Shown here piece after piece: positions 1 to 64,000 of a DNA stretch of 64,000 nt. How positions within the stretch are numbered: the first letter of the stretch is position 1; every line of letters begins with the position of its first letter. The stretch lies in assembly GCA_000004985.1 (NCBI GenBank), contig GG738895.1. One strand, 5' to 3'. The position numbers and the translations under genes were made by a program. The DNA comes from Naegleria gruberi (lineage: Eukaryota). The notes below the pieces were generated by a model. It saw nothing but the letters and a program-made list of their open reading frames with translations. It ran no database searches and was not told the origin of the DNA.

Positions 1-275
1 ATTCCACAAAACAGTTTTGTAAGAATCATGGTTGAATTGGCCATAAACGATGCAACTAACAAATGGCACGCAAAAACAGGTACTGAAGCTCTCAAACCTT
101 CCAATACTACTGTATAAATCAAAATATTACACTCAACTAATTGTAGAACCAACTCATATAAACTTTAATTTATTTTCCTACCAAGAAGACAGAAAATCTT
201 TGCTCAACCATCAAGAAGAAAATTATCACATCAACATCATACAAAAATCAAATAATTAATTAAAATAAATAAAAA

Positions 276-680
276 ATGACTACTGCCCAAGCACCAATCA
301 AGACTTTGTCAGAAGACGAAGAAATGTATGTCGAAGCTGAAGGAAAACTCTTCGAATTATACAAACACAGATCAACAAATATTGCTCAATCCCAAGCTTT
401 GGAAAGAGAAAAGAGAATGGCTACTCTTACCTTTGTAGAACTTGATAAACTTCCTTCCGATACAATCACATACAAGGCTGTAGGAAGATCCTTCATCACC
501 AGAAAACAAGATGTTTTAAAGGGAGATATTCGTAATAATATTGAATATTGTGATGTGGAACTTAAAAAGCTTCAAGAAACGAGAATTTCTATTCAAAAGA
601 GAATTGAAGCTGAAGAGGAATCATTTAAGACTATTATTCAAAAGATTCAACTTTCAAAACAACAACCTAAATCAAATTAA
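276..680 (+). CDS. PFDN1: Prefoldin subunit 1 (beta-type prefoldin), single exon, 134 aa
   Basis: Intact 134-aa ORF with an A-rich start context. The protein is a coiled-coil beta-prefoldin of the PFDN1 size and heptad pattern (EAEGKLFELYK...LQETRISIQKRIEAEEE). Confidence 0.75.
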   Translation: MTTAQAPIKTLSEDEEMYVEAEGKLFELYKHRSTNIAQSQALEREKRMATLTFVELDKLPSDTITYKAVGRSFITRKQDVLKGDIRNNIEYCDVELKKLQETRISIQKRIEAEEESFKTIIQKIQLSKQQPKSN

Positions 681-744
681 TCATAAATTATTATTTTATT
701 AGATATATAGTACACATTTAGCAACAACAACAATAACAAACATA

Positions 745-1533
745 TTATTGGAGAACTTTGTGGAATTGATTGTAAGCTTGTTCCACATCATAGTATAATT
801 GTCTAGCTTGGTCATCATCAAGATTTTCGTGGGCTTTCATCTGGTTAAATGTTACAATCCAATCCTTTATCCTTAACTTTCCTTCAAATTCTTTAATTTG
901 TAATTTGTTCAAAGAGTCCATTAAATCTAAAAGCATTGGAGCTAATTGATCTTTAGCAACCAATCCCAATTTGATAGAATCCATGAGTGTGATAAAGTAT
1001 TGAGTAGTTTGAGCAATTTGTTTAGCTGTTGATTCTCCACTGGTGTCTTTTCCACCATGTTCAACTGTTGCAGGAACACCAACTTTCAAAAGTCTATTAG
1101 TTGCTGCTGGACAGTCCAATTTATATTCTCTCATGAATTTTTCAATATCAGGTACATCTGCGGAAACAATTGGTGTGATCGTTTTGAATTTTGCAATTAA
1201 TTTTGAACAAGCCTTTGTATATTCATCGGCTTTTATAGAATCTTTAACGTAGGCCTTTTCCAATCTCTCTACAGAATAAATTAATGAATATAATTCAGAC
1301 ATATTTTCAAACTTTTCTCTGTCCTTTCTAGTTTCAAATAATTTTACCTTTTCTTGTGATACTTTTTGTGTTGGAGATGAAGAAGAAATTGGTGATGTTC
1401 GTGTTGGTGTTGTTGTTGATGATGATTGAACAGGAGATGGACTCGATGACATTGTCGATGATGATGTTGCCATGTTGATATTGCTTGGGGGAGCAGAGTA
1501 AACATTTCCCGAGTAGCTGTAAGTTCTTTGCAT
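745..1533 (-). CDS. VPS28: ESCRT-I subunit VPS28 with a Ser/Thr-rich N-terminal extension
   Basis: The region KVKLFETRKDREKFENMSELYSLIYSVERLEKAYVKD matches the VPS28 N-terminal core, and the C-terminal four-helix domain is recognisable. Start could be the internal Met at about 1473. Confidence 0.75.
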   Translation of the reverse strand: MQRTYSYSGNVYSAPPSNINMATSSSTMSSSPSPVQSSSTTTPTRTSPISSSSPTQKVSQEKVKLFETRKDREKFENMSELYSLIYSVERLEKAYVKDSIKADEYTKACSKLIAKFKTITPIVSADVPDIEKFMREYKLDCPAATNRLLKVGVPATVEHGGKDTSGESTAKQIAQTTQYFITLMDSIKLGLVAKDQLAPMLLDLMDSLNKLQIKEFEGKLRIKDWIVTFNQMKAHENLDDDQARQLYYDVEQAYNQFHKVLQ

Positions 1534-1696
1534 TTTTTTAAAAATAGAAAAGGAAATGGAAACAAAGCGGACACAAGTTTAAAAACCTTAGATCTGATTA
1601 TTATTAAAGAATTTTGATTAATAATTATTATTTCATGAGCTTGATCCTAATAATGATTGAGATTGAATTTAATATCGATATTACATTTGATGAAGC

Positions 1697-1705
1697 TTTC
1701 GCGCC
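1697..1705. promoter_or_regulatory. E2F-like element TTTCGCGCC about 30 bp upstream of the APC11 ATG
   Basis: Direct match to the TTTSSCGC E2F consensus immediately 5' of a cell-cycle gene. Confidence 0.3.
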
Positions 1706-1736
1706 TTTTTCAAATGTTTTAAATTTTAAAAAAAAT

Positions 1737-2003
1737 ATGAAAATTAAAATTAAGAGATCGCTATTGGTTGCTAGTTGGACATGGAAGAGTCCGGATGAGG
1801 TTTGTGGTATTTGCCATTGGCCACTTGATGGTTTATCACCAGACGGAGCTTCTAAATTTCAGCAACCGGGAGATGATTGTCCTGTTGTATGGGGAAAATG
1901 TAAACATGCTTTCCATTTGACTTGTATTGCTAAATGGTTGGAAACTAAAACAACAGATGCACAAACTTGTCCAATGTGTAGAGTACACTGGGAATTCCTC
2001 TAA
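1737..2003 (+). CDS. APC11: Anaphase-promoting complex subunit 11 (RING-H2 finger), 88 aa
   Basis: The protein reads MKIKIKRS..WTWKS..CGICHWPLDG..PGDDCPVVWGKCKHAFHLTCIAKWL..CPMCR, the APC11-specific RING-H2 spacing. ATG at 1737 is in frame with the longer ORF-track frame and sits in an AAAAATATG context. Confidence 0.85.
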   Translation: MKIKIKRSLLVASWTWKSPDEVCGICHWPLDGLSPDGASKFQQPGDDCPVVWGKCKHAFHLTCIAKWLETKTTDAQTCPMCRVHWEFL

Positions 2004-2214
2004 ATTATTATTAGGAATTTATTTGATGGTTTTTAAACCATTAATTGCTTGGAAAAAGAAAATTGCTTCCGATATCATGATTGAAGAATGAAGCATCAAA
2101 GATTAAGATTGAATAATATGTAATACTCGAATTCATAAGAATCTAGAAAAATTAGTTTGTTGAAATAAATAATTTGATAAAATCAAAAGTTATTATAATC
2201 TTTTAAAATCACAT

Positions 2215-2529
2215 ATGAAAAAAATGGATATTTCTAGATTTATTGATGGACAAAAGACTTCGTCTGTTACGTCATTTAGTCACATCAATGATTCATCAAA
2301 TACTTTTCTAAAAACCCCATCCCTTGATGTTGTTGACTCAATACTTGCCAACCAAAATCCACAACTTTCCAATGCCAGCGAATATTTTAAAGTTTCTAAT
2401 ACTAAACTGGTTTCATACGGAGATGATAATCAAAAAACTGGACCATTGATGATTCTCAATCAAAATATTTCTAATTATCATGAAAAGAAAACGGAAACAT
2501 TGTTTAAATTTAAATTGTGGCAAGAATAA
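2215..2529 (+). CDS. Hypothetical small protein (104 aa), no recognisable domain
   Basis: ORF only. It converges on the katanin p80 stop only 12 bp away. Coding status uncertain. Confidence 0.2.
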   Translation: MKKMDISRFIDGQKTSSVTSFSHINDSSNTFLKTPSLDVVDSILANQNPQLSNASEYFKVSNTKLVSYGDDNQKTGPLMILNQNISNYHEKKTETLFKFKLWQE

Positions 2530-2541
2530 TACATAATATAT

Positions 2542-4406
2542 TTATTTAATTGATTTGACAACTCTCCTTGATAGTAATGCCAAATCTGTTAATTGAGAAA
2601 AGTCAGCTGATCTTCCAATAATTATCCTCTTAACTTCTCCAAAGTATTTCTTACAGGATTGGCATTTAGAAATTCTTGCCTCCAAATTAATATCAATTTG
2701 AGCATTACTGTTTGCAAGTTGAAGATTATCTTCAATTAATTGAGCAAAACAATTGTGGAGTAAATGAGTTATTTTCAGTGCTGTCGAAATATGTTCTTCA
2801 TAATTTTCCTGAACGAGCTCGATAATTATTGGAAGTAAATATACACACATATCAAGAGATATATTCTTCTTGGCTTCTGGACGAAGTAACTCGTTTAACA
2901 TATCTGAAGCTAATGGAAGATCTTTCATCTTGGCCATAGCTTTAATGGCTTCCTTTGGATCACCTTGATCAATCCACGTTCTTCTCACAATCTTGAGATT
3001 ATTTAATCTATTTGTCATTGCAACAGCCATCTTTTGATGCGACTTCATAATGCCATTAATGATATCCTCGTCACTAATCTCTGTAATTACTTCTCCTTTC
3101 TAATGAAATGTTATTGAAACTCAAATACAAAGATACTTACTGGAAGGAAGTTATCAATATCTAAATTTGCTGGCTCCTTTCTCTTTGCAGAGACAATTGC
3201 AACCTCAGGTGTTTGTCCTCCTAATTGAGGAGTTCTCCTTCCTTCGCCTGATACTTTTGTTACCGTAAATACTTCTCCATTATTTGTTGTAGTTGTAGAT
3301 ATACTAACAGGCTTTCTATTTCTAATTTCATTCAGTACATCCTCAGTTGAACTATTGAGGTTTTCATTGAAACTCTCCTGAGTAATCTGAGGTGAAAGAA
3401 TTACCTTCTTATTATCATCTCCACTACCAGTATACCAAGGCTTTACAGAATCGACTGGAATAACCCAAACACCAACATATCCATTGATATTAGGATTATT
3501 TGCAACAGTAAATACTTGATTCAATCCTTGATGTAAATATACATCTCCAACATCACTCCATCTAGCATCTACATTGTCAATACAACGCATATTCTCACTC
3601 TTCCAACTGTGAACTTTCAGTCCTTCATTGCAAATTGATAAGATAACAGATCCCTCATTTGGACTAAATTGCACAGACTTGATTGCAGAAGGGAAAATAT
3701 CAGAACGAGAAACCATATCAACTCCTCCATCAATATTGAAAACTGAAACAGTTCTATCTAAACTGCCTGTAGCAACCAAGAAATCAGATGGGTGAAAGTC
3801 CATACAAGTCAAAGCATTTCTGTGAGCTTGTGTTTGGTAGAATAATTTTCCAGCAATAACATCATAAACTCTGAGAAAACCATCCTCACAACCTGTTACA
3901 ATCCATTTTCCATCAGGAGTGAATTTTACTACGGTAACAGCCTCCTTTTCTACTTGACCTTTGTATGTTTGAACAGCTTTCCTCTCCTTAACATCCCAAA
4001 CTTTTAAATTTGTATCAAGAGAACCTGTTGCGAAATAATTAGCAAAAGGATGGTAGTCAATACAAGTAACACTTGCACGATGTCCATTTACATAAATTGC
4101 ACTGGAGTGATTTAATTGTTGTCCAGAATTTAAATCCCATGATCTGATTGAACCGGATTCAGCAGCAGCAATAAGTAAATCTTCTGTATTATTAAAAGCG
4201 AGACAAGTAATTGGACTTTTATGACCAATCAGAGACATTAAGGGCTCATCATTGGCAGCATGCCATACTTTTACTATAGCATCTTCACTTCCGGTTGCAA
4301 ATATTTGACCAGATTTTCTACCAATCCTCGAACACAACACTTGTTTTTTGTGTGCTGCAAAGTTTCTCAAATTAATTGCTCGTCCTCTCAAATCATCGAT
4401 TAGCAT
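2542..4406 (-). CDS. KATNB1: Katanin p80 WD40 regulatory subunit, 607 aa, 2 exons
   Basis: Exon 1 (4406..3141) encodes WD40 repeats with the katanin-p80 N-terminal signature (ATGSEDAIVKVWH..IGHKSPITCLAFN..). Exon 2 (3099..2542) encodes the C-terminal con80-type domain. The 41-nt intron at 3100..3140 reads GTAAGTAT...TCATTAG on the minus strand, and the joined frame gives 1824 nt. Confidence 0.85.
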
Positions 4407-4576
4407 TTTTTATTTTAAGAATTTCTGTACGTAAAAAAGGCGCCATTTTGGTTTTAAAAACAATAAACGTCAAACTCCCTTGATTGTTATTGCGAGTTGT
4501 ATAATTTGTCATACAATTTACAAGTACTCAAATGAGGAATTGTAATAAATAAATCTTTTTGAGTCTTATTAAAAAT

Positions 4577-5776
4577 TTAGAATTGAGAAGTAAGTGATTT
4601 TGGTTTGATATCCAAATCTTCAAAAGTCATAACTGTCTTCTTATAGGATGGTTCACCAAGTCTATCCAAAACTCCTTGAAGTGTCAAATCACCACCATGT
4701 TGTCTCAAAATATTGAATTGGTCACGAGTGACAGTTGGATTTGGTAACATTTGCGTACATCCAAGAATAAAATCAAAGACTGGATATGGAGTTGGTATAG
4801 CTGGTCTACTGAAAGTCTTTGAAATAATTTGACCAAAGGTCATTACTTCTGGACCTGCCAAATACAAATTCTTTCCTTTAGTTTCTTCAACCTTGGAGAA
4901 AATTGTCTTTTCGAGAGCTTCAACAACATCTTCAACAAAAACTGGTTGAAGTTTAGCACCTGAGAATGGTGTTGGTATAACTGGGAAGAATTTCAATGGA
5001 GTTCTTCTGATTCTGTTAATATAAGCACCTGATGAGTAGTTACCCTTTCTATCGAACATAATACTTGGCTTTACATTGGTTGAATTTGGGAAATTACCAT
5101 AGACAATATCCTCAGATCTGAAATTGGTATCAGACCACCATGAAGGTGAATCAAGTTCCGAGTTAAGGAAAGTAACATTAATCATTTGGTCAGCACCATT
5201 TGTGTGTGCACTATGAGAAATATTGCTTGGTCCATCAATATAAATTTCAACAAAAGTGTTATCACTTTCATAAAGGATTCCTGTAAGATTGATAACAACA
5301 TCACTTCCGTAAATAGCTCTATCAACAGAGTCCTTATCAGTGACGTCAGAATAAACAACAGTAATGTTATCTAAATAGTTCCAATTAACATTAAATTATC
5401 ATTATCAAAATTATCAAGGTTGTTTGTGTTAAACATTTTCAAGCCATAAGAGATTTGTTACATACCACCAATTCTCTTAGCTACTGGTTCAAATTCATTA
5501 TTTCCTCTACAAGCAACAATAACTCTATCGCATTGTGGAGCGATACGCTTCACGACTTCTTGTCCAAGGAAACCATTACCACCAAAGATAGTCACTGTTG
5601 GTTTAACATGTCTAACAGAGGTTGTAGCAGTGGAATAAAACTAGTTAATATCCAAAATTAAATAATTTAATATAACAAGAGATTTAAATAATAATATTTA
5701 CTTTTTGTTGGGAGGTAAGTAAATTTTTGGAGAGGAGAGATTTGTTTCCGCTGACGAGTCTCTTAAAGCTTTGCAT
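4577..5776 (-). CDS. NDUFA9: NDUFA9-like NAD(P)-binding complex I subunit (39 kDa family), 347 aa, 3 exons
   Basis: Exons are 5776..5702, 5640..5466 and 5370..4577, with introns using GTAAAT...AACTAG and GTATGTAA...TATTTAG. The total is 1044 nt in frame. The protein has a mitochondrial-type presequence followed by the Rossmann motif TIFGGNGFLGQEVVKR and an NmrA/epimerase-like fold. Confidence 0.8.
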
Positions 5777-6009
5777 TTTTTATTTTTTACCGAATGATGG
5801 CTTGCTTTTGCGATAATTTTCTTGCCAAACAATAATTTTTTAAATTATTAACAATCCGTGATGATGAAGGATGAGAAGAAAATATTAATTACATATTTAA
5901 ATACTTTCAAGGGTAAATAATGCAGAGCATTGATCAAAACACTTGTCAGTTGCGAGGAGAATTGAAAACTTGTCATTGCAGGAATAAATGTTTGTAAATT
6001 AAAAAAAAA

Positions 6010-8016
6010 ATGTTCTCAAGAGCCTCATCTTCCGCTCGCTCGCTCTTCCAAAGATCAAGCTTGTTTTTCAAAGAAAACAATGCTGGTAAGAATTTCGAAA
6101 AAGTGACAAAGAGATTCAAGTCAAGTGGTGAAAGAGAGAAATATTTCAACGAATATGGTACCAGACCAGAATATTTACAAAACAAGAGAAAGACTTCATT
6201 CATGCCTCTCTTCTTCCTTGCCGGATTCGTGCCATTGGTTTTAACGCCTATGGTTATCGATTGGTGGATTAGAAGTGATCGTCAAAATGGTGATGAAAAC
6301 TTGAAGGAATATTTGCAACAAAAGGCTGTGAAGGAAGAAATTAAAAAGGACAAAACCAATCATCATGAGGACGTTACTGTTGCTTCAGCAAAGAAGCCAG
6401 AAGTTAGTAAATACAGTATGTAGAGAAACAACATAAACAAGGTTAGGGATAACCAAGGAACTTATAAATTTTGAAATTTAATTGAATTTTCTATAATAAT
6501 AATAATAATAGAATATGTATTAATTGGTGGTGGAACAGCATCATATGCTGGTAAGTTTAGTTTTAAATTACAATAGATTTATTAACAATTAAAAGCTTTG
6601 AAGGCTATCAGAAAGAACGACCCATCAGCCAACGTTCTTATTGTTACAGTTGAGGAATATGCTCCTTATGAACGTCCACCTCTCTCAAAGGAACTCTGGG
6701 ATTCACCAAAGAGTGAGGAATTAAAGTTTGTTAATTGGCTCGGTCAAGAAACCTCAGTTGAATATGAACCTGTTTCTGCTTATGAGAAGGACGAAAATAT
6801 TACCCTCCTTACCAAGACTAAAGTAGTTCAATTGGATACTCATAACCAAACTATTTTGGCCTCTAACGGAAAGCATTATACTTATGAAAAGTGTCTCATT
6901 GCTACAGGAGGTACTCCAAGGTATGTAATTATTTCCTAAATTTCAATAATTAATTTTCATTAGAGAATTGCCAGGTAGTGACCAATTCCCAGACAAGGTA
7001 ACCACTTTCAGAACCATTTCTGACTATAAGAAGTTGGCTGAAGTAGCCAATAAGGATAATGCTCATGTAAGTTGTTGTTTCATTTTTTTTGTTGAAATTT
7101 TTGGAAACCATGTAGATTCTCATCGGTAAGTTAATTAGTAAGGATTTATTTAAATGATAACAATCATCTAGTCGGTGGTAGTTTCTTGGGTACTGAATTG
7201 AGTTATGCTGTTGCTAACAAGGTTAACAAGAAGAAGGGTTCAAAGGTCACCCAAGTTTATCTTGAACCTGATGTTTTGGCTCGTTGGCTTCCAAGATACC
7301 TCAGTGAACGTGTTAGACAAACACTCATCTCTGCTGGTGTCAATTTGAAGCCAAATACCAATGTTGTCAGTGTTGAACCAAGTAAGGGATCTGATAGAGT
7401 CATTGTTTCTTTGGATAATGGTGAAAAATTGGAAGCTGACTTTGTTGTAACTACTACTGGTATCTATCCAAATACCTATGTTGCCGAAGAAGCTGGTTTG
7501 GAAATTGATCCACAAAACAGTGGTATTGTTACCAACTCTCAATTGGAAGCTGTTCAAAACGTCTTTGTTGCTGGTGATGTATTGAGCTACTATGATGTTG
7601 TTTTGGGTAGAAGAAGATCTGAACACCACGAACATGCTGAAGCAACTGGTAGACATGCTGGTACTAACATGTCTACTAGTGCCAAGAAGCCATTCCACTA
7701 CATTAGTATGTTCTGGAGTGATGTTGGTAATGTCCACTTCCAAGCTGTTGGTGAAGTTAACTCATCTCTCGACACTTATGCTGTTTGGAATGATGTTGTT
7801 ATCAAGCAAAATGGTAGCTCATGGACTACTTCTGCTTCTCCAGTTGTTGCCTCAAACTTTGGTAGTGGTGCTGTTTACTATGTCAGAGACAAGAAGGTTG
7901 TTGGTATCTTGTTGTGGAATCTTCCAGATAAATTGGGTCACGCTCGTAAGGTTATTTTGGAAAAGAAGCAATATACCTCATTGGAAGAATTGAAGGATAA
8001 GATTAAGCTTAATTAA
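6010..8016 (+). CDS. AIFM1: Apoptosis-inducing factor (AIF/AIFM1-like FAD oxidoreductase), 575 aa, 6 exons including a 10-nt microexon
   Basis: Exons are 6010..6415, 6512..6550, 6596..6920, 6964..7066, 7116..7125 and 7172..8016, totalling 1728 nt in frame. The joined protein has a presequence and TM segment, then YVLIGGGTASYA..KAIRKNDPSANVLIV..YERPPLSKELW..KCLIATGGTPR..ILIVGGSFLGTELSYA, all AIF hallmarks. All introns are GT..AG and 43-96 nt. Confidence 0.85.
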
Positions 8017-8111
8017 TTATTTGGGTTGATTAATTTCCCTTATTGTATATACAAAACTATTTTTATAACCGTTATGAAAAGCGCTGCATATTCTTTTTCT
8101 CACCTTAAAAA

Positions 8112-10852
8112 ATGACTTCACCGTTTAGGGGTTCTCCTTTCCTCTCTTATAACAATAAGCAGAGGGGTGGTTTATCTCCAAACTCTGTGAATATCAACAA
8201 GAAAAACCCATCATCCTCTCCGATCTCATTAAAATCCTTCTACAATATAAAGCTTAAAAAACAACAAGAACCTTTTTCGCCAACAACAACAGCATCAAGT
8301 GATGAGGAGGAATATGATAGTCCAGAAAAGAAGAGAGAAATGGCCCAGGATTTATTACGAAGATCTCACCTTCGTCAAAAGAAAAAGATTAAGGAAAAAT
8401 TGGAAATCTACGTTGACAAGGATATTAGGCTATTGAGGGAAGAATCTGAGAAGCTTTCGGAAGAACGGTTCAAAGCTGTTTCCAACCAAGAACAGGATCA
8501 TGTTGACTTTGTGAAGAAAATGTTTGGTGATTTGGAAAAGGTTTATTATGAGAGGAGTCAGCGAAAAATGAGATTACTGAACCGATTAGTCTATTTGAAA
8601 GGTAAGAAATCTTTGCAATACTTGAAAATTTAATTCTTTAAGCCAAACAAATGATTAATAAGATTGCATTTGAAAGTAATATTGAGGAGAATATCATTTC
8701 AACTGATGAAATTACAGATATTGCCCATCAAAAAACAAGAGCATGGATGACAAATATTGTAGAGGATAATATTCAATCTCTGAAGGGGGATTTTATCTAT
8801 AAGTTCGAGGAATTTACAAGAATCACTCCTGAGGAGGAAATCAAGGAATTGAAGGAATCAATCTTTAAATACGTATCTCCAGTGGTAGAGAAGAAAAAGA
8901 GAGATAGTAGCATTGCAAGAAAAACACACTACCAATCTATTAAGGCATGCAAAGAAAGAGTTCTTAATGCTTTTACTAGAAATATTAAGAATAAGTTTGA
9001 GAAGAATTTTGAAGACAAGTACAATGAAAAAGTTCAGCAAATTAGTCTAGGAAAGGAAGCAGTGCAGTTAACACCTGATGAAATTATCGAATTTTTGGAA
9101 GCTGATGTTGAAGATTATGAAACTGATATTGGTGTAATTGATGCTGAAATAGATAGAATCAACAATGAAATTACTGAATGGAGGGAAAAGATTGAAATGA
9201 AGAGGGAGTATCACGAAAAACAAAAAGCTGCAATTCAAAGTCAAATTGATTATGTTTCCCAATCAAATCAAGATCTACTCAATAGTATCACAAAGCTGAA
9301 GAAACAACAACAAGCTGTTAAACTGGCAGATACAAAGTTTGTCGAATCAGTTGGTGGAACATTGTTATCAGAATTAATTGAAAAGACACATAGAATTCTC
9401 AAAAGCGATGTACCTAGACTTAAGAACATGTCATCAACCATTGAAGATGAAATTTTATCTTTGGAAAGAGTAATCATAGAAAAAGAAAACGAGGCCAATT
9501 CACTTTCTGAAAAGATGAAGTCTGAAGAAGAGTCAATGAATAATCTCTCCAAGAGACTCAGCATTCTGGGAGTTAGATTGTACCAACATGAGAAAAATAT
9601 CAAGGTACTGGAAGAGAATAAGATTAGTGCCCAAAACGAATGTGAAAAGATTAGATCCCAATTAGAAACTCTAAGAAAAACGGCTCCCAATAGACAACTT
9701 CGTTCGATGGCAAGTAATCATGCATATGAAGAAATGGCTAAATCAATAGAAACCAATTGTACAATATTTTCTCAGGACTTGACAAAACACAAGGAAAATA
9801 ATGAAATGATTATTGAATTTTTGAAAGAGAGAAGAACCAGACTCCAAGAATTGTGTGAATATAACCAACAAAAGATAAGGAAATTGATCAAATATTCTGG
9901 TTCCTTACATAGTATTTGCTCTCCTCATGTAACTCTTGAGCATTCAATTGTAACCATTTACCAAGAGGAACTCGAAAAAGCGTTCAATAACTACAAGAGT
10001 ACAATACAGTCTATCGCAAAGGAATCTGTGAGAAATGCAAACGTGGCAAAATATTTTAATGAAAGAGCCAAGGGAGGATGTGTTGTTTACAAATTCTCGA
10101 ATTACATGTTTGAAAACGACTTGTTAAGGTATGAAATGGGTGTTGATAACCCTAAAATTGAAAAATCAGAAATTGAGGCCTCAATTCAAAAGCAGTTTGT
10201 AAAAGATTCAAGATTGGTTTTATTACTAAACTTTTTACTTGAAATAACAGGTCTCAGCCAAGAATACATTATTCCAGACGGTCTAACTCCAAGTTATTCT
10301 TCACTGTTAGATATGATCCGTAACAAGAATTTCCATGATCATAATGGTATTTCAGTATGTGATTCAGCCAAATCAAAGAATGAGACCTCATTCCTGGATA
10401 ACAAAATATATGGAGAAATTAACACTATCTTCATTAACGCAATTGAAAATCAAACAGTTGTTGATAAGCATGATATAATGAACAGAATTGACCAATTACA
10501 AGAATTAGTATGTAAAAAAGAAGGTGTAAATATGGATGAATTGGAGCAGAAACTTCAAAAGAAACTTGTATTGGTTCAGAGGGAAAAAGAGAGGGCAGCT
10601 GGATTGCAGAAAGAGCTTGAAAGGATTGAAAAGAAAAACCTGGAAACATCCAATACTACTGAAAGGGAAGTAAGAATCAGAGTGAACAGTTTACCTTTGC
10701 CATCTACAGATACCGTGATATATTTTGATGAGGAAACCAATAAGATAGTGGCTGAAGAAAGACAAACTAGAAAGAGAAATTCCTCCTTTTCCCCACGTAG
10801 TTTGATTTCTAAAATTGAAAGTGCCAAGTCAAACTCTCAAAATCAAAATTAG
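8112..10852 (+). CDS. Hypothetical coiled-coil protein, about 899 aa, 2 exons
   Basis: The ORFs 8112..8633 and 8651..10852 join in frame through a 41-nt GTAAGA...CTTTAAG intron (8602..8642), giving 2700 nt. Long heptad-rich sequence with no recognisable catalytic domain. Confidence 0.5.
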
Positions 10853-11562
10853 TCTTCAGCTTCTCTGTCCTTTTCAGGTACAAATCTTGTCACCTTCATG
10901 GTGGAAAGTGTAATATTACATTTCAAAATATCTGTAACATTCTTTGAAATATCTAGATCCCCAATTATTTTGTATTGACAAATAATTAAATCCTTTTTAA
11001 CATTAACCGAAATTCTACAATGATGTTGTAGTTCTTTCCATGACATTGATTGTAAATTATTTGCTGAAATAATGCTGACACCATACTGAGCGTGCTCATA
11101 TTCTGGATTTTCTTTGTATAAAACAAAATCACAACCATATTTTGATCCAGATCTTGTTATCCATCCTCTACTTCTAAAATAATGATAAATTGCATATCTA
11201 GAAACAAAGAATTCACCTCCCTCAATTTCACAAAATATTTTGAAACAATCCTGAATTGTTTTAATTTCTCCTTTAACACTTATCCTAATACATCCAATGG
11301 CATAATATAAATAAAAAGCTTCTTGAAGTGATAAAACAGTATGTTCCTTTGGTTCTGCTTGACATGAAAAATCTTCATTTCCCGTAAATATTTCTGATGA
11401 AGTTGATGCAATAATGGAATCATACCAAGTTTTAAATAAAGGTTTGGATCTTGATAATTCTCCCTTTCCGAAAATTCCAAGGTCATACAATGATGCATTT
11501 TCTACAATGACATGATTTCCGATTAGTTTCCCAATAAATGGTTCAATACTAGTTGTTTGCAT
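10849..11562 (-). CDS. tRNA-splicing endonuclease subunit (Sen2/Sen34 family)
   Basis: The motif YHYFRSRGWITRSGSKYGCDFVLYKENPEYEHAQYGVSII followed by W..L..R.SVNVKKDLIICQY matches the catalytic tRNA-intron endonuclease domain. The stop overlaps the stop of the convergent upstream gene by 4 nt. Confidence 0.7.
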   Translation of the reverse strand: MQTTSIEPFIGKLIGNHVIVENASLYDLGIFGKGELSRSKPLFKTWYDSIIASTSSEIFTGNEDFSCQAEPKEHTVLSLQEAFYLYYAIGCIRISVKGEIKTIQDCFKIFCEIEGGEFFVSRYAIYHYFRSRGWITRSGSKYGCDFVLYKENPEYEHAQYGVSIISANNLQSMSWKELQHHCRISVNVKKDLIICQYKIIGDLDISKNVTDILKCNITLSTMKVTRFVPEKDREAED

Positions 11563-11606
11563 TTTTTTCAATTATTTAAATATTAAATTATTTATTAAAT
11601 TTACAC

Positions 11607-12502
11607 CTAGTAATCCTTTTCTCCAATAATTGTTTCAGGATTGAATAAATTAGTTTCTTTTTTGTCAGATTTGTTCGATGTAACCTGCAAAACACGTTCA
11701 AGAATAGTGTTAGTTGGGTTGACTGATTTCTTGTGTTCTCGGATTTGATTGAAAACTTTTTCTTGAAGGTTGTTCGAATCTCTGTTTAGCTGTTTTAGTT
11801 GTTCACCTAGCATTCCAAATTGGAGTACACCTACTGTGGCTCTCTGTATCGATTCATCTAGTGATTTAGTCAAATCTGATGCAACTTCTACTACAGGCTT
11901 AATATCTATTTCAGTATTGAGTTCATCAGTTTGAAGTTTAGAAAGATTATTAAGCATATGTTGATCATTTTCAAGATTTACAGAAATGTTCTTCCAAAAC
12001 ATGGATTCCTTTTCAAGTTGTGAAATTAATGTTGTATATGTTTTTTCTTTCATTCTATTCATTTCATTTTGAAAATTTGGTAGAATAACTTCTTGAGAAT
12101 ATTTCTCTATCAGTGTTGAAAGAAACTTCATATATTCTTCTCTAATTTCCGAAACTATAATTTGCATTAACATAAACTGCCAAAATGAAACTTACCAGTT
12201 TCCTCAACAATTGGGGCTTTACAGTAATTATTTTGTACATGATCAAATATTATTTCATTGAGAGAAATTAGTCTTTTAGCATCCTCCAAATCTTCTGGTA
12301 TGCCTACACAGAATTTTTCTCCAGCTTTCCTTTTATCCTTCACTTTCCTTCTCTTCTTTTTTCTCTCTGTTCTATCCCTTGATGGTTCCACCGTCGATTG
12401 TGTTGTTTCTTGATCTTTTTTCCTCTTCTTTTCTATTCCAATCGGTGATTTATATGAATCCTCTCGTGATGAAGAAGCAACAGCTTGTTTACTTGTCGAC
12501 AT
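11607..12502 (-). CDS. Hypothetical protein, 284 aa, 2 exons, basic N-terminus and coiled-coil C-terminus
   Basis: Exons 12502..12196 and 12154..11607 are joined by a 41-nt GTAAGTTT...AATTATAG intron, giving 855 nt in frame. No family recognised. Confidence 0.5.
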
Positions 12503-12552
12503 TTTTTTTAACGTTAAAATTAATATTTTTTGGTTTAAAACAAATTTATATT

Positions 12553-12561
12553 GGCGGGAAA
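12553..12561. promoter_or_regulatory. E2F-like element GGCGGGAAA in the divergent promoter between the 12502 gene and the PPTC7-like gene
   Basis: Reverse complement of the canonical TTTCCCGCC E2F site. Confidence 0.25.
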
Positions 12562-12710
12562 TTTAATCTAAACCGAAAATGAAACTCTTAATCAGTAAAG
12601 AAAAAAGATTGATTTAATTAATAATATTCTTTTAAAAGTTTAATATCTTTAATATTTAATGATTCATTCGGGCAATATTGTTGTATTACAATTTAATTAT
12701 TAAATAAAAA

Positions 12711-13983
12711 ATGCCATCATCAGATCAATCACTATCTTTATTTCCATCTTCATCTGTTTTACTTTCCAAAGCCTTCTCGATTACAAATTCTATTCGGAAT
12801 GGAATGACGATCCAAGCAGAGGAACCAAAGAGTTTGAATTTGTATGGATTTTTCTCTGCTGCTGTTGGTTTATCAAAAAGTGCCAAGGCTGCTGCCATGC
12901 AAGAAATATTTACAAAACAATCTGTTTATCCTAATATTGCTCATAGTGATCAAGTTTTTGAAAAAAGTGCAGGAGAAGATTCATATTTCCAAACATCACT
13001 TGCTTTTGGTGTAGGTTTTTATTTTGATTTAAACTTGAATTGATTTTTAGGTTGGTGACGGAGTTGGTATGTAATTTTGGATGTCATTTAAATTATATCT
13101 ATTGTATTTAGGTGGTTGGGTTAAATATAATGTTGATCCTTCCTTAATTAGTAGATCTATAACTACAGATTTATTGAAATATTTCCAAGAAAAGGAAAAA
13201 TCAATTATTGATGTTTTGAAAAATAGTAATAATGAAACTACTAATGAATCATCAGGTTGGTCTTCTTGGTGGGGAAAATCAGCTAGTACTTTTGTAATTA
13301 AGGAATCACCAGTTGAAATTCTTAGTAGAGCATATTATGGAATTAAAGCTAGTGGACAAATTAGAGCAGGTAGTACAACATTCTCAATGGTTATGCTTTC
13401 AGATATGGACAAAGGTATTGCTAAATCACTGAATATTGGTGATAGTGGCTTTGTAATTATTAGAAATGGAGGTATCATCTACAGATCTAAGCCTCAGCAA
13501 CATAGATTTAACGCTCCATATCAACTTACCATATGTCCTCCAGAAAGAAATGGAACCTGTATTCAAAATGAACCAAAAGATGGTGACTTGGTTGAACATC
13601 AATTAGCAGATGGTGATATTATTGTAATGGGAACTGATGGATTGTTTGACAATTTATTTGATTGGCAAATTCTTCAAATAATTAATCAAGGACAAGCAGG
13701 TATTGAACCATTTTCTGAAATTTTGAAAAAGGCAGCAACAGGTGATAAGGAAAGTATATTACGTGTAAATCAACAACTTCATAACAGAGCTCGAGAGATT
13801 GCCAAACTTGCCAGAATTGTTTCTATATCAGATAGTAACTTTACCTTTACTCCATTCTCCAAAGCTTACACTGAGGAAACTGGACGACACATTTCTGGAG
13901 GTAAGAAAGATGACATTACAGTCATTGTAGCAGCCTTGTTGAAGAGAAAGATTTTCGTTGATTCATTCAGTAAAAATCAATAA
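12711..13983 (+). CDS. PPTC7: PPTC7-like PP2C-family protein phosphatase, 395 aa, 3 exons including a 16-nt microexon
   Basis: Exons 12711..13010, 13051..13066 and 13112..13983 total 1188 nt. Only splicing through the 16-nt exon reconstitutes the PPTC7 signature GEDSYF...AFGVGDGVGGW. The metal-binding DG motifs (GTDGLFDN) are present. Confidence 0.8.
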
Positions 13984-14054
13984 GTCTTGTAAACACAATA
14001 ATCTAAATGGTTTTATATCTAAATTTACAATAATAATATCATACATATTTACAA

Positions 14055-14798
14055 TTATTTTTCTGCAATATTTAAAGTGATTTGCTTTTCAGCCAAGTTT
14101 GCTAGAGTCAGTGTCATACTAGCATGTTCCTCAATTGAAAATCTTCTGGCAGGGAAAGTTGTCACAATTACATAATTTTCCATATCCATATCCTTAGTGA
14201 CTTCTAAATAATCAAAAATATCACCAATGGTATCAGAATATCTAAATCTTCTCGTTAATCTTGTTGAATCAGGTAATCTTATTAAAACTTTAGCAATAGA
14301 TGATTCAGTTTCACCTGGTTCTTGTTTCAAATTGGATGCTTTTTGTCTTCTTAATCTTAATTTTTCTTCCTCTCTTCGTTGTCTTTCCTCCTCCTCTCTT
14401 TGTCTTTGTCTTTCCTCTTCACGTTGTCGTTGTCTTTCCAATTCCTCTTGTCGTTGTCTTTCTTGGTCCAATCTGAGAGATCGATTATAAGCTTCATCCT
14501 GCTCATCTCTCAATGAAGTAACAACTGGAGAATTTCCTCCCAAGTCAACCATTGTTCCTCCAGTACGTGTTGATGTGTTTCTACTAGCAGCAGTCGAGGA
14601 TGACAAATTTCTGAGTGATGCCTCATATTCTTGTCGTTGTAGCAACTGAGCAAACTCCTCATCAGTCATTCCATCATGTGCCAATTCGTGATTCTCCTGC
14701 ATAGATGTCATATCCTCATCACCAGGACTTTGTCTAGCATTAAAATCATTAGCTGCTAATCCGTGATGTTCCATCTCTTCATCAGATTCTACCATCAT
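14055..14798 (-). CDS. UBX-domain protein with Glu/Arg-rich coiled coil (FAF/UBXN-like)
   Basis: The C-terminal ~80 aa (PDSTRLTRRFRYSDTIGDIFDYL...TTFPARRF) form a UBX fold, preceded by an EEERQRQREEE repeat helix. Coordinates assume the first ATG. The ORF stays open further upstream, so a 5' exon is possible. Confidence 0.55.
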   Translation of the reverse strand: MMVESDEEMEHHGLAANDFNARQSPGDEDMTSMQENHELAHDGMTDEEFAQLLQRQEYEASLRNLSSSTAASRNTSTRTGGTMVDLGGNSPVVTSLRDEQDEAYNRSLRLDQERQRQEELERQRQREEERQRQREEEERQRREEEKLRLRRQKASNLKQEPGETESSIAKVLIRLPDSTRLTRRFRYSDTIGDIFDYLEVTKDMDMENYVIVTTFPARRFSIEEHASMTLTLANLAEKQITLNIAEK

Positions 14799-15114
14799 TG
14801 TATGATTATTGCCATCACTACTTGTGTTATGATTTTTCCAAATCGCTTTCCTCACTAAACTTCCGAAGATGATATCAATTTTGTATAATATTTAATCGAT
14901 TATATCCAATTTAATTCAATTAGCACAAATTGTTATTATAATGATAGATTAATTGTATTGTTGGTTATTTAAATATCAATCATTCATCACGTTCAACTGT
15001 TATTAATCACTAACCTTCATCAAAACATCCAAAAGCGTTGAATAGACAGGAAAACATTTTTTATAATTAGAAAATAGAAAATAATTGGATGATGTCTTGA
15101 CAAGAAGAGATTGT

Positions 15115-15881
15115 TTACTTTTTCGTTTGCTTTTGTTTTGCAATCATTTGTTTGAATTTAGATTGACTGTTACTGCTAGCAGCAGCATTGCCACCACTTG
15201 TTGGTTTGGTTGTGTTTGAAGTAGATGTGGTTGTTGAATTACCTAATATGGATGACATTTCTTTTTCAATATCTTTTAATTCGTCTGCTGATTCAATGTC
15301 CTTATTGGTAGTTAATTTTTCTTAATGTGTGGTTAGAATTTTCATTATTAAATTGTTTACAAACCTTCAACCATGTTCTTGATGACATTATTCATATCTT
15401 GTCCATATTTCTTTTCCAAATCTCTTTTCATTTTCTCAACATTCATATCCTTCTTAATATCTCTAACATTCTCATTCATTTTAGTATATATTTCAGCAAA
15501 TTGTTTGTCAACATCTTTTTTCATTTGTTTTTGATCTCGAATAGTCTTGATGAAATTTCAATTTAAAATTCAAATAATCAATCTTACCTCCAATAATGTA
15601 TTTGCAACAAGTCTTGTATAATTTTCCTTCATTTCTTCTTCCACTTGTTTCATTTTCCTTCCAGCCTTTAAAGTGTTTACAAATTCCATAATATTTCCCC
15701 ACATTGTTCTCTTCTTTTCCTCCATCGAAAATCTATTTACTGAAAAATCTCTTTTTGAAGATTGTGAGAGGCAATTCAATGTATTCCGACTAGTGATTCT
15801 ACCACAAGAACGATGAAGAAGAGCACACTGGTGATTCATTGTCAGAGATGATGAAAATTGTTTGATGATTTGTCTATTCAT
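15115..15881 (-). CDS. Hypothetical small coiled-coil protein with N-terminal mitochondrial-type presequence, 226 aa, 3 exons
   Basis: Exons 15881..15588, 15545..15365 and 15320..15115 total 681 nt in frame, with introns GTAAGA...CATCAAG (42 nt) and GTTTGT...CATTAAG (44 nt). N-terminus rich in R/S/T; rest is K/E-rich helix. Confidence 0.45.
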
Positions 15882-16091
15882 TTTTTAAAATTTATTTTAT
15901 TTTAATTATCAACAGAGAGCCGGTACGGAGCATCAACTTCTTGTTTAACATCAACTTCCTTTCCTTTACCAAATGCTCATCCAATTAATTAATCAACAAA
16001 CGCTAATACCACCAATAACAATTTGCAAGTCCTAATGTGAGAATTTTCATTGAGTGTTGTAAACAGCCTAAAAAAATTGCACTTATAAAAA

Positions 16092-18116
16092 ATGCTTCGA
16101 AACGTAAACTTTGCGCCTGTATTGCGCTCTGCCATCGCATCATCAAGAAGCAATCGTTTAGTAGTCCCTGCAACAAAACTTCAAACAAAATCATACAGCA
16201 AGGATTCTAATGATTCATTCGACCCTAGTCAACATTACGAAGTGGAGGAAGCAATGCCTTTCGTTGCTAAGAATGTAAATTTGAAAAAGACTAGAAGTTT
16301 AGTGGATTTGTTTGTTACTAAACTTGAGAAGGAAGGCGAAAAGGAAAACAAGGAGGAACAATTTTCTGAATTTGAGGCTCTTCAAAAGTCTGACAAAGCA
16401 AAGACTGTTAAAGCCCAATTTTCAAAGAAGAAAGTTAGAGAAGCTAACGATAACATCTATCAAAGAGATAGTGAGGAAGCTAAAAAATTACAACAACTCG
16501 AGAAAATTTACAATCAATCAAAGAGTGAAACCAGCAAGATACATAGACAAGATGTTATTGATATGGAAAGTAAGGAAAGAGACTCACAAACAAAAGCTGG
16601 TGATACTCTTTTGTCTTTCATGTATGAATCAAAGTCTCCACACAGAGTTGTTGAATCATGGGAACTTGAACAACAAGAAAAGGAACAAATTGCTGAGGAT
16701 TTCAAACAACACAAGAGAGATTATAAGAAACTCATCAAGAAGGACGGTTTAACTACCGAACAAGCCAACAGAAGTGAATATAACAAGCAATATGATACTG
16801 TTAGTCTCCAAAATGAAATGTTGGAAGGAATGAAGGCTATCAGCGACTACTCTTTATCTATTGATATGGACAGAATGAGTGCTTCACCAACTTCTCTCAC
16901 CGGTGATAAACTTATTCAAGTTAACAATTCTAGAAACGATCTTAAATCACCATTCTGGAATGTTCTTTCAAACCATGAAAAACGTTACTTCTTAAAGGAT
17001 GAATATCTTGAAGATATTTCAAAGAATGTTGAAAAATACGTTAACATGACTCCTGAAGAAATTGAACAACAAGCTCCATGGCTGTTGAATGATCCAAGAT
17101 GGGAAACAATAGAAGAATTGAGAAAACAAAACATTCAAGATATGTCCGAAACGACTTCTGAAGATAGAAGTAAATATGTCAGAGGTAGAATCTTTGATGA
17201 TGAAGCTCTCCGAAATCTCTATGAATCCCTCGGTTCAAAGCAATTTGATAATGTTCAAGAATTCTATGAAAATATTAAGGAAGCTACTGATGAAGAAGGT
17301 TTGCTGAGGAAATTAGAAACTGTTTTCCCAAATATTTCTAAAGATAAGCTCAAGTCAATCTTGGACAAGGTTGTTAAAACTATTCAACCAAAGTATGAAA
17401 AGTATGCTACACCAGTTCAAAGAACTATTCAACTCATCACAGACGAAATTACTGAAACTGCTAAGCCAACCATTTACACAATGGCTGATTTGGCCTCTAA
17501 ACCAAAGCCAAAGATGCAAACTGTTTTGTGGTCAATAAGACAAATTGCTACTAAGAAAGCTAAGGAAAGAGAAGTTGAATTGGTACATGAAAGAGCAAAG
17601 ACATTGAAACGTGAAGATTATACTTCTCCAATTGATCATATTTATGAAGTTTTGCGACCAATCCACGACGAATCCATGAAGGCTGGTGATGAAAAGAGTG
17701 GTGTTTCTGAATTCCATCCTGCTATCTATGGTGGTTATGTTGTTGCAACTGGTAAGAGAAAGTCTTCTATTGCCAATGTCAAGTTGTCACCAGGTACTGG
17801 TATTTTCTTGATTAACAACAAGTCATATCTTGACTATTTCAATCTTTCTCGTCATCATTACAAGTTGATGCTTCCATTGAAGTTTACTGATACATTAAAT
17901 CAATTTGATGTTGAATGCAGAGTTCACGGAGGTGGTCAAACTGGTCAATGTGACGCCATTTTCTTGGGATTAGCTAAGGCTCTTGCTAAGTTTGTTCCAG
18001 AATACGGTCCAACTTTGGAAGCCACTGGATTCCTTTTCAGAGATCCACGTTCTGTCGAAAGAAAGAAATTCGGTCAACCAAAGGCCAGAAAACAATTTAC
18101 TTTTGTCAAGCGTTAA
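16092..18116 (+). CDS. MRPS9: Mitochondrial ribosomal protein uS9m with long N-terminal extension
   Basis: The C-terminal ~130 aa (GKRKSSIANVKL.PGTG...GGGQTGQ..A...G...AL...RDPR..ERKK.G..KARK..QF.KR) are the universal uS9 domain, and the 674-aa length fits mitochondrial versions. Confidence 0.8.
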   Translation: MLRNVNFAPVLRSAIASSRSNRLVVPATKLQTKSYSKDSNDSFDPSQHYEVEEAMPFVAKNVNLKKTRSLVDLFVTKLEKEGEKENKEEQFSEFEALQKSDKAKTVKAQFSKKKVREANDNIYQRDSEEAKKLQQLEKIYNQSKSETSKIHRQDVIDMESKERDSQTKAGDTLLSFMYESKSPHRVVESWELEQQEKEQIAEDFKQHKRDYKKLIKKDGLTTEQANRSEYNKQYDTVSLQNEMLEGMKAISDYSLSIDMDRMSASPTSLTGDKLIQVNNSRNDLKSPFWNVLSNHEKRYFLKDEYLEDISKNVEKYVNMTPEEIEQQAPWLLNDPRWETIEELRKQNIQDMSETTSEDRSKYVRGRIFDDEALRNLYESLGSKQFDNVQEFYENIKEATDEEGLLRKLETVFPNISKDKLKSILDKVVKTIQPKYEKYATPVQRTIQLITDEITETAKPTIYTMADLASKPKPKMQTVLWSIRQIATKKAKEREVELVHERAKTLKREDYTSPIDHIYEVLRPIHDESMKAGDEKSGVSEFHPAIYGGYVVATGKRKSSIANVKLSPGTGIFLINNKSYLDYFNLSRHHYKLMLPLKFTDTLNQFDVECRVHGGGQTGQCDAIFLGLAKALAKFVPEYGPTLEATGFLFRDPRSVERKKFGQPKARKQFTFVKR

Positions 18117-18565
18117 ACTACTTATTTTTGTCATACTTTTTTATTTGGTAATAAAAGAAATTTTAATATATAATCTTAATAAGGAGGTGGTGGTATTGTA
18201 AAATGAAAGAGAGTGCTCGGTTAGATGAAAATCTTTGAATATTAGGAAAATAAAACTTATTTTGCCTCTTTTAAAACACTGAATAAATTGTATTTCTTCA
18301 ATAACAATTATTAATTAATTATTTAAACATAATCGCTCTAAGAATTGTTCCATGACAATGACACAAATCCCCATCATCGTTACCCAAACAACAAAACAAC
18401 AATCAACAAGAGAGATGAAAAGAGTTGAAGTGGCTCTAAAAAAACTCGGATGGCAATAAGTTTATTGAATTAAAAATTCGAAGTGAAAAAAAAATATTGC
18501 GTTTTTATCGCTACAACAGACAACCTAATATTTTGCTTCAACAAAAAAATTTATAAAACATAAAA

Positions 18566-19609
18566 ATGGCTTTCGAAGGTGGAAGAGGTGGTGGTAGAGG
18601 CGGTGGCCGTGGTGGATTTGGTGGTGGCAGAGGAGGTTCTCGTGGAGGATTCGGTGGTGGTGATAGAGGTGGCCGTGGTGGTGGTTTCGGTGGTGGCCGT
18701 GGAGGCGGTAGAGGTGGATTTGGTGGCGATAGAGGAGGATTTGGTGGTGATAGAGGTGGAAGAGGTGGTGGCCGTGGTGGTGGTCGTGGTGGTGCCAGAG
18801 GTGGTGGTAGAGGTGGAGCAAGAGGTGGCGGTAGAGGTGGTGGCCGTGGAGGATTCGGTGGTGCTGCAGGTGCTGCTGGTAAGAAGGTCATTGTCGAACC
18901 ACATCGTTTTGAAGGAGTTTATGTCGTCAAGGGTAGAGATGAATCAATTGCCACATTGAATATGGTCCCAGGTGAATCTGTTTATGATGAAAAGAGAGTT
19001 ACTGTCGAAAAGGGATTCGGTGATAGCGTCCAAAAAGTTGAATACAGAATTTGGAATCCATTCCGTTCCAAGTTGGGAGCTGGTATCATTGGTGGTGTTG
19101 AAAACATTTATATCAAGCCAGGTACTAAATTATTGTATTTGGGTGCTGCTTCTGGTACAACAGTTTCTCACTGTTCTGACTTGGTTGGTCCAGAAGGTAT
19201 GGTTTATGGTGTTGAATTATCCGAAAGATGTGGACGTGATTTAATTGAAATGTCAAAGAAGAGACCTAACATTGTTCCAATCATAGAAGATGCTCGTCAT
19301 CCTTTGAGATACAGAATGTTGGTTGGTTCTGTTGATACTGTCTTTGCTGACGTTGCCCAACCTGATCAAGCTCGTATTGTTGCTTTGAATGCTAAGTATT
19401 TCTTAAAGCCAGGTGGCAAATTCGTCATTTCCATCAAGGCTAATTGTATAGATTCAACAGTTGAAGCTGAAGTTGTCTTTGCTAGAGAAGTTGAACAATT
19501 GCAACAATTCGGTTTTACTTGTGAAGAACAATTGGACTTGGAACCTTTCGAACGTGATCACTGTTTGGTAGTTGGTACCTTGAATAATGGTGATTGCATA
19601 CAATTTTAA
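18566..19609 (+). CDS. FBL: Fibrillarin (rRNA 2'-O-methyltransferase) with N-terminal GAR domain
   Basis: Gly/Arg-rich N-terminus (GGRGGF repeats) followed by the conserved fibrillarin methyltransferase core ([39 protein letters not shown]). Confidence 0.95.
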
Positions 19610-19794
19610 TTCCACTCATTACTAAATTTTATAAAAACACAATATTCTAAATATCTAATTATCAATTTACTAAGGTGTAGAAATGTTGCATTCCGAATAG
19701 AAATGTTTATGAGTGGCAAGTTCAGCTGCTGGTTATTCTATCATGTTTGTGAATCTCTTGTTGTGTCACGTTTCACAAATCAGAATTCAAAAAA

Positions 19795-20553
19795 ATGAAA
19801 CAACGCATTGTCAAGCCAACATTTCAAACCAATTCCTTTCTCATAGAGGATGATCAAGAAGAAGATAACCTCACTACCAGTCCATCATCACCAAATCCAC
19901 CAATAGAGAATACATCTCAAGGATCAGACCCAGCAGAAAATCCAGAAAATAGTGACTTTAGTGATTGGAAGAAAAAAGAAAAGAAGAAAATGAGTAGAGC
20001 TGCACAATTCGCAAATGCCAAAGCTTCAGGTGTTTTACTATTCAGAACATTCAACAATTGTCCAGACTCTTTAGAATTTCTCTTGGGGAAACACTCCAAA
20101 ACAAACTCGTGGGAAAATTTTGCAGGTAAAGTTAATATGGGAGAAACAGTGGAAGAAGCAGCTCTACGAGAATTGCAAGAAGAAACTCTAAACCAATTCA
20201 GTGAAGAGCATGTGAAAATGGTGGCATCTCAATTGAACATTGAAAGAGCTTTTTTCATTAAAGTTAATCAATCAAATCAAGCAATGTTTCTTGTTCATTT
20301 GAATGATTTTGAACCAGATTTAGAAGAATGGAAGAGAAAAGCTGAAAGATTGAAAAGTGAAAATAGAAAGGTTGAACTTTCTGAATTTAATTTTTTCAAG
20401 GAATTTCCACTCCAAGAATTGAGAGTTCCACACCTTCAAGAATTCATCCCAAAAAAGAGAAACGACATTATGAAAATGGCTCTAGAAATAATTAAGTGCC
20501 CAACAAGGGAAACATCATCAACTAAGCACAATGTTACAAAGAGAAATAGATAA
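19795..20553 (+). CDS. Nudix hydrolase family protein
   Basis: Nudix box GKVNMGETVEEAALRELQEETL (G..E..REL.EE.G consensus). Specific subfamily not assignable. Confidence 0.6.
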   Translation: MKQRIVKPTFQTNSFLIEDDQEEDNLTTSPSSPNPPIENTSQGSDPAENPENSDFSDWKKKEKKKMSRAAQFANAKASGVLLFRTFNNCPDSLEFLLGKHSKTNSWENFAGKVNMGETVEEAALRELQEETLNQFSEEHVKMVASQLNIERAFFIKVNQSNQAMFLVHLNDFEPDLEEWKRKAERLKSENRKVELSEFNFFKEFPLQELRVPHLQEFIPKKRNDIMKMALEIIKCPTRETSSTKHNVTKRNR

Positions 20554-20632
20554 CTTTCTAATCAAGTAAAATAAAAAATAAATAAAAAATTAAAATTATT
20601 AATAGTTATTAAATTTATTTATTTTCATTAGT

Positions 20633-21385
20633 CTACTGATTCGAATGAGTAAATAATGAACGATACAAGTTATCTTTCTCTTCCATATTTGGTAATACTA
20701 AATTGTTATTGGATTTATCAAAATATTGCTTCAGTGTATTTTCATATGATAACTCTCTTGTTTTCTTTAGTTTTAATTTATATAACATTATTTTGGAAAA
20801 TGTTGTAAAAGTTAGTAATGGTTGATATCGATCCAAAAAAATTGCCATATGATTAAATGGTTCTAATAAATTAAATAATTGATCAGTGACTAGTAATTCT
20901 CTCAATACTTGATAGATTGGACAGGTTTTCAGCTTTTTAGCTGATAATTCAATAAAATTCTCATATTTAAATTCTTTAGCAGTAAATTTCTTAAAATATT
21001 CAAAAGTTGATTTCCATATTTGTGCATGAACCGTTCCAACAAGTATCATTACATTATTCTTTTCTTTACAATCTTGTGTTAACTGTAAATGCATTACACT
21101 ACAATATTCTTCAATAAACTTGTTAATATTTAAATAACTTTCGAATATATCCGCTAATTCGTTTAAATCAAACTGAAATGATTTCGGATACAAGGTAAAA
21201 AACACTCGTTTTGGATCTTTACTCAATTGTCTCATCAAACTATCAAAACAATCATTCCAATAATGATTACTTTCATTAATTATTTGATTCCATTCATGAC
21301 AAACAAGCATACAATTAATTAAATTACTTCCGATTGGAACGTAACAAAAACAATTTAATAAACAATCTGTATCTAGAAAGGTCAT
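20633..21385 (-). CDS. Hypothetical protein with F-box-like N-terminus
   Basis: First ATG in an A-rich context at 21385. The N-terminus LDTDCLLNCFCYVPIGSNLINCMLVCHEWNQII resembles an F-box. Confidence 0.4.
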   Translation of the reverse strand: MTFLDTDCLLNCFCYVPIGSNLINCMLVCHEWNQIINESNHYWNDCFDSLMRQLSKDPKRVFFTLYPKSFQFDLNELADIFESYLNINKFIEEYCSVMHLQLTQDCKEKNNVMILVGTVHAQIWKSTFEYFKKFTAKEFKYENFIELSAKKLKTCPIYQVLRELLVTDQLFNLLEPFNHMAIFLDRYQPLLTFTTFSKIMLYKLKLKKTRELSYENTLKQYFDKSNNNLVLPNMEEKDNLYRSLFTHSNQ

Positions 21386-21463
21386 TTTTCTGATATTTTT
21401 TTTAAAAGGTTTCGAATAAAAGTTCACAACACAATGAAATGTGAAATAGAGGTTATAAAGTAA

Positions 21464-23230
21464 TTATCTGATTTGTTTCGTTTCGTGCATATTATAATAT
21501 TTTGCAAGGACATATAAATCCAACATTGAATAAACCTTTCCTTTAAATGAAATCTCATAACTCAAATGTTTTGACACTAAATTCAAAAGATCATCGTGAA
21601 TTAATGAAGAATATGCTTTCGAAAGTTCTATCTTGTCTAATTCTAGACTATTTTCATTAATTAAATAGTGTGCAGTGAGATTCGAATACATTTTTTCAAA
21701 ATCAAATTTCAGGAATACTTCTCGATTATACTGCATGACAATTATAATGCTCTTTTCCAAATGAGAAAGGAATTTTGAAATATTGCATCTGTAAAGAGTC
21801 CTATCTATTCTGATAAAGAGTGGAAAATCTTTTGAACTTGCTTCAGTTGACCTAACAACTATTGCTATTATTGAATCTTTACCTTCTCCACCTCCAATGA
21901 TCGAAGCATCAGGAATTATATTCTTATTACAATCCCATATTTTACTCGAATTGGAATACTGGAATTGAAATGATCTTCCAATTCCAGTTTGTTTCCACTT
22001 TCTGATTCTTATTGGTGCAATAGTTGTATCCTTTTCAATCTCTGAATCAAACTTTTCCATATCACTAATCCTAAACCAAATTGGTTTCTTCCAAAAAATT
22101 GAATTGAAATAACAAAGAGAAGGAGGAATAGGGGTTGAATTGTGTTGTGTGTAAATGTTGGGAAGTTGACCTTCCAGTTTCTCCACCAGATTGCAAACTT
22201 CCTCACTTAGAGGCATCTCAACGGTATTCAGTTCTAGTTTCAATTCTAGCTGATAAACATGTTTCTGATCGAATGAGAATAGTTTTTTACAATGCTTATC
22301 AAAGTAATACGAATTGAATGGTTGAGGCGGATTCAGATATCCAAGAATTGATTTTGAAATACTTGGAGATGACCCATCAATGATATGTAACATTCCCTTC
22401 TTACCAATCAGGAAATTAAAATATGGAGTTTGCATATCGAAAATCATTCCACTTAAATCATCCACCGAATCAATCATCATCATTTCTTGACATATACTGT
22501 ACTCATCCCCATAGAGTTTCACAAGGGTATTGAGCCCATCATCTGCATGATTGTGTATGTAATCATAAATTCTAACATTATTTCCTGTCAGAATTATTAA
22601 TTCATTCGTATATTCATTAAGGGAAAGACAAACTGCTCTTTTTGTAAACTCATTTTCAATTTCGTATTTCAATTGCATAGATAAGCCATCTAATACAGAT
22701 ATTTTACCATCAGAAACATCCAAAACATATAATTCCTTTTTATCTTTACGATAGGTCAATTCACATTTTGCATTTAACAATCCCAAATCCGATTCTACAA
22801 TTTCAATTTCTTCCTGCGAAAGAATAAACTTTAACACATTATATCCAAATTCATGATGCATTGTTGCAAAAATCACATCTGTTTCTTCCTCCTGATTCCC
22901 TTCCACTAAACACATTCTAATAACTGCATTCTCCGATTCCAAATGAAAAGATTGCTCTCCACTCTCCAAATCATAACCATCAATTCCCATCGAATGACCA
23001 ACAAGTAATAACTTTCTCCTCTGATAGAATTTAATATCAGTGATGAGAAAATTGCTAGGAACTGGAGTTAAATGGAAAGTTTTTAATAAATTCATTGAAT
23101 AATCTCCGAGACATAAAACTGTCTTTTCAGTGGTGAATTTATTTCTTAACAGGGATTGAGTGTAGTGTTTTTCTAATGGATCAAGGAAAACCAAACGAGT
23201 GAGTGATTCCTCTTGATGATGTGGTTGCAT
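21464..23230 (-). CDS. Hypothetical protein, 588 aa
   Basis: Long intact ORF with an A-rich start context. No family recognised. Confidence 0.5.
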   Translation of the reverse strand: MQPHHQEESLTRLVFLDPLEKHYTQSLLRNKFTTEKTVLCLGDYSMNLLKTFHLTPVPSNFLITDIKFYQRRKLLLVGHSMGIDGYDLESGEQSFHLESENAVIRMCLVEGNQEEETDVIFATMHHEFGYNVLKFILSQEEIEIVESDLGLLNAKCELTYRKDKKELYVLDVSDGKISVLDGLSMQLKYEIENEFTKRAVCLSLNEYTNELIILTGNNVRIYDYIHNHADDGLNTLVKLYGDEYSICQEMMMIDSVDDLSGMIFDMQTPYFNFLIGKKGMLHIIDGSSPSISKSILGYLNPPQPFNSYYFDKHCKKLFSFDQKHVYQLELKLELNTVEMPLSEEVCNLVEKLEGQLPNIYTQHNSTPIPPSLCYFNSIFWKKPIWFRISDMEKFDSEIEKDTTIAPIRIRKWKQTGIGRSFQFQYSNSSKIWDCNKNIIPDASIIGGGEGKDSIIAIVVRSTEASSKDFPLFIRIDRTLYRCNISKFLSHLEKSIIIVMQYNREVFLKFDFEKMYSNLTAHYLINENSLELDKIELSKAYSSLIHDDLLNLVSKHLSYEISFKGKVYSMLDLYVLAKYYNMHETKQIR

Positions 23231-23548
23231 TTTTTTTTCAAATGATCTGCAGAAAAGCTAAAATTAGTGCAATTTTGAAATGTTTGTAAAGTAACTGAGA
23301 ATGTGGATTTTATAAATACAAGGAAACCAATTAAGGAGAAAGAAAATATTTGAGTAAGGCTCAGTATAGTACAATATTCTTTGGGTCTTCTAATTGAGTG
23401 TTGGTAATATCTAAATGAATTTCACCATAATTTTCGAAAGCAAACTGATCTGCTTGTTCATTTGATATTCATTTCGTTTCATTCACATCTTTCTTTGTTG
23501 TAATGCGATTGTAAATTATTTTTTTGTATAATAAACTAAAATTGAATC

Positions 23549-23620
23549 CTCCCGTGCCGGGAATTGAACCCGGATCTCCTGGGTGAGAGCCAGGTATCTT
23601 AGCCATTGGACCACACGGGA
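23549..23620 (-). tRNA. tRNA-Glu (anticodon CUC)
   Basis: Reverse complement folds as a cloverleaf: acceptor TCCCGTG/CACGGGA, anticodon stem CCTGG/CCAGG with loop CTCTCAC (anticodon CTC), T-arm GGGTTCAATTCCC. The 3' CCA is not encoded. Confidence 0.85.
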
Positions 23621-23710
23621 TTCTTGTATAAATATTGAAAATATAACTCACTATAATAAATAATCATTAAGCTGTTAAGGTGAAATCGTACGATTTCCAT
23701 AAAAAGGAAA

Positions 23711-23782
23711 GGGGACCAGTGGGAATCGAACCCACGCCCTCTCGCACCCAAAGCGAGAATCATACCACTAGACCATGGTCCC
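23711..23782 (-). tRNA. tRNA-Pro (anticodon UGG)
   Basis: Reverse complement is GGGACCATGGTCTAGTGGTATGATTCTCGCTTTGGGTGCGAGAGG.CGTGGGTTCGATTCCCACTGGTCCCC, with anticodon loop TTTGGGT. Nearly identical to canonical eukaryotic tRNA-Pro(UGG). Confidence 0.85.
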
Positions 23783-23930
23783 TTACATTACAAATCAAGA
23801 AAGAACATTCAAATTGACGCTAAGTAATTAAACTGTAGAATTACTAGCATTAATAACATTTTGGACATGTTCTTCATTTCAAGAAGAATGTAAAATCATT
23901 GAATACATTTCTAAAATTTATTTCTTGGTG

Positions 23931-24261
23931 GCATTCTTGGTAGCAACTGGTTGCTTCTTAACACTTCTGCCAACTTTTCTGGTTCCCTTGGTGGCTCTTC
24001 TAGTAATAGTCTTTGGGGCTCTTCTGGTGGATCTAATCTTTGGGTAGTGCTTCTAGTGGCAGATGGTACTTCTGGTGGAAGATCTAGTCTTCTTTCCAGA
24101 CTAATGTTTATGATTTTATTGCATTTGATGAAAATAAAAGCAATAATATTGAATTAAAAATAATTCTCAATGCTAACTGAATAACTTACAGCAGCCATAC
24201 CGAAGGAAGCAAAGCACAAAACAGCGATCAAAAGGACAGCAATAATAATTTTGGCGTTCAT
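23931..24261 (-). CDS. Possible small secreted peptide gene (signal-peptide exon plus uncertain second exon)
   Basis: Minus-strand ATG at 24261 encodes MNAKIIIAVLLIAVLCFASFGMAA, a typical signal peptide, followed by GTAAGTT. The downstream exon frame is ambiguous (a basic frame or a P/E-rich LDLPPE repeat frame). Confidence 0.2.
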
Positions 24262-24736
24262 ATTGAATGTTAACTTGTTTTTTTGTTTAATGTTCTTTGT
24301 GGGAGGTTGTGTCTTAACTCTCTGCATTCTTAATGAACATTTAAGGGTATGTGATGCTCAATTTTGTAGAAAAGAGTTGTATTGTATTAAGGGCACTGTA
24401 GTTAAATCGAAGAAACTCAAGGAAGACACAAAACAAAGCCATTCATGTGTCCACTTAGACAATGCACTTTCTCTGCAACATCTGGGAAGAAAATTATCTG
24501 CATCACACTAACAAAGTGAACATTCATAATAGGTCTTTCCACTTGCCTTCCATTGAAATTCAGTTTCCAAAGTGAGTTTATCATTCCCCATTCAGAAAAC
24601 AAGCTTTTCGCACAGATTTCCTCAGTGTAGCATCTACAATGGAAAACATCAGACACGCACCTTTAACAATCCTCTTATTTTTCATACAGTTTAATAAACA
24701 TTCAAAGTGTTACTCCTCAAGTTGCATGACATGAGA

Positions 24737-26272
24737 TTATTGTCCCTTGATACGATTGTAACATAGATGAGAATATCCACAACATTCCAACACAAAATCA
24801 ACATCATCCCAATATGTATCTCTAATTAATCCAAGAACTTGATGATTTCTCTCAATACACTTTTTCATAATATCTTTCTTTGATTTCATTGATTTTGGAA
24901 GATGTTGATATACCATTGCGTTCGCAGCCATACATTCACTAATGAATTTTACATCGCCTTTGATGCTTGGATCAATGTGAGGAAATACAGTTGGATTAAC
25001 CTTAATGGCATTCAAGAGGAGTGATCGATCTTTGATTGTGGAAATGTACTTTGGAAATTCACTCAAATAGCTCAATGACTTGCTTAGTAGAGCTTGAATA
25101 ATTTCTGTATCATCTTGGAATTCTTTGTATTTGTAAAACAAATGGTGTGATTTTGAAATTATTGTTAGAATTATTTCTCTATCCTTCTGGAATTGAGTTG
25201 GAAAAGAGAAATATGCATTTGGACACATTTCTGCAAGTTTCAAGTGGAATTGTCTACTATGCTTTAGTTTTGCACTAATTAATGGATATACACTCAAAGG
25301 ATCTGACATTATGGCTTCAAGATAAAGCTCTTCATCCTGGTCAAACAAGCAATATTGAAGAGCTCTGGGATTGGCTTTAACCATTTCTCTCATTAGATAT
25401 CCATCATTTTTTCTTTCAAAATCTAAATAGTTCAATATATTAGGTTGTACCTTTACAACACTCAATAGAAAATCTCTGTCATAGTATAATTGACTATCAA
25501 TATCAAGTAATTTTTCTGGAAATGCCTTTAAGTAATTCATAACAATCTCTTTGTCAGATTGTAATCTCTGATCTACATATACTAAATAAGTAAATATTTG
25601 AGAATGCAATTGAACTGCTTCTAAAATAATTTCTCTCCATTTCACAACATCTTTACATTGAGATATAAGCACAGGATTATTGCTCAACACTTTTAAAATT
25701 GCTTTTTTATCCATTTCCAAATCATAACAATCCAAACTATTGATTGAAGAAACTAAATATTTTACAATTTCAATATCATTTGTAATGAGTGCCTTATCAG
25801 TCACATAATCCACAACTTTACAATTATTCCTCACAGCTTCCAACACTAATTCTCGATCAGCTCTCAATTTCACATCAGCATATTTCAACAACCATCCATC
25901 AATCTTGACTAATTTCATGAATAATTGCTTATTACTCTGTAGTGATTTGTCCATGAAGGAAATTGCTGTTTTTTCATTACAAATTGCTTCATAGACAAGA
26001 GAAGCATCTCTCCGAATATTTTCATCAGCATATTTCAAAGCAATTCCCTTCTTTTTCACAACTTTGAACATCCAATCCCGATCGGAGGAGATGGCCTTCA
26101 CAAGTGTTTGCAATCCACCACGACAGTTTATCAAATTTTCAAAGAGGATGGTTTTGTAAATTTCCAATCTTCTATAATCTATGGAGAGGTACTTTTTTCG
26201 TAGCCAAAAGGACCCGAGAGGTGCATCAGAGAGAAGAATTTTCACTGGAATTTCTTCATCAAATTGTTGCAT
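24737..26272 (-). CDS. DUF4116-repeat protein
   Basis: Multiple repeats of the ~35-aa DUF4116 unit (RELVLEAVRNNCKVVDYV.., KEIVMNYLKAFPEKLL.., REIILEAVQLHSQIFTYL..). First ATG in an A-rich context at 26272. Upstream exons not excluded. Confidence 0.55.
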   Translation of the reverse strand: MQQFDEEIPVKILLSDAPLGSFWLRKKYLSIDYRRLEIYKTILFENLINCRGGLQTLVKAISSDRDWMFKVVKKKGIALKYADENIRRDASLVYEAICNEKTAISFMDKSLQSNKQLFMKLVKIDGWLLKYADVKLRADRELVLEAVRNNCKVVDYVTDKALITNDIEIVKYLVSSINSLDCYDLEMDKKAILKVLSNNPVLISQCKDVVKWREIILEAVQLHSQIFTYLVYVDQRLQSDKEIVMNYLKAFPEKLLDIDSQLYYDRDFLLSVVKVQPNILNYLDFERKNDGYLMREMVKANPRALQYCLFDQDEELYLEAIMSDPLSVYPLISAKLKHSRQFHLKLAEMCPNAYFSFPTQFQKDREIILTIISKSHHLFYKYKEFQDDTEIIQALLSKSLSYLSEFPKYISTIKDRSLLLNAIKVNPTVFPHIDPSIKGDVKFISECMAANAMVYQHLPKSMKSKKDIMKKCIERNHQVLGLIRDTYWDDVDFVLECCGYSHLCYNRIKGQ

Positions 26273-26368
26273 TTTTTCTAAAATTGGAAAGAAAAAATTG
26301 TACAAAATATTTACAAATTTATTTAATAATTTAAATTACACTCGCTTCTAACTATATACTATTAATAA

Positions 26369-27445
26369 TTATTTTCTCAAATTTCTGGAATAGGCCTTGC
26401 TAACTTGTTCCATTGAAGGTGCACAATAATTGAGTGAACCAAACGCAAATGCATCACCTGCACCAGCTCCTGTAGTATTAACACAATTACTAGCAGTAGT
26501 AAACATGAAGGGGTTACACTCGGACAAGTTTTGGCAGTTCAATAATTGCTTAGTATTTGAAGAGGTAAATGCAAAAGCTTGAACTTGAGCAATATTGAGA
26601 TTGGATGTCATTTTGTGAACTTCAGAAAGTAATTCTTCTGTTTTCATATTCTTGACAGCTTCTTCACCTAATTCCTTAATCTTAGCAGCAACAACTGTAT
26701 CCATGGCATCATCTTCAATACATCCATTGATAATTAAATTTGGAATCTTATTAGCATCTGTCAATAATAAACATTTACCATCAGTTTTTGTTGCCAAATA
26801 ATCCATAAATAATGTTAATTGTTGATCTTCTTTTGCTCTTTCACAAATAATATTGTAAAAGACTACATTCTTTTCTTGAAGTTCAGTACCAATTTTAACC
26901 CAATCAATCTTTTGGCCTTGTTCATCCAAGCAACCATTTGGGTAGCTATCACCACTTGCATTCATTCCATGTGGAGGAGCATCAGCAACCCAAACAACAA
27001 TCTTCTTACCCTTCTTATTGAATGGCATTTCATTGACAACTTTGAGTGCAGATGCCAAAGCTTCCGGATAGTCACCTCCACCTTGAGCTGACATGGTATT
27101 AATATATTCTTTGGCATTGTTAATATCCTTAGTGAAAGGGAATTCCTTAACGGCATAATCATCAGTGTGATCTCTATAACTGACAGCTGTAAATCTCAAA
27201 TCAGTTTTAAAATGTTCATGAAGTGTTGTGATAATTGTAGCGACTGTGTTCTTTGCTACATTAATTTCACCAGACATTGAACCAGTACAATCCATAACAA
27301 TAACTAAATCAACAATCTTGTCACTGTGATCTATTAATTCTTGATCATAACCATCTTGTTGTTTATGATCGGCACGAATCAATTTTCCCATTTGGGGTAT
27401 TATTTGGGGTATTGTGGAATGAGGATAAGAGAAAGAGAATGACAT
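26369..27445 (-). CDS. von Willebrand factor type A (vWA) domain protein
   Basis: MIDAS-like motif DLVIVMDCTGSMSG, then a Rossmann-like vWA fold (RFTAVSYRDH..GGGDYPEAL..KKIVVWVADAPPHG). Confidence 0.65.
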   Translation of the reverse strand: MSFSFSYPHSTIPQIIPQMGKLIRADHKQQDGYDQELIDHSDKIVDLVIVMDCTGSMSGEINVAKNTVATIITTLHEHFKTDLRFTAVSYRDHTDDYAVKEFPFTKDINNAKEYINTMSAQGGGDYPEALASALKVVNEMPFNKKGKKIVVWVADAPPHGMNASGDSYPNGCLDEQGQKIDWVKIGTELQEKNVVFYNIICERAKEDQQLTLFMDYLATKTDGKCLLLTDANKIPNLIINGCIEDDAMDTVVAAKIKELGEEAVKNMKTEELLSEVHKMTSNLNIAQVQAFAFTSSNTKQLLNCQNLSECNPFMFTTASNCVNTTGAGAGDAFAFGSLNYCAPSMEQVSKAYSRNLRK

Positions 27446-27796
27446 CTTGGTTTTATGTATTGCTATTTTTTTTTGGTTTTGTTTTATATATACGTGTTAT
27501 TACTGCAAAGAAGTTCCATGTTCAGCAATTCTATGTTTGTGAATTCCTTTGCACTGTGAGTCAATGACTCACCTAATCACTGATTGACCAATAAATTATG
27601 CTGAACCAATTACTTTTCATTCAATAATTATGTCTCTAGTGAGACTTGCAATTCTCAATTCCATTAAATGAATTACTTGAATATTCGTCAGCCTTTAACT
27701 TGTTCTTTGTTTGAGAGAATGATGGCTTATTGCTCCTTTGCCGTTTTTAAAAAAGCTTATTATCAATTGCAATCTCAATTCTCTCTCATTTGAAAC

Positions 27797-27831
27797 TTTT
27801 CCCGCCAAAGTACTTTAATGATGGCGGGAAA
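27797..27831. promoter_or_regulatory. Inverted pair of E2F-type sites TTTCCCGCC(N16)GGCGGGAAA in the divergent promoter between the vWA gene and the 1829-aa coiled-coil gene
   Basis: Canonical E2F site TTTCCCGC and its exact reverse complement, 16 bp apart. Confidence 0.35.
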
Positions 27832-27917
27832 TGTTTACTTAACTAAAAAAATAATGCAAAAAACTCTCATCTAAATTACATCAATTTTCATATCATCATT
27901 AAACCTTAGTGGATATA

Positions 27918-30900
27918 ATGTCATCATCTAGAGCAAATACTCCCTCTAAAAAGGTGCAAATGACTAACGAAGTTTATCATTCCCCTGGAGGGACTATGCA
28001 ACAATTAGTATCTATCAGTGATTTATCTGAGAAGGATCTTGCAAAAGTGTATTCTTGTTGTTTCCCTAAAGGATCAAAATTTTCGGTGGCCAGATGTGGA
28101 TGCGGATACTTGCATCCATTCATTTCCATTCCTTCTTGTTCTCTACAACAAATCTTATCCAATTCTTTGGACCACAGCTTTGAAAAAACAACAATTAATG
28201 AACATCCTCAAAAGATAATCATTAGACGTACGCCACAAAAAGAAGTCTCTGTGTTTTTTGATGCAGAAGCTGCAGATAAAAACAAAACTCTAATGCACAA
28301 TATTGATGAAGGAATAATTTATCAAAGAAATGAAAGGAAATTTAATACCAATAATCTAACAGCTAATTTGGCTTCATTGCTCGGATCAGATGATTTTCCT
28401 TTAAATCAAAACAATAATACAACACTCCCTAACCAAGTTCAGCTTCATGATCGTTCGAAAATTACCTCAGGAATGGAAAACTTAATTCAAGAATTTGAAA
28501 ATCAAATTAAATCTCTGAGGGAACAATTGGATCATATTACTTCGGAAAAGAAACTAATTGAGGTTACTACACACACAATAAGCGAAAAGGCTTCCAAACA
28601 ATCGGAAGAAATAGAAAAGTTACTTGATGAGAAAAACCAACAGAGAGAAAGAATTCACCAACTCAGAAAACTGTTAGCAAAATATGAAGAATTGAGCCAA
28701 AAGAGAGATACTGAGAAGAATGAAATGCAGAACGAACTAAAGAAACTAAAGAGTAAATTCGAAAGTGAGTCTGCACTATCTAATGACAAATTGAAAAACA
28801 CCATTCAAGAAAGAGAATTAGAGATTGAAAAATTAAGAGGTCAGATCTCAATTATCAATACTGTAGCAAACCAAGCTGCTGATACGAAACAGGAACTTGA
28901 AAAAAGAGAGAACGAGTTACAAATTCTCCAACAAGATCTCCACAATGCGCAAATGGATCTGATAGGGAAAGAAAAGGCGTTTTCTTTAATATCTATAAAG
29001 CTTGAAAATGAACAAGACTTGCACACTAGGTCAAAACGAGATGTACAAACACTTTCCAATACTATTCAAAAGAAAGAAAAAGAAAATGATCTTCTAAATC
29101 AAAATCTTGAAAAAGAGAGAGGAAATTATTCATTACTTATAGAGAAATACCAAAATTTGGAGGCAAAATTTATGCAAGACCAGAAACATCTAGCAAGATT
29201 AGAGCAAGATTTTACTCACAATGAATCTGCAATGGAGGCGCTTAAAAAGAAGTATGATAAGGTTATAGAGTTAAAGGAAGATTTAGAAAAGCAGATAAAA
29301 GCAAAGTCTCTAGAATTAACTTGTCGGGAGGAGGAATTTGTGCGGGAACTTGAGAAAAGGAAAACAGACTATGAAACTAAATTGAAGAATATTACTTCTC
29401 AGATCGAAAAGTTGAAATCTGAAAACACAGTATTAATCTCAAAAGAAGAGCAACTTTCTAGTCTTCAAAAAGAAGCTGAATCCAAGCTACAAGAGTACAG
29501 GGATAAAATAGATGATTTAGACCTGCAAATTCAAATGTTAAAGGCGAAAAATCAACAAAAAGAAAACGAATTACTGGAGACAAAACTAATTTTGGAAAAG
29601 ACGGAGATGGAAACTAGAGAACACGAACAAAAAATGATTGAGCAACAAGAAGTGCTTTTAAAGAATATTTGTGATTTAGAAAATGAAAATTCAAAACTAG
29701 TGCCAGAACTAGATCAATGGAAATCAAGTTGTCTTGGTTTTGAGGAAAGAATCAAACATCTTGAGGAGGAATTGAAGACAGCAAAGAGGAATTATACCGA
29801 AGCCTTAGAAGAAGTAAATTCAGTACAAAAGAAATTTAATGACATGAGAGAATATTCTGATGATCTGGAAAAAAAGCTTTCCGACCAAAAAGAAAACATG
29901 GAAACCCAGCTAGTGGAACTGCATAAGGAAAATAAGGCCTTGGGTGAGATGAACTCTAATTCAAAAGTCATAGCTGACCAATTAAAACAGGAGATCAAAA
30001 ATAAGATAGATACTTTAGACTCCATCACTGAATTGGTTAAACAAAAGGAAAATTCAGTCGAAAATCTATTTACTGAAATAACCAATCTAAAGAAATTAAT
30101 TGAAGAAAAAGAAAACCAATTCAGTTCAAAAGAAGAAAAGTTACAAAGTAAGGTTAAAGAGCTCAATGATGTAATTGATTCTAAAACGAAGGAAATTAAT
30201 GTTAGTGAATCCGATATGAGAGAGATGAAATCAGAACGAAATGTTTTAATTGTTAAATACCAAGAAATATCTAGATCATTAGATCAAGCGTTGGAAAAAA
30301 ATAAGGTCCAGAATGAAACAATTCGGGATTTGACTGAAAAGATAAGCACGATCGAAAAAGATATGTCTAAGAAGCAATCCTCTATCGACAATCAAGAAAT
30401 AGAGATTAAGCTTTTGAGGCAAGAAATATTTGAGAAAGATGCCCAATATCATTCTCTCAGAACCATTGCTCTGGGTGATTTGGAGCACAAACTAAAGAAA
30501 AAGAGTGAAGAGCTAGAAAATCAAAAAAAGAACTATGAACAAGATATCTATCTTTTAAAGTCTCATTTGGAAGAAAGCAAAACACTTTTCGAGAGCAAGG
30601 TTGAATTGATAAATGAGCTTGAGGATGAAATAACCTCTTTGAAAAATGATGCCAAAGAAAAAGAAAAGGAAATTACTAGCTGGCTGAAAACTTTTGACAA
30701 CGCAAAGGACAATTATCAGAAAGAAGTTGAAGAGCTTAGTTGTAGGATTAATACACTTCAGGAAGAGTTGATGATTAAAGAAAAGACATTAACTGATCTG
30801 GAGAAAGATAAACTAATTCTTGGAACAGAACTCAGCAACATGGAGGCTTCACTTAAGGTAAAGAACCAAGAATTGGAAGAATTAGGAAGCTCTATGGATA

Positions 30901-33398
30901 TTATTGACTCGTTACAACAAGAAAACGAAAGGTTAAAACTCAGCCAACTAGAACAAGCAGAAGAAGTGGAGAGATTATCATCAGATTTGTTATCAAAAGA
31001 AAATGATATCATAAAATTGCAAGAAGAAAAAACTAAACTGGATAACGAGTTGGGTGTGCTTTCCAAACGACTAGAAGAGCTTGAAGAAGTAAATGAAGAA
31101 AAGAACAATTCTATATCTTTCTTTGTAGAACAGCACGAGTTAATATCCAACGAAATTAAGGATAAAACAAAGAATATTGAGGTTTTATTGGCAAGAGTGG
31201 ATGAATTAAAAGATTCCAAAGCTTCTTTAGAAGAAACCATTAAAGAAGTTAAACAAGATCTTGCACGTAGAATTGATTTAGTTAGCACACTAGAGAAGAA
31301 CCTCTCAGAAAAGGAATCCGAAATCCAACAATTAAAGGAAGAAAGCTTAAAGGAAATGAACTCCTTGGAAAAGAAGATAATTGATAAACAAGAAGAAATA
31401 GAAAGAATATCAATACAAGCTGAAAAACAAAAGAAGAACTTGTCTTCAACAATCCAAGATTTAGAAGAATCTTTAGCAGAAAAGGAGAAAAAGGAGAAGA
31501 AGTTGATTGGATCTTATTCAGAGACGAATATTAAAATGTCAGAACTATCAACCAAGTTAGAGGCCCTTGAGATAGAAAAGAGCAAGAATGAAAATGAAAT
31601 TGAAAGATTGATGTCTGAGTTAAGCTTAAGGGATTCAGAAATTAATCAAATGAACGAGAAGAATAAGGCCCTTGTTCAAGAGTTAGAAACCTTCTCTGAA
31701 AAATTAGATACACTGGAAAAAGCGAAAAAAAAAAGCGAAACAACTTGCTCACATCTTGAGGAACAAAAAGTGCACGACGATCAAAAACTCAAAATTCTTG
31801 GAAACGAAAGGCTGGAGTTGAAACAACAGTTAGCAAGCTTTGAAAATGAGATTACTCTCTTGAAACACAAATTAAGTCTTTTTGAAAAGAATAATTCTGA
31901 TATGAAACAAGATTTAATGAACAGTTTGGAGAATGCAGATCTGATTGAACAAGAATTAAAGCTACTCAGAATGAATTTTAAGAAAGAGAAAGAGTTATTA
32001 GAGAATCAACTTATTAATGAAGTGAATGAAAGAGATGATATGATCAAGGAACTTAAGTTGCAATTAGCAACTGACTCTTCCCTCAGAATGGAGTTGGATC
32101 AAGTTAAAGAATTATCTCACAAATCATTAACATTGTTGGATGAACAAAATGAAGAAGTTAAAAAACTTCAAATTGAAATTATTCAGTACACAAACATAAT
32201 TGATCAGTTGAAACAAGATAACGATACCAAACTTTCAGAAATGAGTGTAAATAATCAATCGCAGATAGAGGAGCTGGAAAATAGAAATAGAGAATTAGCT
32301 GAAATGAAGCTGAACTATCAAAAGCTTGAATCCATGTTCTTCCAAATGGAGAGAGACTACAGAACTTTGCAGAGTCAAGATAGCGTAATTAACAGACAAT
32401 TGGAAGAAAAATGTATCCAATTACAAACCAAACTTGAGGAGACAATTGAACCTATTACAAATAAGGAAGAAGAGCTTAAGAGATTAACTAAAGAAAATTC
32501 AGACATGAAAGATCAACTTGTTGAAAATAAGCAAATTACCGAAAAGATGGAACAAGAAATAGAAAGACTGTTAGAGCAGTTAACAACATCGAGTACAGGA
32601 GGGGGCAGCTATATGGGAGGAGACTCCAGCTTACTTTCTTCCACATCTAACACACAAAATGTTAAATCCAATAGAACAACCCAATCACCTCTCAAAACTA
32701 GCCATCTTATGCAATCAGCTACAATCGACCTCAAATATTTATGGAAGCAGCTGAGATCTGAAATTGTTAGATTGAAGCAAAAGAATGTTGAACTTGCACA
32801 ACAAATAATGCAAGTAACTAGAGCTAGAGAAGATATAATTGTTAAGTATGAAAAACAACTCAAATCTACAATGGTTGATTTGATGCACTATAAGAAAGTT
32901 GCAGAAGAAGTTGAGCAATTGAGATTAGATAATACCAGGCTAACATTAACAAAGAAAGACTCTGAGGAACAAATGAATAACCTGTCCATAAAGCTTTCGA
33001 CACTTGAGGCTGAAAAGCAAAATTTGTGGAGACTACAAGACCAAACAAGAAAGGAACTCATTAACCTTAAGGAAAATGTCATTAAACTGTCAGAAGAAAA
33101 TGAAAGACTTTCCAGAATTGAATCAAAAGCTTCAAATATTGCAAATTTGGAATTGGAAAAACTAAAAAAAGAAAAGAGGATTCTAGAAGAAAAACTCTTG
33201 TTAGCCAATGATACAAACAAAACTCAAAAAGAAACATCTCAATTAATGAACAAAATTAAGGAAGCTAGAATTACAAGAGAAAAGCTTGAAAAACTGATCC
33301 GTGACCAAAGACATCAAATTGATGAAATGGATTCTACCAATAGAGAGCTTAAACTGAAATTGCAAAATTATGAAAAGGCTGTTTCTGCACAAAATTAG
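27918..33398 (+). CDS. Giant coiled-coil protein (about 1826 aa) with short globular N-terminus
   Basis: Uninterrupted 5.5-kb ORF. Almost the whole protein is heptad-repeat K/E/L/Q-rich helix, golgin/myosin-tail-like. First ATG at 27918. Confidence 0.7.
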   Translation: MSSSRANTPSKKVQMTNEVYHSPGGTMQQLVSISDLSEKDLAKVYSCCFPKGSKFSVARCGCGYLHPFISIPSCSLQQILSNSLDHSFEKTTINEHPQKIIIRRTPQKEVSVFFDAEAADKNKTLMHNIDEGIIYQRNERKFNTNNLTANLASLLGSDDFPLNQNNNTTLPNQVQLHDRSKITSGMENLIQEFENQIKSLREQLDHITSEKKLIEVTTHTISEKASKQSEEIEKLLDEKNQQRERIHQLRKLLAKYEELSQKRDTEKNEMQNELKKLKSKFESESALSNDKLKNTIQERELEIEKLRGQISIINTVANQAADTKQELEKRENELQILQQDLHNAQMDLIGKEKAFSLISIKLENEQDLHTRSKRDVQTLSNTIQKKEKENDLLNQNLEKERGNYSLLIEKYQNLEAKFMQDQKHLARLEQDFTHNESAMEALKKKYDKVIELKEDLEKQIKAKSLELTCREEEFVRELEKRKTDYETKLKNITSQIEKLKSENTVLISKEEQLSSLQKEAESKLQEYRDKIDDLDLQIQMLKAKNQQKENELLETKLILEKTEMETREHEQKMIEQQEVLLKNICDLENENSKLVPELDQWKSSCLGFEERIKHLEEELKTAKRNYTEALEEVNSVQKKFNDMREYSDDLEKKLSDQKENMETQLVELHKENKALGEMNSNSKVIADQLKQEIKNKIDTLDSITELVKQKENSVENLFTEITNLKKLIEEKENQFSSKEEKLQSKVKELNDVIDSKTKEINVSESDMREMKSERNVLIVKYQEISRSLDQALEKNKVQNETIRDLTEKISTIEKDMSKKQSSIDNQEIEIKLLRQEIFEKDAQYHSLRTIALGDLEHKLKKKSEELENQKKNYEQDIYLLKSHLEESKTLFESKVELINELEDEITSLKNDAKEKEKEITSWLKTFDNAKDNYQKEVEELSCRINTLQEELMIKEKTLTDLEKDKLILGTELSNMEASLKVKNQELEELGSSMDIIDSLQQENERLKLSQLEQAEEVERLSSDLLSKENDIIKLQEEKTKLDNELGVLSKRLEELEEVNEEKNNSISFFVEQHELISNEIKDKTKNIEVLLARVDELKDSKASLEETIKEVKQDLARRIDLVSTLEKNLSEKESEIQQLKEESLKEMNSLEKKIIDKQEEIERISIQAEKQKKNLSSTIQDLEESLAEKEKKEKKLIGSYSETNIKMSELSTKLEALEIEKSKNENEIERLMSELSLRDSEINQMNEKNKALVQELETFSEKLDTLEKAKKKSETTCSHLEEQKVHDDQKLKILGNERLELKQQLASFENEITLLKHKLSLFEKNNSDMKQDLMNSLENADLIEQELKLLRMNFKKEKELLENQLINEVNERDDMIKELKLQLATDSSLRMELDQVKELSHKSLTLLDEQNEEVKKLQIEIIQYTNIIDQLKQDNDTKLSEMSVNNQSQIEELENRNRELAEMKLNYQKLESMFFQMERDYRTLQSQDSVINRQLEEKCIQLQTKLEETIEPITNKEEELKRLTKENSDMKDQLVENKQITEKMEQEIERLLEQLTTSSTGGGSYMGGDSSLLSSTSNTQNVKSNRTTQSPLKTSHLMQSATIDLKYLWKQLRSEIVRLKQKNVELAQQIMQVTRAREDIIVKYEKQLKSTMVDLMHYKKVAEEVEQLRLDNTRLTLTKKDSEEQMNNLSIKLSTLEAEKQNLWRLQDQTRKELINLKENVIKLSEENERLSRIESKASNIANLELEKLKKEKRILEEKLLLANDTNKTQKETSQLMNKIKEARITREKLEKLIRDQRHQIDEMDSTNRELKLKLQNYEKAVSAQN

Positions 33399-33475
33399 TG
33401 CACTTGTTGAATAATAATAAACAAATAATTTGAAATTTAATTTAGATTGAAACATTAATTGAATGAAGTAAAAAA

Positions 33476-36400
33476 ATGTTGAAACTAAGACAACAACTCA
33501 TCAACACTGTCTTAAATTCACATTCTCCGACAGTGGGATTCAATACCTTGTTGTTTAATCATCAAACAACATCATTGGTAGGATCCACTACAACCTCATA
33601 TCGTGCTATTCATAATAATCGTGGTGGTAATAATAACTTTAGAAACAATGATAATGACAATAACAATAGAGGAGAATTTAAACCAAGATTCAACAAGCAA
33701 TATCGATCATCCGATGATGCTACTTCATCTTCAACAACTAACTTTAACAAGAATAGTGAAAATAGACGAGCACCATCTTCATCAAATAATTATTCATCTA
33801 ACAACAGGGCTTCGGATGGTACCAATGGATTCAAACAAAACCGTTTTGAAAAATCCAACAATAACTACCAAAGATCATCATACGACAATAATACTAGATA
33901 CGAAAACAAGTTTAAAAAGTACGATACTAATAATAACAATAGATTTAAACAACAAGGTGAAAGTCGCTTTGAAAAGTCTGATAATAAGTTTAAAAAGTAT
34001 GATGATAATAATGGTGATAACAACAGATTTAAACAACAAGGTGAAAATAGGGTTGAAAAGTCTGGCACTAACTACCAAAGACCTTCATACAATGGTGATA
34101 ACAACACAAGATATGAAAATAAGTTTAAAAAGTATGATGATAATGGTGATAACAACAGATTTAAACAACAAGGTGAAAATACAAGGTTTGAAAAGTATCA
34201 AAGATCATCCAATGAAGATAGAAATAACAACAATAGCTTTAGAAAGTATGACAGAGAAGAAAGGAGAGAAAGAGAGGAATTTAAGCCAAAATTCAAATCC
34301 ACAGTAGTTCCTTTTGATCAATACAAGAAACAAAACAAGACACAATCAAGTGACAAATTTTCAAGTGAATCATCACGTACTAGATCCAAGTCTCCTTATG
34401 GAACACAATCAAGGAATCAACCAAAATATGAAAGAAAGGAAAGATCCAATCCAATCTATGAATATGATGAAGAGATTGATACCCTTTTTGAAGATAATTT
34501 AACACAAAAATCTAGTAAGGGAAGAGAAAACACTCGATTCAAATCATCTATTGAGAATCATGTTGATTCATATATTAGTGGAAAAGAACAAAAACAACCA
34601 AGAAAACAAACCAAGATGGCCTATATTCCTGCAAATGAAAATGTTAGAAATATGATGAAAAAGGAAATGGACAATGATGATTTTGAAGATGATTTCCAAG
34701 ACCTTACAAGTGTTAAAAAGATTGATATGAAGAACGTCGATAAGGATACCAAGAAGAAACCAAGACAAAGAGAAATTAAAGATCCAATGAGTGATGATTT
34801 GAAATGGATTGATGAAGATGAATACATGGCCATTCGTCAAAAGGGAATGAAAAAGATCATGAACAGTAGAAATGATTCACTTTCTAAAGCCTCTTCTCAC
34901 ATCTTATCCCAATCTAGAAATAATGTCACAAAACCACTAAATGTTCCAAGCAATGTCACCTTTGTTATGGATGATTCCAGAAGTTTAACAAGAAACCAAC
35001 CAACAGAAGAAGAAATTGAGGATGATGATGAAGATGTAGTTTTCTATGGAGATGAAGACTTTGAAGAAGATGAAGATTTTGATTTTGAAGAGGATATGGA
35101 AGAAGAGGAAGAAGAAAAACCAAAAAAGAAGGGTTCAAAAAAAGTGAAAAAGGAGCAGGAAGAAGCTCCAAAAATTGATATTCTTCCAGATGCCATGGTT
35201 GGCAAGTATTTGAAACAAATACAAAAAGAAAAGATGTCAAAGAATAGAGAATTTAAGTCTTTGCCTGTTGTGAATGGAGTTGTAAAGGAAATTTTCTCTT
35301 GTGGGTTAGCATCGAAAAGAAGTTTGAAACAAGCTGAGTATCTTCAATACTTTACCAGTGATGAAGTTTCTAAAACTGATGAGGAAGCTCAATCTAGAAA
35401 TGCAATGGCTAACATGTTGGGCGGAAATAGGGTGATTGAAGCACAATTGAAGCGTCAACAAGTTGCCAGAAAGACAAACAAAACTAGTCTTGTCTACAAT
35501 CAACCAGAACTCAGAGCTGACTTGCAAGTGAAAGATGATGTTGTCAATTGGGTATTTAAAAATTACAAGATGAAATATATTGGTTCGATTGGACTTTCTA
35601 AGAAGGATGAAGAATTGCTTGCTAAGGAACTAGAACAAGAAATGCAAGAAGAAAATGAAGAAGAAAATGAAAAAGAAATTCAAGAAAAACAAGAAGAAAA
35701 CCAAGAAGAAAATGAGAATCAACGTCTAGATATTGACAAATTATCAAAGGAAGAGCTGGATGAAATTTTGGAGAAGGAAGAAAATCTCTATGACTTCTAC
35801 CGAAGAAATTTTGAGGATCAAGAAGAAGAGGAAGAAACCCAAGTAGAAAAGAAAGAAAAGAATGAAAAAGAAGAGCCTGAAACCTTGGTTAGAAAGCTCT
35901 ATGATATTTCTAGAATGCTTGAGAAATGCAAAGGAATTCCACAAGTGGCATTTGCAGGAAGATCAAATGTTGGTAAATCATCAATTATCAATGCAATTAC
36001 TGGTAGAAATAACCTCAAAGCATCTGAAAAACCTGGTCAAACAAAGGATTTGAATTTCCACAGATTTGGAAAACACTTTTGTCTGGTAGACATGCCTGGT
36101 TATGGTTTTGCCTTCACCAAGGACAGTTCTGTTACTCAAAAATGGTTGGATCTCATCAGAAATTATTTTGTACAAAGTAGTACTGATCTTAAGGTTGTCT
36201 TTTTATTGATTGATTCGCGTCTAGGACTTAAGAGAAAAGATATGGACATGATTTCATTCTTGGAAGAGAATAATGTTCCATACCAAATTGTTTTCACAAA
36301 ATGTGATTTGATGTATGTTGACGATTTGGCAAGAATGGCATTCAAAACATTCAAGATTGATCCACTCACAAAAGGCATGACATTCAAAAATCATATCAAG

Positions 36401-36556
36401 GATGAGGAAACAGGCGACTTTAGAATGGTTTTCGTGAGTTCCAGATCCAAGACAGGAGTTGCAAGATTAAAGGAGGATATCGTGCTAAGACATGCTAAAT
36501 TCGATGTTGAATCATGGAAAAAGAATGTTAAGAAGAATGTTGTACTATTTGTGTAG
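33476..36556 (+). CDS. EngB/YihA-type GTPase (GTPBP8-like) fused to an ~800-aa low-complexity N-terminal extension
   Basis: The C-terminal 200 aa carry G1 AGRSNVGKSS, G3 DMPGYG and G4 TKCD in EngB order. The N-terminus has a presequence-like start, N/D/K-rich tandem repeats and acidic E/D tracts. Confidence 0.75.
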   Translation: MLKLRQQLINTVLNSHSPTVGFNTLLFNHQTTSLVGSTTTSYRAIHNNRGGNNNFRNNDNDNNNRGEFKPRFNKQYRSSDDATSSSTTNFNKNSENRRAPSSSNNYSSNNRASDGTNGFKQNRFEKSNNNYQRSSYDNNTRYENKFKKYDTNNNNRFKQQGESRFEKSDNKFKKYDDNNGDNNRFKQQGENRVEKSGTNYQRPSYNGDNNTRYENKFKKYDDNGDNNRFKQQGENTRFEKYQRSSNEDRNNNNSFRKYDREERREREEFKPKFKSTVVPFDQYKKQNKTQSSDKFSSESSRTRSKSPYGTQSRNQPKYERKERSNPIYEYDEEIDTLFEDNLTQKSSKGRENTRFKSSIENHVDSYISGKEQKQPRKQTKMAYIPANENVRNMMKKEMDNDDFEDDFQDLTSVKKIDMKNVDKDTKKKPRQREIKDPMSDDLKWIDEDEYMAIRQKGMKKIMNSRNDSLSKASSHILSQSRNNVTKPLNVPSNVTFVMDDSRSLTRNQPTEEEIEDDDEDVVFYGDEDFEEDEDFDFEEDMEEEEEEKPKKKGSKKVKKEQEEAPKIDILPDAMVGKYLKQIQKEKMSKNREFKSLPVVNGVVKEIFSCGLASKRSLKQAEYLQYFTSDEVSKTDEEAQSRNAMANMLGGNRVIEAQLKRQQVARKTNKTSLVYNQPELRADLQVKDDVVNWVFKNYKMKYIGSIGLSKKDEELLAKELEQEMQEENEEENEKEIQEKQEENQEENENQRLDIDKLSKEELDEILEKEENLYDFYRRNFEDQEEEEETQVEKKEKNEKEEPETLVRKLYDISRMLEKCKGIPQVAFAGRSNVGKSSIINAITGRNNLKASEKPGQTKDLNFHRFGKHFCLVDMPGYGFAFTKDSSVTQKWLDLIRNYFVQSSTDLKVVFLLIDSRLGLKRKDMDMISFLEENNVPYQIVFTKCDLMYVDDLARMAFKTFKIDPLTKGMTFKNHIKDEETGDFRMVFVSSRSKTGVARLKEDIVLRHAKFDVESWKKNVKKNVVLFV
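33900..34205 (+). repeat. In-frame tandem repeat (about 3 copies of a ~90-105 nt unit encoding NKFKKYDDNGDNNRFKQQGEN...)
   Basis: Directly visible repeated DNA and protein units inside the EngB-like ORF. Confidence 0.5.
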
Positions 36557-36604
36557 ATAAACAACGTATATTCTATATATTTGATTCCAATAAAATTGAA
36601 AAAA

Positions 36605-37417
36605 ATGGAAACAAGTGTAATTTATTGTGAAAGTCATGATGAAAATGTTATAGTTTCTCTCATTGATTTCCGAATAATATTGGAAGATCAAACAGTTGAA
36701 GAGAATTTGATCAACATGTGTAAGAAGCAAATGCAATCTCCACGACCAAAATATAATATGAAACAAATAGAAAAGTATGAAGATTTAGAGTTGGCAAGTT
36801 TGGAATTATTGAGAGGAATTTATGAGTATGGATTTACAAAATTACCAGACCTTCACAAAAAATGTATCATGCCAATTATTTCATCAGAACCTCCAATTGA
36901 TGTTGTAGTTAATGCTTACTGTGGTACTTCTAAAACTGCTGCCTATGCTATTTCTATTTTAAATAGAATCTATCCAATAGATGATTCTACTTATTCGAAA
37001 GGATGTCCACAAGCACTCATTTTAGTTTCAACCAGAGAGTTGGCAAAAAGTGTGTCTTATTTAATTAAGAGTATAGGTCGAGGTTTGAATGTAAGTGCCT
37101 TTCCATTAATTGGAGGCACAAAGACTACAGAAATGATTGAAAATTTAAATGAAATTCATCATGTCATTGTTGGAACACCTGGTACAACATGGAATGCAAT
37201 TGTGAGGGGCTATCTGAATGTTAAATATTTAAAAATACTAATTATCGATGAATTTGAATATATTTTGGATGGAGGATTCAAGGATTGTGTTGAGGAAATA
37301 TTGAACTCGGTTAGAAAAATTAATCTTCAAATATGTTTATTTTCTCAAGATTTTAAGGAAGAACGGGTAATGAATTTCATTGAAAAAGAATTGAGAAATC
37401 CTGTAAAAATAGTCTAA
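36605..37417 (+). CDS. Degenerate DEAD-box helicase N-terminal (RecA1) domain-only protein
   Basis: eIF4A-like fold, but motif I is AYCGTSKT (not AQSGTGKT), motif II is DEFE (not DEAD), motif III is FSQD (not SAT). Motif Ia STRELA and GG are retained. There is no helicase C-domain, and the AT-rich region downstream to the next gene at 37731 has no ORF. Confidence 0.55.
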   Translation: METSVIYCESHDENVIVSLIDFRIILEDQTVEENLINMCKKQMQSPRPKYNMKQIEKYEDLELASLELLRGIYEYGFTKLPDLHKKCIMPIISSEPPIDVVVNAYCGTSKTAAYAISILNRIYPIDDSTYSKGCPQALILVSTRELAKSVSYLIKSIGRGLNVSAFPLIGGTKTTEMIENLNEIHHVIVGTPGTTWNAIVRGYLNVKYLKILIIDEFEYILDGGFKDCVEEILNSVRKINLQICLFSQDFKEERVMNFIEKELRNPVKIV

Positions 37418-37730
37418 TGTGTGGACTAATACGAAATAATTGCATGAAAATTCCGTAATTTTAATCATTGTAATAAAGTTAAAACTCAATACTGTTTTTG
37501 TTGATTTAATATTTAATTTAGTATTGTTGTAAACAATATTCGAATCTCTCTATTCAACAATGAGTGTTACTTTGTGATAGTTCAAATAGCACTTCAAAGG
37601 CAATACGAAACAATAGTTTACAAGATTTCCATAACTAATAATTGGCTTCCAGTGTGGAATATATAATATTTGGTCTCTTCATCTTGTGTCAAGTCGAAAC
37701 TTGTGAAAAAAAAACGAAACATATCACACA

Positions 37731-39461
37731 ATGGTTCTCTTAACCATTTCACTTCTTCTCATCATTCTTGCACCACTCTCTTGGTTCATCTATGATAAGC
37801 TCTACAAACCATACTTGGACTGTCAAGTGCCAATCGAACAAATTGACAGCGTACTAAATGGAAACCAGAAGAAAATTGGAGAAACTGCCATCATTATTGG
37901 TGGATCATTCTCTGGTCTCACAACAGCCATGGTACTAAGTAAATACTATGAAAAAGTCCTCATCATTGATCGTTCCAAAATTATTCCAGACGAATCTATT
38001 GCCAAAAATAGACAAGGTGAACAAGCTCACGTAATTGCCTATCGTTCAATGCTTGTCTGGGAGAAATTATTACCTGGATTCCTAGATGAATTGAAAGAGT
38101 ATCTGAAAAGAAACAAATTAAATCAAATAGTTTATCCTGCAAGTCAAATTAAATATAATTATAAGAATGGTTTGGGAGTTTCGGATCATTTGGATATGAG
38201 AAAGAATCCAATGATTATGGCATCTAGAGGTCAGATTGAAACTATTTTGAGAGATAAAGTTAAGAGAGAATTGAAAAATGTAGAGTTTATTGATGGTTAT
38301 GCAGTTTCGTCTAGTGGAATTAAAGTTGAAACTGTTTCGGATAATTTAAATGGAAAGGTGACTCGTGTTAAATCTGTTACCATTACAAAGGTAGATTCTA
38401 ATGAACAAGATCAAGCCGGCAATTCCAAAACAATTGAATGTAATTTATTGGTCAATTGTGCAGGAGCTAATTCAAGTAATTTGATGAAAAATTTAGAAAA
38501 TGAAATTTCACCAAAAAAGAAAATTCTCACCAAATCATTTATTGATTGCAAGATTGGATATCAAACTATTTTCATGGAACCAAAAGATTCATCCTATGAT
38601 AGTGAAGGTAAAGTTGCCATTTATAGAGAAGAAAAAGAAAGTGAACAGGAAAATAGAAAATTGAATGATCCTTACTATATTGTCTATTATTTATTGTGTT
38701 ATCCAAGTAGAAAGGGTATTCTATTCATGCCATACAGTGATAATACCTTCCTCATCTTGTTAACAACTTACAATGAAAAGATTAACTCAGTTGAGTATGA
38801 AAATGCTAAAGAACAAATTATGGAATTCTGTTCAAGTAATCCAAAGATGGAAAGAGATGCTAAGAATATGCTTGAAAAATTCAAAGATATTCCAACAAAA
38901 ATTGTTCCATTCTTTGAAAAGAGTGGAAGTGAATATATTCACTATGAAGATTTGAAGGGAGTGAGAGATTTCATTGCAGTTGGAGATTCGTGTGGAAGTT
39001 TAAATCCTATTTATGGACAGGGAGTTACAATGGCTGTTGATTCTGCTGTGCTTTTAGATGAAATGATTAAGAATGAATTGAGTAAGAATGATTCATCCCC
39101 ACAACAAGTTTTCAAAGCATCATTCTGCCAGGAATTCCAATCAAGAATTTGTAAATCCTATCTCGTTCCATGGTTGTTGTGTTCAAGTACTGATATGAGG
39201 TTTGATTTTGCCAAGTACACTGATAATCTTTCAATGCAAAAGTTGATTGCTCCAATTTTGGGATGGGCCACAGATAAGATGTTCATGTCTGCCAATGTGT
39301 CATCAGTTTCTAGTTTCCACTTGATGAAACTCTTATTGATGGAAGATGGATTTAGAAAAGAACTTCTCAATTTGCGTTGGCTCTTTGGTTATGTTTTGAG
39401 AAAGGAAGCTATGATTGCAACTTTCTTATCACTTTCTGTCTATATTGCAACATTGTTTTAG
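37731..39461 (+). CDS. FAD-dependent oxidoreductase / monooxygenase family protein with C-terminal hydrophobic segment
   Basis: N-terminal dinucleotide-binding motif AIIIGGSFSGLTTAMVL..IIDR and a GD-type FAD motif IAVGDSCGSLNPIYGQGVTMAV. Specific enzyme not assignable. Confidence 0.6.
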   Translation: MVLLTISLLLIILAPLSWFIYDKLYKPYLDCQVPIEQIDSVLNGNQKKIGETAIIIGGSFSGLTTAMVLSKYYEKVLIIDRSKIIPDESIAKNRQGEQAHVIAYRSMLVWEKLLPGFLDELKEYLKRNKLNQIVYPASQIKYNYKNGLGVSDHLDMRKNPMIMASRGQIETILRDKVKRELKNVEFIDGYAVSSSGIKVETVSDNLNGKVTRVKSVTITKVDSNEQDQAGNSKTIECNLLVNCAGANSSNLMKNLENEISPKKKILTKSFIDCKIGYQTIFMEPKDSSYDSEGKVAIYREEKESEQENRKLNDPYYIVYYLLCYPSRKGILFMPYSDNTFLILLTTYNEKINSVEYENAKEQIMEFCSSNPKMERDAKNMLEKFKDIPTKIVPFFEKSGSEYIHYEDLKGVRDFIAVGDSCGSLNPIYGQGVTMAVDSAVLLDEMIKNELSKNDSSPQQVFKASFCQEFQSRICKSYLVPWLLCSSTDMRFDFAKYTDNLSMQKLIAPILGWATDKMFMSANVSSVSSFHLMKLLLMEDGFRKELLNLRWLFGYVLRKEAMIATFLSLSVYIATLF

Positions 39462-39524
39462 ATAAAATCAAATTCATTTAATTTCTGAAGTTCAAATCTG
39501 GATTTGTTTTAGAATCTTATTAAT

Positions 39525-42500
39525 TTATTTCAAAAATTGTAACTCTGATTCATAAGCCTTTGGTTTGAATCGTTTTGGTAGTTCATTGGTTTTGGTATCC
39601 AATAACTTGGCATTTCCATCAAGTAACATGTTATCAAAGTGGAAAACGTTATCTTCCTTTGTCTTCTTGTTTACAATATCTGTGAATCGGTTAAATTCAA
39701 TCAATGGTTTGGCAATAACAGTTTCCAATCTTGGGGCTTCACCTAGAGCATCAATAATTTCAGAGGCAGAAATACCATTTGAGAAATCTTCAGATAAATG
39801 GCTCAAAACAAATCCAACTTGGTGTTTGGTCATTTCAGGACATACCAAAGTTCTCATTTCTTCTTGCAACAAGCCTTTTTGAACAATACATACGTCAGCA
39901 ACTTGTCTGCACATGACGAAAGCTTCTTCAGAGCTAGAGGTAGATTGTCTCAAACTGTGAATAATACCTTTAGAGTTGAACCAGTTCTCAATGAATGGCA
40001 ATCTCATCTTGATTTGAATAGCAGCATTTGTGTTCATCTTGTTTTGCAAGAAGTGGTTAAAGCATACAGCGTCAAGACCAGCAGCCAAATATTCAAAGAA
40101 ATGGTTGGAAATTCTCAAATCCACGTTATTGTTATCAAATTTGGATTTAAGTTCTGATAAACTTGCAAGAACAAATTTGATATCAGCTCCAGATTCTATT
40201 TCATATTGCTTTTCAGCAAAGAGAGCTCTAATCAACTTTTCTCTAACTCTACGAATGTGTTTCATAAGTAAATATGTGTAAGCCTTTCCTAATGTATTAG
40301 CCATTGATGTGAACAAGCTCTCCCAATTGGTAATAATTTCTTCGTTTTCTTCTCCTTCTTCAAGAGGTCTACTGAAAAGTTGTGGCATGTGTGGAGGATC
40401 GAATAGTGTTTCTTCTCCAGAAGCAGTGGTCTCTCTTGGACTTCTTAATGGACTTCTATTTCTTTGCTTCTCAAAAATAACAGCAGCATCACCAGTAGAA
40501 GTAGGTTTAAGTTGTTTGAGTGCCTTTTCAACAAGAGAGGCATTCTCCTTATCGAGTCCATGGAACATGGCAAGTAATCTACAAATTGCATTAATCCAAT
40601 AAATTAATTGATCATCATTGTGGGCATTCTTGTCTACAACATAATCAAGTGCATGAGAAACATTGGTAGCGAAAAGCTTATTTACACTCTTATTCTTTTC
40701 ATCGTTAATCTTCCACTTGTTAAGACATAGGAACAAAATTTTAACAGGAGTTGGAATTCTGCTATTCAAAACTTCAAAGGTTTGCACGTGTAAAATAGCT
40801 GACTCGACAACAAATCTTTGAACATCTAAAAGTTTGGATTGTTGAATGTAGGTGTCCATCTTTTCTTTAAGAACCTTTGCTTCTTCTTCCATCTTGGCCA
40901 TAGCTTCCTTGAGTACTGTTTCATTTTCACTCTTTTCATTAACTCCATTTTGCAAGTTATTAATTTCTTGGTTGCGCTTTTCAATAATCGAATCCAATTC
41001 ATTCATTGTAGTAACTTTTTGTTCCAGTTCTTGAGATTTTTCTGATAACTCTTGCTCCTTGGATTGAATGTTGTTAACAAGATTTTGTAAATCTTTTTCT
41101 CTAGTTTCAAGTTCTGTCTTTAGAGTTTGAATTTGCTCCTCTTGTTCAGTGACAGCTTGTGATTTTTGTACAAGTTCTTCATCAAGTTTGCTGAGTTTTT
41201 GTTCAAGTAATTCTGCTTCGGCTTGCTTTTCTTGAATCTTGTTATGAGCGTCTTGGAGTTGATTATTGAGATCAGATATTTCCTTTCCTTGTTGTTCAGT
41301 ACTTTCCAAAAGAGTACCTCTTTCTTGTTCGAGATCTCTCTTTTCTTTTTCAAGCTTTTCTAACTTTTCATCCATTTCATATTTCAATCTATTGAGAGCA
41401 TCTTCACTATTGACTTGAAGTCCCAAAAGTTCTCTGAGTTCATCTTGCTTGTTCTTCAACTCTTCGTCCTTTGATGAAATGATTCTGTCTTTTTCAGAAA
41501 TAGTTTTTTCGAAATCAGCAAGTTTTTCATGCAAACTCTCAAATTGCTTATTGAGGAATGATTGTTTGGCTTCTTCAGCGCTAGATGATTCTTCATTATT
41601 ATTGACTAAAGTACCGATCTTTGAGATGATATCTGCAATATTCTTGTTGTACTGTTCTTCTTTTTCTTCAATAACTTTGTTAAGACCTTGGGCCTTTTCG
41701 TCTTGCTCCTTTACTTGTTGTTGCAATTTTTCAACCACTAAATTGCTAGCATCCAACTCAGTGGTTACTCTTTCTTGCTTTTCTTTCAGGGTTTCAATTC
41801 TATTTTCCAGAGAAAGAACAATCTCCTTTGATTTAAATAGATCATTGATAGCTTCATCACGTTCTTGGATGGTTGTGGCCAATTGATTAGATTGTTCTGC
41901 GGAGGCATTCTTGAGTTTAGAAATTTCCTCTTCCAGTTGTTCAATACTTGCTTCTCTTTCGCTCAAAGATGCTTCAGCTCTATACTTGTCTTGGGTTACT
42001 TCGTTGAGTTGAGCTTTAGTAGTGTTGAGGTCATTATTGAGAGAATCAATTTGTTCATTCAAAGACTTAATATCCTTTTCTAAGGAGTCCGATTCTTCTT
42101 TTGCGGATACAAGTTTAGTCTCCAGAGATTCTTTTTCTTGAGTAAGACTTGAAATAATCTCTTCCTTGTGAGAGACTGACTTTGACAACAACATATTTTG
42201 GTGTTGATTGTCAGTAACATCATCTTCAAGTTTGGAGATTGATTCTCTGAGTTGAGCAATAATGATACCGAGATCCTTCTTCTCAACTTCAGCATTTTGA
42301 AGAATTTCAATCTTTTCTGATTCTAATTTTTCAAGTTTTTCAAGAGTTGAATCTTTTTCTTTGGTGATATCTTCAGCCAATTTTTTACTGGTGGCCAGTT
42401 GTTCACCAATTTCCTCCTTTGCTCTTCTTGTTTGTTTCAACTGTTCAGCAATTTCATCTTTCTCTTGATTGGCAATTTTGAGTGATTCTTGTGCCTTGTT

Positions 42501-45500
42501 CAATTCTTGGAGGAGCTTGTTGCCCATTTCTTCCTTTTCATTGATACTGGCCTCAAGAAGAGATTGTTTTTCTTTTTCTAAACTTTCAATCTTTGATTCA
42601 AGATCGATGATTTGACCCTTGTATTGTTCTCCATCTTCATTGGCATTCTTTAACTCTTGTTGAAGACTCTTGATGGTTTCTTCAAGTTGAGATTTTTGAC
42701 TTTCCAATTGGGTAACCTTGTTGCCCATAACTTCCTTTTCATTAAAGCTAGTTTCAAGAAGAGATTGTTTTTCCTTTTCCAAATTTTCAATCTTTGATTG
42801 AAGTTCAGTGATTTGACCCTTGTATTGTTCTCCATCTTCTTTGGCATTCTTGAGTTCTTGTTGGAGACTCTTGATAGTTTCTTCAAGTTGAGATTTTTGG
42901 GTATGAAGATCTGAATTGTCTTTCTCTATTCTAGAGATATTTTCATCCTTTAGGGAAATAATGTGCAACATTTCATCCTTTTGAGAGAGGGTAGAGTCAA
43001 GAAGTGATTGTTTTTCTTTTTCTAAGACTGCAATCTTCTTGTTAAGATCTGAAATTTGGCCTTTGTATTCCTCTCCATCTTCCTTGACTTTGTTAAGCTC
43101 GTCTTGAAGATTTTCAATCAATGTTTCAAGTTGAGCCTTTTGCTCATCTACTTGTTCTTTGTCTTTTTGGACCCTTTCGACCACTTGTTGTATGGTTTCA
43201 ACTTTTTGGTTTAATTCTTGAACCTTATTTTCAGCCAATAAGTGTTTCTTTTGGAGTTCTTCCAATTCTGAGGAGCTTGTTCTTAATTTCTTGGTAAATT
43301 CAAGAATTTCTAAGTCAGCTTTTTCTTTCTCTTGTTCCAATGATTCAAGCTCTTGTTCGAGCTCGTTACGTTCAGTCTTAATACCCTCTAGTTCCTTACC
43401 AAGTGATTCATACTTTTCGGAGAGTTCTGAATGTCTTGTTTGCAAAGATTCGAACCTGGACACTTGTGATGCAATTTCTTCAACTTTTTCCTTAATTTGA
43501 TTCAACAGGTCTTCCTTTTCTTCTGAATGAGCAGTTTCAAGATTCTTCTTTTCGGTCTCCAAGCTTTCTAATTGAATAATGACACCAGATAGTTTTTCGA
43601 CAGTGACATCCTTTTCTTCTCTCTCGGTAGCCAATGCAGACTTTGTAACTGATATTTCAGCCTTTAAACGCTCAATCTCTTTTTCTAATTCATCCTTAGC
43701 TGAAGCTTGTATTTCTATTTCTCTCTTCAAGCTTTTGATTTCCTCCTCATTTTGTTGGAGAAGTTTCAAAAGCTCTTCTTGTTTGCTCTTGAGTTCAATT
43801 TCCTTGTCATGTATGGCTGAGTCCTTTTCAGTAAGGAATGATTGGATAGCGATCAGTTGTTCTTTGAGATTGATGATTTCATTAGTGAGGCCATCCTTTT
43901 GATTAATTAAAAGTTCAATAACACTATCAGCAGAGTCACTATCTGTGCCAACAATCTTTGAAAGCTTACTGACCAAAGAGGTAATTTCATTCTTGTACTT
44001 AGCTTCTTGTTCAGAAAGGTTGGTGTTGAGTGTATCGATATTCTCCTCCTTGTTTTGAAGTTCAGACTTGAGGGCTTCAATTTGCTTCTTGCTTGCCTCA
44101 ACATCTCCATTCAATTCTGCAACTGATGACTCGAGCTTGGCAATAGAAGATTCCATTTCCACTATCTTGTCTTGCTTTTCTCTAATGCTTTGGACTTGCT
44201 CTTCAACTTGAGATTCTAATCCTTGTATGAGTTCTTGTTTGGCATTGATGTCAGATAAATGTTTTTCAATGGCGTCTTGCTTTTCTCTGAGAGTATTCAG
44301 GTAAGAATCATTGCTTTGATCAGTTTCGGATCTGAGCAAAGTAATTTGCTCCAACAATCCTTCCTTTTCCCTTTGGAGGGAACCAATATCTTCCTTTGAT
44401 TTTTCTAAATTGGAAATAACTTCGGTAAGCTCCACCTTGATGGAAGCCAATGATTCATCTAGTGTTTTCTTTTCCTCAACCAACTTATCAATAGAATCTT
44501 GTTTTTCATTGACAGATTTAGACAAAATAAGGGATTGATGTTGATTTTCAGTAACATCATCTTCAAGTTTGGAGATTGATTCTCTGAGTTGAGCAATAAT
44601 GATACCGAGATCCTTCTTCTCAACTTCAGCATTTTGAAGAATTTCAATCTTTTCTGATTCTAATTTTTCAAGTTTTTCAAGGGTTTCAGTCTTCTCCTTG
44701 AGTAAACCTTCATTTTCAGTGGAAATTTGGGAAATTTCTTGTTCAAGATCCTCCTTTGCTCTTCTTGTTTGTTTCAACTGTTCAGCAATTTCATCTTTCT
44801 CTTGATTGGCAATTTTGAGTGATTCTTGTGCCTTGTTCAATTCTTGCAAAAGTCTGTTACCAGCTTCTTCCTTTTCATTGATACTGGCCTCAAGAAGAGA
44901 TTGTTTTTCTTTTTCTAAACTTTCAATCTTTGATTCAAGATCGATGATTTGACCCTTGTATTGTTCTCCATCTTCATTGGCATTCTTTAACTCTTGTTGA
45001 AGACTCTTGATAGTTTCTTCAAGTTGAGATTTGTGACTTTCCAATTGCTCCTTGTCTTGTTCAATTCTATTGATACTATCATCCTTTGAGTTGATGATGC
45101 TATTCAATTCTTGAATCTTATTTTCAGCCAATAAGTGTTTCTTTTGGAGTTCTTCCAATTCTGAGGAGCTTGTTCTTAATTTCTTGGTAAATTCAAGAAT
45201 TTCCAAGTCAGCTTTTTCTTTTTCTTGCTCCAAGGATTCAAGCTCTTGTTCGAGCTCGCTACGAGCATTCTTGATATTCTCCAATTCCGTTTCAAGAGCA
45301 CTATTTGAAGTTCTAAGCTCATTAATCTCAGTATCTTTGTTTTGCATTTGTTCTAGCATGTTATTGAGCTTGTCTACAGTTGTATCTTTCTCTTCTCTTA
45401 TGGTTCCAAGTTGCTCTCTGAGTTCTGAAATTTCTTGTTTCAACTTTTCAATTTGGTCATCCAGGGTAGTATGGTGGTCGAGGGCTTGGGCGAGTTTTTC

Positions 45501-48500
45501 TTGATTGATCTTGAGATCCTTTTCTATTTCGTTCATTCTTTCCTCACGTTGAGCGATACTATTAGATAAAGATTCCTTTTCTTGTGAGGAAGATTCTCTT
45601 AGTAACTTTAAGGACTCTTCTAATTCTTCAATCTTAGTCTCTAGTAAAACTATCGTTTCTTGTTTCTTGGTATTTTCTTGTTCAACGATAATAATCTTCT
45701 CTCCAAGAGTTTGCTTGTCGGATTTTGTTTGAGAAAGCTCTTCGGAAAGAGTATTGTTTTCTTCCTTTACGTGTTTCAATTTCTCTTTGGTTTCTTCCAA
45801 CTCTTTCAACAAGGAACCTTCCTTAAGATCAGAGCTAGAAAGAAGACTGTTCTTCTCTTGAGTAAGGGTTTCAACTTGTTTGTTTAGTGAAATAATTTCC
45901 ACTTCATTCTCCTTAATTTTCTCTGAAAGCTTGGACTTCTCAGAGATATGTTTTTCTAGTTCTCTAGTCTTTTCTTCAATAAGGTTTGTCAGGTCTGTCA
46001 ACTTCTTGTCTGCATCACTTGAGAGAGATTCGAGTTCTGAAATTCTACCTGCTGAGGTTTGCAATTGTGAAGTAGACTCAGCGAGTTGATCTTCTAGCTG
46101 CTTCTTTGCTTCCTCCAATTGTTGCAGTTTGTCAGCAAGTTGATTCTTTTCGGAAAGTAATTCACTAATTTGACTAGAAAGAGTATCAGAGCCTTGACCC
46201 AATCTTTCCAATTCATCCTTAGTTCTTTCTAAACTTTGGCTTGTTTCTTCCAACTTTTGTTTGTATTCTAATACTTGTTTATCCAATTGTTCATGAGCAC
46301 TAATTTCTTTAGAAAGTTCTTGTTCCTTTTGTTGAATAGTTGCAGAAAGTTCTTTTCTCTCCTTTGTCAATAAATCTTCAATGTCGTTCTTTTCTTTTTG
46401 AATCTTTTCAATTCTTTGCAGCAATCCTGAAACCTCTGATGATGTATTTTCTTTATCACTTGTAATAAGTTTTAATTGCTCTTCTAAATTGGAAATATTG
46501 GACAAGGCTCTTTCGAGATCAACCTTGAAAGTATCTCTTTCTTGGACAGTACCTTCGAGTTCTTGTTCCTTGTCCTGTAGCGATTTGGAAACTTGTGCAG
46601 ATTTTTCTTGTTCACTCTTCAGAGATTCTTCAAGGGTAGTAACTCTGGATTTGATTTCTACCAATTCCGTTGCTAGGTTTTTCTTTTCATCGTTAAGTTC
46701 AGAGACCTTTTGTTGTGATTCGGTGAGATTTTGTTTTAGTTCCTCGATAGTGGAATTGAGAGAAGTTATTGTTTTCTCGAGGTCATCTGATTTTTGCTTG
46801 AAATCCTCAATTTGAGATTCAAGCTCTTCATTTTGTTTTCTAACAGATTCGACTTCCTGACTGACTTTGGAAAGTTTCTCATCTAATGACCCATTTTGCA
46901 CCTTCAATGATTCATATTCTTGCAACAAGTTATTCAGCTTTTCCTTATGTTCTGACAATTCTTTGAAGAATGTTTCTTTCTCCTTTTCGGTTTGAGAAAG
47001 AACTTCCTTAGTTCTATTCATTTCATTTTGAAGGTTAATATACAGCGAATCCTTTGTTTCAGAATCATTAAGATTTTGATCTTGCAAATCTTTAAGTTGC
47101 TTCTTAATCGATTCAATCTCATTAAGAGATTTTTCTTTTTCATCACGAGTTTGTTCCAATGTCTTATTAATATTTACAAGTTCTTGTTGTGTATCTTGTA
47201 ATTGCTTTTCTAAAGATAGCTTCTCGGTGGAATGCTGTTCAATAGTTGTATTGTTCTGATTAACAAGATCTTCATATTTTTGGGAAAGGGTGTTATACTC
47301 CTTTTCTTGATTGTCTTTGTTTTCATTTAGACTGGAAATAGTAGCTTCTAACGATGAAATTTGTTGAGTTAAAGAAGAAACCTTATCTTGCAAATCAACT
47401 TTTGCTTTAGTTTCGGCTTCAATCTCGCTCTCTCTGGTCTTTAACTCCTTTCTAAGATTGGATTCCTTTTCAGAAACGTCAGAAAGGTTTGATTCAAGAC
47501 TTGAAATCTTTTCAGACATTTGCTTAACCTCATTGTTGAGTCTTTCCTTCTCTCTATTTGCCTCATCAAGTTGTTGCTCTTTTTGCTTAATATTGTTCAT
47601 CAGTTCTTGTGATAAACTTTCTTGACTTGCCAAGGAAGTAGTAATAAGTTGATTCTTTTCATTCTCGAGTTGAGTAACTTTTTCATTCAGTAACTTGATT
47701 TCACTTTCAAGTTCAACCTTATCCTTTTTGACTTGATCTAATTCTGAATCAATTCTACTGTTAAACTCAACTAACTCCAAATTGGTTTGCTTGATTGCAT
47801 TTAACTTTAGAAGAAGAAGATCTGTCATTTTATGCAACTCTTCTTGAATTTGATCCGGATGAATCTTTTCAAACTCGTTACTCTTGCTATGGTTAATAAA
47901 TTCGTCACTTAATTTGGTGGCTTCTTTAATCTTCTTCTTGAAGTCATTGTCTTCAGTCACTTGAGTCATAGCTTCTTCCAGTTTCTTCTTCAGCTTGTTG
48001 AATTCTTGAATACATGACAACAAAATTTCATGTTCCTTGTTGGTCTTTTGGAGATTATGATTAGTCTTCTCAAGTTGAGTAGTAATTTCTGATTTTTCCT
48101 TCAAAATCTTTTGAATAGATTCGTGATTCTCGTTATCTTCTTTTTCTTTCAACTTCTTCAAGCTTTCAAGTTCAGATCTGATAATCTCAATATCTTTTTC
48201 TTTTGAAGATGCTTCACTTTCATAATGCTTCTTCAAGAATTATAGTGTTTCCATATTTTTTAAAACTTACCTTAAGTCTTGTGAGCTCTGAATTTAACTC
48301 TTCATTTGTATGCTTGAGTTGTTTAACATTTTCTTCGAGATTATGAGATTTATCCTCTGATGCCTTCAACTTTAGAGAAACTGATGAAACCTCCTCTTGT
48401 ATTTCCTCAATACGACCTTCATACTCACGACTAGATTTTTCCTTCTCTGCATTATTTTCCTGAATAATGTCATCCTTTCTGGAAGATTCCTGTTTCAAGT

Positions 48501-49701
48501 TTTCAATACTTTCCTCCAAGGATTTAATTTGTTTTTGAAGTGTTTCCTTTTGTTCTTGCAAGGTATCAGATTCTGCTTCCATCTTTTAACATTATTAGAA
48601 ACATTGTTAAAATGTTGAAACCTACCTCTTCAAGCTTATCTTTTGTTTGCTTGATTTGTTGTTCATACTTTTGTTGGGCTTGTTTCGATTTGAGTTGAAT
48701 CTCAAACAATTTGCTGTCTGCCTCTTGTTGGGCTTCTTGGGCACGATCATATTCTTCCCTAAGATTTTTAGCTTCCTCCTGAATAATTCTCAACTTTTCC
48801 TCGAGTTCATCTCTTTCCTTTGCAATTTGAGATACTATGGATGTCTTGTCATCCCCTTCAAGCTCTTTAATACGTTTCTGAAGGGATTCTATTTGTTCAC
48901 GTAACTCTCCAACAATATTTTCCTCAGCAAGTGATCCTCTGCTGAGTATGAAGGAACCTCCATTTCTAGGTGTTCCATAATCCTGTTAATAATAAACAAA
49001 TATTATAATTTCCAAAATCTATATGTAAACATACATTGTGAGTGGCTTCATCTTCCTCTTCTCCATTATCTCCTCCTGTATATGTACTAACTCCATCAAA
49101 ATCATCATCACTATCAACCAATATATTGATCATCATTTGTTCAATTTAAAAACTTACAGTCCGGGAACATTTTTCAAGCATCTTGAATTGATGACAATTT
49201 TAAGTTTAGCTTTTCCGACAGGTTTTGGGATAACCAAGCTGAGTTCCTTTGTTTGTGTAACTTCCTCACTTTCATTAACAAATTGACCAAGATCAAGTTC
49301 CTCCTTTACCAAAACAGTATCTTTTGATTGGTGTGTTTTGTTATTTGTAACTCTTTCCTCAAGAGTAAGTACTAAATCCTTCTTTTGAAAAACACCCTTC
49401 TTTTTGACAAGTGTACCATTAAACTTGAAAGTAGTATTCCAAGTCACTCTTTCTCTGTCAATTTTGGTGTATGGTGTTTCACCTTTACGTTTCTTACCTC
49501 TCTTCCAATGAACCTATAAACAAATATAAGAAATTCCATTTGATTATTTAAAAAACATACTGCATAAAACACATCTTCATCAGGTGTTGGTTGACGAGAT
49601 AAACTTGAATTTTTAAAATCAAAGAGGTGATCAACAGACAAATTAAATTGGAATTTAACATTTTCCTTTCCACCTCCAAGGAAAGATTTCTTTTTCAACA
49701 T
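39525..49701 (-). CDS. Giant NT-C2 / coiled-coil / DIL (dilute) domain protein, about 3315 aa, 6 exons
   Basis: Exons are 49701..49561, 49513..49158, 49110..49035, 48982..48626, 48582..48271 and 48230..39525, totalling 9948 nt in frame, with 41-52 nt introns. The N-terminus is an NT-C2-type C2 domain, followed by about 2500 aa of heptad coiled coil. The C-terminal ~400 aa look like a myosin-V-type DIL cargo-binding domain. Confidence 0.75.
42080..45300 (-). repeat. Near-identical intragenic segmental duplications inside the giant coiled-coil exon
   Basis: Stretches of 100-300 nt at about 42180-42900 recur almost base-for-base at about 44515-45050, and 43230-43380 recurs at 45128-45280. Protein blocks such as SQLEETIKSLQQELKNA.EDGEQYKGQI occur 4 times, and RSELEQELESLEQEKEKADLEILEFTKKLRTSSSELEELQKKHLLAENK occurs twice. 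Confidence 0.65.
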
Positions 49702-50133
49702 GTTGTTGTTATTGGTGGTGATTGTACTAGTAGTGTATATAAATTAATAATAAATAAATTAAAACGCCTAAATTCTCTCCAAAAATTTCCAATAGTAATT
49801 AATTCTAACTATCAACACTCCAAATGTAAAACAGAAGCGTTCTCCAGTTTCCTAAATACTCTTGATGATGATACTTAATCAAAAAGCCTACTGATGCTTC
49901 CCGATGAGGATGATGAAAATTTTTTTTAAAAAGGCTTGAAGGATTAATTTGCTTGTTGATAGCTGTTGTGATCCAAAGTTTATTTTCTGCCACTCCGACA
50001 CCTGCTATTTGGAACTCAAATAGATTTTAAAAATAAATTTAAATTTTTTTAAAATATCAAATTGGATATTTGTTTTTGGTAAAATTGCCCCTTGTCAAAG
50101 GCAAGTGACATTTTAATAGAAAATTGAAATTCT

Positions 50134-51965
50134 TTAATGTTTGTCAACAACCATAGTCTTGGCATTACACCATTCAAGAATACCTTCAGAACCACATTCT
50201 CTACCATAACCACTTTCCTTAACACCACCGAATGGCATTTCTGGGCTTGATCTAACAACACCATTAACAAAGGCCATACCACATTCAAGTTTTTCAGCAA
50301 TCTTGGAAGCTTTCTTGACATCCTTACTATAAACACTACCACCAAGACCATAGATGCTTTCATTAGCCAATTGAACAGCATGATCAGCATTTTCAGCAGC
50401 AACAACAACGAAAACTGGTCCAAAGAGTTCATTATGGAATGCAAAATTATCAGTTGTAACATTTGACAAAACAGTTGGTTGATAGAAGAAACCATTGCTC
50501 AATTCACCTGACAAACTAGCCTTAGAACCACCAGCCAAAACCTTAGCACCTTGACTAACACAGAGTTTAACTTGATCATCCAATTTGTCCATCAAATCTT
50601 TTCTGGCCATTGGACCAACATCATTACCTCTAACAAGTGGATCACCCAATTTTAAGCTCTTAACCTTTTCAGCGAGCATTTTTTCAAATTGTGGAAGAAC
50701 TTCCTTTTCAACAATTAATCTCTTAGCAGCAATACAAGTTTGTCCACAATTGTTAATTCTTGAAACAACAGCATTCTTGACAGCAAGTTCCAAATCGGCA
50801 TCCTTAAGAACAATGAAAGCATCAGCACCTCCCAATTCCAAAACGTGCTTCTTAAGATTGGAAGCAGCTTGGCTGGCAATAATTTTACCAACTTGAGTAC
50901 TACCAGTGAATGCAACACCACGAATCTTATTGTGACTAATAGTAGTACTAACTTGTTGATTTTCAAGGAAGACATTTTGATAAATCTTGTTCAATTCAGA
51001 TGGAGCACCACTTTAAGAATGATGTTAACATTTTTTGTAAAATTATAATGAACTACATACGCTTTAGCAAGAGCTTCTTCAAATAAATCTTGAATTGATT
51101 TAGCACAAGTGGGAACTTGGTGATTGTGTCTAATCATAACAGTGTTACCAGCCATCATTGCAGGAACACAGAATCTAATAACTTGCCAGTATGGGAAATT
51201 GCTAATTAAATTGAAAATAAACACATTCACATTACAGAGTACAACTACTTACAATGGGGCACATTGAAGAACTGGTCCAAGTGGTTGGTAGACAACTCTA
51301 CTGAACATCTTTTCATTATCAAAAACAACCTTATCACGCAAAACACTTTCAGAAGTCTTGACATAATATCTGATGAGAGATGCACACTTTTCAGCTTCAG
51401 CAACACCTTGAGCAACTGGTTTACCCATATCCAAAGCCATCATTTTAGCTAATTCTTCCTTGTGAGCTTCGAATGCATCAGCAAGTGGATTCATGATTTG
51501 AGAACGCCATTGAATTAATTCAGCAATTTCCTTTGGATTTTCTATTTTGTTAATTCCACAATAATTTCGTTATTATTAATTATTATTATTTGTTGTTTGT
51601 CGTTGATGATAATTTAAATTATTCACATCACAAATTCCACATCAATTTAAAATCCAAAATTCCATCATCGTCATCACAAAATAATTCCGAAACCTCTAGT
51701 ATATAAAAACGTCCTCCATCTAAAACAACCTACCTGAGTATAATTGTGGATTCCAAGCTTGGAATGACTTCCAACTTTCTTGAATAGCTTGTTCCAATTG
51801 TTGATCAGAAAGACATTCAAATTGTTTGGTCAACTTTCCGTTAGTTGGATTGATAGAATTATAGTGAGTGTTCAACTTGGAGCTAGTGGAAAAACACTTG
51901 TCATTGCTTGAAGCAACTTTTCTCAATTGATTTAATGCTGAAGAAGCCTTCTTTGATTGATTCAT
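50134..51965 (-). CDS. Aldehyde dehydrogenase, succinate-semialdehyde dehydrogenase-like, 512 aa, 4 exons
   Basis: Exons 51965..51734, 51541..51253, 51201..51061 and 51010..50134 total 1539 nt in frame. ALDH motifs: PWNFP-like FNFPYWQ, ELGG (LELGGADA), catalytic Cys region NCGQTCIAAKR, Glu region PFGGVKESGYGRE. Introns are 192, 51 and 50 nt. Confidence 0.85.
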
Positions 51966-52142
51966 TTTTTTAATTGCAATTTTTGTGGGGAGTTTTTGCA
52001 ATTCAATTTCAATTATTGCTCAATAGTTAATTGAGAAATGAGGTTGAAGATCATGTTCAAATTGAATTGTTGTAAAAAGTAACAATTTCAACACTGTAAA
52101 TTACAACCCAAATACAGCCCCAATTTTCCAACAATTTAAAAA

Positions 52143-53635
52143 ATGTCTCGACAATTACTTAGCAGTGGTGGTTTGTTGATTGGAGTTGTGTTGTTTGTGG
52201 CTACAATGTTACAATCATTTACTACTGATCAATATCATCATTCAATGGTTGAAGCCACTAAAATATCAACCAATGCATTTCCGAATAATTACAAGGAGAA
52301 AGTTGATCAAATTTGCCAACACATCATCAAAGGAGAAGAAAAGGGAAAGCTCTATGATTTATTGGCCTTCTTAACAGATACTTATGGCAGTAGATTGGTT
52401 GGAACTGAAGGTTTTGATTTGACTTGCAAACATTTTGCCAAACTAATGCAAGCCAATGGTTTTGATAATGTTCATACTGAACCTGTTTATAATATTACAC
52501 ATTGGAGAAGAGGAGAACCTGAATCATTAATCATGCATGAACCTAGATACATTCCACGTATGGAAGTATTGGCATTAGGTACAAGTCCTCCTGGTTCAGT
52601 AAAATCAGAAGTTATTGTGCTGAAGAGTTATGAAGAATTGGATCAATATGATGTTAGAGGAAAGATTGTACTTTTCAATCTTCCTTGGCAAGGTACTTAT
52701 GGTAAATCAGTAATTTTTAGAACTAGAGGACCTGCAGAAGCTGCTAAAAGAGGAGCTGCTGCATGTTTAGTGAGAAGTGTGACCCCATTCTCAATTTATT
52801 CAGCTCACACTGGTGGAACTAATTTCCAAGACGATGAAAAGAGGATTCCAGCTGCCACTATTACTGTAGAAGATGCTGACATGATTGAAAGAATGATTAA
52901 GAGAGGTCAACGAGTTGTCCTGTCATTGAAACTCAATTGTGAAAATCTTCCACCTCTAACCTCTTACAATACACTTGGTGAAATTACTGGAAGTACCTAT
53001 CCAAATGAAGTTATTGTTGTGGGAGGACATATGGACTCTTGGGATTTGAATTCTTGTCCTATGGATGACATTGGAGGAATTTTGACATTCTATGAAGGTA
53101 TGAAAACACTTATCAAACTTGGATTGAGACCAAAGAGAACTATTCGATTGGTTGCCTTCACTGCTGTAAGTAATCTGAAATTTAATTAAGATTAAATAAT
53201 TTAAAATAGGAAGAATTTGGTGGTGGTCGTTTTGGTGGTATGAGTTATGTCAAAGAGCATGAAAAGGAACTCAAAGATCATATTCTTGCAATTGAATCAG
53301 ATGCAGGACCATTTAAACCTCTTGGATTCGAATTTACTGGAGGAGAGGAAGGTAGAAAACTTGTTGAACTAATTGCCAGTACATTATTCACAAATATCAA
53401 CACAACACAAGTTACAGATAATGGTGGTGGAGCTGATGTTGATCCTCTTTATCAAGTAGCTGGTATTCCAGTAATGTCACCTAAAGTAGAAGGAAGTAAA
53501 TACTTTTGGTTCCATCACTCTAAGGCTGACACAATGACAGTTCTTAACACTGATGATTTAGATTTGGCAGCTGCTCAAATGGGTGCTTTCTTATATGTAG
53601 TTGCTGATATGGATGTAAGATTCCCAAGAAATTAA
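52143..53635 (+). CDS. M28-family metallopeptidase (carboxypeptidase Q / plasma glutamate carboxypeptidase-like) with signal peptide and PA domain, 482 aa, 2 exons
   Basis: Exons 52143..53165 and 53210..53635, joined by a 44-nt GTAAGTAA...AAAATAG intron. The N-terminus MSRQLLSSGGLLIGVVLFVA is a signal/anchor, and zinc-ligand motifs GGHMDSWD and EEFGG are present. Confidence 0.8.
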
Positions 53636-53753
53636 AAGTCTTCTTTTCGGCTCTCAAAATTTCAATACTTGTAAATTAAACTTTTTAGTGCTTCAATGTT
53701 TGTTGTATTGTTCTTTTATGGAATATGGAAAATATTTTTAGAATTAAAAAAAA

Positions 53754-54458
53754 ATGTCAGGAGACGATCATCACCAACACCATCATCATCACAGTGGAGG
53801 ATGTTGTTCCGAAGCCCATAGTGGAGATTTTCATGAACACGATCATCATTGCGAACATGATCACGGAGCACATGATAAGAATGAATTAGAAGGATTTCAA
53901 CAAACACTCTATCCATATATTGATAAAATTCATGTCCGTTGTTTGAATGAACATAAACTAAATGCTTGCCAATCAATTATTAGACCATACGATCAAAGAA
54001 AATCAAAAGATGGATATTTGGAAAGTGCTGTTGATGAGGAATTATTACTTGTTGTTCCTTTTACAGTTTCAACAAATTTAAAATCTTTTCAAATTATTGG
54101 AGGAGACAATGAGTCATGTCCAAGCAAAGTCAAAATATTCAAGAATAATGAATTATTAGATATTGAAACTGCTACACAAAAGAAGGCTGATCAAGAGCTT
54201 GATTTAACTTTTGATATTGAAGGAACTTATGACTTTTTGTTAAAGCAAAGCAAGTTCAATAACTGCCAATCTATTACTCTCTTCTTCCCTTCAAATTTTG
54301 GAGCTGAAAATACAAGGATTTCATATATTGGATTTAAGGGAGATTACTCTGATTTTAAGAGAAGAGCTGTAGAAGCAATTTATGAATCTGCTCCTCAAAT
54401 GAAGGATCATAAAGTAGATTGTGAATGGACCAATTCCAAGACAATTGGTGGACAATAA
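53754..54458 (+). CDS. PITHD1: PITH-domain protein (PITHD1-like) with His/Cys-rich N-terminus
   Basis: The PITH (proteasome-interacting thioredoxin) beta-sandwich spans about aa 45-200. The first 40 aa are MSGDDHHQHHHHHSGGCCSEAHSGDFHEHDHHCEHDHGAHDK. Confidence 0.7.
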   Translation: MSGDDHHQHHHHHSGGCCSEAHSGDFHEHDHHCEHDHGAHDKNELEGFQQTLYPYIDKIHVRCLNEHKLNACQSIIRPYDQRKSKDGYLESAVDEELLLVVPFTVSTNLKSFQIIGGDNESCPSKVKIFKNNELLDIETATQKKADQELDLTFDIEGTYDFLLKQSKFNNCQSITLFFPSNFGAENTRISYIGFKGDYSDFKRRAVEAIYESAPQMKDHKVDCEWTNSKTIGGQ

Positions 54459-54571
54459 TTTTTTAACATCTAAATCTATTAATTTATTAGCTACTACTCA
54501 TTTCACAATGTTAAAAAATATTCTACCACACTCACTATATAAAATTTGTAAATAAAGAAATAAGTATGGAA

Positions 54572-56929
54572 TTATTCTCTCAATAAGGCTTCGAATTGTG
54601 GAGCAATCTTGTTAATTCTTTGTTCGAATAATTCGTTTGCCTTATCAAGTCTTTGACTTAGCGCTTTGAATTCATTTCCAGTAGTTGTAAGTTTCTTAAG
54701 AACTGCATAACTTTGTTGCCAGAATGGGATTGCAACTTCTCTGAATTCTTTATATGGATTTTGACAACAGAGGAACATGGATTTAAAGTTCTTTGGACTG
54801 AGTTTGTCTTCTGGGGTTGACAAAAGGTAATAAGCCAAAATACCCATAATATTGTTATGGTCAACAGAAAAACCAGTGATATCTCTCATAGTAGACATGA
54901 CACCTGATAAACTTTCAGATGAAATACTACGAGACATGTATACTGCTGTCAATAATGATTCATACAAGTGAGCAATATTTGTTTGCAATAATTTAACAAT
55001 GGAATAGTAAATAGCGAGATCTAACTTGATTAATCCTGTCCAACCACTCTTAGACAATGATGTACGTCTAAATGTTAATGGAACAAGACTCAAAATTCTA
55101 GTGATCAACAATATTTCATCTTCATTTTCAATCTTTTCCTCAACTGCGTATGGTTTTTCGTAAGTCCAAGAAGCAGTAAGAATGTTCATCTTGGCTAATT
55201 CAACGAGCACAAGTGTTTGTTCTATATGAGTCTTGGCATTAGATAAAACCTTTCCTTTAGAGGACAAGATGTCTAATGATCCTTGTTGTGGTTTCTTAAT
55301 ATATCCCAAAGTTTCCAAAACTTTCAAGTGAATAAATGTTTTAACTTCATTTGGTGTGGTAAAGTTTTGCATTTGATTCTTCTTGAGAAGTGTTGGTTTC
55401 AAATTCAATACCAAGCCCAATGACATAGAGTTATTGGTATATGTAATTTTCTGTTGTTGAAGATATTTGGTGATGTTTGCTTCATTAATTTGGAATTGAA
55501 GGCCATCCATAAATACATTTACAGGTTTTCTTTCTATATAAATTGTGTCGTTAGAATTTTCATCTGAAGAGTTATATCTAACAAGCATAACATTTTTGTG
55601 TTTAAAGTAGTCATTCATTTCACTAGTCAAATAGTTCAATGATGATGTATAAATAGGTTTCCAAGTGTTGATAAATTCCTTATATTCCAAAGAATCAAAA
55701 AGAGGATTTGGTTCATAAAATACTCCATTCACTAAATTTCCGACCAATTGTGGTGATAAAATACCATGACAAATTAAAAAGTAAATTTCTTCAGGTAATC
55801 TTTCTCCAACAATTTCTTCAAAGTCTCTAGGAAGAGCATCTCTATTCATTACAACAACTGTATTTCCAATAAAATCCAAAACTGGATGATGCATAATCAA
55901 ATACTTATTTAACAAGAAAGGCACTGTAAGATCCTCACGAGAATTCATTGTAAGAATACTTTTAGCTGAACCAATTCCTTTGATATTATCAATTTCTGTT
56001 TTGAAACGATCCTCTTTCTTTACAGTATTTTGGAATGGTGAAGGAGAAGAAAATCCTTTGAAAAAATAGCTTCCTGAAAGAAGAGCTGCATCCAAAAATT
56101 GATTGCTACTAATTCTTTCTTGTGTAAGAATTGTCTTCTTTTCCACATATTGGAATGTCTTTTCATCAAAATTAAGTGAGAAAATAACTTTAGGAATATC
56201 AAACATTAATAATTCTTCATCTCCCATAACACCATTAACCAATTTAGCATCAGACATGTATGACAGTTGTCCCCAAGCTAAATATGGTGCTCTCAAAAAT
56301 TCGATATCATTTTCATTAAACAATTCAAATAATGCATTAAGAGTGTCAATTGATGCCAAAAATTGATTTCCTTGTGCTGTTTACAAAGTGTGTAATTTTA
56401 AATATTAATTAATATTAATACAAACCTCTAGAGAATAACATAAGGGCTTCTCTCTTTTGATCCTTTTCATAAGAACCCCAAGCAGATTTCAAAGAAACTG
56501 TTCTAGCTTGATATATACTTGTTGAGCGTTCCTTCTTTACGCAATTAATACCATTAAATACAAAAACTGGTGTAATTCCAGCATCCCTAAATATATTTGA
56601 AAACTATTTCTTCATCAAATACTTACTTGAATTGTTTTAAATTAGTTTGAACCAATAAAGCTAATGAAATAGGAGTACCTCCTGTAGCCATTTGGAAAGG
56701 TTCATGTTTTTCATCATATAAAACTTTCAACCAATGAAATCCATCAATTCCTATTTTACATCCACGAAGAGCATCAAGAGATTCCTTTTTAATAAAGTTT
56801 TTTTCAGATAAATAACCTATACAATCATGATGATAATAATAATATTAAAAATTCCGTAATGAAATTAATCCACAATTAATTCACTTGATGATTAATAAAA
56901 AACATACTAGACAATCCTTGAATCGTCAT
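54572..56929 (-). CDS. XPG-N/PIN-like nuclease-fold protein (MKT1 / FEN1-family N-domain), about 750 aa, 4 exons, with an apparent frameshift in exon 2
   Basis: Exon 1 is 56929..56908 (MTIQGLS). Exon 2 is 56815..56627 (YLSEKNFIKKESLDALRG / CKIGIDGFHWLKVLYDEK..TGGTPISLALLVQTNLKQF). Exon 3 is 56586..56426 (DAGITPVFVFNG...). Exon 4 is 56376..54572. The XPG-N signature (M.IQGL, IDG, G.TP, ITPVFVFNG) is clear, but the ESLDALRG and CKIGIDG blocks are in frames offset by 1 nt near 56757. Confidence 0.5.
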
Positions 56930-57046
56930 TTTGATCAAATAAATGTAATACTATTAACAAAATTTATTACAACAACAATGTTCTTGTTATTGTATTTTTT
57001 TTAATTTAAATTTAGGAAATTTTTGCTTGCCAGTTCTTCTTGCAAT

Positions 57047-57058
57047 TTTGGCGCCAAA
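57047..57058. promoter_or_regulatory. Perfect palindromic E2F-type site TTTGGCGCCAAA in the divergent promoter between the XPG-N gene and the membrane-protein gene
   Basis: Exact 12-bp palindrome identical to the classic high-affinity E2F/DP site. Confidence 0.35.
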
Positions 57059-57370
57059 TTATATTACTTTTCTATGTGATAGTGATGAACATAATCTTTT
57101 CATGATTTATAACTTTTAACTTTCTTGTTGTGAAAGGAAAGGGGGTTTGTGTGATTCTTATTAAATAAAATTAAAAAATAAAAAAAATTAAATTCGGAAC
57201 GGACATTGATGATTTAAGACTTACGCTATGATTAGATTAATAATTCATTTCAGTGCTAGTAAATAGATAGGACATTGAAAAACTCAAGTCCTCGGTTGTC
57301 CTTCATCCTATAGCCATTTGATCGGTAAACGAAATTACATTCAAAAGATAACCTTTGAAAAAAAACAACA

Positions 57371-58222
57371 ATGTCATCGAAGCCTTCATCATCATCGTCA
57401 TCACCATCAACAACAAGTGAAGGAGGTATCCGACTCTTCTCTCAAAATGAGAGTAAAGCTTGGGCTGAAAAGTTCTTTTTAATTTACGGACCAATTTGGA
57501 TGTCATACTTTTTCTATTTAATTTACTTTGAAATTTATGATAATGCATCAAGAATGGAATGGACAATGTATGGTGTAATTATGGCTACTCCATGTTTCTT
57601 ATATCCATTATTATTCCCTGGTAAGGCTGATCGTAATCTTCCGATTACTGAAAGATATTGGTTCAAGGCTAATATTTGGGTTTTCATCTTTAATTTTGTT
57701 GGAAATTACTTTTGGACTCATTACTTTTATAATCTTTTAGGTGCAACATATACTATGGATACTCATCGTATTAATGATGTTCCATATTTGATGTTTTTAT
57801 GTACTCAAGCTTATTTCACTTTCTATTTCTCATTGAGTAATGTTCTTTTGAGAATTATTTATACTGCATGGAGAAATCCATCAACTTCTAGAAGCATTTT
57901 CATTTGTCTTTTCATTTTGGCTTTCTCTTACTTTACTGCTTTTATGGAAACTTATACCATTCAATATTTCAAGTATTACACTTTCAAGAATAGAGATATG
58001 ATGTACAAAGTTGGTTCAATTGTCTATGGTATTTACTTTATTGTTGGTTTCCCAATGTATTATAGAATGGATGAAGAGGAAACAAAGAAAAAGTTCTCAA
58101 CTTTCAAATGTTGTGTTGAAAGTTTGGGCGCATGCATGTTAGTTACAATTTTGCTTGATTTTTGGAGATTGTTTGTTGGTGGTATTGTTGAAAATGTTCC
58201 TCAATGCGTTCCATGGATGTAA
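57371..58222 (+). CDS. Polytopic membrane protein (about 7 TM segments), 283 aa, possibly a lipid/sterol-modifying enzyme
   Basis: Ser-rich N-terminus followed by aromatic-rich hydrophobic helices (FFLIYGPIWMSYFFYLIYF.., NIWVFIFNFVGNYFWTHYFYNLLG..). The size and composition resemble cycloeucalenol cycloisomerase-type enzymes, but I cannot verify this from memory. Confidence 0.55.
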   Translation: MSSKPSSSSSSPSTTSEGGIRLFSQNESKAWAEKFFLIYGPIWMSYFFYLIYFEIYDNASRMEWTMYGVIMATPCFLYPLLFPGKADRNLPITERYWFKANIWVFIFNFVGNYFWTHYFYNLLGATYTMDTHRINDVPYLMFLCTQAYFTFYFSLSNVLLRIIYTAWRNPSTSRSIFICLFILAFSYFTAFMETYTIQYFKYYTFKNRDMMYKVGSIVYGIYFIVGFPMYYRMDEEETKKKFSTFKCCVESLGACMLVTILLDFWRLFVGGIVENVPQCVPWM

Positions 58223-59071
58223 AATTAGTGTGGAATTAAATCAATTTATTTATTAATTTAATATTTGAAATTATCCTAAATTTAGAACCTCATTTCACTA
58301 ACATTCCTTCAATTTATATCGTTTTTCATCATCAATTCTTCTTTGAAATAGGATATCACCATTCAGTAATTTCTCTTCTAATGGAACATTAGAGCAGGAG
58401 AGGAATTGTTTCATTGGTGATTTGAAACATAATCCCTAACTTCACTACAGCTTAATAACACAACATTGGAAATTGTTCAATTCGAAATACTCAATATTTA
58501 ATTTGAATATAGACTCAGTATTATTTAACATATATTGAAAAAAGATTCTCTGTGAAGATGCAAATCTGTTAATGGTAATATCTAAAAATCTTTTATTGGA
58601 TACCAACGCCAAATTCCTTTAGAGCGTTGCAACAGTTCATTCCCATAACTGCAACTGCAATTTTCATATTAATTTCCCAATTCAAATTCTTCAACTTTTC
58701 AAAATCGAAGAGAAAGTAAACTAAACAGCTAAACTAAGGCTATTGTACAATCATTTAAACAATGAAAACACAAACATATCAAAGCTCAAGCTTTCGCCAA
58801 TTAATATGAATCGCCAAGTATGCTTAATACCCTTTCCTTTCGTATATTCTTTCTTTGTTTCGTACAAACAAATATCATCACTATCATTTTCAGATAAGAG
58901 CTCCAAATCCACAACATTATTACTCAAAGGGCCATGGACAACCAATTTTACATAATTGGTCCTTGAGTAATTGCAACTGTTCCTGTCATTTGTCATCTTC
59001 ACAAATAAAGGTGGAAAACTCCTATCAATCTCAATACAAAAAAACATCACAAGAGCGAGTACTACTATTCA

Positions 59072-61155
59072 ATGCCAGTCTTTTCTTTCTTCAAGAAGAA
59101 GGAATCTTCTTCATCAAACACTAAACCAAATTCTGACTTGGCTAAGAAACTTCAACAAAAAGGTTAGTTTTCTATTCGAAACCAACATTAGAATAATTTT
59201 ATTGTTTTAATAGATGCTGGTTCTTGGACAGTCAATGAAGTTGGTATTTGGTTAGATTTAGTTGGTTTAGGAGAATATAAAGTAAGTTGTTGTAGTTTCT
59301 AATAACATTAAACTAAACTATTTAGCCAATATTTATTAACAATTCAATTAGTGGTCAAGAATTACTCGAATTAGGAGAAGAAGGTTTGTTGATATTATTA
59401 TTATTTCCATTAGTTTCTAATAGATATGTTGTGATGATCATTAATTGATGTTTTTATTCGAATCTTTCTAAATTGAACTAAATATCCGTAATATTATCCG
59501 TTACTGTCATCACCCATTGTTAATTCCCATCTCTTTGAATACAATCATTATACATTCATTTATAATACTTTTTACAAATATATATTTAATATTACAATAA
59601 TAACACTATTTATAATAATACTAATACATACAATAATAATACAATAACATGTACATACAATTATATAAAAATAGATATGAATCAACTTCAAGTGACAAAA
59701 CTTGGTCATCGTAAAAAGTTTAAAAAACTTGTTGAAGCACTTAAAAAGAATTCAAATATTACAAATTTCCTTGAAACACTTTCAGAAAATGATTCCGATA
59801 TGATTCCACCAACAAGTAGTAGTAGCAGTTCTAATAATATTAATAATAATAATAATGGTACTGCTAGTAATAGTACAGGTGGAGGTGGAAATTTCACACA
59901 AACAGCTCAACCATCTAATTTCCAAAATAGTAACTTGTCTGAATTGAGTGCAGGTAGTTCAGGAGGTGGTGTTTCAGCTGATTTAGTTTTTAAATGTTAT
60001 CATGCTGAAGATGTTCATTTAATTGCATTGAAAAGAGATAGAGCTACTTTTAGTGAATTGAAATTAAAGATTATTGAAGAATATAATTGTTTAAAACCAA
60101 TTATTAAATACCGTGATACAGAAGGTGATTTTATTAATATTAGAAAGGAAGAAGATTTTAATATTTGTAAACAAAATGTTCCAGTTGACTCTGCTATTAG
60201 ATTATATATTACAACTGAAAATGATGCAGATGACACTTCAAGTCAAACAAGTGGAAGTGAAATGTCATCATCAAATACTGCACAACTTCATGCTCAACGT
60301 CATACAGATCAATTTCCATCAATTTATGCCTCAGATGAAGAACCAGAAATGGATGATGGAGCTGTTTTCTTTGATGACTTTGTTGATTCTGTAATTATTA
60401 TTACAGATGATAAGATTGTTCAATATATGAACAAATCTGCTGAAAAGGCATTTGGTTATACAAAGAAGGAAGTTATTGGAAGAAATGTCAAGATTTTAAT
60501 GAGTAATACTCATAGAATTCAACATGATAATTATGTTGATAATTATTTAAGAACTGGTCAAGCTAAAATTATTGGATCTGGAAGGTAAGTTTTTATACTA
60601 TGAATAATTTCTCTCTAATACACAACTTTACATCTAATTAGAATGGTTGAAGCTCGTGCTAAGGATGGTTTAATTTTCCCAATTTGGTTGAGTGTTGCTG
60701 AATCTGCTTGGTTAGGAAGACATGCTTTCACTGCTACAATTCAAGATTTAAGAAAGGATAAGAGTAAGCATAGTAATTCTTCTGTTACTTCTCTTTTGGA
60801 AAACCTTGTTGATGCTGTCATTATTATTGATCTAAAATGTAATATTTGTTTCTTAAACAAGTCATCTGAAAAGATGTTTGGTTATAATAGAGATGAACTT
60901 ATTGGAAAGAATATTAAACAACTCATGCCTGAGAAGTATTCCATTAATCACGATTCATATGTTTCTCACTATTTGGAAACTGGAGAAAAGAAAGTTATTG
61001 GAAGAGGTAGAAAAGTTACTGCTAAAGATAAGAGTGGATCAATGTTCCCAATTTGGTTGAGCGTCAGTGAAACTAAATTCTCAGGAGAACGATCATTTGT
61101 TGGTACTATTCAGGATCTAAGAAAGGAAAACTCTTTGGACAAGATGTTGCACTAA
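59072..61155 (+). CDS. SAM - PB1 - tandem FixL-like heme-PAS domain protein, 546 aa, 5 exons
   Basis: Exons 59072..59162, 59214..59281, 59326..59383, 59675..60584 and 60642..61155 total 1641 nt in frame. The first four exons rebuild a SAM domain (W.V.EVG.WLDLVGLGEY...ISGQELLELGEEDMNQLQVTKLGHRKK). A PB1-like domain follows (VFKCYHAEDVHLIALKRDRATFSELKLKIIEEY..). Then two PAS domains: ..IGRNVKILMSNTHRIQHDNYVDNYLRTGQAKIIGSGRMVEARAKDGLIFPIWLSVAE.. and ..IGKNIKQLMPEKYSINHDSYVSHYLETGEKKVIGRGRKVTAKDKSGSMFPIWLSVSETKFSGERSFVGTIQDLRKE. These align residue-for-residue with the rhizobial FixL heme domain as I recall it (NILMPEP.R..HD.Y...Y..T...IIGIGR.V.G.R.DG..FP..L....M.SGGE..F.G..RDLTE), including the proximal His and distal Arg. 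Confidence 0.8.
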
Positions 61156-61277
61156 ACTTGTTAACACCAAACTAATGTACATTAATAAATATCTAGCTTA
61201 TTTCTATGTTGTAATCTGATTTGATGTAATGAATTAAGGAATAGTTACTTTTAATTTACTAGGTTAATTTATTCAGA

Positions 61278-64000
61278 TTATTTTTTCTTCTTCAACATGT
61301 ATGAAATAATTTCATTCAATGTATCAAAATTATGTTGTTGAGAAATGGAATGGATAAGGTGAATTGTGTCTGCTACCTTTTCACTCTTATTTTCTACTTG
61401 GGCAGAAATCCATTTACCTGAACAGTGGCAACGTTCAAGTACGTTATTGGCATTAATTTGGGAGCATCTAGAACATTGTAAATCTTGCAATTGATATCCA
61501 ACCATCTTATTTTGAACATAGTCAATTAATCTTCCCTCAATTAGAGATTTGTCAAAGTCATTCGAGCAGTGTTTACATTTAAAGATGTTTTCTGTTGTTG
61601 GTTTACCAAGCTCAAGATCACAACAAGAACTACAGAATGAACAAATCATATCAGGAACCTTGAAAATATTCTGGGATCTCTTGAACATTGATTCGGAAGA
61701 GAATTCCTTTACACCCAATAATTTCAGTAAAGATCTCTTGAGCACATTAACTTCATCTCTAATAAAAAGATCAATTGAAAGCATATGGCAAATTGCATTA
61801 ACAAACTCTAATCTAATATCTTTTTCTGATTCTAATTGTAGGGAGAGCTCTTTGAGTTGATTACTCATCACTTCCATCAAACCTTCTGAGAATTTAGTTG
61901 TCAAATATTCTTGGGCATGTTCTTCTTGGATCTTTTGAACTTCTTCTGCCTTCATTGTTGAAATTTTTTCATCCAATGATCTTCTATACTTGAGACATTC
62001 ATACATGTAAGTAGAAAGATAGAATACTAAATGTACTCTAACTGATTCTGGAAGTTCACTCAATAAATCAATGTGTGGATCAGAAGAAAGTCCAGTCTCT
62101 GTTTCTTGGTCTTCCTTAAAGCCCAAGAAGTTATCTTGATTAAACCACAACAAATTACTCCAAGTGTTTTTAACTTCAATATCAACCCAAGTGAATAACT
62201 TTTGTTGTTGAATGCTTGACTTAAGGTAGTCAGTGTAAACCTTAGCTTCATCTGTAGTATTCTTGCCAGTATCTACAATAATCTTAGTGAAGTTGGCATA
62301 GATGATTCTACATCCACACTTCTTAAAGTGAGCACAGAGTTGGAGGAAGACTTTCTTTTGAAGTCTGTAGATGAATGCTAAAATTTCAGGATGGAAAAGC
62401 TTAGCATGAGTATTACAACACCATCTATAAAGATTTGATAACAACAAATCTGGAACATCAGGACAGGTATTGTCATCATTGTGAACATCTGCGAACATTT
62501 TGGAAACAACTTGCTTGAATATTTTGAAAATTTCAGTAACAGTGGAGAATTTAGATGAATTACTAATCTTGTCATCAATTGTTTCTTCAATAAAACTACT
62601 TTGCAAAATGGCATTAATGTCCAAGTGAGAAATATCAAACTCAACACAAACTGAGTGATAGCAAGCAGAGTGATTAATAAAAGTACCACTTCTGGAATAC
62701 AATTGGTCATCACTCAACAATGCTTGTTGTTGTAGTGCATCATTTTCGCAACCTCCTAAATCTGGTTTGTTGGCCTTGCTTAACCACAATACATAGTCAT
62801 TTTGTAAACTTCTTCCAAACATCATGTCAATTAAATGCATAACAAAGTCATTTGATTCAATATTACCAATAGGAATACCACAATAGTTACTGTAGTTAGT
62901 CATATCCTTATACCATTTTTCAATAGCACAATATCTGATAAACATTTGCTTGATACAATTATTAGTCCAGTATGCTGAGAGAGCATGTTGATATTTGTTG
63001 TCTTCTTCACTGAAAGGAATGGCTACAATAGGTATTTCTTCTAACATTGGAGCGATTTCAGAGGCTGAATGAGTTTGGTATGAGAATGGAGACTGAACTA
63101 AAAGCAGAGATGATGCCTTTCTTTCCTTCGCCAAAATGTTGTTAATTTCTTTAAGTACATCAACTCTATTCTTGAAAACATCCAATTCAAATTCTTCAAT
63201 TTCTGTAATATTCAAGTTAGATTGCTCAATAATTTGATCTAATACTTCATCGAATAATCTATCAGGATGCAAACCTGTAGTTTGGAGATCAATTGAATGA
63301 ATCAAATAAATATATGCTTTCTTGTTTGCAAAAGAGAACAAACCAATAACACCTCTGACATCACAACAACTTTCAAAAAGATATAATTTTTGCAAGTTTG
63401 TTACATCTTTGAGATAAGATACACCAGGATTCTTCTTAGAATGACTTCCGTCAACTTGAACAAGATCTGAAACAGTAAGCGTATTGGCAGAGTCAATCTT
63501 TTCTCTTGACTTTGGATGTACTTGACAAAGTGAACCAATTGAAAGAACAGCTCTAAGAACAGGATCAATTTGTGTCTCATAAACACCTTGAATATGAGGA
63601 TTAGAGAATTCAGAGTAAATAGTTTGCAAGTTCTTTTGGTAGTACGACTCTAGCAACTCTTTTCTATAGAGGAATGTATCTCTCTTATTAGCTACTGAAG
63701 TTTCAACAAGCTGACTTGAGAGAATTGGTAATTTCTTATGAGGCTCCTCTGATTCACCTTGCTTTTGATAAAAATTGAGATAGACAACTCTTGGTACTTC
63801 TATCTTGAATGTTCTCATTTTACCTCCAACACTAATAAAAAGCTTGAGAAGACCTGGTGTTTCGGATTCTCTAACTTCAATAACATGCCACACGAGGTCT
63901 TTAAGTTGGTTAGAATAAAATTGAACATATGAAGCCATAGTACCATCATTGACAAGAGTGTTACCATCTGAGGATTTAGATTTCTTGGTCTTGTTCTTCT
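61278..64000 (-). CDS. POLE: DNA polymerase epsilon catalytic subunit A, C-terminal non-catalytic half (partial; 5' end beyond the window)
   Basis: The C-terminal Cys motifs (CSFCSSCCDLE..CKHCSNDF / CSRCSQINANNVLERCHCSG) are the Pol2 CysA/CysB zinc modules. The ORF is open to the window edge with no stop. Confidence 0.8.
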   Translation of the reverse strand, partial: KNKTKKSKSSDGNTLVNDGTMASYVQFYSNQLKDLVWHVIEVRESETPGLLKLFISVGGKMRTFKIEVPRVVYLNFYQKQGESEEPHKKLPILSSQLVETSVANKRDTFLYRKELLESYYQKNLQTIYSEFSNPHIQGVYETQIDPVLRAVLSIGSLCQVHPKSREKIDSANTLTVSDLVQVDGSHSKKNPGVSYLKDVTNLQKLYLFESCCDVRGVIGLFSFANKKAYIYLIHSIDLQTTGLHPDRLFDEVLDQIIEQSNLNITEIEEFELDVFKNRVDVLKEINNILAKERKASSLLLVQSPFSYQTHSASEIAPMLEEIPIVAIPFSEEDNKYQHALSAYWTNNCIKQMFIRYCAIEKWYKDMTNYSNYCGIPIGNIESNDFVMHLIDMMFGRSLQNDYVLWLSKANKPDLGGCENDALQQQALLSDDQLYSRSGTFINHSACYHSVCVEFDISHLDINAILQSSFIEETIDDKISNSSKFSTVTEIFKIFKQVVSKMFADVHNDDNTCPDVPDLLLSNLYRWCCNTHAKLFHPEILAFIYRLQKKVFLQLCAHFKKCGCRIIYANFTKIIVDTGKNTTDEAKVYTDYLKSSIQQQKLFTWVDIEVKNTWSNLLWFNQDNFLGFKEDQETETGLSSDPHIDLLSELPESVRVHLVFYLSTYMYECLKYRRSLDEKISTMKAEEVQKIQEEHAQEYLTTKFSEGLMEVMSNQLKELSLQLESEKDIRLEFVNAICHMLSIDLFIRDEVNVLKRSLLKLLGVKEFSSESMFKRSQNIFKVPDMICSFCSSCCDLELGKPTTENIFKCKHCSNDFDKSLIEGRLIDYVQNKMVGYQLQDLQCSRCSQINANNVLERCHCSGKWISAQVENKSEKVADTIHLIHSISQQHNFDTLNEIISYMLKKKK

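What the first reader, a model, noticed from the sequence alone, without database searches (positions are those of the whole stretch)
7116..7125. 10-nt microexon in the AIF gene
Only inserting the 10-nt exon ATTCTCATCG between two GT..AG introns of 49 and 46 nt keeps the frame. It reconstitutes the conserved AIF NADH-binding motif (..NAH-ILIV-GGSFLGTEL..). Exons this short are rare and need special splice-site definition.
Basis: seen in the sequence. Interest (0 to 1): 0.5.

Follow-up and report, generated by a model that had tools for sequence, protein, structure and literature searches.

The report
Annotated 10-nt microexon, Naegleria AIF
The 10-base exon is real and conserved in four Naegleria species, where it encodes a core strand of the NADH-binding fold of the mitochondrial flavoprotein AIF, but the public Naegleria gruberi gene model has included it since 2010, so it is a tidy curiosity rather than a discovery.

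Summary
Splicing them gives a 575-aa protein identical to RefSeq XP_002672767.1, so the microexon is already in the reference annotation. The protein is a clear AIF orthologue (Pyr_redox_2 plus AIF_C; human AIF E=1e-99, no gap at the junction). The four residues I-L-I-V form beta-strand 291-295 of the NADH-binding beta-alpha-beta unit.

An exon of exactly 10 nt sits at the same place in N. lovaniensis, N. fowleri and a metagenomic Naegleria. Its changes fall mainly at codon third positions, while the flanking introns have diverged to background. Willaertia, two intronless relatives and two intron-rich opisthokonts have no intron at either position, which suggests intron gains in the Naegleria lineage.

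No other path combines consensus splice sites, the right length and conservation.

The likely mechanism is ordinary intron-definition splicing of two very short introns, probably one after the other. I found no transcript reads. Interest is low.

The parts
6010..8016 (+). Complete CDS of the N. gruberi AIF (AIFM1-type) orthologue: 6 exons, 5 introns, 575 aa plus stop codon
   Evidence: The spliced translation is identical to XP_002672767.1/EFC40023.1. Pfam finds Pyr_redox_2 (2.5e-51) and AIF_C (5.8e-20). Human AIF structures match at E=1e-99.
6512..6550 (+). 39-nt exon 2 encoding the FAD-binding motif KYVLIGGGTASYA, between introns 6416-6511 (96 nt) and 6551-6595 (45 nt)
   Evidence: Exon map. 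The same 39-nt exon is present in N. lovaniensis and N. fowleri. In Willaertia it is part of a 105-nt exon.
6964..7066 (+). Exon 4 (103 nt), ending ...AAT GCT CAT (N-A-H)
7067..7115 (+). Intron 4, 49 nt, GTAAGT...TAG, phase 0, between codons 290 and 291. This is position 1 of the Pfam Pyr_redox (PF00070) NADH-domain match.
   Evidence: The PF00070 match starts at residue 291. Homologous introns of 55, 77 and 46 nt occur in three other Naegleria.
7083..7090 (+). T8 run inside intron 4. A T7-8 run followed by G-W-K-G is kept in this intron in all four Naegleria. It is a candidate U-rich splicing signal (inference).
   Evidence: None of the other 12 Naegleria AIF introns examined has a T run of 5 or more. 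The whole window has only 14 (+ strand) and 23 (- strand) T runs of 7 or more.
7116..7125 (+). 10-nt microexon ATTCTCATCG, encoding I291 L292 I293 and the first base of V294
   Evidence: It is conserved as ATTGTGATTG, ATTGTTATTG and ATTGTTGTTG in N. lovaniensis, N. fowleri and Naegleria sp.. It forms predicted beta-strand E291-295.
7126..7171 (+). Intron 5, 46 nt, GTAAGT...TAG, phase 1, inside codon V294
   Evidence: Homologous introns of 69, 75 and 53 nt occur in the other Naegleria.
7172..8016 (+). Last exon (845 nt with stop), starting TC GGT GGT AGT TTC TTG GGT (..V-G-G-S-F-L-G..)
   Evidence: Prokaryote-style gene calling on an identical metagenome contig recovers it as a 277-aa ORF.

Best explanation
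This is a genuine, constitutively included 10-nt coding exon of the Naegleria gruberi AIF (apoptosis-inducing factor, AIFM1-type flavoprotein) gene.

What it encodes. It supplies I-L-I-(V), the hydrophobic beta-1 strand immediately before the GGSFLG dinucleotide-binding loop of the NADH-binding beta-alpha-beta unit. Because 10 is not a multiple of 3, skipping it would shift the frame and stop translation nine codons later. It therefore must be included for a functional protein.

How it is spliced (inferred, not shown). Each flanking intron is a very short U2-type intron with a consensus GTAAGT donor and a TAG acceptor. Each would be recognised across the intron (intron definition) rather than across the exon. 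A 10-nt exon leaves almost no room for complexes on its 3' and 5' splice sites at the same time. The two introns are therefore probably removed one after the other. Once the first is removed, the microexon is fused to a normal-sized exon. A T7-8 run conserved only in the upstream intron may help its recognition.

Origin (inferred). Two introns were gained 10 nt apart in an ancestor of Naegleria after the split from Willaertia, and both have been kept since.
For: Shown directly:
- The coordinates, splice sites and open frame are as described.
- The product is identical to RefSeq XP_002672767.1, and a neighbouring ORF is identical to XP_002672770.1, both N. gruberi NEG-M.
- The protein is AIF: Pyr_redox_2 and AIF_C domains; human and mouse AIF at E about 1e-99 with an ungapped alignment through the junction.
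- All 12 aligned homologues have four residues, mostly hydrophobic, at this place before GG.
- The AlphaFold2 model gives strand 291-295, helix 299-312 and strand 319-323, with pLDDT about 84-87.
- A 10-nt exon sits at the same codon position and phase in N. lovaniensis, N. fowleri and a metagenomic Naegleria. Differences fall at nucleotide positions 4, 6, 7 and 9: two codon third positions and two first positions giving L/V and I/V.
- Flanking intron lengths vary (49/46, 55/69, 77/75, 46/53 nt) and their interiors are at shuffled-baseline identity.
- The conserved-block statistic is 13/19 against a null maximum of 10.
- The N. lovaniensis and N. fowleri protein models include the exon. They were built independently with BRAKER1, which uses RNA-seq intron hints (PMC6125883, PMC6831594). 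A second N. fowleri accession, CAG4712938.1, has the same sequence.

Support for the splicing mechanism:
- C. elegans microexons flanked by introns of about 49-58 nt are independent of PRP-40, consistent with default intron definition (PMC8378409).
- Plant microexons show competition and sequential removal of their flanking introns (PMC8831610).

Support for the origin:
- Neither intron is present in Willaertia magna, in an intronless syntenic heterolobosean metagenome gene, or in intronless Andalucia godoyi.
- Neither is present in the intron-rich Patiria (16 introns) and Apophysomyces (12 introns), nor in Heterostelium (1 intron).
Against: - I obtained no cDNA or RNA-seq read spanning the two junctions. 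Two scans of metagenome and metatranscriptome contigs for the spliced junction found nothing.
- Other in-frame GT..AG paths exist. One of them (donor 4 nt downstream, giving NAH-VI-GGS) is in frame in all four species.
- The order of intron removal, the use of intron definition and any role of the T run are inferences from other organisms.
- The gain-versus-loss polarity rests on a few outgroups, two of which have lost all introns in this gene.
Confidence: 0.9

Rival explanations
1. There is no microexon. A single intron of about 101 nt runs from the second GT of the donor (GTAA|GT, window 7071) to the acceptor at 7171. The product would be two residues shorter (..NAH-VI-GGSFLG..).
For: This path is open and in frame in all four Naegleria sequences. 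The region just upstream of the strand is length-variable among homologues.
Against: - Its in-frame status follows arithmetically from the 10-nt exon (10 - 4 = 6).
- The donors it needs (GTTGTT, GTACTA, GTATAT, GTGCAT) are non-consensus and not conserved, whereas all 20 mapped introns of the four annotated heterolobosean AIF genes (N. gruberi, N. lovaniensis, N. fowleri, Willaertia) start GTA[ATG]GT.
- It leaves the conserved internal AG + 10 nt + GTADGT block unexplained.
- Three independent annotations include the exon.
- It would put A-H-V-I in a strand that is I/V-rich in all homologues.
Confidence: 0.03
2. The microexon is real but regulated. Skipping it (or retaining a flanking intron) yields a frame-shifted transcript with a stop nine codons later, used to tune AIF levels through nonsense-mediated decay.
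For: - Joining 7066 to 7172 reads CAT TCG GTG GTA GTT TCT TGG GTA CTG AAT TGA, a premature stop (sequence).
- Exon skipping and intron retention were detected in N. gruberi transcriptomes in general (PMC6142364).
- The conserved T run could be a regulatory site.
Against: There is no evidence of any alternative isoform for this gene. Both donors are consensus GTAAGT, which favours constitutive use. No significant RNA structure was found across the region (z = +0.58). A non-3n exon in the catalytic core is the pattern of constitutive microexons, for example the human MPC1 4-nt exon (PMC9929638 abstract).
Confidence: 0.08
3. The locus is a decaying pseudogene or an annotation artefact, and the apparent microexon is a coincidence used to rescue a broken frame.
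For: The N. gruberi model is a computational prediction. I saw no transcript.
Against: - The 575-codon frame is intact, with strong purifying-selection signatures: exons are 67-97% identical while introns are at background.
- The exon structure and the WD40-NmrA-AIF gene order are conserved in N. lovaniensis, N. fowleri and a metagenomic Naegleria, and the gene order also in Willaertia.
- The AlphaFold2 model is confident through the junction.
- Chance conservation is excluded by the shuffle test.
Confidence: 0.01

Closest known systems
Constitutive coding microexons of 15 nt or less in plants (for example the 9-nt AP2-domain exon encoding VYLG and the 9-nt invertase exon; Yu et al. 2022, PMC8831610)
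   Same: A tiny internal exon that encodes the core of a conserved protein domain. It is conserved over long evolutionary distances together with its flanking intron positions, and it is easy for annotation pipelines to miss. The flanking introns are proposed to be removed sequentially because the exon is too small for two complexes at once.
   Different: A different kingdom (Discoba) and a different protein (AIF). The exon is 10 nt, not 3n. The flanking introns are only 46-49 nt. Here the exon is correctly annotated in all three reference genomes.
C. elegans microexons flanked by unusually short introns (about 49-58 nt), which are PRP-40-independent (Choudhary et al. 2021, PMC8378409)
   Same: The same architecture: a microexon between introns of about 50 nt. 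That work argues such exons are handled by default intron definition without a dedicated microexon factor. This is the mechanism I propose here.
   Different: Those are mostly neuronal, alternatively spliced exons in an animal. No splicing experiment exists for Naegleria, and I did not look for a PRP40 homologue.
Animal neuronal alternative microexons (SRRM3/SRRM4-dependent, 3-27 nt)
   Same: Size class. High sequence conservation of the exon relative to the introns.
   Different: Those are mostly multiples of 3, alternatively included, lie on protein surfaces and are flanked by long introns with specific upstream enhancer motifs. This exon is 10 nt, so skipping breaks the frame. It lies in a buried beta-strand, has tiny introns, and occurs in a unicellular organism.
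Human MPC1 4-nt constitutive microexon (PMC9929638)
   Same: A microexon whose length is not a multiple of 3 and which must therefore be constitutively included to keep the reading frame (abstract).
   Different: The human exon depends on strong exon-definition regions in long vertebrate introns. The Naegleria exon sits between 46-49-nt introns.
AIFM1 (apoptosis-inducing factor 1, mitochondrial) of animals, fungi and amoebozoans
   Same: The same domain architecture and about 36-44% identity. The NADH-binding strand-loop xIxI(I/V)GG(G/S)FLG(S/T)E is conserved.
   Different: None of the non-Naegleria AIF genes examined has an intron at either microexon boundary. The middle glycine of GxGxxG is serine in the heterolobosean and Andalucia proteins.

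Membership tests
AIF / AIFM1-type mitochondrial flavoprotein | FAD/NAD(P)-binding Pyr_redox_2 fold with an embedded NADH-binding Pyr_redox domain | tested here: met
   PF07992 E=2.5e-51 (residues 135-454); PF00070 E=9.3e-10 (residues 291-368)
AIF / AIFM1-type mitochondrial flavoprotein | AIF-specific C-terminal domain (AIF_C) | tested here: met
   PF14721 E=5.8e-20, above the gathering score (72.5 against 25.9 bits)
AIF / AIFM1-type mitochondrial flavoprotein | Closest characterised relatives are AIFM1, clearly separated from other family members (MDAR, ferredoxin reductases, AIFM2/FSP1) | tested here: met
   Human and mouse AIF at E about 1e-99, against 1e-29 for MDAR and 1e-10 for AIFM2. The named database hits are AIF.
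AIF / AIFM1-type mitochondrial flavoprotein | N-terminal mitochondrial presequence and inner-membrane anchor | tested here: inconclusive
   The N-terminus MFSRASSSARSLFQRSS and the hydrophobic segment FMPLFFLAGFVPLVLTPMVI (predicted helix 74-93, low pLDDT) look right. I ran no targeting predictor.
Coding microexon (internal exon of 30 nt or less; 'small microexon' of 15 nt or less) | Internal exon of 15 nt or less, bounded by an acceptor AG and a donor GT | tested here: met
   10 nt, with TAG| before and |GTAAGT after
Coding microexon (internal exon of 30 nt or less; 'small microexon' of 15 nt or less) | Inclusion is required to keep the frame and the homology of the protein | tested here: met
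   Skipping gives a stop nine codons later (sequence). Inclusion gives ungapped alignments to AIF homologues.
Coding microexon (internal exon of 30 nt or less; 'small microexon' of 15 nt or less) | Exon conserved across species while the flanking introns diverge | tested here: met
   Four Naegleria sequences
Coding microexon (internal exon of 30 nt or less; 'small microexon' of 15 nt or less) | Seen in mature transcripts | not testable with these tools
   No reads are available. Junction scans of metagenome contigs found nothing. The only indirect support is that the BRAKER1 annotations of N. lovaniensis and N. fowleri, which use RNA-seq hints, include the exon.
Short U2-type GT-AG introns spliced by intron definition | Canonical GT..AG ends with the lineage's donor consensus, and length in the short-intron class | tested here: met
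   Both introns are GTAAGT..TAG, 49 and 46 nt. All 20 mapped introns of the four annotated heterolobosean AIF genes (N. gruberi, N. lovaniensis, N. fowleri, Willaertia) start GTA[ATG]GT and are 43-131 nt. The median N. lovaniensis intron is 80 bp (PMC6125883).
Short U2-type GT-AG introns spliced by intron definition | Splice-site pairing occurs across the intron; sequential removal around the microexon | not testable with these tools
   Inferred from C. elegans and plant work
Regulated neuronal-type alternative microexon (SRRM4 class) | Frame-preserving length (3n) and alternative inclusion | tested here: not met
   The length is 10 nt, so skipping shifts the frame. No alternative isoform is known.

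The most novel reading that the evidence does not exclude
The T7-8 run followed by G-W-K-G is the only sequence conserved inside the upstream intron in all four Naegleria, and it is absent from the other 12 Naegleria AIF introns examined. It could be a dedicated intronic enhancer that enforces, or conditionally permits, inclusion of the 10-nt exon. Microexon skipping or intron detention would then act as a switch that sets AIF levels through frame-shifted, decay-targeted transcripts. That would be a regulated microexon in a unicellular discoban.
Probability: 0.08. Interest if true: 0.45.

Novelty: already known. Interest (0 to 1): 0.17.

Why it matters
The biological significance is small. It shows that very small constitutive coding exons occur in Discoba as they do in plants and animals. 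They can sit in the catalytic core of an essential flavoprotein and persist across a deeply diverged genus. It also gives a clean example of two lineage-specific introns gained 10 nt apart.

In practice the locus is a useful test case for gene finders and for microexon-aware read mapping in protists. A second exon of 16 nt in the same 64 kb suggests such exons may not be rare in Naegleria. I found no paper discussing microexons in Naegleria. A 2024 paper states that functional microexons had not been described before in filamentous fungi, so a genome-wide survey in microbial eukaryotes would be new even though this instance is not.

Tried and rejected
I therefore established identity by exact cluster look-up instead.
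- Two degenerate scans of JGI metagenome and metatranscriptome contigs for the spliced junction gave 0 hits, so I have no cDNA-level evidence.
- My first spliced-alignment script produced spurious zero-length exons. I replaced it with a breadth-first version.
- I considered the truncated N. fowleri model XP_044565283.1 (304 aa ending NAHVSISALSLIF) as evidence that annotators fail at the microexon. It is a contig-end artefact on a 41.8-kb duplicate contig that stops 2 nt before the downstream acceptor and has T6 instead of T7.
- RNA folding of 7047-7191 shows no structure beyond shuffles (z = +0.58).
- The minus strand has only short mirror ORFs here.
- A literature search for Naegleria plus microexon gave no relevant paper.
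- A window-wide scan for paired consensus donors gave candidates at 39893 and 49157 on the minus strand. Neither is a microexon: one is continuous coding sequence and the other an exon of about 76 nt.
- A single long intron with alternative donors is rejected as a rival.

Full report
**Identity of the window.** The window has about 33% G+C. An intron-free ORF at 16092-18116 is identical to N. gruberi NEG-M XP_002672770.1. The spliced product of the gene studied here is identical to XP_002672767.1/EFC40023.1, 'programmed cell death 8 isoform 1-like protein', from a 333,733-bp scaffold. The published N. gruberi genome is 33% G+C, with 1.7 exons per gene and a mean intron of 203 bp (PMC8296547). 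The window is therefore Naegleria gruberi nuclear DNA. This gene, with six exons, is unusually intron-rich for the organism.

**The observation.** Positions 7116-7125 read ATTCTCATCG. The stretch 7067-7115 is a 49-nt GTAAGT...TAG intron and 7126-7171 is a 46-nt GTAAGT...TAG intron. Three further introns lie upstream (96, 45 and 43 nt). With all five removed, the CDS 6010-8016 is a single 575-codon frame reading ...KDNAH|ILI|VGGSFLGTEL....

**What the gene is.** Pfam finds Pyr_redox_2 (2.5e-51), AIF_C (5.8e-20) and the NADH-binding Pyr_redox domain starting exactly at residue 291, the first codon of the microexon. Human and mouse AIF structures match at E about 1e-99, against 1e-29 for the next family. 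The alignment runs ungapped through the junction: nahilivggsflgtel against ksitiiggGflgsel. In an alignment with 12 homologues from heteroloboseans to mammals, every sequence has four residues, mostly hydrophobic, at this place before the invariant GG. An AlphaFold2 model built on that alignment gives strand 291-295, helix 299-312 and strand 319-323, with pLDDT of about 84-87. The microexon therefore encodes essentially the whole first strand of the NADH-binding beta-alpha-beta unit.

**Is the microexon the only solution?** No. I enumerated every GT..AG combination with at most two introns. Depending on the anchors used, 21 or 12 paths in N. gruberi stay open and in frame. One of them starts at the second GT of the donor (GTAA|GT) and ends at the last acceptor, giving NAH-VI-GGS. 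That path is in frame in all four Naegleria sequences, but only because 10 - 4 = 6. Three things single out the microexon path.
- It uses consensus GTA[ATG]GT donors at both introns. All 20 mapped introns of the four annotated heterolobosean AIF genes (N. gruberi, N. lovaniensis, N. fowleri, Willaertia) have this donor, while the rival donors are GTTGTT, GTACTA, GTATAT and GTGCAT.
- It gives a product of the same length and hydrophobic pattern as all homologues.
- It is conserved across species, as described next.

**Comparative evidence.** I retrieved the orthologous loci of four relatives.

| Species | Locus | Microexon | Flanking introns (nt) |
|---|---|---|---|
| N. gruberi | window | ATTCTCATCG | 49 / 46 |
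| N. lovaniensis | L001 | ATTGTGATTG | 55 / 69 |
| N. fowleri | L003 | ATTGTTATTG | 77 / 75 |
| Naegleria sp. (ENA metagenome) | L005 | ATTGTTGTTG | 46 / 53 |

- A further metagenome contig, L004, is identical to N. gruberi here.
- All four species carry a 10-nt exon at the same codon and phase.
- The differences lie at nucleotides 4, 6, 7 and 9. Two are third-codon positions and two are first positions giving L/V and I/V.
- Flanking exons are 67-97% identical, whereas intron interiors are indistinguishable from shuffled sequence.
- Treating the whole donor-to-acceptor stretch as one intron, the best-conserved 19-nt block is exactly AG + microexon + GTADGT. It has 13 invariant columns, against a null mean of 7.8 and a maximum of 10 in 1000 shuffles.
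- The reference proteins of N. lovaniensis (XP_044547881.1) and N. fowleri (XP_044565891.1, also CAG4712938.1) contain HIVIVGGSFLG.
- Those annotations were made independently with BRAKER1, which uses spliced RNA-seq reads as intron hints. This is indirect transcript support only.

**Origin.** Willaertia magna, the sister genus, shares only the first intron of the gene and has a continuous exon across this site: CAC GTT GTC ATT GTT GGA. A syntenic heterolobosean gene on a JGI metagenome contig and the Andalucia godoyi gene are intronless. The intron-rich Patiria (16 introns) and Apophysomyces (12 introns), which share several ancient positions with each other, have no intron at either boundary; Heterostelium (1 intron) has none there either.

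The simplest reading is two intron gains 10 nt apart on the Naegleria stem. The region is otherwise dynamic.
- N. lovaniensis, N. fowleri and L005 have a further intron 36 nt downstream that N. gruberi lacks.
- N. gruberi and L005 have an intron at codon 256 that the other two lack.
- The two microexon-flanking introns are kept in all four.

**Mechanism (inferred).** Both introns have the consensus donor, a TAG acceptor and lengths at the short end of the lineage's distribution. Recognition across the intron is therefore expected. In C. elegans, microexons normally need PRP-40 unless they are flanked by very short introns of about 49-58 nt. The authors read this as default intron definition (PMC8378409). 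In plants, the smallest microexons are thought to be too short for both flanking introns to be engaged at once, giving ordered splicing with one intron detained (PMC8831610).

Applied here, one intron is removed first, which fuses the 10 nt to a 103-nt or 845-nt exon. The second intron is then removed as an ordinary intron. No RNA secondary structure stands out (z = +0.58). One possible special signal is a T7-8 run followed by G-W-K-G. It is the only interior element shared by the upstream intron in all four species, and it is absent from the other 12 Naegleria AIF introns examined. Its function is untested.

**Comparison with what is known.** The feature works like the constitutive, domain-core microexons of plants and like the short-intron-flanked microexons of nematodes. 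It is not of the regulated neuronal class, because its length is not a multiple of three and it encodes a buried strand. It is already part of the public gene models of three Naegleria species, so it is not new as an annotation. I found no paper that discusses microexons in Naegleria.

**Verdict.** Novelty is 'already known' and interest is low. The main gap is direct transcript evidence, which existing N. gruberi RNA-seq data (PRJEB23822) would settle in minutes.

Noticed in passing
window 13011-13111 (+); exon 13051-13066: A second tiny exon lies in the same window: the 16-nt GTTGGTGACGGAGTTG, between a 40-nt (GTAGGT..TAG) and a 45-nt (GTATGT..TAG) intron. Splicing gives ..SLAFG|VGDGV|GGWVKYNVDPSLISR.., the conserved metal-binding motif of a PTC7-like PP2C phosphatase. 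PDB 6ae9 aligns favadgvsgwaekdvnpalfsr to it, and the N. lovaniensis and Willaertia orthologues carry GVGDGVGGW. My two exact models are not in the protein collection, so I could not tell whether the N. gruberi reference model includes this exon.
   Followed up: partly
window 7083-7090; L001 intron 4115-4169; L003 intron 2629-2705; L005 intron 3754-3799: A T7-8 run followed by G-W-K-G is conserved in the intron upstream of the microexon in all four Naegleria, although the rest of the intron is unalignable. No T run of 5 or more occurs in the other 12 Naegleria AIF introns examined. It is a possible intronic splicing signal.
   Followed up: partly
window 6512-6550: The FAD-binding GxGxxG motif (KYVLIGGGTASYA) also sits on its own small exon of 39 nt between introns of 96 and 45 nt. 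The exon is 39 nt in N. lovaniensis and N. fowleri too. Willaertia shares only the upstream intron. Both dinucleotide-binding motifs of this protein are therefore on very small exons.
   Followed up: partly
L001 4285-4356, L003 2827-2897, L005 after 3898; window 6921-6963: Intron presence and absence vary within the genus. N. lovaniensis, N. fowleri and the metagenomic Naegleria have an extra intron at codon 308 (phase 1), which makes a 36-nt exon directly after the microexon; N. gruberi lacks it. The intron at codon 256 (phase 2) is present in N. gruberi and L005 but absent in N. lovaniensis and N. fowleri.
   Followed up: partly
L011 (N. fowleri VFQX01000018.1, contig end): The N. fowleri RefSeq protein XP_044565283.1 (304 aa, ending NAHVSISALSLIF) is a truncated duplicate of AIF. 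Its 41.8-kb contig ends 2 nt before the acceptor of the intron downstream of the microexon and has T6 instead of T7 in the upstream intron, so the model reads into the intron. It is probably an uncollapsed haplotig or assembly duplicate.
   Followed up: yes
L004 (ENA ERZ929261 contig k127_473980), L005 (ENA ERZ27315067 k141_2004166): Environmental metagenomes contain Naegleria contigs on which prokaryote-style gene calling splits AIF into exon-sized ORFs (137, 113 and 277 aa). L004 is identical to the window around the microexon but encodes one extra lysine (NKKKKGSK against NKKKGSK), so it is a different N. gruberi-like strain.
   Followed up: partly
L001, L002, L003, L005, L006 flanks: The gene order WD40-repeat protein, then NmrA-like protein (both on the minus strand), then AIF is conserved in N. 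lovaniensis, Willaertia and the metagenomic Naegleria contig L005; NmrA-AIF adjacency is also seen in N. fowleri L003. A more distant heterolobosean-like metagenome contig (L006) has an NAD_binding_10 gene next to AIF, and its AIF gene is completely intronless. I did not check the corresponding ORFs in the window (3111-4406 and 4577-5185, minus strand).
   Followed up: no

What the first reader, a model, noticed from the sequence alone, without database searches (positions are those of the whole stretch)
13051..13066. 16-nt microexon encoding the catalytic GDGVGG motif of the PPTC7-like phosphatase
The 16-nt exon GTTGGTGACGGAGTTG sits between introns of 40 and 45 nt. It is required to rebuild the PP2C/PPTC7 motif AFGVGDGVGGW. 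Skipping it would both frameshift the protein and delete the metal-coordinating Asp, so it is a potential regulatory switch. Together with the AIF microexon it suggests microexons are a feature of this genome.
Basis: seen in the sequence. Interest (0 to 1): 0.5.

Follow-up and report, generated by a model that had tools for sequence, protein, structure and literature searches.

The report
Conserved 16-base exon in Naegleria phosphatase gene
A real 16-base exon, kept in four Naegleria-type genomes, carries the essential metal-binding aspartate of a PTC7/PPTC7-type phosphatase, but it looks like an ordinary always-included exon between two typical short introns, not a regulatory switch.

Summary
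Window 13051-13066 (GTTGGTGACGGAGTTG) lies between GT-AG introns of 40 nt (13011-13050) and 45 nt (13067-13111). Splicing gives a 395-aa open frame (12711-13983) reading ...SLAFG|VGDGV|GGWVKYN.

The window is Naegleria gruberi NEG-M. The same 16-nt exon sits between two introns at the same positions in N. lovaniensis and two further Naegleria-type contigs. It differs only at synonymous third positions, while the introns vary in length (35-70 nt) and sequence.

The deposited N. lovaniensis protein is reproduced exactly by this three-exon structure. Willaertia magna has the downstream intron only, so the microexon probably arose when a second intron appeared 16 nt upstream in the Naegleria lineage.

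The protein is a PTC7/PPTC7/PBCP-type PP2C. The Asp-Gly in the microexon is invariant in 36 homologues.

Nothing supports a regulatory switch. The exon breaks the frame if skipped, no conserved intronic elements flank it, and every mis-splicing outcome gives an early stop. A second microexon (10 nt, AIF gene) in the window is already in the reference annotation.

Verdict: real but ordinary. I found no N. gruberi protein for this gene in the protein collection, so its reference annotation should be checked.

The parts
12711..13010 (+). Exon 1 of the PTC7/PPTC7-type PP2C gene (ATG at 12711; 100 codons; ends ...GEDSYFQTSLAFG in phase 0)
   Evidence: The GED motif aligns with rice PBCP 6ae9. The orthologous exon is intact in L001, L003 and L004.
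13011..13050 (+). Intron 1, 40 nt, GTAGGT...GATTTTTAG, 20% GC. If retained it puts an in-frame TGA 10 codons after the last exon-1 codon.
   Evidence: Present at the same site in all four Naegleria-type loci (35-70 nt) and absent in Willaertia.
13051..13066 (+). 16-nt microexon GTT GGT GAC GGA GTT G, encoding V-G-D-G-V plus the first base of Gly. The Asp codon GAC is at 13057-13059.
   Evidence: It shows only synonymous third-position differences among 5 genomes. It is the most conserved segment of the region (88-100% versus 47-73% for the introns). The Asp and Gly are invariant in 36 homologues.
13067..13111 (+). Intron 2, 45 nt, GTATGT...GTATTTAG, 20% GC. If retained it reads GGT ATG TAA, an immediate stop.
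   Evidence: Same position and phase in L001, L003, L004 and in Willaertia L002, where it is 187 nt.
13112..13983 (+). Exon 3 (GT completes the Gly codon, then GWVKYNVDPSLISR... through the TAA at 13981-13983). It carries the remaining PP2C motifs NIGDSGF, QQHRFNAPYQL, GTDGLFDN and GGKKDDITV.

Best explanation
The 16 bases are a constitutive internal coding exon of the Naegleria gruberi orthologue of the PTC7/PPTC7/PBCP-type PP2C (PPM) protein phosphatase. The exon exists because two ordinary short U2-type GT-AG introns lie 16 nt apart.

Shown here:
- The exon, both introns, their phases, the intact 395-aa product, and the PP2C/PTC7 identity.
- The invariance of the encoded Asp-Gly.
- Conservation of the exon, against free divergence of the introns, in four Naegleria-type genomes.
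- An exact match of this exon structure to the deposited N. lovaniensis protein.

Inferred:
- Both introns are removed from essentially every mRNA by intron definition. Each 40-45-nt intron is recognised as a unit, as with the other introns of about 40-50 nt in this window.
- They are probably removed one after the other, because a 16-nt exon is too short for two spliceosomes to occupy both flanks at once.
- Every failure (skipping, or retention of either intron) gives a premature stop within 2-11 codons. Such transcripts would yield only a truncated product of about 100-111 aa lacking the phosphatase domain, or be degraded.

Origin (inferred): intron 2 predates the Naegleria/Willaertia split. 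Intron 1 was inserted cleanly, with no residues gained or lost, 16 nt upstream in the Naegleria stem. That insertion cut the codons for the metal-binding Asp out as a separate exon.
For: Sequence and splicing:
- Sequence, phases and product.
- Best of 274 splice models, and the only one that keeps the Asp.

Conservation:
- The same microexon is found between two introns in L001 (N. lovaniensis), L003 and L004. Exon changes are only GAC/GAT and GGA/GGT; intron lengths are 35-70 nt. ORFs are intact at 395, 464, 402 and 478 aa.
- Splicing L001 at these sites reproduces deposited protein P0001 exactly. That annotation was made with BRAKER1 using RNA-seq (PMC6125883).
- Willaertia lacks intron 1 but has intron 2 at the same site, and its deposited protein is reproduced by that structure.
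- Segment identities: microexon 88-100%, flanking exons 65-90%, introns 47-73%.

Introns typical for the window:
- Verified or candidate introns measure 40, 41, 41, 43, 43, 44, 45, 46 and 49 nt, with GTAAGT, GTATGT or GTAGGT donors.

Protein identity:
- PDB 6ae9 (rice PBCP): E = 2.5e-22 with the single sequence, 1.3e-34 with the profile. FGVGDGVGGW aligns to FAVADGVSGW.
- Hits are named 'protein phosphatase PTC7'.
- D160 and G161 of the orthologue are invariant in 36 homologues.
- The AlphaFold model of the orthologue (pLDDT 79.7, above 95 around the motif) matches PP2C structures, best 6ae9 with TM 0.80.
- Asp78, Asp223 and Asp290 of human PPTC7 are treated as the metal-binding active-site residues, identified by comparing an AlphaFold2 model with 6AE9, in PMC11316107.
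Against: - There is no transcript evidence for N. gruberi itself. No spliced cDNA or protein of this gene was found in the collections, so inclusion in every mRNA is inferred, not seen.
- The whole-protein Pfam scores are below the gathering cut-offs: SpoIIE 21.6 versus 25, PP2C_2 18.3 versus 24. Family assignment therefore rests on the PBCP and PTC7 homologues and the fold.
- Gain of intron 1 in Naegleria versus loss in Willaertia rests on a single close outgroup.
- A sea anemone has an intron only 2 nt from the intron-1 site.
Confidence: 0.85

Rival explanations
1. Regulated switch. The microexon is skipped under some conditions or life stages (amoeba, flagellate, cyst). This gives a frameshifted transcript that is degraded or makes a truncated protein, and so turns the phosphatase off after transcription.
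For: Skipping does frameshift and stop after 11 codons. Very short exons are intrinsically harder to include (PMC8831610). Exon skipping does occur at some level in N. gruberi transcriptomes (PMC6142364).
Against: - No skipped isoform has been observed.
- The flanking introns are not conserved beyond the splice sites and vary from 35 to 70 nt, so no conserved regulatory element is visible.
- The splice sites and intron lengths are the typical class of the window.
- There is no significant local RNA structure.
- Intron retention exceeds exon skipping in all but one species studied (PMC6142364).
- Frame-breaking microexons are common constitutive exons in the short-intron fungus Coprinopsis (PMC12230235).
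Confidence: 0.07
2. An alternative in-frame isoform without the microexon. It would use the weak donors GTGTAG (13009) or GTTTTT (13015) with the acceptor at 13111, giving AFGGW or AFGVGGW. The result would be a catalytically dead pseudophosphatase with a scaffold role.
For: These two models keep the frame open. Human PPTC7 has a reported phosphatase-independent role in BNIP3/NIX turnover (PMC11316107).
Against: - The donors are far from the GTAAGT, GTATGT and GTAGGT forms used by the other introns of the window.
- The +4 GT is simply positions 5-6 of the normal donor consensus.
- Equivalent sites in the other species are equally weak or absent.
- The product would lose an Asp and Gly that are invariant in 36 homologues.
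Confidence: 0.03
3. Not a real exon: a pseudogene, an assembly error or a chance motif, with the true gene beginning downstream (for example the 300-aa ORF 13081-13983).
For: No N. gruberi protein for this locus was found in the protein collection. Prokaryote-style gene callers split the orthologous loci into two ORFs.
Against: - Exon 1, the microexon and exon 3 are all intact and conserved in four genomes.
- The exon shows synonymous-only change.
- Exon 1 carries the first PP2C motif (GED), which aligns to PBCP.
- The deposited N. lovaniensis and Willaertia proteins contain the motif.
Confidence: 0.02
4. A rival on origin only: both introns are old, and Willaertia lost intron 1. On this view the microexon is ancestral to Naegleria plus Willaertia rather than a Naegleria novelty.
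For: Only one close outgroup was available. The sea anemone Actinostola has an intron 2 nt upstream of the intron-1 site. A reported 30-50% of N. gruberi intron positions are shared with other supergroups (PMC3174169).
Against: No sampled outgroup has an intron at the exact site and phase. Trichoplax has its intron 13 codons upstream. Actinostola's is in phase 1 rather than 0. Nicotiana, Ipomoea and one ENA contig are intronless.
Confidence: 0.3

Closest known systems
Naegleria lovaniensis C9374_005399 (P0001, contig PYSW02000024.1), the annotated orthologue
   Same: Same three-exon structure. The 16-nt exon GTTGGTGACGGTGTTG lies between two introns at identical positions and phases, and splicing reproduces the deposited protein exactly. 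Protein identity is 60% by BLASTP and 67% in the alignment.
   Different: The introns are 64 and 58 nt instead of 40 and 45. The N-terminal region is longer (460 aa). It is a database annotation only; I found no publication describing the exon.
Conserved constitutive microexons of plants (Yu et al. 2022, PMC8831610) and of the short-intron fungus Coprinopsis cinerea (PMC12230235)
   Same: These are very short internal coding exons that encode core parts of protein domains. They are conserved over long times, are often missed or break gene models in annotation, and give premature stops if omitted. They are thought to be spliced sequentially because both flanks cannot be occupied at once.
   Different: Those surveys define microexons as 15 nt or less and rest on RNA-seq or long reads. 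This exon is 16 nt, lies in a heterolobosean amoeba, and is supported here only by comparative genomics. Plant flanking introns are longer.
The 10-nt microexon of the N. gruberi AIF-like gene (EFC40023.1 / XP_002672767.1), same window, 7116-7125
   Same: Same genome, and the same arrangement of a tiny frame-breaking exon between introns of about 45-49 nt. It too encodes part of a cofactor-binding motif (ILIVGGSFLG).
   Different: It is already in the reference annotation (exact protein match). It belongs to a different gene family.
Neuronal alternatively spliced microexons of animals (as cited in PMC8831610 and PMC12230235; the details here are from my own knowledge)
   Same: Size class.
   Different: Those exons are mostly multiples of 3 nt. 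They are flanked by long, highly conserved introns with regulator-binding sites, and they are switched by tissue-specific factors. None of these properties is seen here.
Saccharomyces cerevisiae PTC7 intron (retained or spliced isoforms with different localisation; from my own knowledge, not checked here)
   Same: The same phosphatase family, with splicing known to matter for the gene product in one organism.
   Different: In yeast a single in-frame intron near the N-terminus is optionally retained, and both isoforms are active. Here two introns bracket the catalytic Asp and retaining either gives an immediate stop.

Membership tests
PPM / PP2C metal-dependent Ser/Thr phosphatases | Conserved acidic metal-binding motifs: xED, DGxGG, GDS, DG(L/V)(F/W)D, and (D/N)D(I/M)T near the C-terminus | tested here: met
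   The spliced product contains GEDSYF, GDGVGGW, NIGDSGF, GTDGLFDN and KKDDITV. D216, D281, D285, D372 and D373 are invariant in the 7-sequence alignment. The Asp-Gly of DGVGG (D160 and G161 of the orthologue) is invariant in 36 homologues.
PPM / PP2C metal-dependent Ser/Thr phosphatases | PP2C fold | tested here: met
The AlphaFold2 model has pLDDT 79.7 and pTM 0.77. Foldseek found 143 PDB matches at E <= 0.001. All of the best 50 listed are PP2C/PPM-family phosphatase entries, led by 6ae9 at E = 2.4e-19 and TM 0.80.
PPM / PP2C metal-dependent Ser/Thr phosphatases | Pfam family score above the curated cut-off | tested here: not met
   SpoIIE PF07228 scores 21.6 bits against a cut-off of 25. 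PP2C_2 PF13672 scores 18.3 against 24. These are sub-threshold domain hits; the assignment rests on homologues and fold instead.
PPM / PP2C metal-dependent Ser/Thr phosphatases | Mn2+/Mg2+-dependent phosphatase activity | not testable with these tools
   Needs recombinant protein and an assay of wild type against an Asp103 mutant.
PTC7 / PPTC7 / PBCP subfamily | Closest relatives are PTC7-type proteins, with the subfamily signatures GV(A/G)DGVGGW and QQHxFNxPYQL | tested here: met
   The best solved relative is rice PBCP 6ae9 (E = 2.5e-22 single sequence, 1.3e-34 profile). Sources name the hits 'protein phosphatase PTC7' and 'PP2C 55'. Both signatures appear in the 36-sequence consensus. That the microexon Asp corresponds to human PPTC7 Asp78 rests on my memory of the human sequence together with PMC11316107; it is not a tool alignment.
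PTC7 / PPTC7 / PBCP subfamily | Mitochondrial (or plastid) localisation | not tested
   No targeting prediction tool was available. The N-terminal 80 residues are poorly conserved.
Microexon (internal coding exon of 30 nt or less, or 51 nt or less in broad definitions) | Internal exon of the stated size flanked by two spliceosomal introns | tested here: met
   The exon is 16 nt and lies between GT-AG introns of 40 and 45 nt. It falls 1 nt outside the strict class of 15 nt or less used in PMC8831610 and PMC12230235.
Microexon (internal coding exon of 30 nt or less, or 51 nt or less in broad definitions) | Inclusion in mature mRNA shown by transcript data | not testable with these tools
   No N. 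gruberi transcript or spliced protein was retrievable. There is indirect support only: the N. lovaniensis model with this exon comes from an RNA-seq-guided annotation.
Regulated (switch-like) alternative microexon | A skipped isoform exists and varies with condition | not testable with these tools
   Needs RNA-seq junction counts, e.g. from PRJEB23822.
Regulated (switch-like) alternative microexon | Conserved intronic flanks or regulatory elements, and usually a frame-preserving length | tested here: not met
   The introns are 47-73% identical with lengths of 35-70 nt, against 88-100% identity for the exon. Sixteen nt is not a multiple of 3. There is no significant RNA structure.

The most novel reading that the evidence does not exclude
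The most novel reading not excluded by the evidence: Naegleria uses inclusion or skipping of this frame-breaking 16-nt exon (or delayed removal of one flanking intron) as a stage- or stress-dependent on/off control of its PTC7-type mitochondrial phosphatase. That would be regulated unproductive splicing, at the catalytic Asp, in a deep-branching eukaryote.
Probability: 0.06. Interest if true: 0.45.

Novelty: new member of a known kind. Interest (0 to 1): 0.2.

Why it matters
- **Annotation.** A 16-nt exon that carries an invariant catalytic residue is exactly the kind of feature that breaks gene models. Prokaryote-style callers split the orthologues into two ORFs. I could retrieve no N. gruberi protein for this gene, although six other proteins encoded in the window are present as exact N. 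gruberi entries. If the reference annotation really lacks or mis-models it, N. gruberi would wrongly appear to lack a PTC7/PPTC7 orthologue in comparative studies of mitochondrial phosphatases.
- **Intron evolution.** The locus gives a small, clean, datable example of how a microexon arises: a second intron next to an existing one, between the Willaertia split and the Naegleria radiation.
- It does not open a new question about splicing regulation.

Tried and rejected
1. A JGI metagenome scan with the protein alignment for more Naegleria-type loci returned 374 relatives, the best only 36% identical. It gave nothing useful for the exon structure.
2. I tried to see the N. gruberi reference gene calls around the locus. 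The NCBI assembly is not indexed by the look-up of encoding contigs; one search returned only a 2.3-kb metagenome contig and nothing.
3. Exact look-ups of my 395-aa model and nine alternative models were all absent from the collection. The alternatives were the 300-aa and 110-aa ORFs, three microexon-less in-frame models and four internal starts.
4. An exhaustive HMMER search with exon 3 found only a 65%-identical fragment (P0003) as the representative of the Naegleria cluster. That says nothing about the N. gruberi model.
5. Accession strings for a possible model (EFC40025, XP_002672769, D2VT56-58) appear in no held paper.
6. The RNA fold of 12991-13131 gives z = -1.16, which is not significant. 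Rfam on 12400-14200 gave only sub-threshold snoRNA noise with E of 0.6 or more.
I used the orthologue instead.
8. The N. gruberi genome paper (Cell 2010) is not held.
9. A scan of the window for further microexons of 30 nt or less between strong short introns joining long ORFs recovered the PTC7 exon. The other candidates lie inside long uninterrupted ORFs or have no support, and I treated them as false positives. The scan missed the AIF microexon because its upstream exon is short.
10. I considered and rejected a U12-type intron (the donors are GTAGGT and GTATGT), a minus-strand gene (no ORF of 70 aa or more opposite), and intronization (no residues gained or lost relative to Willaertia).

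Full report
**1. What is in the sequence**

The plus strand carries an ATG at 12711 and an open frame of 100 codons to 13010, ending ...GEDSYFQTSLAFG. From there the layout is:

| Feature | Coordinates | Length | Sequence |
|---|---|---|---|
| Intron 1 | 13011-13050 | 40 nt | GTAGGT...GATTTTTAG |
| Microexon | 13051-13066 | 16 nt | GTTGGTGACGGAGTTG |
| Intron 2 | 13067-13111 | 45 nt | GTATGT...GTATTTAG |
| Exon 3 | 13112-13983 | 872 nt | open frame to TAA at 13981-13983 |

Joining the three exons gives a 395-aa protein with ...SLAFG|VGDGV|GGWVKYNVDPSLISR....

All mis-splicing outcomes give an early stop:
- Leaving the 16 nt out shifts the frame and stops after 11 codons.
- Retaining intron 1 gives a TGA after 10 codons.
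- Retaining intron 2 reads GGT ATG TAA.

**2. Is it more than chance?**

I enumerated all 274 GT-AG models with 0, 1 or 2 introns of at least 25 nt in 12960-13160. Twenty-three keep the frame open. It is also the only one that keeps the Asp together with GGW. A random 16-mer encodes VGDGV+G with probability about 1e-7.

The two microexon-less in-frame models need donors GTGTAG or GTTTTT. These are unlike the donors used elsewhere in the window, and both models delete the Asp.

**3. Whose genome, and what do relatives show?**

Six ORFs or spliced products from the window are identical to deposited Naegleria gruberi NEG-M proteins: EFC40026, EFC40091, EFC40030, EFC40023 and EFC40088. The window is therefore N. 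gruberi.

The best protein hits are N. lovaniensis (60%), Willaertia magna (52%) and two fragments from an ENA metagenome and a Logan assembly (64-67%). I fetched all four loci.

- **N. lovaniensis (L001), L003 and L004.** The same 16-nt exon lies between two introns at the same positions and phases. It differs only at third codon positions (GAC/GAT, GGA/GGT). Intron 1 is 64, 35 and 70 nt, and intron 2 is 58, 37 and 66 nt.
- **Open frames.** The three-exon model gives intact ORFs in all four genomes.
- **Segment identity.** The microexon is 88-100% identical, the flanking 60 nt of exon 65-90%, and the introns 47-73%.
- **N. lovaniensis annotation.** Splicing L001 at these sites reproduces the deposited protein exactly. 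That annotation was made with BRAKER1 and RNA-seq hints (PMC6125883).
- **Willaertia.** It lacks intron 1, so exon 1 runs straight into GTTGGAGATGGTGTTG. It has intron 2 at the same site (187 nt) plus a further 94-nt intron next to the GDSG motif. This structure reproduces its deposited protein.
- **More distant homologues.** None has an intron at either exact site. Trichoplax has one 13 codons upstream. The sea anemone Actinostola has one 2 nt upstream of the intron-1 site, in phase 1. Nicotiana, Ipomoea and one ENA contig are intronless.

**4. What the gene is**

- Pfam gives only sub-threshold SpoIIE and PP2C_2 hits.
- The protein matches rice PBCP (PDB 6ae9), a PPTC7-like PP2C, at E = 2.5e-22 with the single sequence and 1.3e-34 with a profile. 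FGVGDGVGGW aligns to FAVADGVSGW.
- Sources name the hits 'protein phosphatase PTC7'.
- All five PP2C acidic motifs are present.
- In a 36-sequence alignment, the Asp and the following Gly encoded by the microexon are invariant.
- An AlphaFold2 model of the N. lovaniensis orthologue has pLDDT above 95 around the motif. It places V-G-D-G-V at the end of a beta strand leading into a short helix. Its best structural matches are PBCP and other PP2C phosphatases.
- For human PPTC7, Asp78, Asp223 and Asp290 are treated as the metal-binding active-site residues, identified by comparing an AlphaFold2 model with 6AE9 (PMC11316107). D78A lacks catalytic activity (PMC11239977).
- Equating the microexon Asp with Asp78 rests on my recollection of the human sequence (GVADGVGGW), not on a tool alignment.

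**5. How it most likely works**

The two introns are of the common type in this window. Introns verified by exact protein matches are 43-49 nt, with one of 96 nt, in the AIF gene and 41 nt in EFC40088. All are 16-27% GC and have GTAAGT or GTATGT donors. Further candidates of 40-57 nt join long ORFs.

Introns this short are recognised as units (intron definition; established knowledge), so the length of the exon between them matters little. Because 16 nt cannot hold two assembling spliceosomes at once, the introns are probably removed one after the other, as proposed for plant microexons (PMC8831610).

I found no conserved intronic element, no significant RNA structure (z = -1.16) and no RNA family. 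Constitutive inclusion is therefore the default reading.

The regulatory-switch idea remains possible but has no support. The exon is frame-breaking, its flanks are free to vary, and comparable frame-breaking microexons are common constitutive exons in the short-intron fungus Coprinopsis (PMC12230235).

**6. Origin**

Intron 2 is shared with Willaertia and so predates the split. Intron 1 is present in all four Naegleria-type loci and absent from Willaertia and all sampled outgroups. Its presence changes no residues.

The simpler history is a clean intron gain in the Naegleria stem, 16 nt upstream of an existing intron. Loss in Willaertia cannot be excluded with one close outgroup (I put it at about 0.3).

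**7. Known or new?**

The exon is already in the N. lovaniensis annotation. I found no paper on Naegleria microexons: two papers contain both words, each only once.

For N. gruberi itself, no protein of this gene was retrievable, while neighbouring genes were. The gene may therefore be missing or mis-modelled in the reference set. However, the accession numbering leaves room for a plus-strand model (EFC40025) in this interval that I could not see, so I leave this open.

It is already annotated, since the spliced product matches exactly.

**8. Verdict**

This is a new member of a known kind: a conserved constitutive microexon encoding an active-site motif. Interest is low (0.2). Its value lies in annotation and as a small, datable case of microexon birth.

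Noticed in passing
window 6010-8019 (+), especially 7116-7125 and 6512-6550: The AIF-like gene has 6 exons. Exon 5 is a 10-nt microexon, ATTCTCATCG, between introns of 49 and 46 nt, and it encodes ILI(V) of the ILIVGGSFLG dinucleotide-binding motif. Exon 2 is only 39 nt and encodes the VLIGGGTASYA FAD-binding motif. The spliced product is identical to the deposited N. gruberi EFC40023.1 / XP_002672767.1, so this microexon is already annotated.
   Followed up: yes
window 12711-13983 versus the protein collection: No N. gruberi protein for the PTC7-type gene was returned by the homology search or by 10 exact look-ups, although neighbouring genes are present as exact entries. The gene may be missing or mis-modelled in the NEG-M reference annotation. 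However, the accession numbering (EFC40023...EFC40026, D2VT53...D2VT59) leaves room for a model, EFC40025, in this interval that I could not retrieve.
   Followed up: partly
window 13983-14855, compared with L001 4916-5854, L003 4612-5829 and L004 2158-3378: In N. lovaniensis and the two other Naegleria-type contigs, a thiolase gene lies between the PTC7 gene and a minus-strand UBX-domain gene. In the N. gruberi window, the PTC7 stop is only about 70 nt from the end of the next minus-strand ORF (14055-14855), and my thiolase motif search found no match in the window. This suggests a local rearrangement or gene loss.
   Followed up: partly
L002 (Willaertia magna) around 3878-3971: Willaertia has an additional 94-nt intron immediately after LNVGD, next to the second metal-binding Asp motif (GDSG). 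It is absent from the Naegleria genes.
   Followed up: partly
L008 (Actinostola sp.) 719-720 / 1561-1562: The sea-anemone PPTC7 homologue has an intron in phase 1 of the Gly codon just before V-A-D-G-V-G-G-W. That is 2 nt upstream of the Naegleria intron-1 site. It may be coincidence, or a hint of an old, slightly shifted intron position.
   Followed up: no
window 12155-12195 (-) and 8602-8642 (+): The 41-nt intron in the minus-strand neighbour (11607-12502) is verified by an exact match of the spliced 284-aa product to EFC40088.1. A candidate 41-nt intron joins ORFs 8112-8601 and 8643-10852 into one long coiled-coil-like protein; this one is unverified.
   Followed up: partly
L005, and ENA members of the AIF cluster (P0064-P0068): ENA metagenome assemblies, for example ERZ929261 of PRJEB11402 (the source of L005), contain contigs encoding proteins identical or at least 90% identical to N. 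gruberi NEG-M proteins. This suggests N. gruberi or a very close strain in those samples.
   Followed up: no

What the first reader, a model, noticed from the sequence alone, without database searches (positions are those of the whole stretch)
39525..49701. A ~3300-aa protein with an unusual NT-C2 + 2500-aa coiled coil + DIL cargo-binding tail architecture
An N-terminal C2-like membrane-targeting module combined with a myosin-V-type DIL domain, but with no motor domain and an enormous coiled-coil spacer, is not a standard described family. It could be a tether or adaptor linking membranes to myosin-V-like cargo receptors, or a giant spacer protein.
Basis: inference. Interest (0 to 1): 0.55.

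Follow-up and report, generated by a model that had tools for sequence, protein, structure and literature searches.

The report
Giant motorless myosin-V-tail tether protein
This Naegleria gruberi gene encodes a 3,315-residue protein with a lipid-binding C2 head, a rod up to about 0.4 µm long and a myosin-V-type cargo-binding tail but no motor. It is an oversized, apparently unannotated member of a small uncharacterised protist family that probably tethers membranes to Rab- or adaptor-marked cargo.

Summary
On the minus strand, ATG at 49701 to TAA at 39525, six exons joined by five 40-52 nt GT..AG introns encode 3,315 aa. The protein has three parts:
- A coiled coil of about 2,666 residues.
- A complete myosin-V-type globular tail (aa 2881-3315). 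Its DIL core scores E=9.3e-11, the family profile matches the MyoVa tail at E=5.5e-41, and the best 34 fold matches are all myosin tails.

The window is Naegleria gruberi NEG-M. The layout is not unique. The Willaertia magna orthologue (1,730 aa) and at least seven other protist proteins (581-1,396 aa) combine NT-C2 with this tail. The same tail clade also occurs behind CH or RasGAP heads, and only one of its 49 nearest relatives is a myosin.

The N. gruberi copy is the extreme. It has about 1,300 extra rod residues, some from recent internal duplications. No protein in the searched collections resembles its tail by more than 41%, so the gene appears to be unannotated.

The function is inferred. 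The most likely role is a dimeric tether or adaptor that links a phosphoinositide membrane to Rab- or adaptor-marked cargo. I found no experimental paper on this architecture.

The parts
39525..49701 (-). Whole coding region of the giant gene (ATG at 49701, TAA at 39525-39527). Six exons, 3,315 aa.
   Evidence: Start and end are validated by alignment with the Willaertia orthologue P0013.
49561..49701 (-). Exon 1 (141 nt, aa 1-47). It holds the basic N-terminal patch MLKKK and the first NT-C2 strand.
49158..49513 (-). Exon 2 (356 nt). It holds the rest of NT-C2, including the basic loop HWKRGKKRKGET.
49035..49110 (-). Exon 3 (76 nt). Acidic linker with the DDDFDGVST motif. The Willaertia gene has an intron at the equivalent place.
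48626..48982 (-). Exon 4 (357 nt). End of the linker and start of the coiled coil.
48271..48582 (-). Exon 5 (312 nt). Coiled coil.
39525..48230 (-). Exon 6 (8,706 nt including the stop). It holds most of the rod and the whole globular tail. The only two donor-like hexamers inside it lie in conserved DIL coding sequence.
49172..49668 (-). NT-C2 domain, aa 12-161 (interrupted by intron 1).
48914..49171 (-). Acidic, Gly-rich linker, aa 162-214 (interrupted by introns 2 and 3). Probably disordered.
   Evidence: Sequence. pLDDT is below 50 from residue 167 in the model.
40833..48913 (-). Coiled-coil rod, aa 215-2880 (2,666 residues). It would be about 396 nm long if it were one continuous coiled coil.
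   Evidence: Composition, Pro/Trp depletion and heptad score against shuffles. Length estimate and absence of a 28-residue charge repeat.
42153..43403 (-). Internal repeat block B of the rod. It includes tandem 201-nt (67-aa) units.
   Evidence: the repeat finder families D1-D4 at 85-96% nucleotide identity to block A.
44490..45296 (-). Internal repeat block A of the rod, the duplicate of block B.
39528..40832 (-). Myosin-V-type globular tail domain (GTD), aa 2881-3315.
   Evidence: Family profile against PDB: MyoVa GTD at E=5.5e-41 over profile positions 4-379 of 390. It is still hit with only three motorless sequences. AF2 pLDDT 84.8 and pTM 0.86. Foldseek ranks 1-34 are all myosin V/XI/Myo2/Myo4 tails.
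39795..40100 (-). DIL core (PF01843) inside the GTD, about aa 3125-3226.
   Evidence: Pfam E=9.3e-11.
49702..50133 (-). 432-bp upstream intergenic region between the stop of the aldehyde dehydrogenase gene and the ATG. Presumed promoter and 5' UTR.
   Evidence: The promoter role is inferred.

Best explanation
The gene encodes a real, intact, motorless protein of the NT-C2 / coiled-coil / myosin-V globular-tail family.

Shown:
- The three modules are present.
- The family exists in other protists.
- The rod is greatly expanded in N. gruberi.

Inferred mechanism:
- The rod forms a parallel dimer, with two NT-C2 heads at one end and two tails at the other.
- The NT-C2 heads dock on an acidic, phosphoinositide-rich membrane through the basic N-terminal patch and the basic KRGKKRK loop, as in EHBP-1.
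- The tails bind Rab GTPases or cargo adaptors on a vesicle or organelle, as myosin-V tails do.
- The segmented rod, up to about 0.4 µm long, sets the capture distance.

The protein would then work as a passive long-range tether or adaptor. It would resemble EHBP1 in logic and the golgins or EEA1 in geometry, using a cargo-recognition module that is otherwise known from motors.
For: Gene reality. The 8.7-kb frame is open (P about 1e-101). The introns are canonical and AT-rich. The Willaertia orthologue is colinear: residues 12-190 are 50% identical, 216-888 are 28% and 2191-3315 are 29%. The intron after NT-C2 lies at the equivalent position in both genes.

Head. Pfam finds NT-C2 and the model has a C2 fold. 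Basic residues before strand 1 and in the strand-2 loop are kept across the family. These are the positions of the RRLRR and HRRRK patches that EHBP-1 needs to bind PI(4,5)P2 membranes (PMC4894640).

Tail. It is a complete GTD by profile and by fold. The solved relatives are cargo complexes with Rab11, melanophilin, Spir2 and MICAL1 (descriptions).

Rod. Heptad signal and Pro depletion are clear. There is no myosin-II-like 28-residue charge repeat.

Family context. NT-C2 plus GTD recurs in at least eight proteins. In Willaertia the same tail sits behind a CH (actin-binding-type) head, the second module of EHBP1. Plant RPG, which has NT-C2, a disordered region and a long coiled coil, acts in polarised secretion with an exocyst subunit (bioRxiv 10.1101/2022.06.03.494689).
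Against: - There is no experimental or expression evidence of any kind.
- Lipid binding, dimerisation, partner binding and localisation are all inferred from relatives that are only 15-30% identical.
- Rod length is not conserved (3,315 aa here, 1,730 aa in Willaertia, about 600-1,000 aa in other members). A precise spacer length is therefore unlikely to be the selected property.
- The rod has many register breaks, so 396 nm is an upper bound.
- No orthologue was seen in the N. fowleri or N. lovaniensis protein sets or at the partly syntenic locus.
- I did not check whether known cargo-binding residues of myosin V are kept.
Confidence: 0.5

Rival explanations
1. Decoy or regulator of DIL-dependent transport. 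The motorless tail competes with motor-borne tails for the same Rab or adaptor receptors, or binds a myosin head as myosin V's own tail does in autoinhibition. It would thereby anchor or retain cargo at an NT-C2-marked membrane rather than bridge two membranes.
For: The tail is a complete GTD. Tail-to-head autoinhibition in myosin V is established knowledge, as is the dominant-negative effect of expressing isolated myosin-V tails. One relative of this tail clade is a true myosin (P0048).
Against: Only one of the 49 nearest relatives is a myosin, and this clade is too far from the class V tails for single-sequence detection. A decoy does not need a 2,666-residue rod or a membrane-binding head. 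I did not establish whether Naegleria has any DIL-bearing myosin. A myosin survey lists class-1, class-2 and orphan myosins for heteroloboseans (PMC5583752).
Confidence: 0.15
2. Structural cytoskeletal rod. The coiled coil self-assembles into filaments or a striated fibre, for example a rootlet-like or cortical scaffold. The two end domains would serve only as attachment points.
For: The rod is very long and Glu/Lys/Leu-rich. Recent internal duplications show that it tolerates expansion. A second large coiled-coil gene lies nearby at 27918-33398.
Against: The rod shows no 28-residue or other long-range charge periodicity of the kind that drives staggered assembly of myosin II rods (z about 0). 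Family members with rods of only about 50-100 residues keep both end domains, so the conserved function lies in the ends.
Confidence: 0.15
3. Artefact: a mis-joined model of two genes, a pseudogene, or an assembly error in the repeats.
For: No protein in the large collections matches the tail at more than 41% identity, so no public annotation supports the model. Repeat blocks of 85-96% identity could in principle be mis-assembled.
Against: The frame stays open across 8.7 kb, including both repeat blocks. All five introns are canonical and restore the frame. An independently predicted Willaertia protein has the same head, linker motif, rod start and tail in one chain.
Confidence: 0.03

Closest known systems
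Willaertia magna KAL9645710.1 (hypothetical protein ABK040_003442, 1,730 aa)
   Same: Orthologue with the same order of parts: NT-C2 (E=4e-16), acidic linker with the D-E-D-F..V-S-T motif, coiled coil, and a GTD with a DIL core (E=3e-12) ending in ELSFLK. Identity is 50% in the head and 41% in the tail. The intron after NT-C2 lies at the equivalent place.
   Different: It is half the length. N. gruberi has about 1,300 extra rod residues (aa 889-2190 have no counterpart). The gene neighbourhood differs.
Class V/XI myosin globular tail domain (MyoVa/b/c, yeast Myo2p/Myo4p, plant XI-K)
   Same: The tail is homologous over the whole GTD (profile E=5.5e-41) and has the same two-subdomain helical fold (TM 0.5-0.64).
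   Different: There is no motor, no IQ neck, and a membrane-binding head instead. Identity to solved tails is 12-18%. This clade was not detected by single-sequence search of the PDB.
EHBP1 / EHBP-1 (NT-C2 + CH + Rab-binding bMERB)
   Same: It has an N-terminal NT-C2 with basic patches at the same two places, and the same overall logic of a lipid-binding head plus a C-terminal module of a kind that binds Rabs in myosin V. Heteroloboseans also have a CH / coiled-coil / GTD protein (P0033).
   Different: Pfam found no CH domain and no bMERB/DUF3585. The rod is vastly longer. It is not an EHBP1 orthologue.
Plant RPG / PMI1-type proteins (NT-C2 + disordered region + long coiled coil)
   Same: The layout from the N-terminus through the rod is the same. 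RPG is implicated in polarised membrane traffic and PI(4,5)P2 domains.
   Different: RPG (1,255 aa) has no globular tail described at its C-terminus. Homology beyond NT-C2 was not tested.
Golgins and EEA1 (long coiled-coil tethers)
   Same: Analogy only. These are dimeric rods hundreds of nm long, with a membrane-binding element at one end and a Rab- or vesicle-binding element at the other (established knowledge).
   Different: The end domains are unrelated, no homology is claimed, and localisation is unknown.
Afadin / RADIL (motorless DIL proteins of animals)
   Same: They show that DIL-containing modules function outside myosins (established knowledge).
   Different: Their architecture is different (RA, FHA and PDZ domains, no NT-C2, no giant rod). 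No comparison was made here.

Membership tests
NT-C2 domain family (PF10358) | Profile match above the curated threshold | tested here: met
   52.4 bits against 25.2, E=5.6e-14, aa 12-161, profile positions 2-138 of 143.
NT-C2 domain family (PF10358) | [quoted passage not shown] | tested here: met
   The domain starts at residue 12. The ATG is confirmed by alignment with Willaertia P0013.
NT-C2 domain family (PF10358) | C2-type beta-sandwich fold | tested here: met
NT-C2 domain family (PF10358) | Basic patches before strand 1 and at strand 2, as used by EHBP-1 for PI(4,5)P2 membranes | tested here: met
   MLKKK...K12 and HWKRGKKRKGET are kept as basic segments in all seven family members aligned. 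The functional precedent is PMC4894640.
NT-C2 domain family (PF10358) | Actual phosphoinositide or membrane binding | not testable with these tools
   Needs liposome binding or localisation experiments.
Myosin-V-type globular tail (DIL, PF01843) | DIL profile match above the curated threshold | tested here: met
   42.2 bits against 24, E=9.3e-11.
Myosin-V-type globular tail (DIL, PF01843) | Homology over the whole tail of about 400 residues, covering both subdomains | tested here: met
   Family profile against MyoVa 4lx1_A at E=5.5e-41, profile positions 4-379 of 390. A profile of three motorless sequences still hits MyoVa, Vb and Vc.
Myosin-V-type globular tail (DIL, PF01843) | GTD fold | tested here: met
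   Model with pLDDT 84.8 and pTM 0.86. The top 34 Foldseek PDB hits are all myosin tails, prob 1.00, TM 0.46-0.64.
Class V myosin | N-terminal myosin motor domain and IQ neck | tested here: not met
   Pfam finds NT-C2 at the N-terminus. Everything between it and the tail is linker and coiled coil. The protein is not a myosin.
Class V myosin tail function | Binding of Rab GTPases or cargo adaptors | not testable with these tools
   Needs pull-downs or complex prediction against N. gruberi Rabs. Conservation of the binding residues was not analysed.
NT-C2 / coiled-coil / GTD family (unnamed) | NT-C2 at the N-terminus and GTD at the C-terminus in one chain, seen in several organisms | tested here: met
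   P0013, P0040, P0050, P0052, P0053 and P0055 carry both domains by Pfam. P0017 and P0015 carry truncated NT-C2, and P0017's missing exon was found upstream. Stored Pfam hits for P0055 in an NCBI genome are NT-C2 plus DIL.
EHBP1 family | Central CH domain and C-terminal bMERB (DUF3585) Rab-binding domain | tested here: not met
   Neither was reported in the Pfam scans of the two ends. The middle is coiled coil.
Long coiled-coil tethers (functional class) | Rod of hundreds of residues predicted to form a coiled coil | tested here: met
   2,666 residues, one Pro, and a heptad signal above the 95th percentile of shuffles in most windows.
Long coiled-coil tethers (functional class) | The two ends sit on different membranes or capture vesicles | not testable with these tools
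   Needs two-end tagging and super-resolution imaging.

The most novel reading that the evidence does not exclude
Heteroloboseans and some other protists keep an old, motor-independent lineage of the myosin-V cargo-recognition domain, mounted on membrane-binding (NT-C2), actin-type (CH) or RasGAP heads. On this reading, the Rab/adaptor 'address code' read by myosin V is also read by passive tethers. N. gruberi has stretched one of these tethers to about 0.4 µm, long enough to capture organelles or vesicles at a distance from the plasma membrane or another phosphoinositide-rich compartment. This would bear on the open question of whether a DIL-bearing myosin, or only the DIL tail, was present early in eukaryote evolution.
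Probability: 0.2. Interest if true: 0.6.

Novelty: new variant of a known kind. Interest (0 to 1): 0.4.

Why it matters
- **Cargo recognition without a motor.** If the inference holds, the cargo-binding tail of myosin V is not only a motor accessory. It would also be a portable address reader that protists attach to static membrane anchors. That changes how DIL-domain evolution and early eukaryotic trafficking should be reconstructed.
- **An experimental handle.** The protein offers a natural series of tethers with the same ends and rods of about 50 to 2,666 residues. Such a series could be used to test how tether length affects capture.
- **An annotation gap.** A 10-kb gene seems to be missing from the reference proteome of a model free-living excavate, so proteome-based surveys of Naegleria will have overlooked it.

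Tried and rejected
- **Word-indexed homology search.** It returned nothing in all three tries: the tail plus 35 coiled-coil residues, the N-terminal 560 aa, and a concatenated head-plus-tail alignment. Relatives such as P0013 are in that collection, so I treat this as saturation of the candidate list rather than as absence.
- **Exact look-ups.** The exon-6 ORF, the N-terminal 414 aa, and the N. gruberi neighbours P0002 and P0005 found no contig or no entry. I therefore could not read the N. gruberi annotation table directly.
- **Single-sequence phmmer against the PDB.** It found nothing real for the tail. The NT-C2 profile found nothing in the PDB either.
- **Metagenome scans.** Two scans, one with a single protein and one with a three-sequence alignment, gave no relative. 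The 21-sequence alignment was too diverse to seed a scan.
- **AlphaFold-database fold search.** The library was unavailable, so I could not get a named taxonomic spread.
- **Synteny walk.** I walked from the CPI1 gene into N. fowleri and N. lovaniensis. The PITH, MKT1 and CPI1 genes are syntenic, but the giant gene's side is rearranged and holds no head or tail sequence.
- **Literature.** No paper in the searchable library holds NT-C2 together with DIL or dilute as whole words. Earlier hits were for 'diluted'. Zhang & Aravind 2010 (PMC2965036) is not held.
- **Rejected on evidence.** A myosin-II-like assembly repeat in the rod is not present. Hidden in-frame introns in exon 6 are unlikely, because the only two donor-like sites lie in conserved DIL codons. 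The nearby 1,826-aa coiled-coil gene is not a paralogue, because it has no NT-C2 or DIL.
Full report
**Source and setting.** The window is 29-39% G+C. Three of its single-exon ORFs are exact matches to Naegleria gruberi NEG-M proteins on one 333,733-bp contig: EFC40026, EFC40030 and EFC40091. Two further ORFs match EFC40094 and EFC40032. The gene in question lies on the minus strand. On one side is a convergent FAD-oxidoreductase-like gene (37731-39461, 63 bp from the stop). On the other is an aldehyde dehydrogenase gene that ends at 50134, 432 bp upstream of the ATG. The other neighbours are unrelated housekeeping genes: a DEAD-box helicase, an MMR_HSR1 GTPase, an M28 peptidase, MKT1 and a CPI1-like cycloisomerase. 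Gene context therefore says nothing about function.

**The observation.** A 2,903-codon open frame runs from 48236 down to 39525. Upstream, reading the minus strand from the ATG at 49701, there are four more coding blocks and five short interruptions. The interruptions begin GTATGT, GTAAGT, GTATGT, GTAGGT and GTAAGT, and all end in AG. They are 47, 47, 52, 43 and 40 nt long, and each restores the frame. They are 17-23% G+C, against 35% for exon 6. Joining the exons gives 9,948 nt and 3,315 aa with a single terminal TAA.

At this base composition a stop is expected about every 13 codons. The probability of 2,902 stop-free codons is about 1e-101, and the other five frames carry 90-351 stops. Exon 6 contains only two donor-like hexamers, and both lie inside conserved DIL codons, so it is one uninterrupted 8.7-kb exon. 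The acceptor of intron 5 could lie 3 nt further on, which would change the length by one residue.

**Domains at the two ends.**
- *Tail.* Pfam finds DIL near aa 3125-3226 (E=9.3e-11, 42.2 bits against 24). The tail is much more than the 100-residue DIL core. A profile of 21 family tails matches the whole MyoVa globular tail (4lx1_A) at E=5.5e-41 over profile positions 4-379 of 390, and also matches Myo2p, Myo4p and plant myosin XI tails. A profile of only the three closest motorless sequences still hits MyoVc, Va and Vb at E=8e-11 to 1e-5. The model of aa 2879-3315 has pLDDT 84.8 and pTM 0.86. Its 34 best Foldseek matches in the PDB are all myosin tails (probability 1.00, TM 0.46-0.64). The conserved last residues (ELQFLK) fit a complete tail.

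**The rod.** Between the ends lie an acidic, Gly-rich linker (aa 162-214) and then 2,666 residues of rod. The rod is 18.6% Glu, 13.0% Leu, 12.8% Lys and 8.8% Gln, with one Pro, one Cys and no Trp. In most 100-residue blocks, 40-97% of 28-residue windows exceed the 95th percentile of shuffled sequence for heptad a/d hydrophobicity. The end domains score at background.

As one continuous coiled coil the rod would be about 396 nm long. The register is not coherent over the whole length and 42 Gly residues are scattered through it, so this is an upper bound for a segmented rod. Part of the length is recent. DNA blocks at 42153-43403 and 44490-45296 are 85-96% identical, and tandem 201-nt units are present.

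**Relatives.** An exhaustive HMMER search of 1.84 billion cluster representatives with the 435-residue tail found only 49 proteins at E<=0.001. None was more than 41% identical.

- *Orthologue.* The best hit is Willaertia magna KAL9645710.1 (1,730 aa). It has the same layout: NT-C2 (E=4e-16), the acidic motif DEDF..VST, a rod, and a tail with a DIL core (E=3e-12) ending in ELSFLK. BLASTP aligns N. gruberi 12-190 with Willaertia 11-178 (50% identity), 216-888 with 327-934 (28%), and 2191-3315 with 643-1730 (29%). The alignments therefore cover sequence on both sides of all five N. gruberi exon junctions (aa 47, 166, 191, 310 and 414). About 1,300 N. gruberi rod residues have no counterpart. The Willaertia gene has an intron at the equivalent place just after NT-C2. 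One independent prediction in another genus has head and tail in a single chain.
- *Other NT-C2 plus DIL proteins.* Five more hits carry both domains by Pfam: P0040 (1,001 aa), P0050 (683), P0052 (704), P0053 (828) and P0055 (581). P0055 is a single-exon gene in an NCBI genome, and its stored Pfam hits are NT-C2 and DIL. P0017 (1,396 aa) and P0015 (650 aa) have truncated NT-C2. For P0017, the missing first half lies just upstream, across a GTATGT..ATAG intron that the gene caller missed.
- *Other heads on the same tail clade.* These include a CH domain (Willaertia KAL9645609.1, P0033), RasGAP (P0032, P0035, P0042), coiled coil alone (P0024; N. lovaniensis XP_044553991; Acrasis kona KAL0488181) and, once, a myosin (P0048).

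The architecture is thus a small family, usually with a short rod, and N. gruberi holds the extreme member.

**Annotation status.** The collections searched include the N. gruberi NCBI, UniRef and EukProt proteomes. Even so, nothing with at least 50% identity to the tail exists among the representatives. I infer that at least the 3' part of this gene is absent from the public N. gruberi protein set. UniProt numbers run from D2VT66 to D2VT67 across the locus, which fits this inference but does not prove it. I could not read the annotation table itself.

**Mechanism (inference).** NT-C2 domains bind acidic phosphoinositide membranes without calcium. In C. elegans EHBP-1, two basic patches are required for association with PI(4,5)P2-rich endosomes: RRLRR before strand 1, and HRRRK at strand 2 (PMC4894640). 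The Naegleria protein and all six aligned relatives keep basic segments at both places (MLKKK..K12 and HWKRGKKRKGET).

Solved myosin-V tails are cargo-recognition modules, seen in complexes with Rab11, melanophilin, Spir2, MICAL1 and RILPL2-type partners (entries listed). A parallel dimeric rod would put two lipid-binding heads at one end and two cargo-binding tails at the other. That is the logic of EHBP1 (NT-C2 plus a Rab-binding end) in the geometry of a golgin or EEA1.

Two further observations point to membrane-traffic and actin-related functions. Heteroloboseans also have a CH / coiled-coil / GTD protein. Plant RPG (NT-C2, a disordered region and a long coiled coil) works with an exocyst subunit in polarised secretion.

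I put the tether or adaptor reading at about 0.5. The main caveat is that rod length varies from about 50 to 2,666 residues in the family, so the ends, not a fixed length, carry the conserved function.

**Rivals.**
- *Decoy or regulator of DIL-dependent transport (0.15).* This is possible, but it does not explain the head or the rod. It also presupposes a DIL-bearing myosin in Naegleria, which I did not establish. A myosin survey mentions class-1, class-2 and orphan myosins for heteroloboseans (PMC5583752).
- *Filament-forming structural rod (0.15).* This is weakened by the absence of any 28-residue or other long-range charge periodicity, and by short-rod family members that keep both ends.
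- *Mis-joined, pseudogenic or mis-assembled locus (0.03).* This is unlikely given the open frame across both repeat blocks, the canonical introns and the colinear orthologue.

**Comparison with known families and novelty.** The protein is a member of the NT-C2 and DIL/GTD domain families, because all sequence and fold criteria tested were met. It is not a class V myosin, having no motor or IQ neck. It is not an EHBP1 orthologue, having no CH or bMERB domain. The combination recurs in protists but has no functional description that I could find. The paper that defined NT-C2 could not be read, so I cannot exclude that the architecture was already listed there. I rate it a new variant of a known kind: a lipid-anchored coiled-coil tether or adaptor that uses a motor-type cargo domain, in an exceptionally long and apparently unannotated form. 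Interest is moderate at 0.4. The anatomy is solid and unusual, but the function is wholly inferred, and giant coiled-coil proteins are common in protists.

Noticed in passing
window 39525-49701: The gene product appears to be absent from public protein collections that do hold the N. gruberi proteome. The best tail match among 1.84 billion cluster representatives is 41% identical, and the flanking genes carry consecutive UniProt numbers (D2VT66, D2VT67). It is probably an unannotated 10-kb gene.
   Followed up: partly
window 27918-33398 (+): A second large coiled-coil gene (about 1,826 aa, single ORF) lies nearby. Pfam finds no domain at either end, and the exact ORF is not in the protein collection. 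It is not a paralogue of the giant gene.
   Followed up: partly
window 42153-43403 and 44490-45296: There are recent in-frame internal duplications in the rod, at 85-96% nucleotide identity and including tandem 201-nt units. The rod seems to be growing by segmental duplication, and the copy number could be mis-assembled.
   Followed up: partly
P0033 (Willaertia KAL9645609.1); P0032, P0035, P0042; P0048: The same divergent tail clade is found behind other heads: a CH domain, a RasGAP domain and, once, a myosin motor. This points to domain shuffling around a motor-independent cargo-binding tail.
   Followed up: partly
L003 4827-5165: The called protein P0017 lacks the first half of its NT-C2. 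That half is encoded just upstream, across a 41-nt GTATGT..ATAG intron. A prokaryote-style gene call on a eukaryotic metagenome contig split the gene.
   Followed up: yes
Giant protein aa 166-175 and aa 3309-3315; alignments A2 and A3: Two short motifs are conserved outside the Pfam models. One is D-[DE]-D-F-x-x-V-S-T immediately after NT-C2, seen in Naegleria, Willaertia and P0017. The other is a C-terminal [ED]-L/F-x-F-L-[KN] ending shared by most full-length family tails.
   Followed up: no
window 53754-58222; L004, L005: The PITH, MKT1 and CPI1 gene order is conserved with N. fowleri and N. lovaniensis. Beyond PITH those species have ClpB and DNA polymerase epsilon in place of the M28 peptidase, ALDH and giant gene. 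Neither 20.8-kb locus holds NT-C2 or tail sequence.
   Followed up: yes
window 33476-36556 (+): This 1,026-aa ORF has an Asn/Arg-rich repetitive N-terminal half (repeated NNRFKQQGE.RFEKS units) fused to a C-terminal MMR_HSR1-type GTPase.
   Followed up: no
tool behaviour: The word-indexed homology search returned '8000 candidates, none scored' three times, although true relatives such as P0013 are in that collection. Coiled-coil or low-complexity words seem to saturate its candidate list, so its negative results here are not evidence of absence.
   Followed up: partly

What the first reader, a model, noticed from the sequence alone, without database searches (positions are those of the whole stretch)
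42080..45300. Very recent intragenic duplications (near 100% nucleotide identity) within the giant coiled-coil exon
Blocks of several hundred bp are repeated almost identically about 2.3 kb apart (for example 42241-42380 vs 44577-44715, 42411-42510 vs 44749-44845, 43230-43380 vs 45128-45280). Some peptide modules occur four times. This indicates ongoing expansion by unequal crossing-over. It is also a likely hotspot for assembly collapse or expansion errors.
Basis: seen in the sequence. Interest (0 to 1): 0.5.

Follow-up and report, generated by a model that had tools for sequence, protein, structure and literature searches.

The report
Patchily homogenised repeats in giant coiled-coil gene
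A 3,315-residue coiled-coil tether gene of an amoeba-like eukaryote carries an old internal duplication, parts of which look freshly copied because recombination between the two copies keeps four short stretches identical; this is real but ordinary gene evolution.

Summary
The repeats are real and are the strongest self-similarity in the window, but they are not several hundred bp at about 100% identity. Two collinear segments share modules X, linker, R, Y, V and Z. They are copy A (about 44436-45464) and copy B (about 42099-43688). Copy B has three R units (243- and 201-nt tandem steps) and copy A has one. This explains the two offsets (1893 and 2337 nt) and the four-fold peptide. BLASTN identity is 90.8% over 520 nt and 77.9% over 408 nt.

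The identity is mosaic. Four perfect tracts of 87, 98, 134 and 147 nt end sharply against patches at 47-61% identity. The outer flanks are still recognisably homologous (about 52% nt, 45% aa, dS saturated). The tandem units R2 and R3 have dS of about 0.58.

I read this as an old intragenic duplication plus tandem amplification, with patchy gene conversion. A single very recent duplication does not fit.

The host gene has six exons and is on the minus strand. It encodes an N-terminal NT-C2 domain, a coiled coil of about 2,650 residues and a myosin-V-type cargo-binding tail, with no motor. Its nearest relatives are heterolobosean (Willaertia, Naegleria), and the Willaertia homologue lacks these repeats. 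I could not test for assembly error or strain variation. Interest is low to moderate.

The parts
39525..49701 (-). Host gene. Six exons: 49701-49561, 49513-49158, 49110-49035, 48982-48626, 48582-48271, 48230-39525. Five GT-AG introns of 40-52 nt. The spliced ORF is 3,315 aa.
   Evidence: The spliced model translates without an internal stop. The exons are collinear with the Willaertia magna protein P0001 by tblastn. An independent metagenome contig, L006, is 99.89% identical to 47321-49970.
49158..49701 (-). NT-C2 (N-terminal C2) domain, encoded by exons 1 and 2
   Evidence: Pfam PF10358, 50.5 bits against a cutoff of 25.2, E = 2e-13. This region is 56% identical to the N-terminus of the Willaertia protein P0001.
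39525..48230 (-). Giant terminal exon. It is an almost uninterrupted coiled-coil rod followed by the globular tail.
   Evidence: The ORF 39525..48236 is 2,903 aa. Hydrophobic periodicity peaks at 3.52 residues with power 16 against a background of about 1. There is 1 Pro in 2,440 aa, and E+L+K make up 44%. The only Pfam hits are sub-threshold coiled-coil families.
39801..40775 (-). Myosin-V/XI-type globular tail (cargo-binding, DIL) domain
   Evidence: Pfam DIL PF01843, 41.9 bits against a cutoff of 24. A family profile (A1) hits the globular tails of myosin Vb, Va, Vc, XI and Myo2 in the PDB, with E down to 5e-24.
44436..45464 (-). Copy A of the duplicated segment (ORF residues about 925-1267). 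Modules: diverged upstream flank, X, linker, one R unit, Y, V, Z, diverged downstream flank.
42099..43688 (-). Copy B of the duplicated segment (ORF residues about 1517-2046). The module order is the same as in copy A, but with three R units (R1, R2, R3).
45117..45257 (-). Module X, copy A (ELEQELESLEQEKEKADLEILEFTKKLRTSSSELEELQKKHLLAENK). The partner in copy B is 43224-43364, at offset 1893 nt.
   Evidence: The perfect 87-nt tract is 45117-45203 = 43224-43310.
43224..43364 (-). Module X, copy B
44853..45029 (-). R unit of copy A (59-codon core). It is 96% identical to R3, 85% to R2 and 69% to R1.
   Evidence: The perfect 147-nt tract is 44865-45011 = 42528-42674.
42960..43136 (-). R1, the most diverged R unit of copy B (68-71% nt identity to the others)
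42516..42899 (-). Tandem array of R2 (core 42717-42893) and R3 (core 42516-42692). Period 201 nt (67 codons), 88% identity, dS 0.58, dN/dS 0.21.
   Evidence: TRF, BLASTN, dN/dS
44751..44852 (-). Module Y, copy A (LLQELNKAQESLKIANQEKDEIAEQLKQTRRAKE). The partner in copy B is 42414-42515.
44685..44750 (-). V patch, copy A. It is 22 codons long. Its partner, 42348-42413, has the same length, but the two are almost unalignable (47% nt, 18% aa).
   Evidence: No other donor for this patch exists in the window.
44535..44684 (-). Module Z, copy A (TLEKLEKLESEKIEILQNAEVEKKDLGIIIAQLRESISKLEDDVTxNQHQ). The partner in copy B is 42198-42347.
   Evidence: The perfect 134-nt tract is 44548-44681 = 42211-42344.

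Best explanation
The rod-encoding exon of a giant NT-C2 / coiled-coil / myosin-V-tail gene contains an old intragenic segmental duplication. Each copy is at least about 1 kb, and both are in frame.

Inferred history:
1. The segment duplicated within the exon.
2. In the downstream copy (B), the linker-plus-R unit was amplified in tandem, first as an 81-codon unit and then as a 67-codon unit. Unequal exchange or replication slippage is the likely mechanism.
3. The two copies then drifted apart almost to saturation.
4. Non-reciprocal homologous recombination (gene conversion, intrachromosomal or between sister chromatids) has kept or made four tracts (modules X, R, Y and Z) identical, including at synonymous sites.
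5. Intervening patches (the linker and V) escaped conversion and stayed diverged. This is what gives the mosaic.

Shown directly: the repeat anatomy, the extreme clustering of differences, the residual homology of the flanks, the preserved reading frame, and dN/dS below 1.

Inferred: the order of events, conversion as the mechanism, and the functional effect. The likely effect is to lengthen the rod. At 0.1485 nm per residue, the duplicated segment adds about 50 nm and the two extra R units about 22 nm, in a rod of about 0.39 micrometre. Each R unit is 4 mod 7 residues long, so each also adds a heptad register shift.
For: - Collinear modules sit at offsets of 1893 and 2337 nt. The 444-nt difference equals 243 + 201 nt, the two extra R units.
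- Four perfect tracts of 87-147 nt contrast with a permutation null whose longest run averaged 32 nt and never exceeded 87 in 20,000 trials. The four longest runs sum to 466 nt, against a null maximum of 190.
- Within the tracts the codons are identical. The adjacent patches are nearly all nonsynonymous differences.
- The flanks outside the tracts remain significantly homologous: far upstream 52% nt and 45% aa, downstream 53% nt and 47% aa, against null values of 31% and 10% (P <= 4e-4). The upstream-flank match scores E = 2.5e-12. Their dS is saturated.
- R2 against R3 gives dS 0.58 and dN/dS 0.21, so the tandem step is not recent and the units are under purifying selection.
- The R unit of copy A is 96% identical to R3, but its upstream linker resembles the R2 linker (61% nt). 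It is therefore a recombinant mosaic.
- The pattern of heptad register shifts is shared between the two copies.
- The closest homologue found, from Willaertia, has no internal repeat at E < 1e-8 and no homologue of modules X, R, Y or Z. Its rod is about 1,000 aa, against about 2,650 aa here.
- Segment-specific, long-lasting conversion and intragenic homogenisation are documented elsewhere (PMC2720389, PMC3933166).
Against: - There is no outgroup or second strain for the repeat zone. The classical test, paralogues closer within a species than orthologues between species, could not be run (searches found nothing).
- The direction and number of conversion events are unknown.
- Conversion normally needs flanking homology, yet the flanks are now about 50% identical. 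The model therefore needs continuous maintenance of the tracts, or one discontinuous event.
- The perfect tracts are about the length of a short sequencing read. A polishing artefact cannot be excluded without reads.
Confidence: 0.68

Rival explanations
1. A single, very recent duplication by unequal crossing-over created copy A or copy B, and the copies have barely diverged. Expansion is ongoing.
For: There are perfect tracts of up to 147 nt. A tandem 201-nt array lies in the same place. The copies are collinear and in frame.
Against: Uniform post-duplication mutation cannot produce 117 differences packed into patches next to 466 nt with none. The V patch, the linker and the flanks are at 47-61% nt identity with saturated dS. 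The tandem units themselves have dS 0.58.
Confidence: 0.08
2. This is an assembly or polishing artefact. The true locus has diverged paralogous segments or a different copy number. Mis-mapped reads during consensus polishing, or a mis-join, made some stretches identical.
For: The perfect tracts (87-147 nt) are about read length. Repeats 2 kb apart are a classic problem for assemblers. Public short-read metagenome assemblies of the same species yielded contigs for the 5' end of the gene, but no protein from the repeat zone is on record.
Against: The 8.7-kb reading frame is intact through both copies. Module order and heptad register shifts are coherent between the copies. The tract borders coincide with module borders. 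Each copy has its own unique flanks and copy-specific variants. The adjacent 2.65 kb is confirmed at 99.89% by an independent assembly.
Confidence: 0.12
3. One complex replication-based event (template switching, as in MMBIR or FoSTeS) copied several discontinuous pieces from one old paralogous segment into the other. There was no ongoing gene conversion.
For: The mosaic has sharp borders and equal-length unconverted patches. Short similarity lies at the R-unit junctions (QLESxK against QELNKA).
Against: The tracts differ in how many isolated differences they carry. Module X has several synonymous singletons, while the R and Z tracts have none. This suggests events of different ages. The outcome cannot be told apart from discontinuous conversion with the present data.
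Confidence: 0.12

Closest known systems
Intragenic concerted evolution of long repeats, for example the aciniform spidroin AcSp1 of Argiope (PMC3933166)
   Same: Long in-frame repeat units within one exon stay near-identical at the nucleotide level through intragenic recombination, under purifying selection.
   Different: Spidroin repeats form a long, uniform tandem array with more than 98% pairwise identity throughout. Here there are two dispersed copies plus a three-unit tandem array. Only four 87-147-nt tracts are homogenised, and the rest is diverged.
Segment-specific, long-lasting gene conversion between old paralogues (BMP8A/B, DDX19A/B, TUBG1/2; PMC2720389)
   Same: Stretches of homogeneity are embedded in otherwise old, diverged duplicates, and conversion is confined to particular segments.
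   Different: Those cases are separate genes and were tested with orthologues from many species. Here the paralogous segments lie 1.9-2.3 kb apart within one exon, and no outgroup was available.
Myosin V/XI tails (coiled coil plus globular cargo-binding domain)
   Same: The C-terminal domain is homologous to the whole globular tail (profile E = 5e-24 to myosin Vb, and hits to myosin XI and Myo2). It is preceded by a dimerising coiled coil.
   Different: There is no motor domain. The N-terminus is an NT-C2 domain, and the rod is roughly five to ten times longer than in a myosin V. The myosin V rod length is from my own knowledge.
EHBP1 / EHBP-1 (NT-C2, CH and coiled-coil bMERB domains; PMC4894640, PMC7442826)
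   Same: An N-terminal NT-C2 domain, which binds membranes in EHBP-1, is coupled through a long linker to a C-terminal module that engages trafficking machinery.
   Different: The window gene has no CH or bMERB domain. Its C-terminus is a myosin-V-type tail and the linker is a giant coiled coil. A Willaertia paralogue (P0021) appears to carry an N-terminal CH domain, judged from its sequence and not tested.
Intragenic segmental duplications in giant structural genes such as nebulin and titin (from my own knowledge, not checked here)
   Same: Blocks within a giant, modular structural gene are duplicated in frame, nearly identical and copy-number variable, and they are troublesome for assembly.
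   Different: Those are multi-exon blocks in vertebrates at about 99% identity throughout. This case is within one exon and is mosaic.

Membership tests
Intragenic duplication with concerted evolution (gene conversion) | Two or more collinear, in-frame paralogous segments within one gene | tested here: met
   Modules X, linker, R, Y, V and Z occur in the same order in copies A and B, and the frame is preserved.
Intragenic duplication with concerted evolution (gene conversion) | Identical tracts significantly longer than expected from the overall divergence (a GENECONV-type criterion) | tested here: met
   Perfect runs of 147, 134, 98 and 87 nt, against a null with mean 32 and maximum 87 in 20,000 permutations.
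Intragenic duplication with concerted evolution (gene conversion) | Identity extends to synonymous sites, so protein-level selection alone cannot explain it | tested here: met
   Codons are identical across the tracts. In the flanks dS is saturated.
Intragenic duplication with concerted evolution (gene conversion) | Paralogous tracts are more similar within a species than the orthologous tracts are between species | not testable with these tools
   No second genome containing the repeat zone could be retrieved. The Willaertia homologue lacks the modules.
Tandem repeat generated by unequal exchange or slippage | Head-to-tail copies with a constant period | tested here: met
   TRF gives period 201, 1.9 copies and 88% matches over 42516-42899. 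A further 243-nt step leads to R1.
Tandem repeat generated by unequal exchange or slippage | Copy-number polymorphism between strains | not testable with these tools
   Metagenome contigs of the same species stop at 47321.
Alpha-helical coiled-coil rod | Heptad-type hydrophobic periodicity over the whole length, with almost no helix breakers | tested here: met
   A 3.52-residue peak with power 16.2 against a background of about 1. There is 1 Pro and 39 Gly in 2,440 aa.
NT-C2 domain proteins (Pfam PF10358) | Match above the Pfam gathering score | tested here: met
   50.5 bits against 25.2.
DIL / myosin-V globular tail domain (Pfam PF01843) | Match above the Pfam gathering score, and homology to solved globular tail domains | tested here: met
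   41.9 bits against 24. The profile hits PDB globular tails at E = 5e-24.
Class V/XI myosin | N-terminal myosin motor domain and IQ neck | tested here: not met
   No myosin head was found in the giant exon or in the N-terminal exons, which encode NT-C2. The 3,315-aa model leaves no room for a motor. Exons 3-5 were not scanned separately.

The most novel reading that the evidence does not exclude
The gene may represent an uncharacterised family of motor-less NT-C2 / coiled-coil / myosin-V-tail tethers, centred on Heterolobosea. Rod length in this family seems evolutionarily plastic: related family members range from 834 aa in Naegleria and 1,730 aa in Willaertia to 3,315 aa here. Under this reading, recombination-prone internal repeats act as a length-tuning device. 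The modules kept identical (X, R/Y and Z) would be duplicated binding sites that selection keeps the same through conversion.
Probability: 0.2. Interest if true: 0.45.

Novelty: new member of a known kind. Interest (0 to 1): 0.25.

Why it matters
- It corrects the dating of the duplication. Near-identity here reflects sequence exchange and does not mark a young duplication, so repeat identity would mislead any age estimate.
- It documents how a giant coiled-coil rod grows: by in-frame segmental duplication plus 67/81-residue tandem units that each carry a register shift.
- It flags 42.1-45.5 kb as a place where assemblies and read mapping need checking.
- The host gene architecture (NT-C2, a rod of about 0.39 micrometre, and a myosin-V cargo-binding tail without a motor) is apparently undescribed in the searchable literature. 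It may interest cell biologists who study membrane tethers in Heterolobosea.

Tried and rejected
Searches that found nothing:
- The word-indexed protein search found nothing with the C-terminal domain or with the repeat zone, ORF residues 900-2200.
- Exact-product look-ups of neighbouring ORFs failed.
- A single-sequence search of the tail domain against the PDB gave only noise. The profile search worked.
- Two JGI metagenome scans, one with copy B and one with the tail domain, found no relatives. No strain or species comparison of the repeats was therefore possible.
- Literature searches for NT-C2 plus DIL or globular tail, for the project accession PRJEB11402, and for heterolobosean dilute-domain proteins found nothing relevant. 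The Zhang & Aravind C2 paper is not held.
- Self-BLASTP with a single subject reported only the trivial self hit. I replaced it with split queries.

Ideas rejected:
- A donor elsewhere in the window for the diverged patches: none was found.
- Generic coiled-coil similarity as the explanation: the background between unrelated rod segments is 31% nt and 10% aa identity in register, and about 25% in gapped BLASTP alignments.
- A structured RNA or other feature hidden in the tracts: Rfam finds only two tRNAs, far away.
- A false haplotype duplication: the segment between the copies is not duplicated, and the copies have saturated patches.
Full report
**Observation**

A repeat search of 39-49 kb found four direct-repeat families in exactly the flagged interval. 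The self-BLASTN hits were:

| Segment 1 | Segment 2 | Identity | Columns |
|---|---|---|---|
| 42198-42710 | 44535-45047 | 90.8% (717 bits, E = 0.0) | 520 |
| 42997-43403 | 44890-45296 | 77.9% | 408 |
| 42516-42698 | 42717-42899 | 88.5% | 183 |
| 42731-42951 | 44867-45087 | 82.8% | 221 |

In a both-strand self-comparison of all 64 kb, these are the strongest hits. The repeats are therefore real and not due to chance or heptad periodicity.

This is partly because the stated registers are slightly off and run into diverged patches. 'Several hundred bp at near 100%' is an overstatement. The longest near-identical block is 300 nt at 96%.

**Host gene**

The repeats lie in a 2,903-codon ORF on the minus strand, 39525..48236. 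Upstream frames continue the protein across short GT-AG introns.

A six-exon model translates into one uninterrupted protein of 3,315 aa. The exons are 49701-49561, 49513-49158, 49110-49035, 48982-48626, 48582-48271 and 48230-39525. The introns are 40-52 nt. Full-length numbering equals ORF numbering plus 412.

- The N-terminus is an NT-C2 domain (PF10358, 50.5 bits against a cutoff of 25.2).
- The C-terminus carries a DIL domain (PF01843, 41.9 against 24). A profile of the family's C-terminal domains hits the complete globular cargo-binding tails of myosin Vb, Va, Vc, XI and Myo2 in the PDB, with E down to 5e-24.
- In between lie about 2,650 residues of coiled coil. The hydrophobic periodicity peaks at 3.52 residues with power 16 against a background of about 1, and there is a single proline in 2,440 residues.
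- There is no motor domain.

An exhaustive HMMER search of 1.84 billion representative proteins found only 50 relatives of the tail domain. The best is a 1,730-aa Willaertia magna protein, 40% identical in the tail. All but one of the named hits are heterolobosean: Willaertia, Naegleria lovaniensis, N. fowleri and Acrasis kona. The exception is the amoebozoan Clastostelium. The Willaertia protein is collinear with the window gene from the NT-C2 domain to the tail.

The source genome itself is not in the protein collections. The same species does occur in metagenome run ERR1078381. One contig from that run is 99.89% identical to 47321-49970, and another is 98.4% identical to 50003-53081. A related species in run SRR636569 is 77-78% identical at the neighbouring gene.

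**Anatomy of the repeats**

At the protein level there are two collinear segments with the module order X, linker, R, Y, V, Z.

- Copy A (ORF residues about 985-1245) has one R unit.
- Copy B (about 1616-2024) has three. R1 follows an 81-codon step (243 nt) and R2/R3 a 67-codon step (201 nt). TRF gives period 201 and score 621 for the R2/R3 array.
- The two extra units (444 nt) account exactly for the difference between the X offset (1893 nt) and the R/Y/Z offset (2337 nt).
- Pairwise nucleotide identity of the R cores is 96% for A against R3, 88% for R2 against R3, 85% for A against R2, and 68-71% for R1 against the rest.
- Both unit lengths are 4 mod 7. A register trace shows a shift at each unit, and the same -1/+3 shift pattern at the Y and Z modules of both copies.

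**Mosaic identity**

I aligned A and B codon by codon over 783 collinear columns. There are 117 differences, but they are extremely clustered. The four perfect tracts are:

| Tract length | Copy A | Copy B |
|---|---|---|
| 147 nt | 44865-45011 | 42528-42674 |
| 134 nt | 44548-44681 | 42211-42344 |
| 98 nt | 44749-44846 | 42412-42509 |
| 87 nt | 45117-45203 | 43224-43310 |

With the same number of differences placed at random, the longest identical run averaged 32 nt and never exceeded 87 in 20,000 trials. The four longest runs sum to 466 nt, against a null maximum of 190.

Inside the tracts every codon is identical. At their borders the sequence switches abruptly to patches where almost every codon differs nonsynonymously. 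Two such patches are the 22-codon V patch and the 24-codon linker, which have the same length in both copies.

Beyond the tracts, homology persists at a very low level:

| Region | nt identity | aa identity | Significance |
|---|---|---|---|
| Far-upstream flank (A 925-979, B 1517-1571) | 52% | 45% | BLASTP E = 2.5e-12 |
| First 30 codons downstream | 53% | 47% | P <= 4e-4 |
| V patch | 47% | 18% | P about 0.01 (nt) |
| Null, random in-register rod segments | 31% | 10% | |

dS is saturated in the flanks. It is 0.58 between the tandem units R2 and R3 (dN/dS 0.21). It is 0.12-0.17 in the homogenised blocks when their edges are included, and zero in the perfect runs. No alternative donor for the diverged patches exists in the window.

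**Interpretation**

A single recent duplication followed by random mutation cannot produce this pattern. The best account has three steps:

1. An old in-frame segmental duplication of at least 1 kb (A about 44436-45464, B about 42099-43688).
2. Tandem amplification of the R unit in copy B, by unequal exchange or slippage.
3. Non-reciprocal recombination (gene conversion) that homogenised, or has kept homogeneous, four tracts, while the linker, the V patch and the outer flanks escaped and diverged.

The R unit of copy A is itself recombinant. Its core matches R3, while its upstream linker resembles the R2 linker (61% nt).

The tracts carry different numbers of isolated differences. X has several synonymous singletons, and R and Z have none. 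This hints at more than one event.

Segment-restricted, long-lasting conversion between old duplicates, and intragenic homogenisation of long repeats, are both documented (PMC2720389, PMC3933166).

The Willaertia homologue has no internal repeat at E < 1e-8 and no counterpart of the modules. Its rod is about 1,000 residues. The expansion is therefore specific to the lineage of the window organism.

By inference, taking 0.1485 nm per residue, the duplication adds about 50 nm and the two extra R units about 22 nm to a rod of roughly 0.39 micrometre. This fits a long tether with a membrane-binding NT-C2 domain at one end and a cargo or Rab-binding tail at the other.

**Rivals**

- An assembly or polishing artefact cannot be excluded without reads. 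The perfect tracts are about read length, and the public short-read assemblies of the same species supplied no protein from the repeat zone. Against it, the 8.7-kb frame is intact, module order and register shifts are coherent, and the adjoining 2.65 kb is independently confirmed.
- A one-step template-switching event would give a similar mosaic. It cannot be distinguished from discontinuous conversion here.

**What could not be done**

No second copy of the repeat zone could be retrieved from another strain or species. The within-species against between-species test for concerted evolution was therefore not run, and neither was the test for copy-number polymorphism. Literature searches found no description of NT-C2 / coiled-coil / globular-tail proteins.

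**Verdict**

The feature is an ordinary kind of event: intragenic duplication with patchy concerted evolution in a coiled-coil rod. It sits in an uncharacterised but recognisable gene architecture. Interest is low to moderate.

Noticed in passing
window 27909-33398 (+): A second long coiled-coil ORF of 1,829 aa lies next door. It shows the same 3.52-residue periodicity (power 14.5) and has no Pfam domain. It has no nucleotide-level internal repeats.
   Followed up: partly
window 33846-34196 (+), inside ORF 33476-36556: Tandem and near-tandem repeats (84-nt period, 77-91% identity) sit in the N-terminal part of a 1,026-aa protein whose C-terminus is an MMR_HSR1-type GTPase.
   Followed up: no
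window 18587-18863 (+), inside ORF 18566-19609: A degenerate GGT/AGA (Gly-Arg) repeat array encodes the N-terminal region of a fibrillarin gene (PF01269, 338 bits). This explains the local GC and GC-skew peak.
   Followed up: partly
window 23549-23620 and 23711-23782 (-): Two adjacent tRNA genes, tRNA-Glu(CTC) and tRNA-Pro(TGG), were found by both ARAGORN and Rfam.
   Followed up: yes
window 47321-53081; loci L002, L003, L006, L007: Metagenome run ERR1078381 (PRJEB11402) contains the same species: 99.9% identity over 47321-49970 and 98.4% over 50003-53081. The contigs of both its assemblies (ENA and Logan) that run in from the 50-53 kb side end at 50003, and the ENA contig L006 on the other side begins at 49970, just upstream of the giant gene's start codon. 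Run SRR636569 holds a related species at 77-78% nt identity.
   Followed up: partly
window 50134-50994 (-): This is an exon of an aldehyde dehydrogenase. The database is prokaryote-heavy, so this may mean nothing.
   Followed up: no
window 16092-18116 (+): A 674-aa ORF matches ribosomal protein S9 only in its last 120 residues (PF00380). The 550-residue N-terminal extension is unexplained.
   Followed up: no
window 24737-26305 (-): A 522-aa ORF carries at least four DUF4116 repeats (184 bits), a domain of unknown function.
   Followed up: no
locus L001 and proteins P0021, P0173: The myosin-V-type tail occurs in Heterolobosea with different N-termini and very different rod lengths. N. fowleri has NT-C2 plus tail in 834 aa. 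Willaertia P0021 appears to have a CH-like N-terminus plus coiled coil plus tail in 1,197 aa, judged by eye and not tested.
   Followed up: partly
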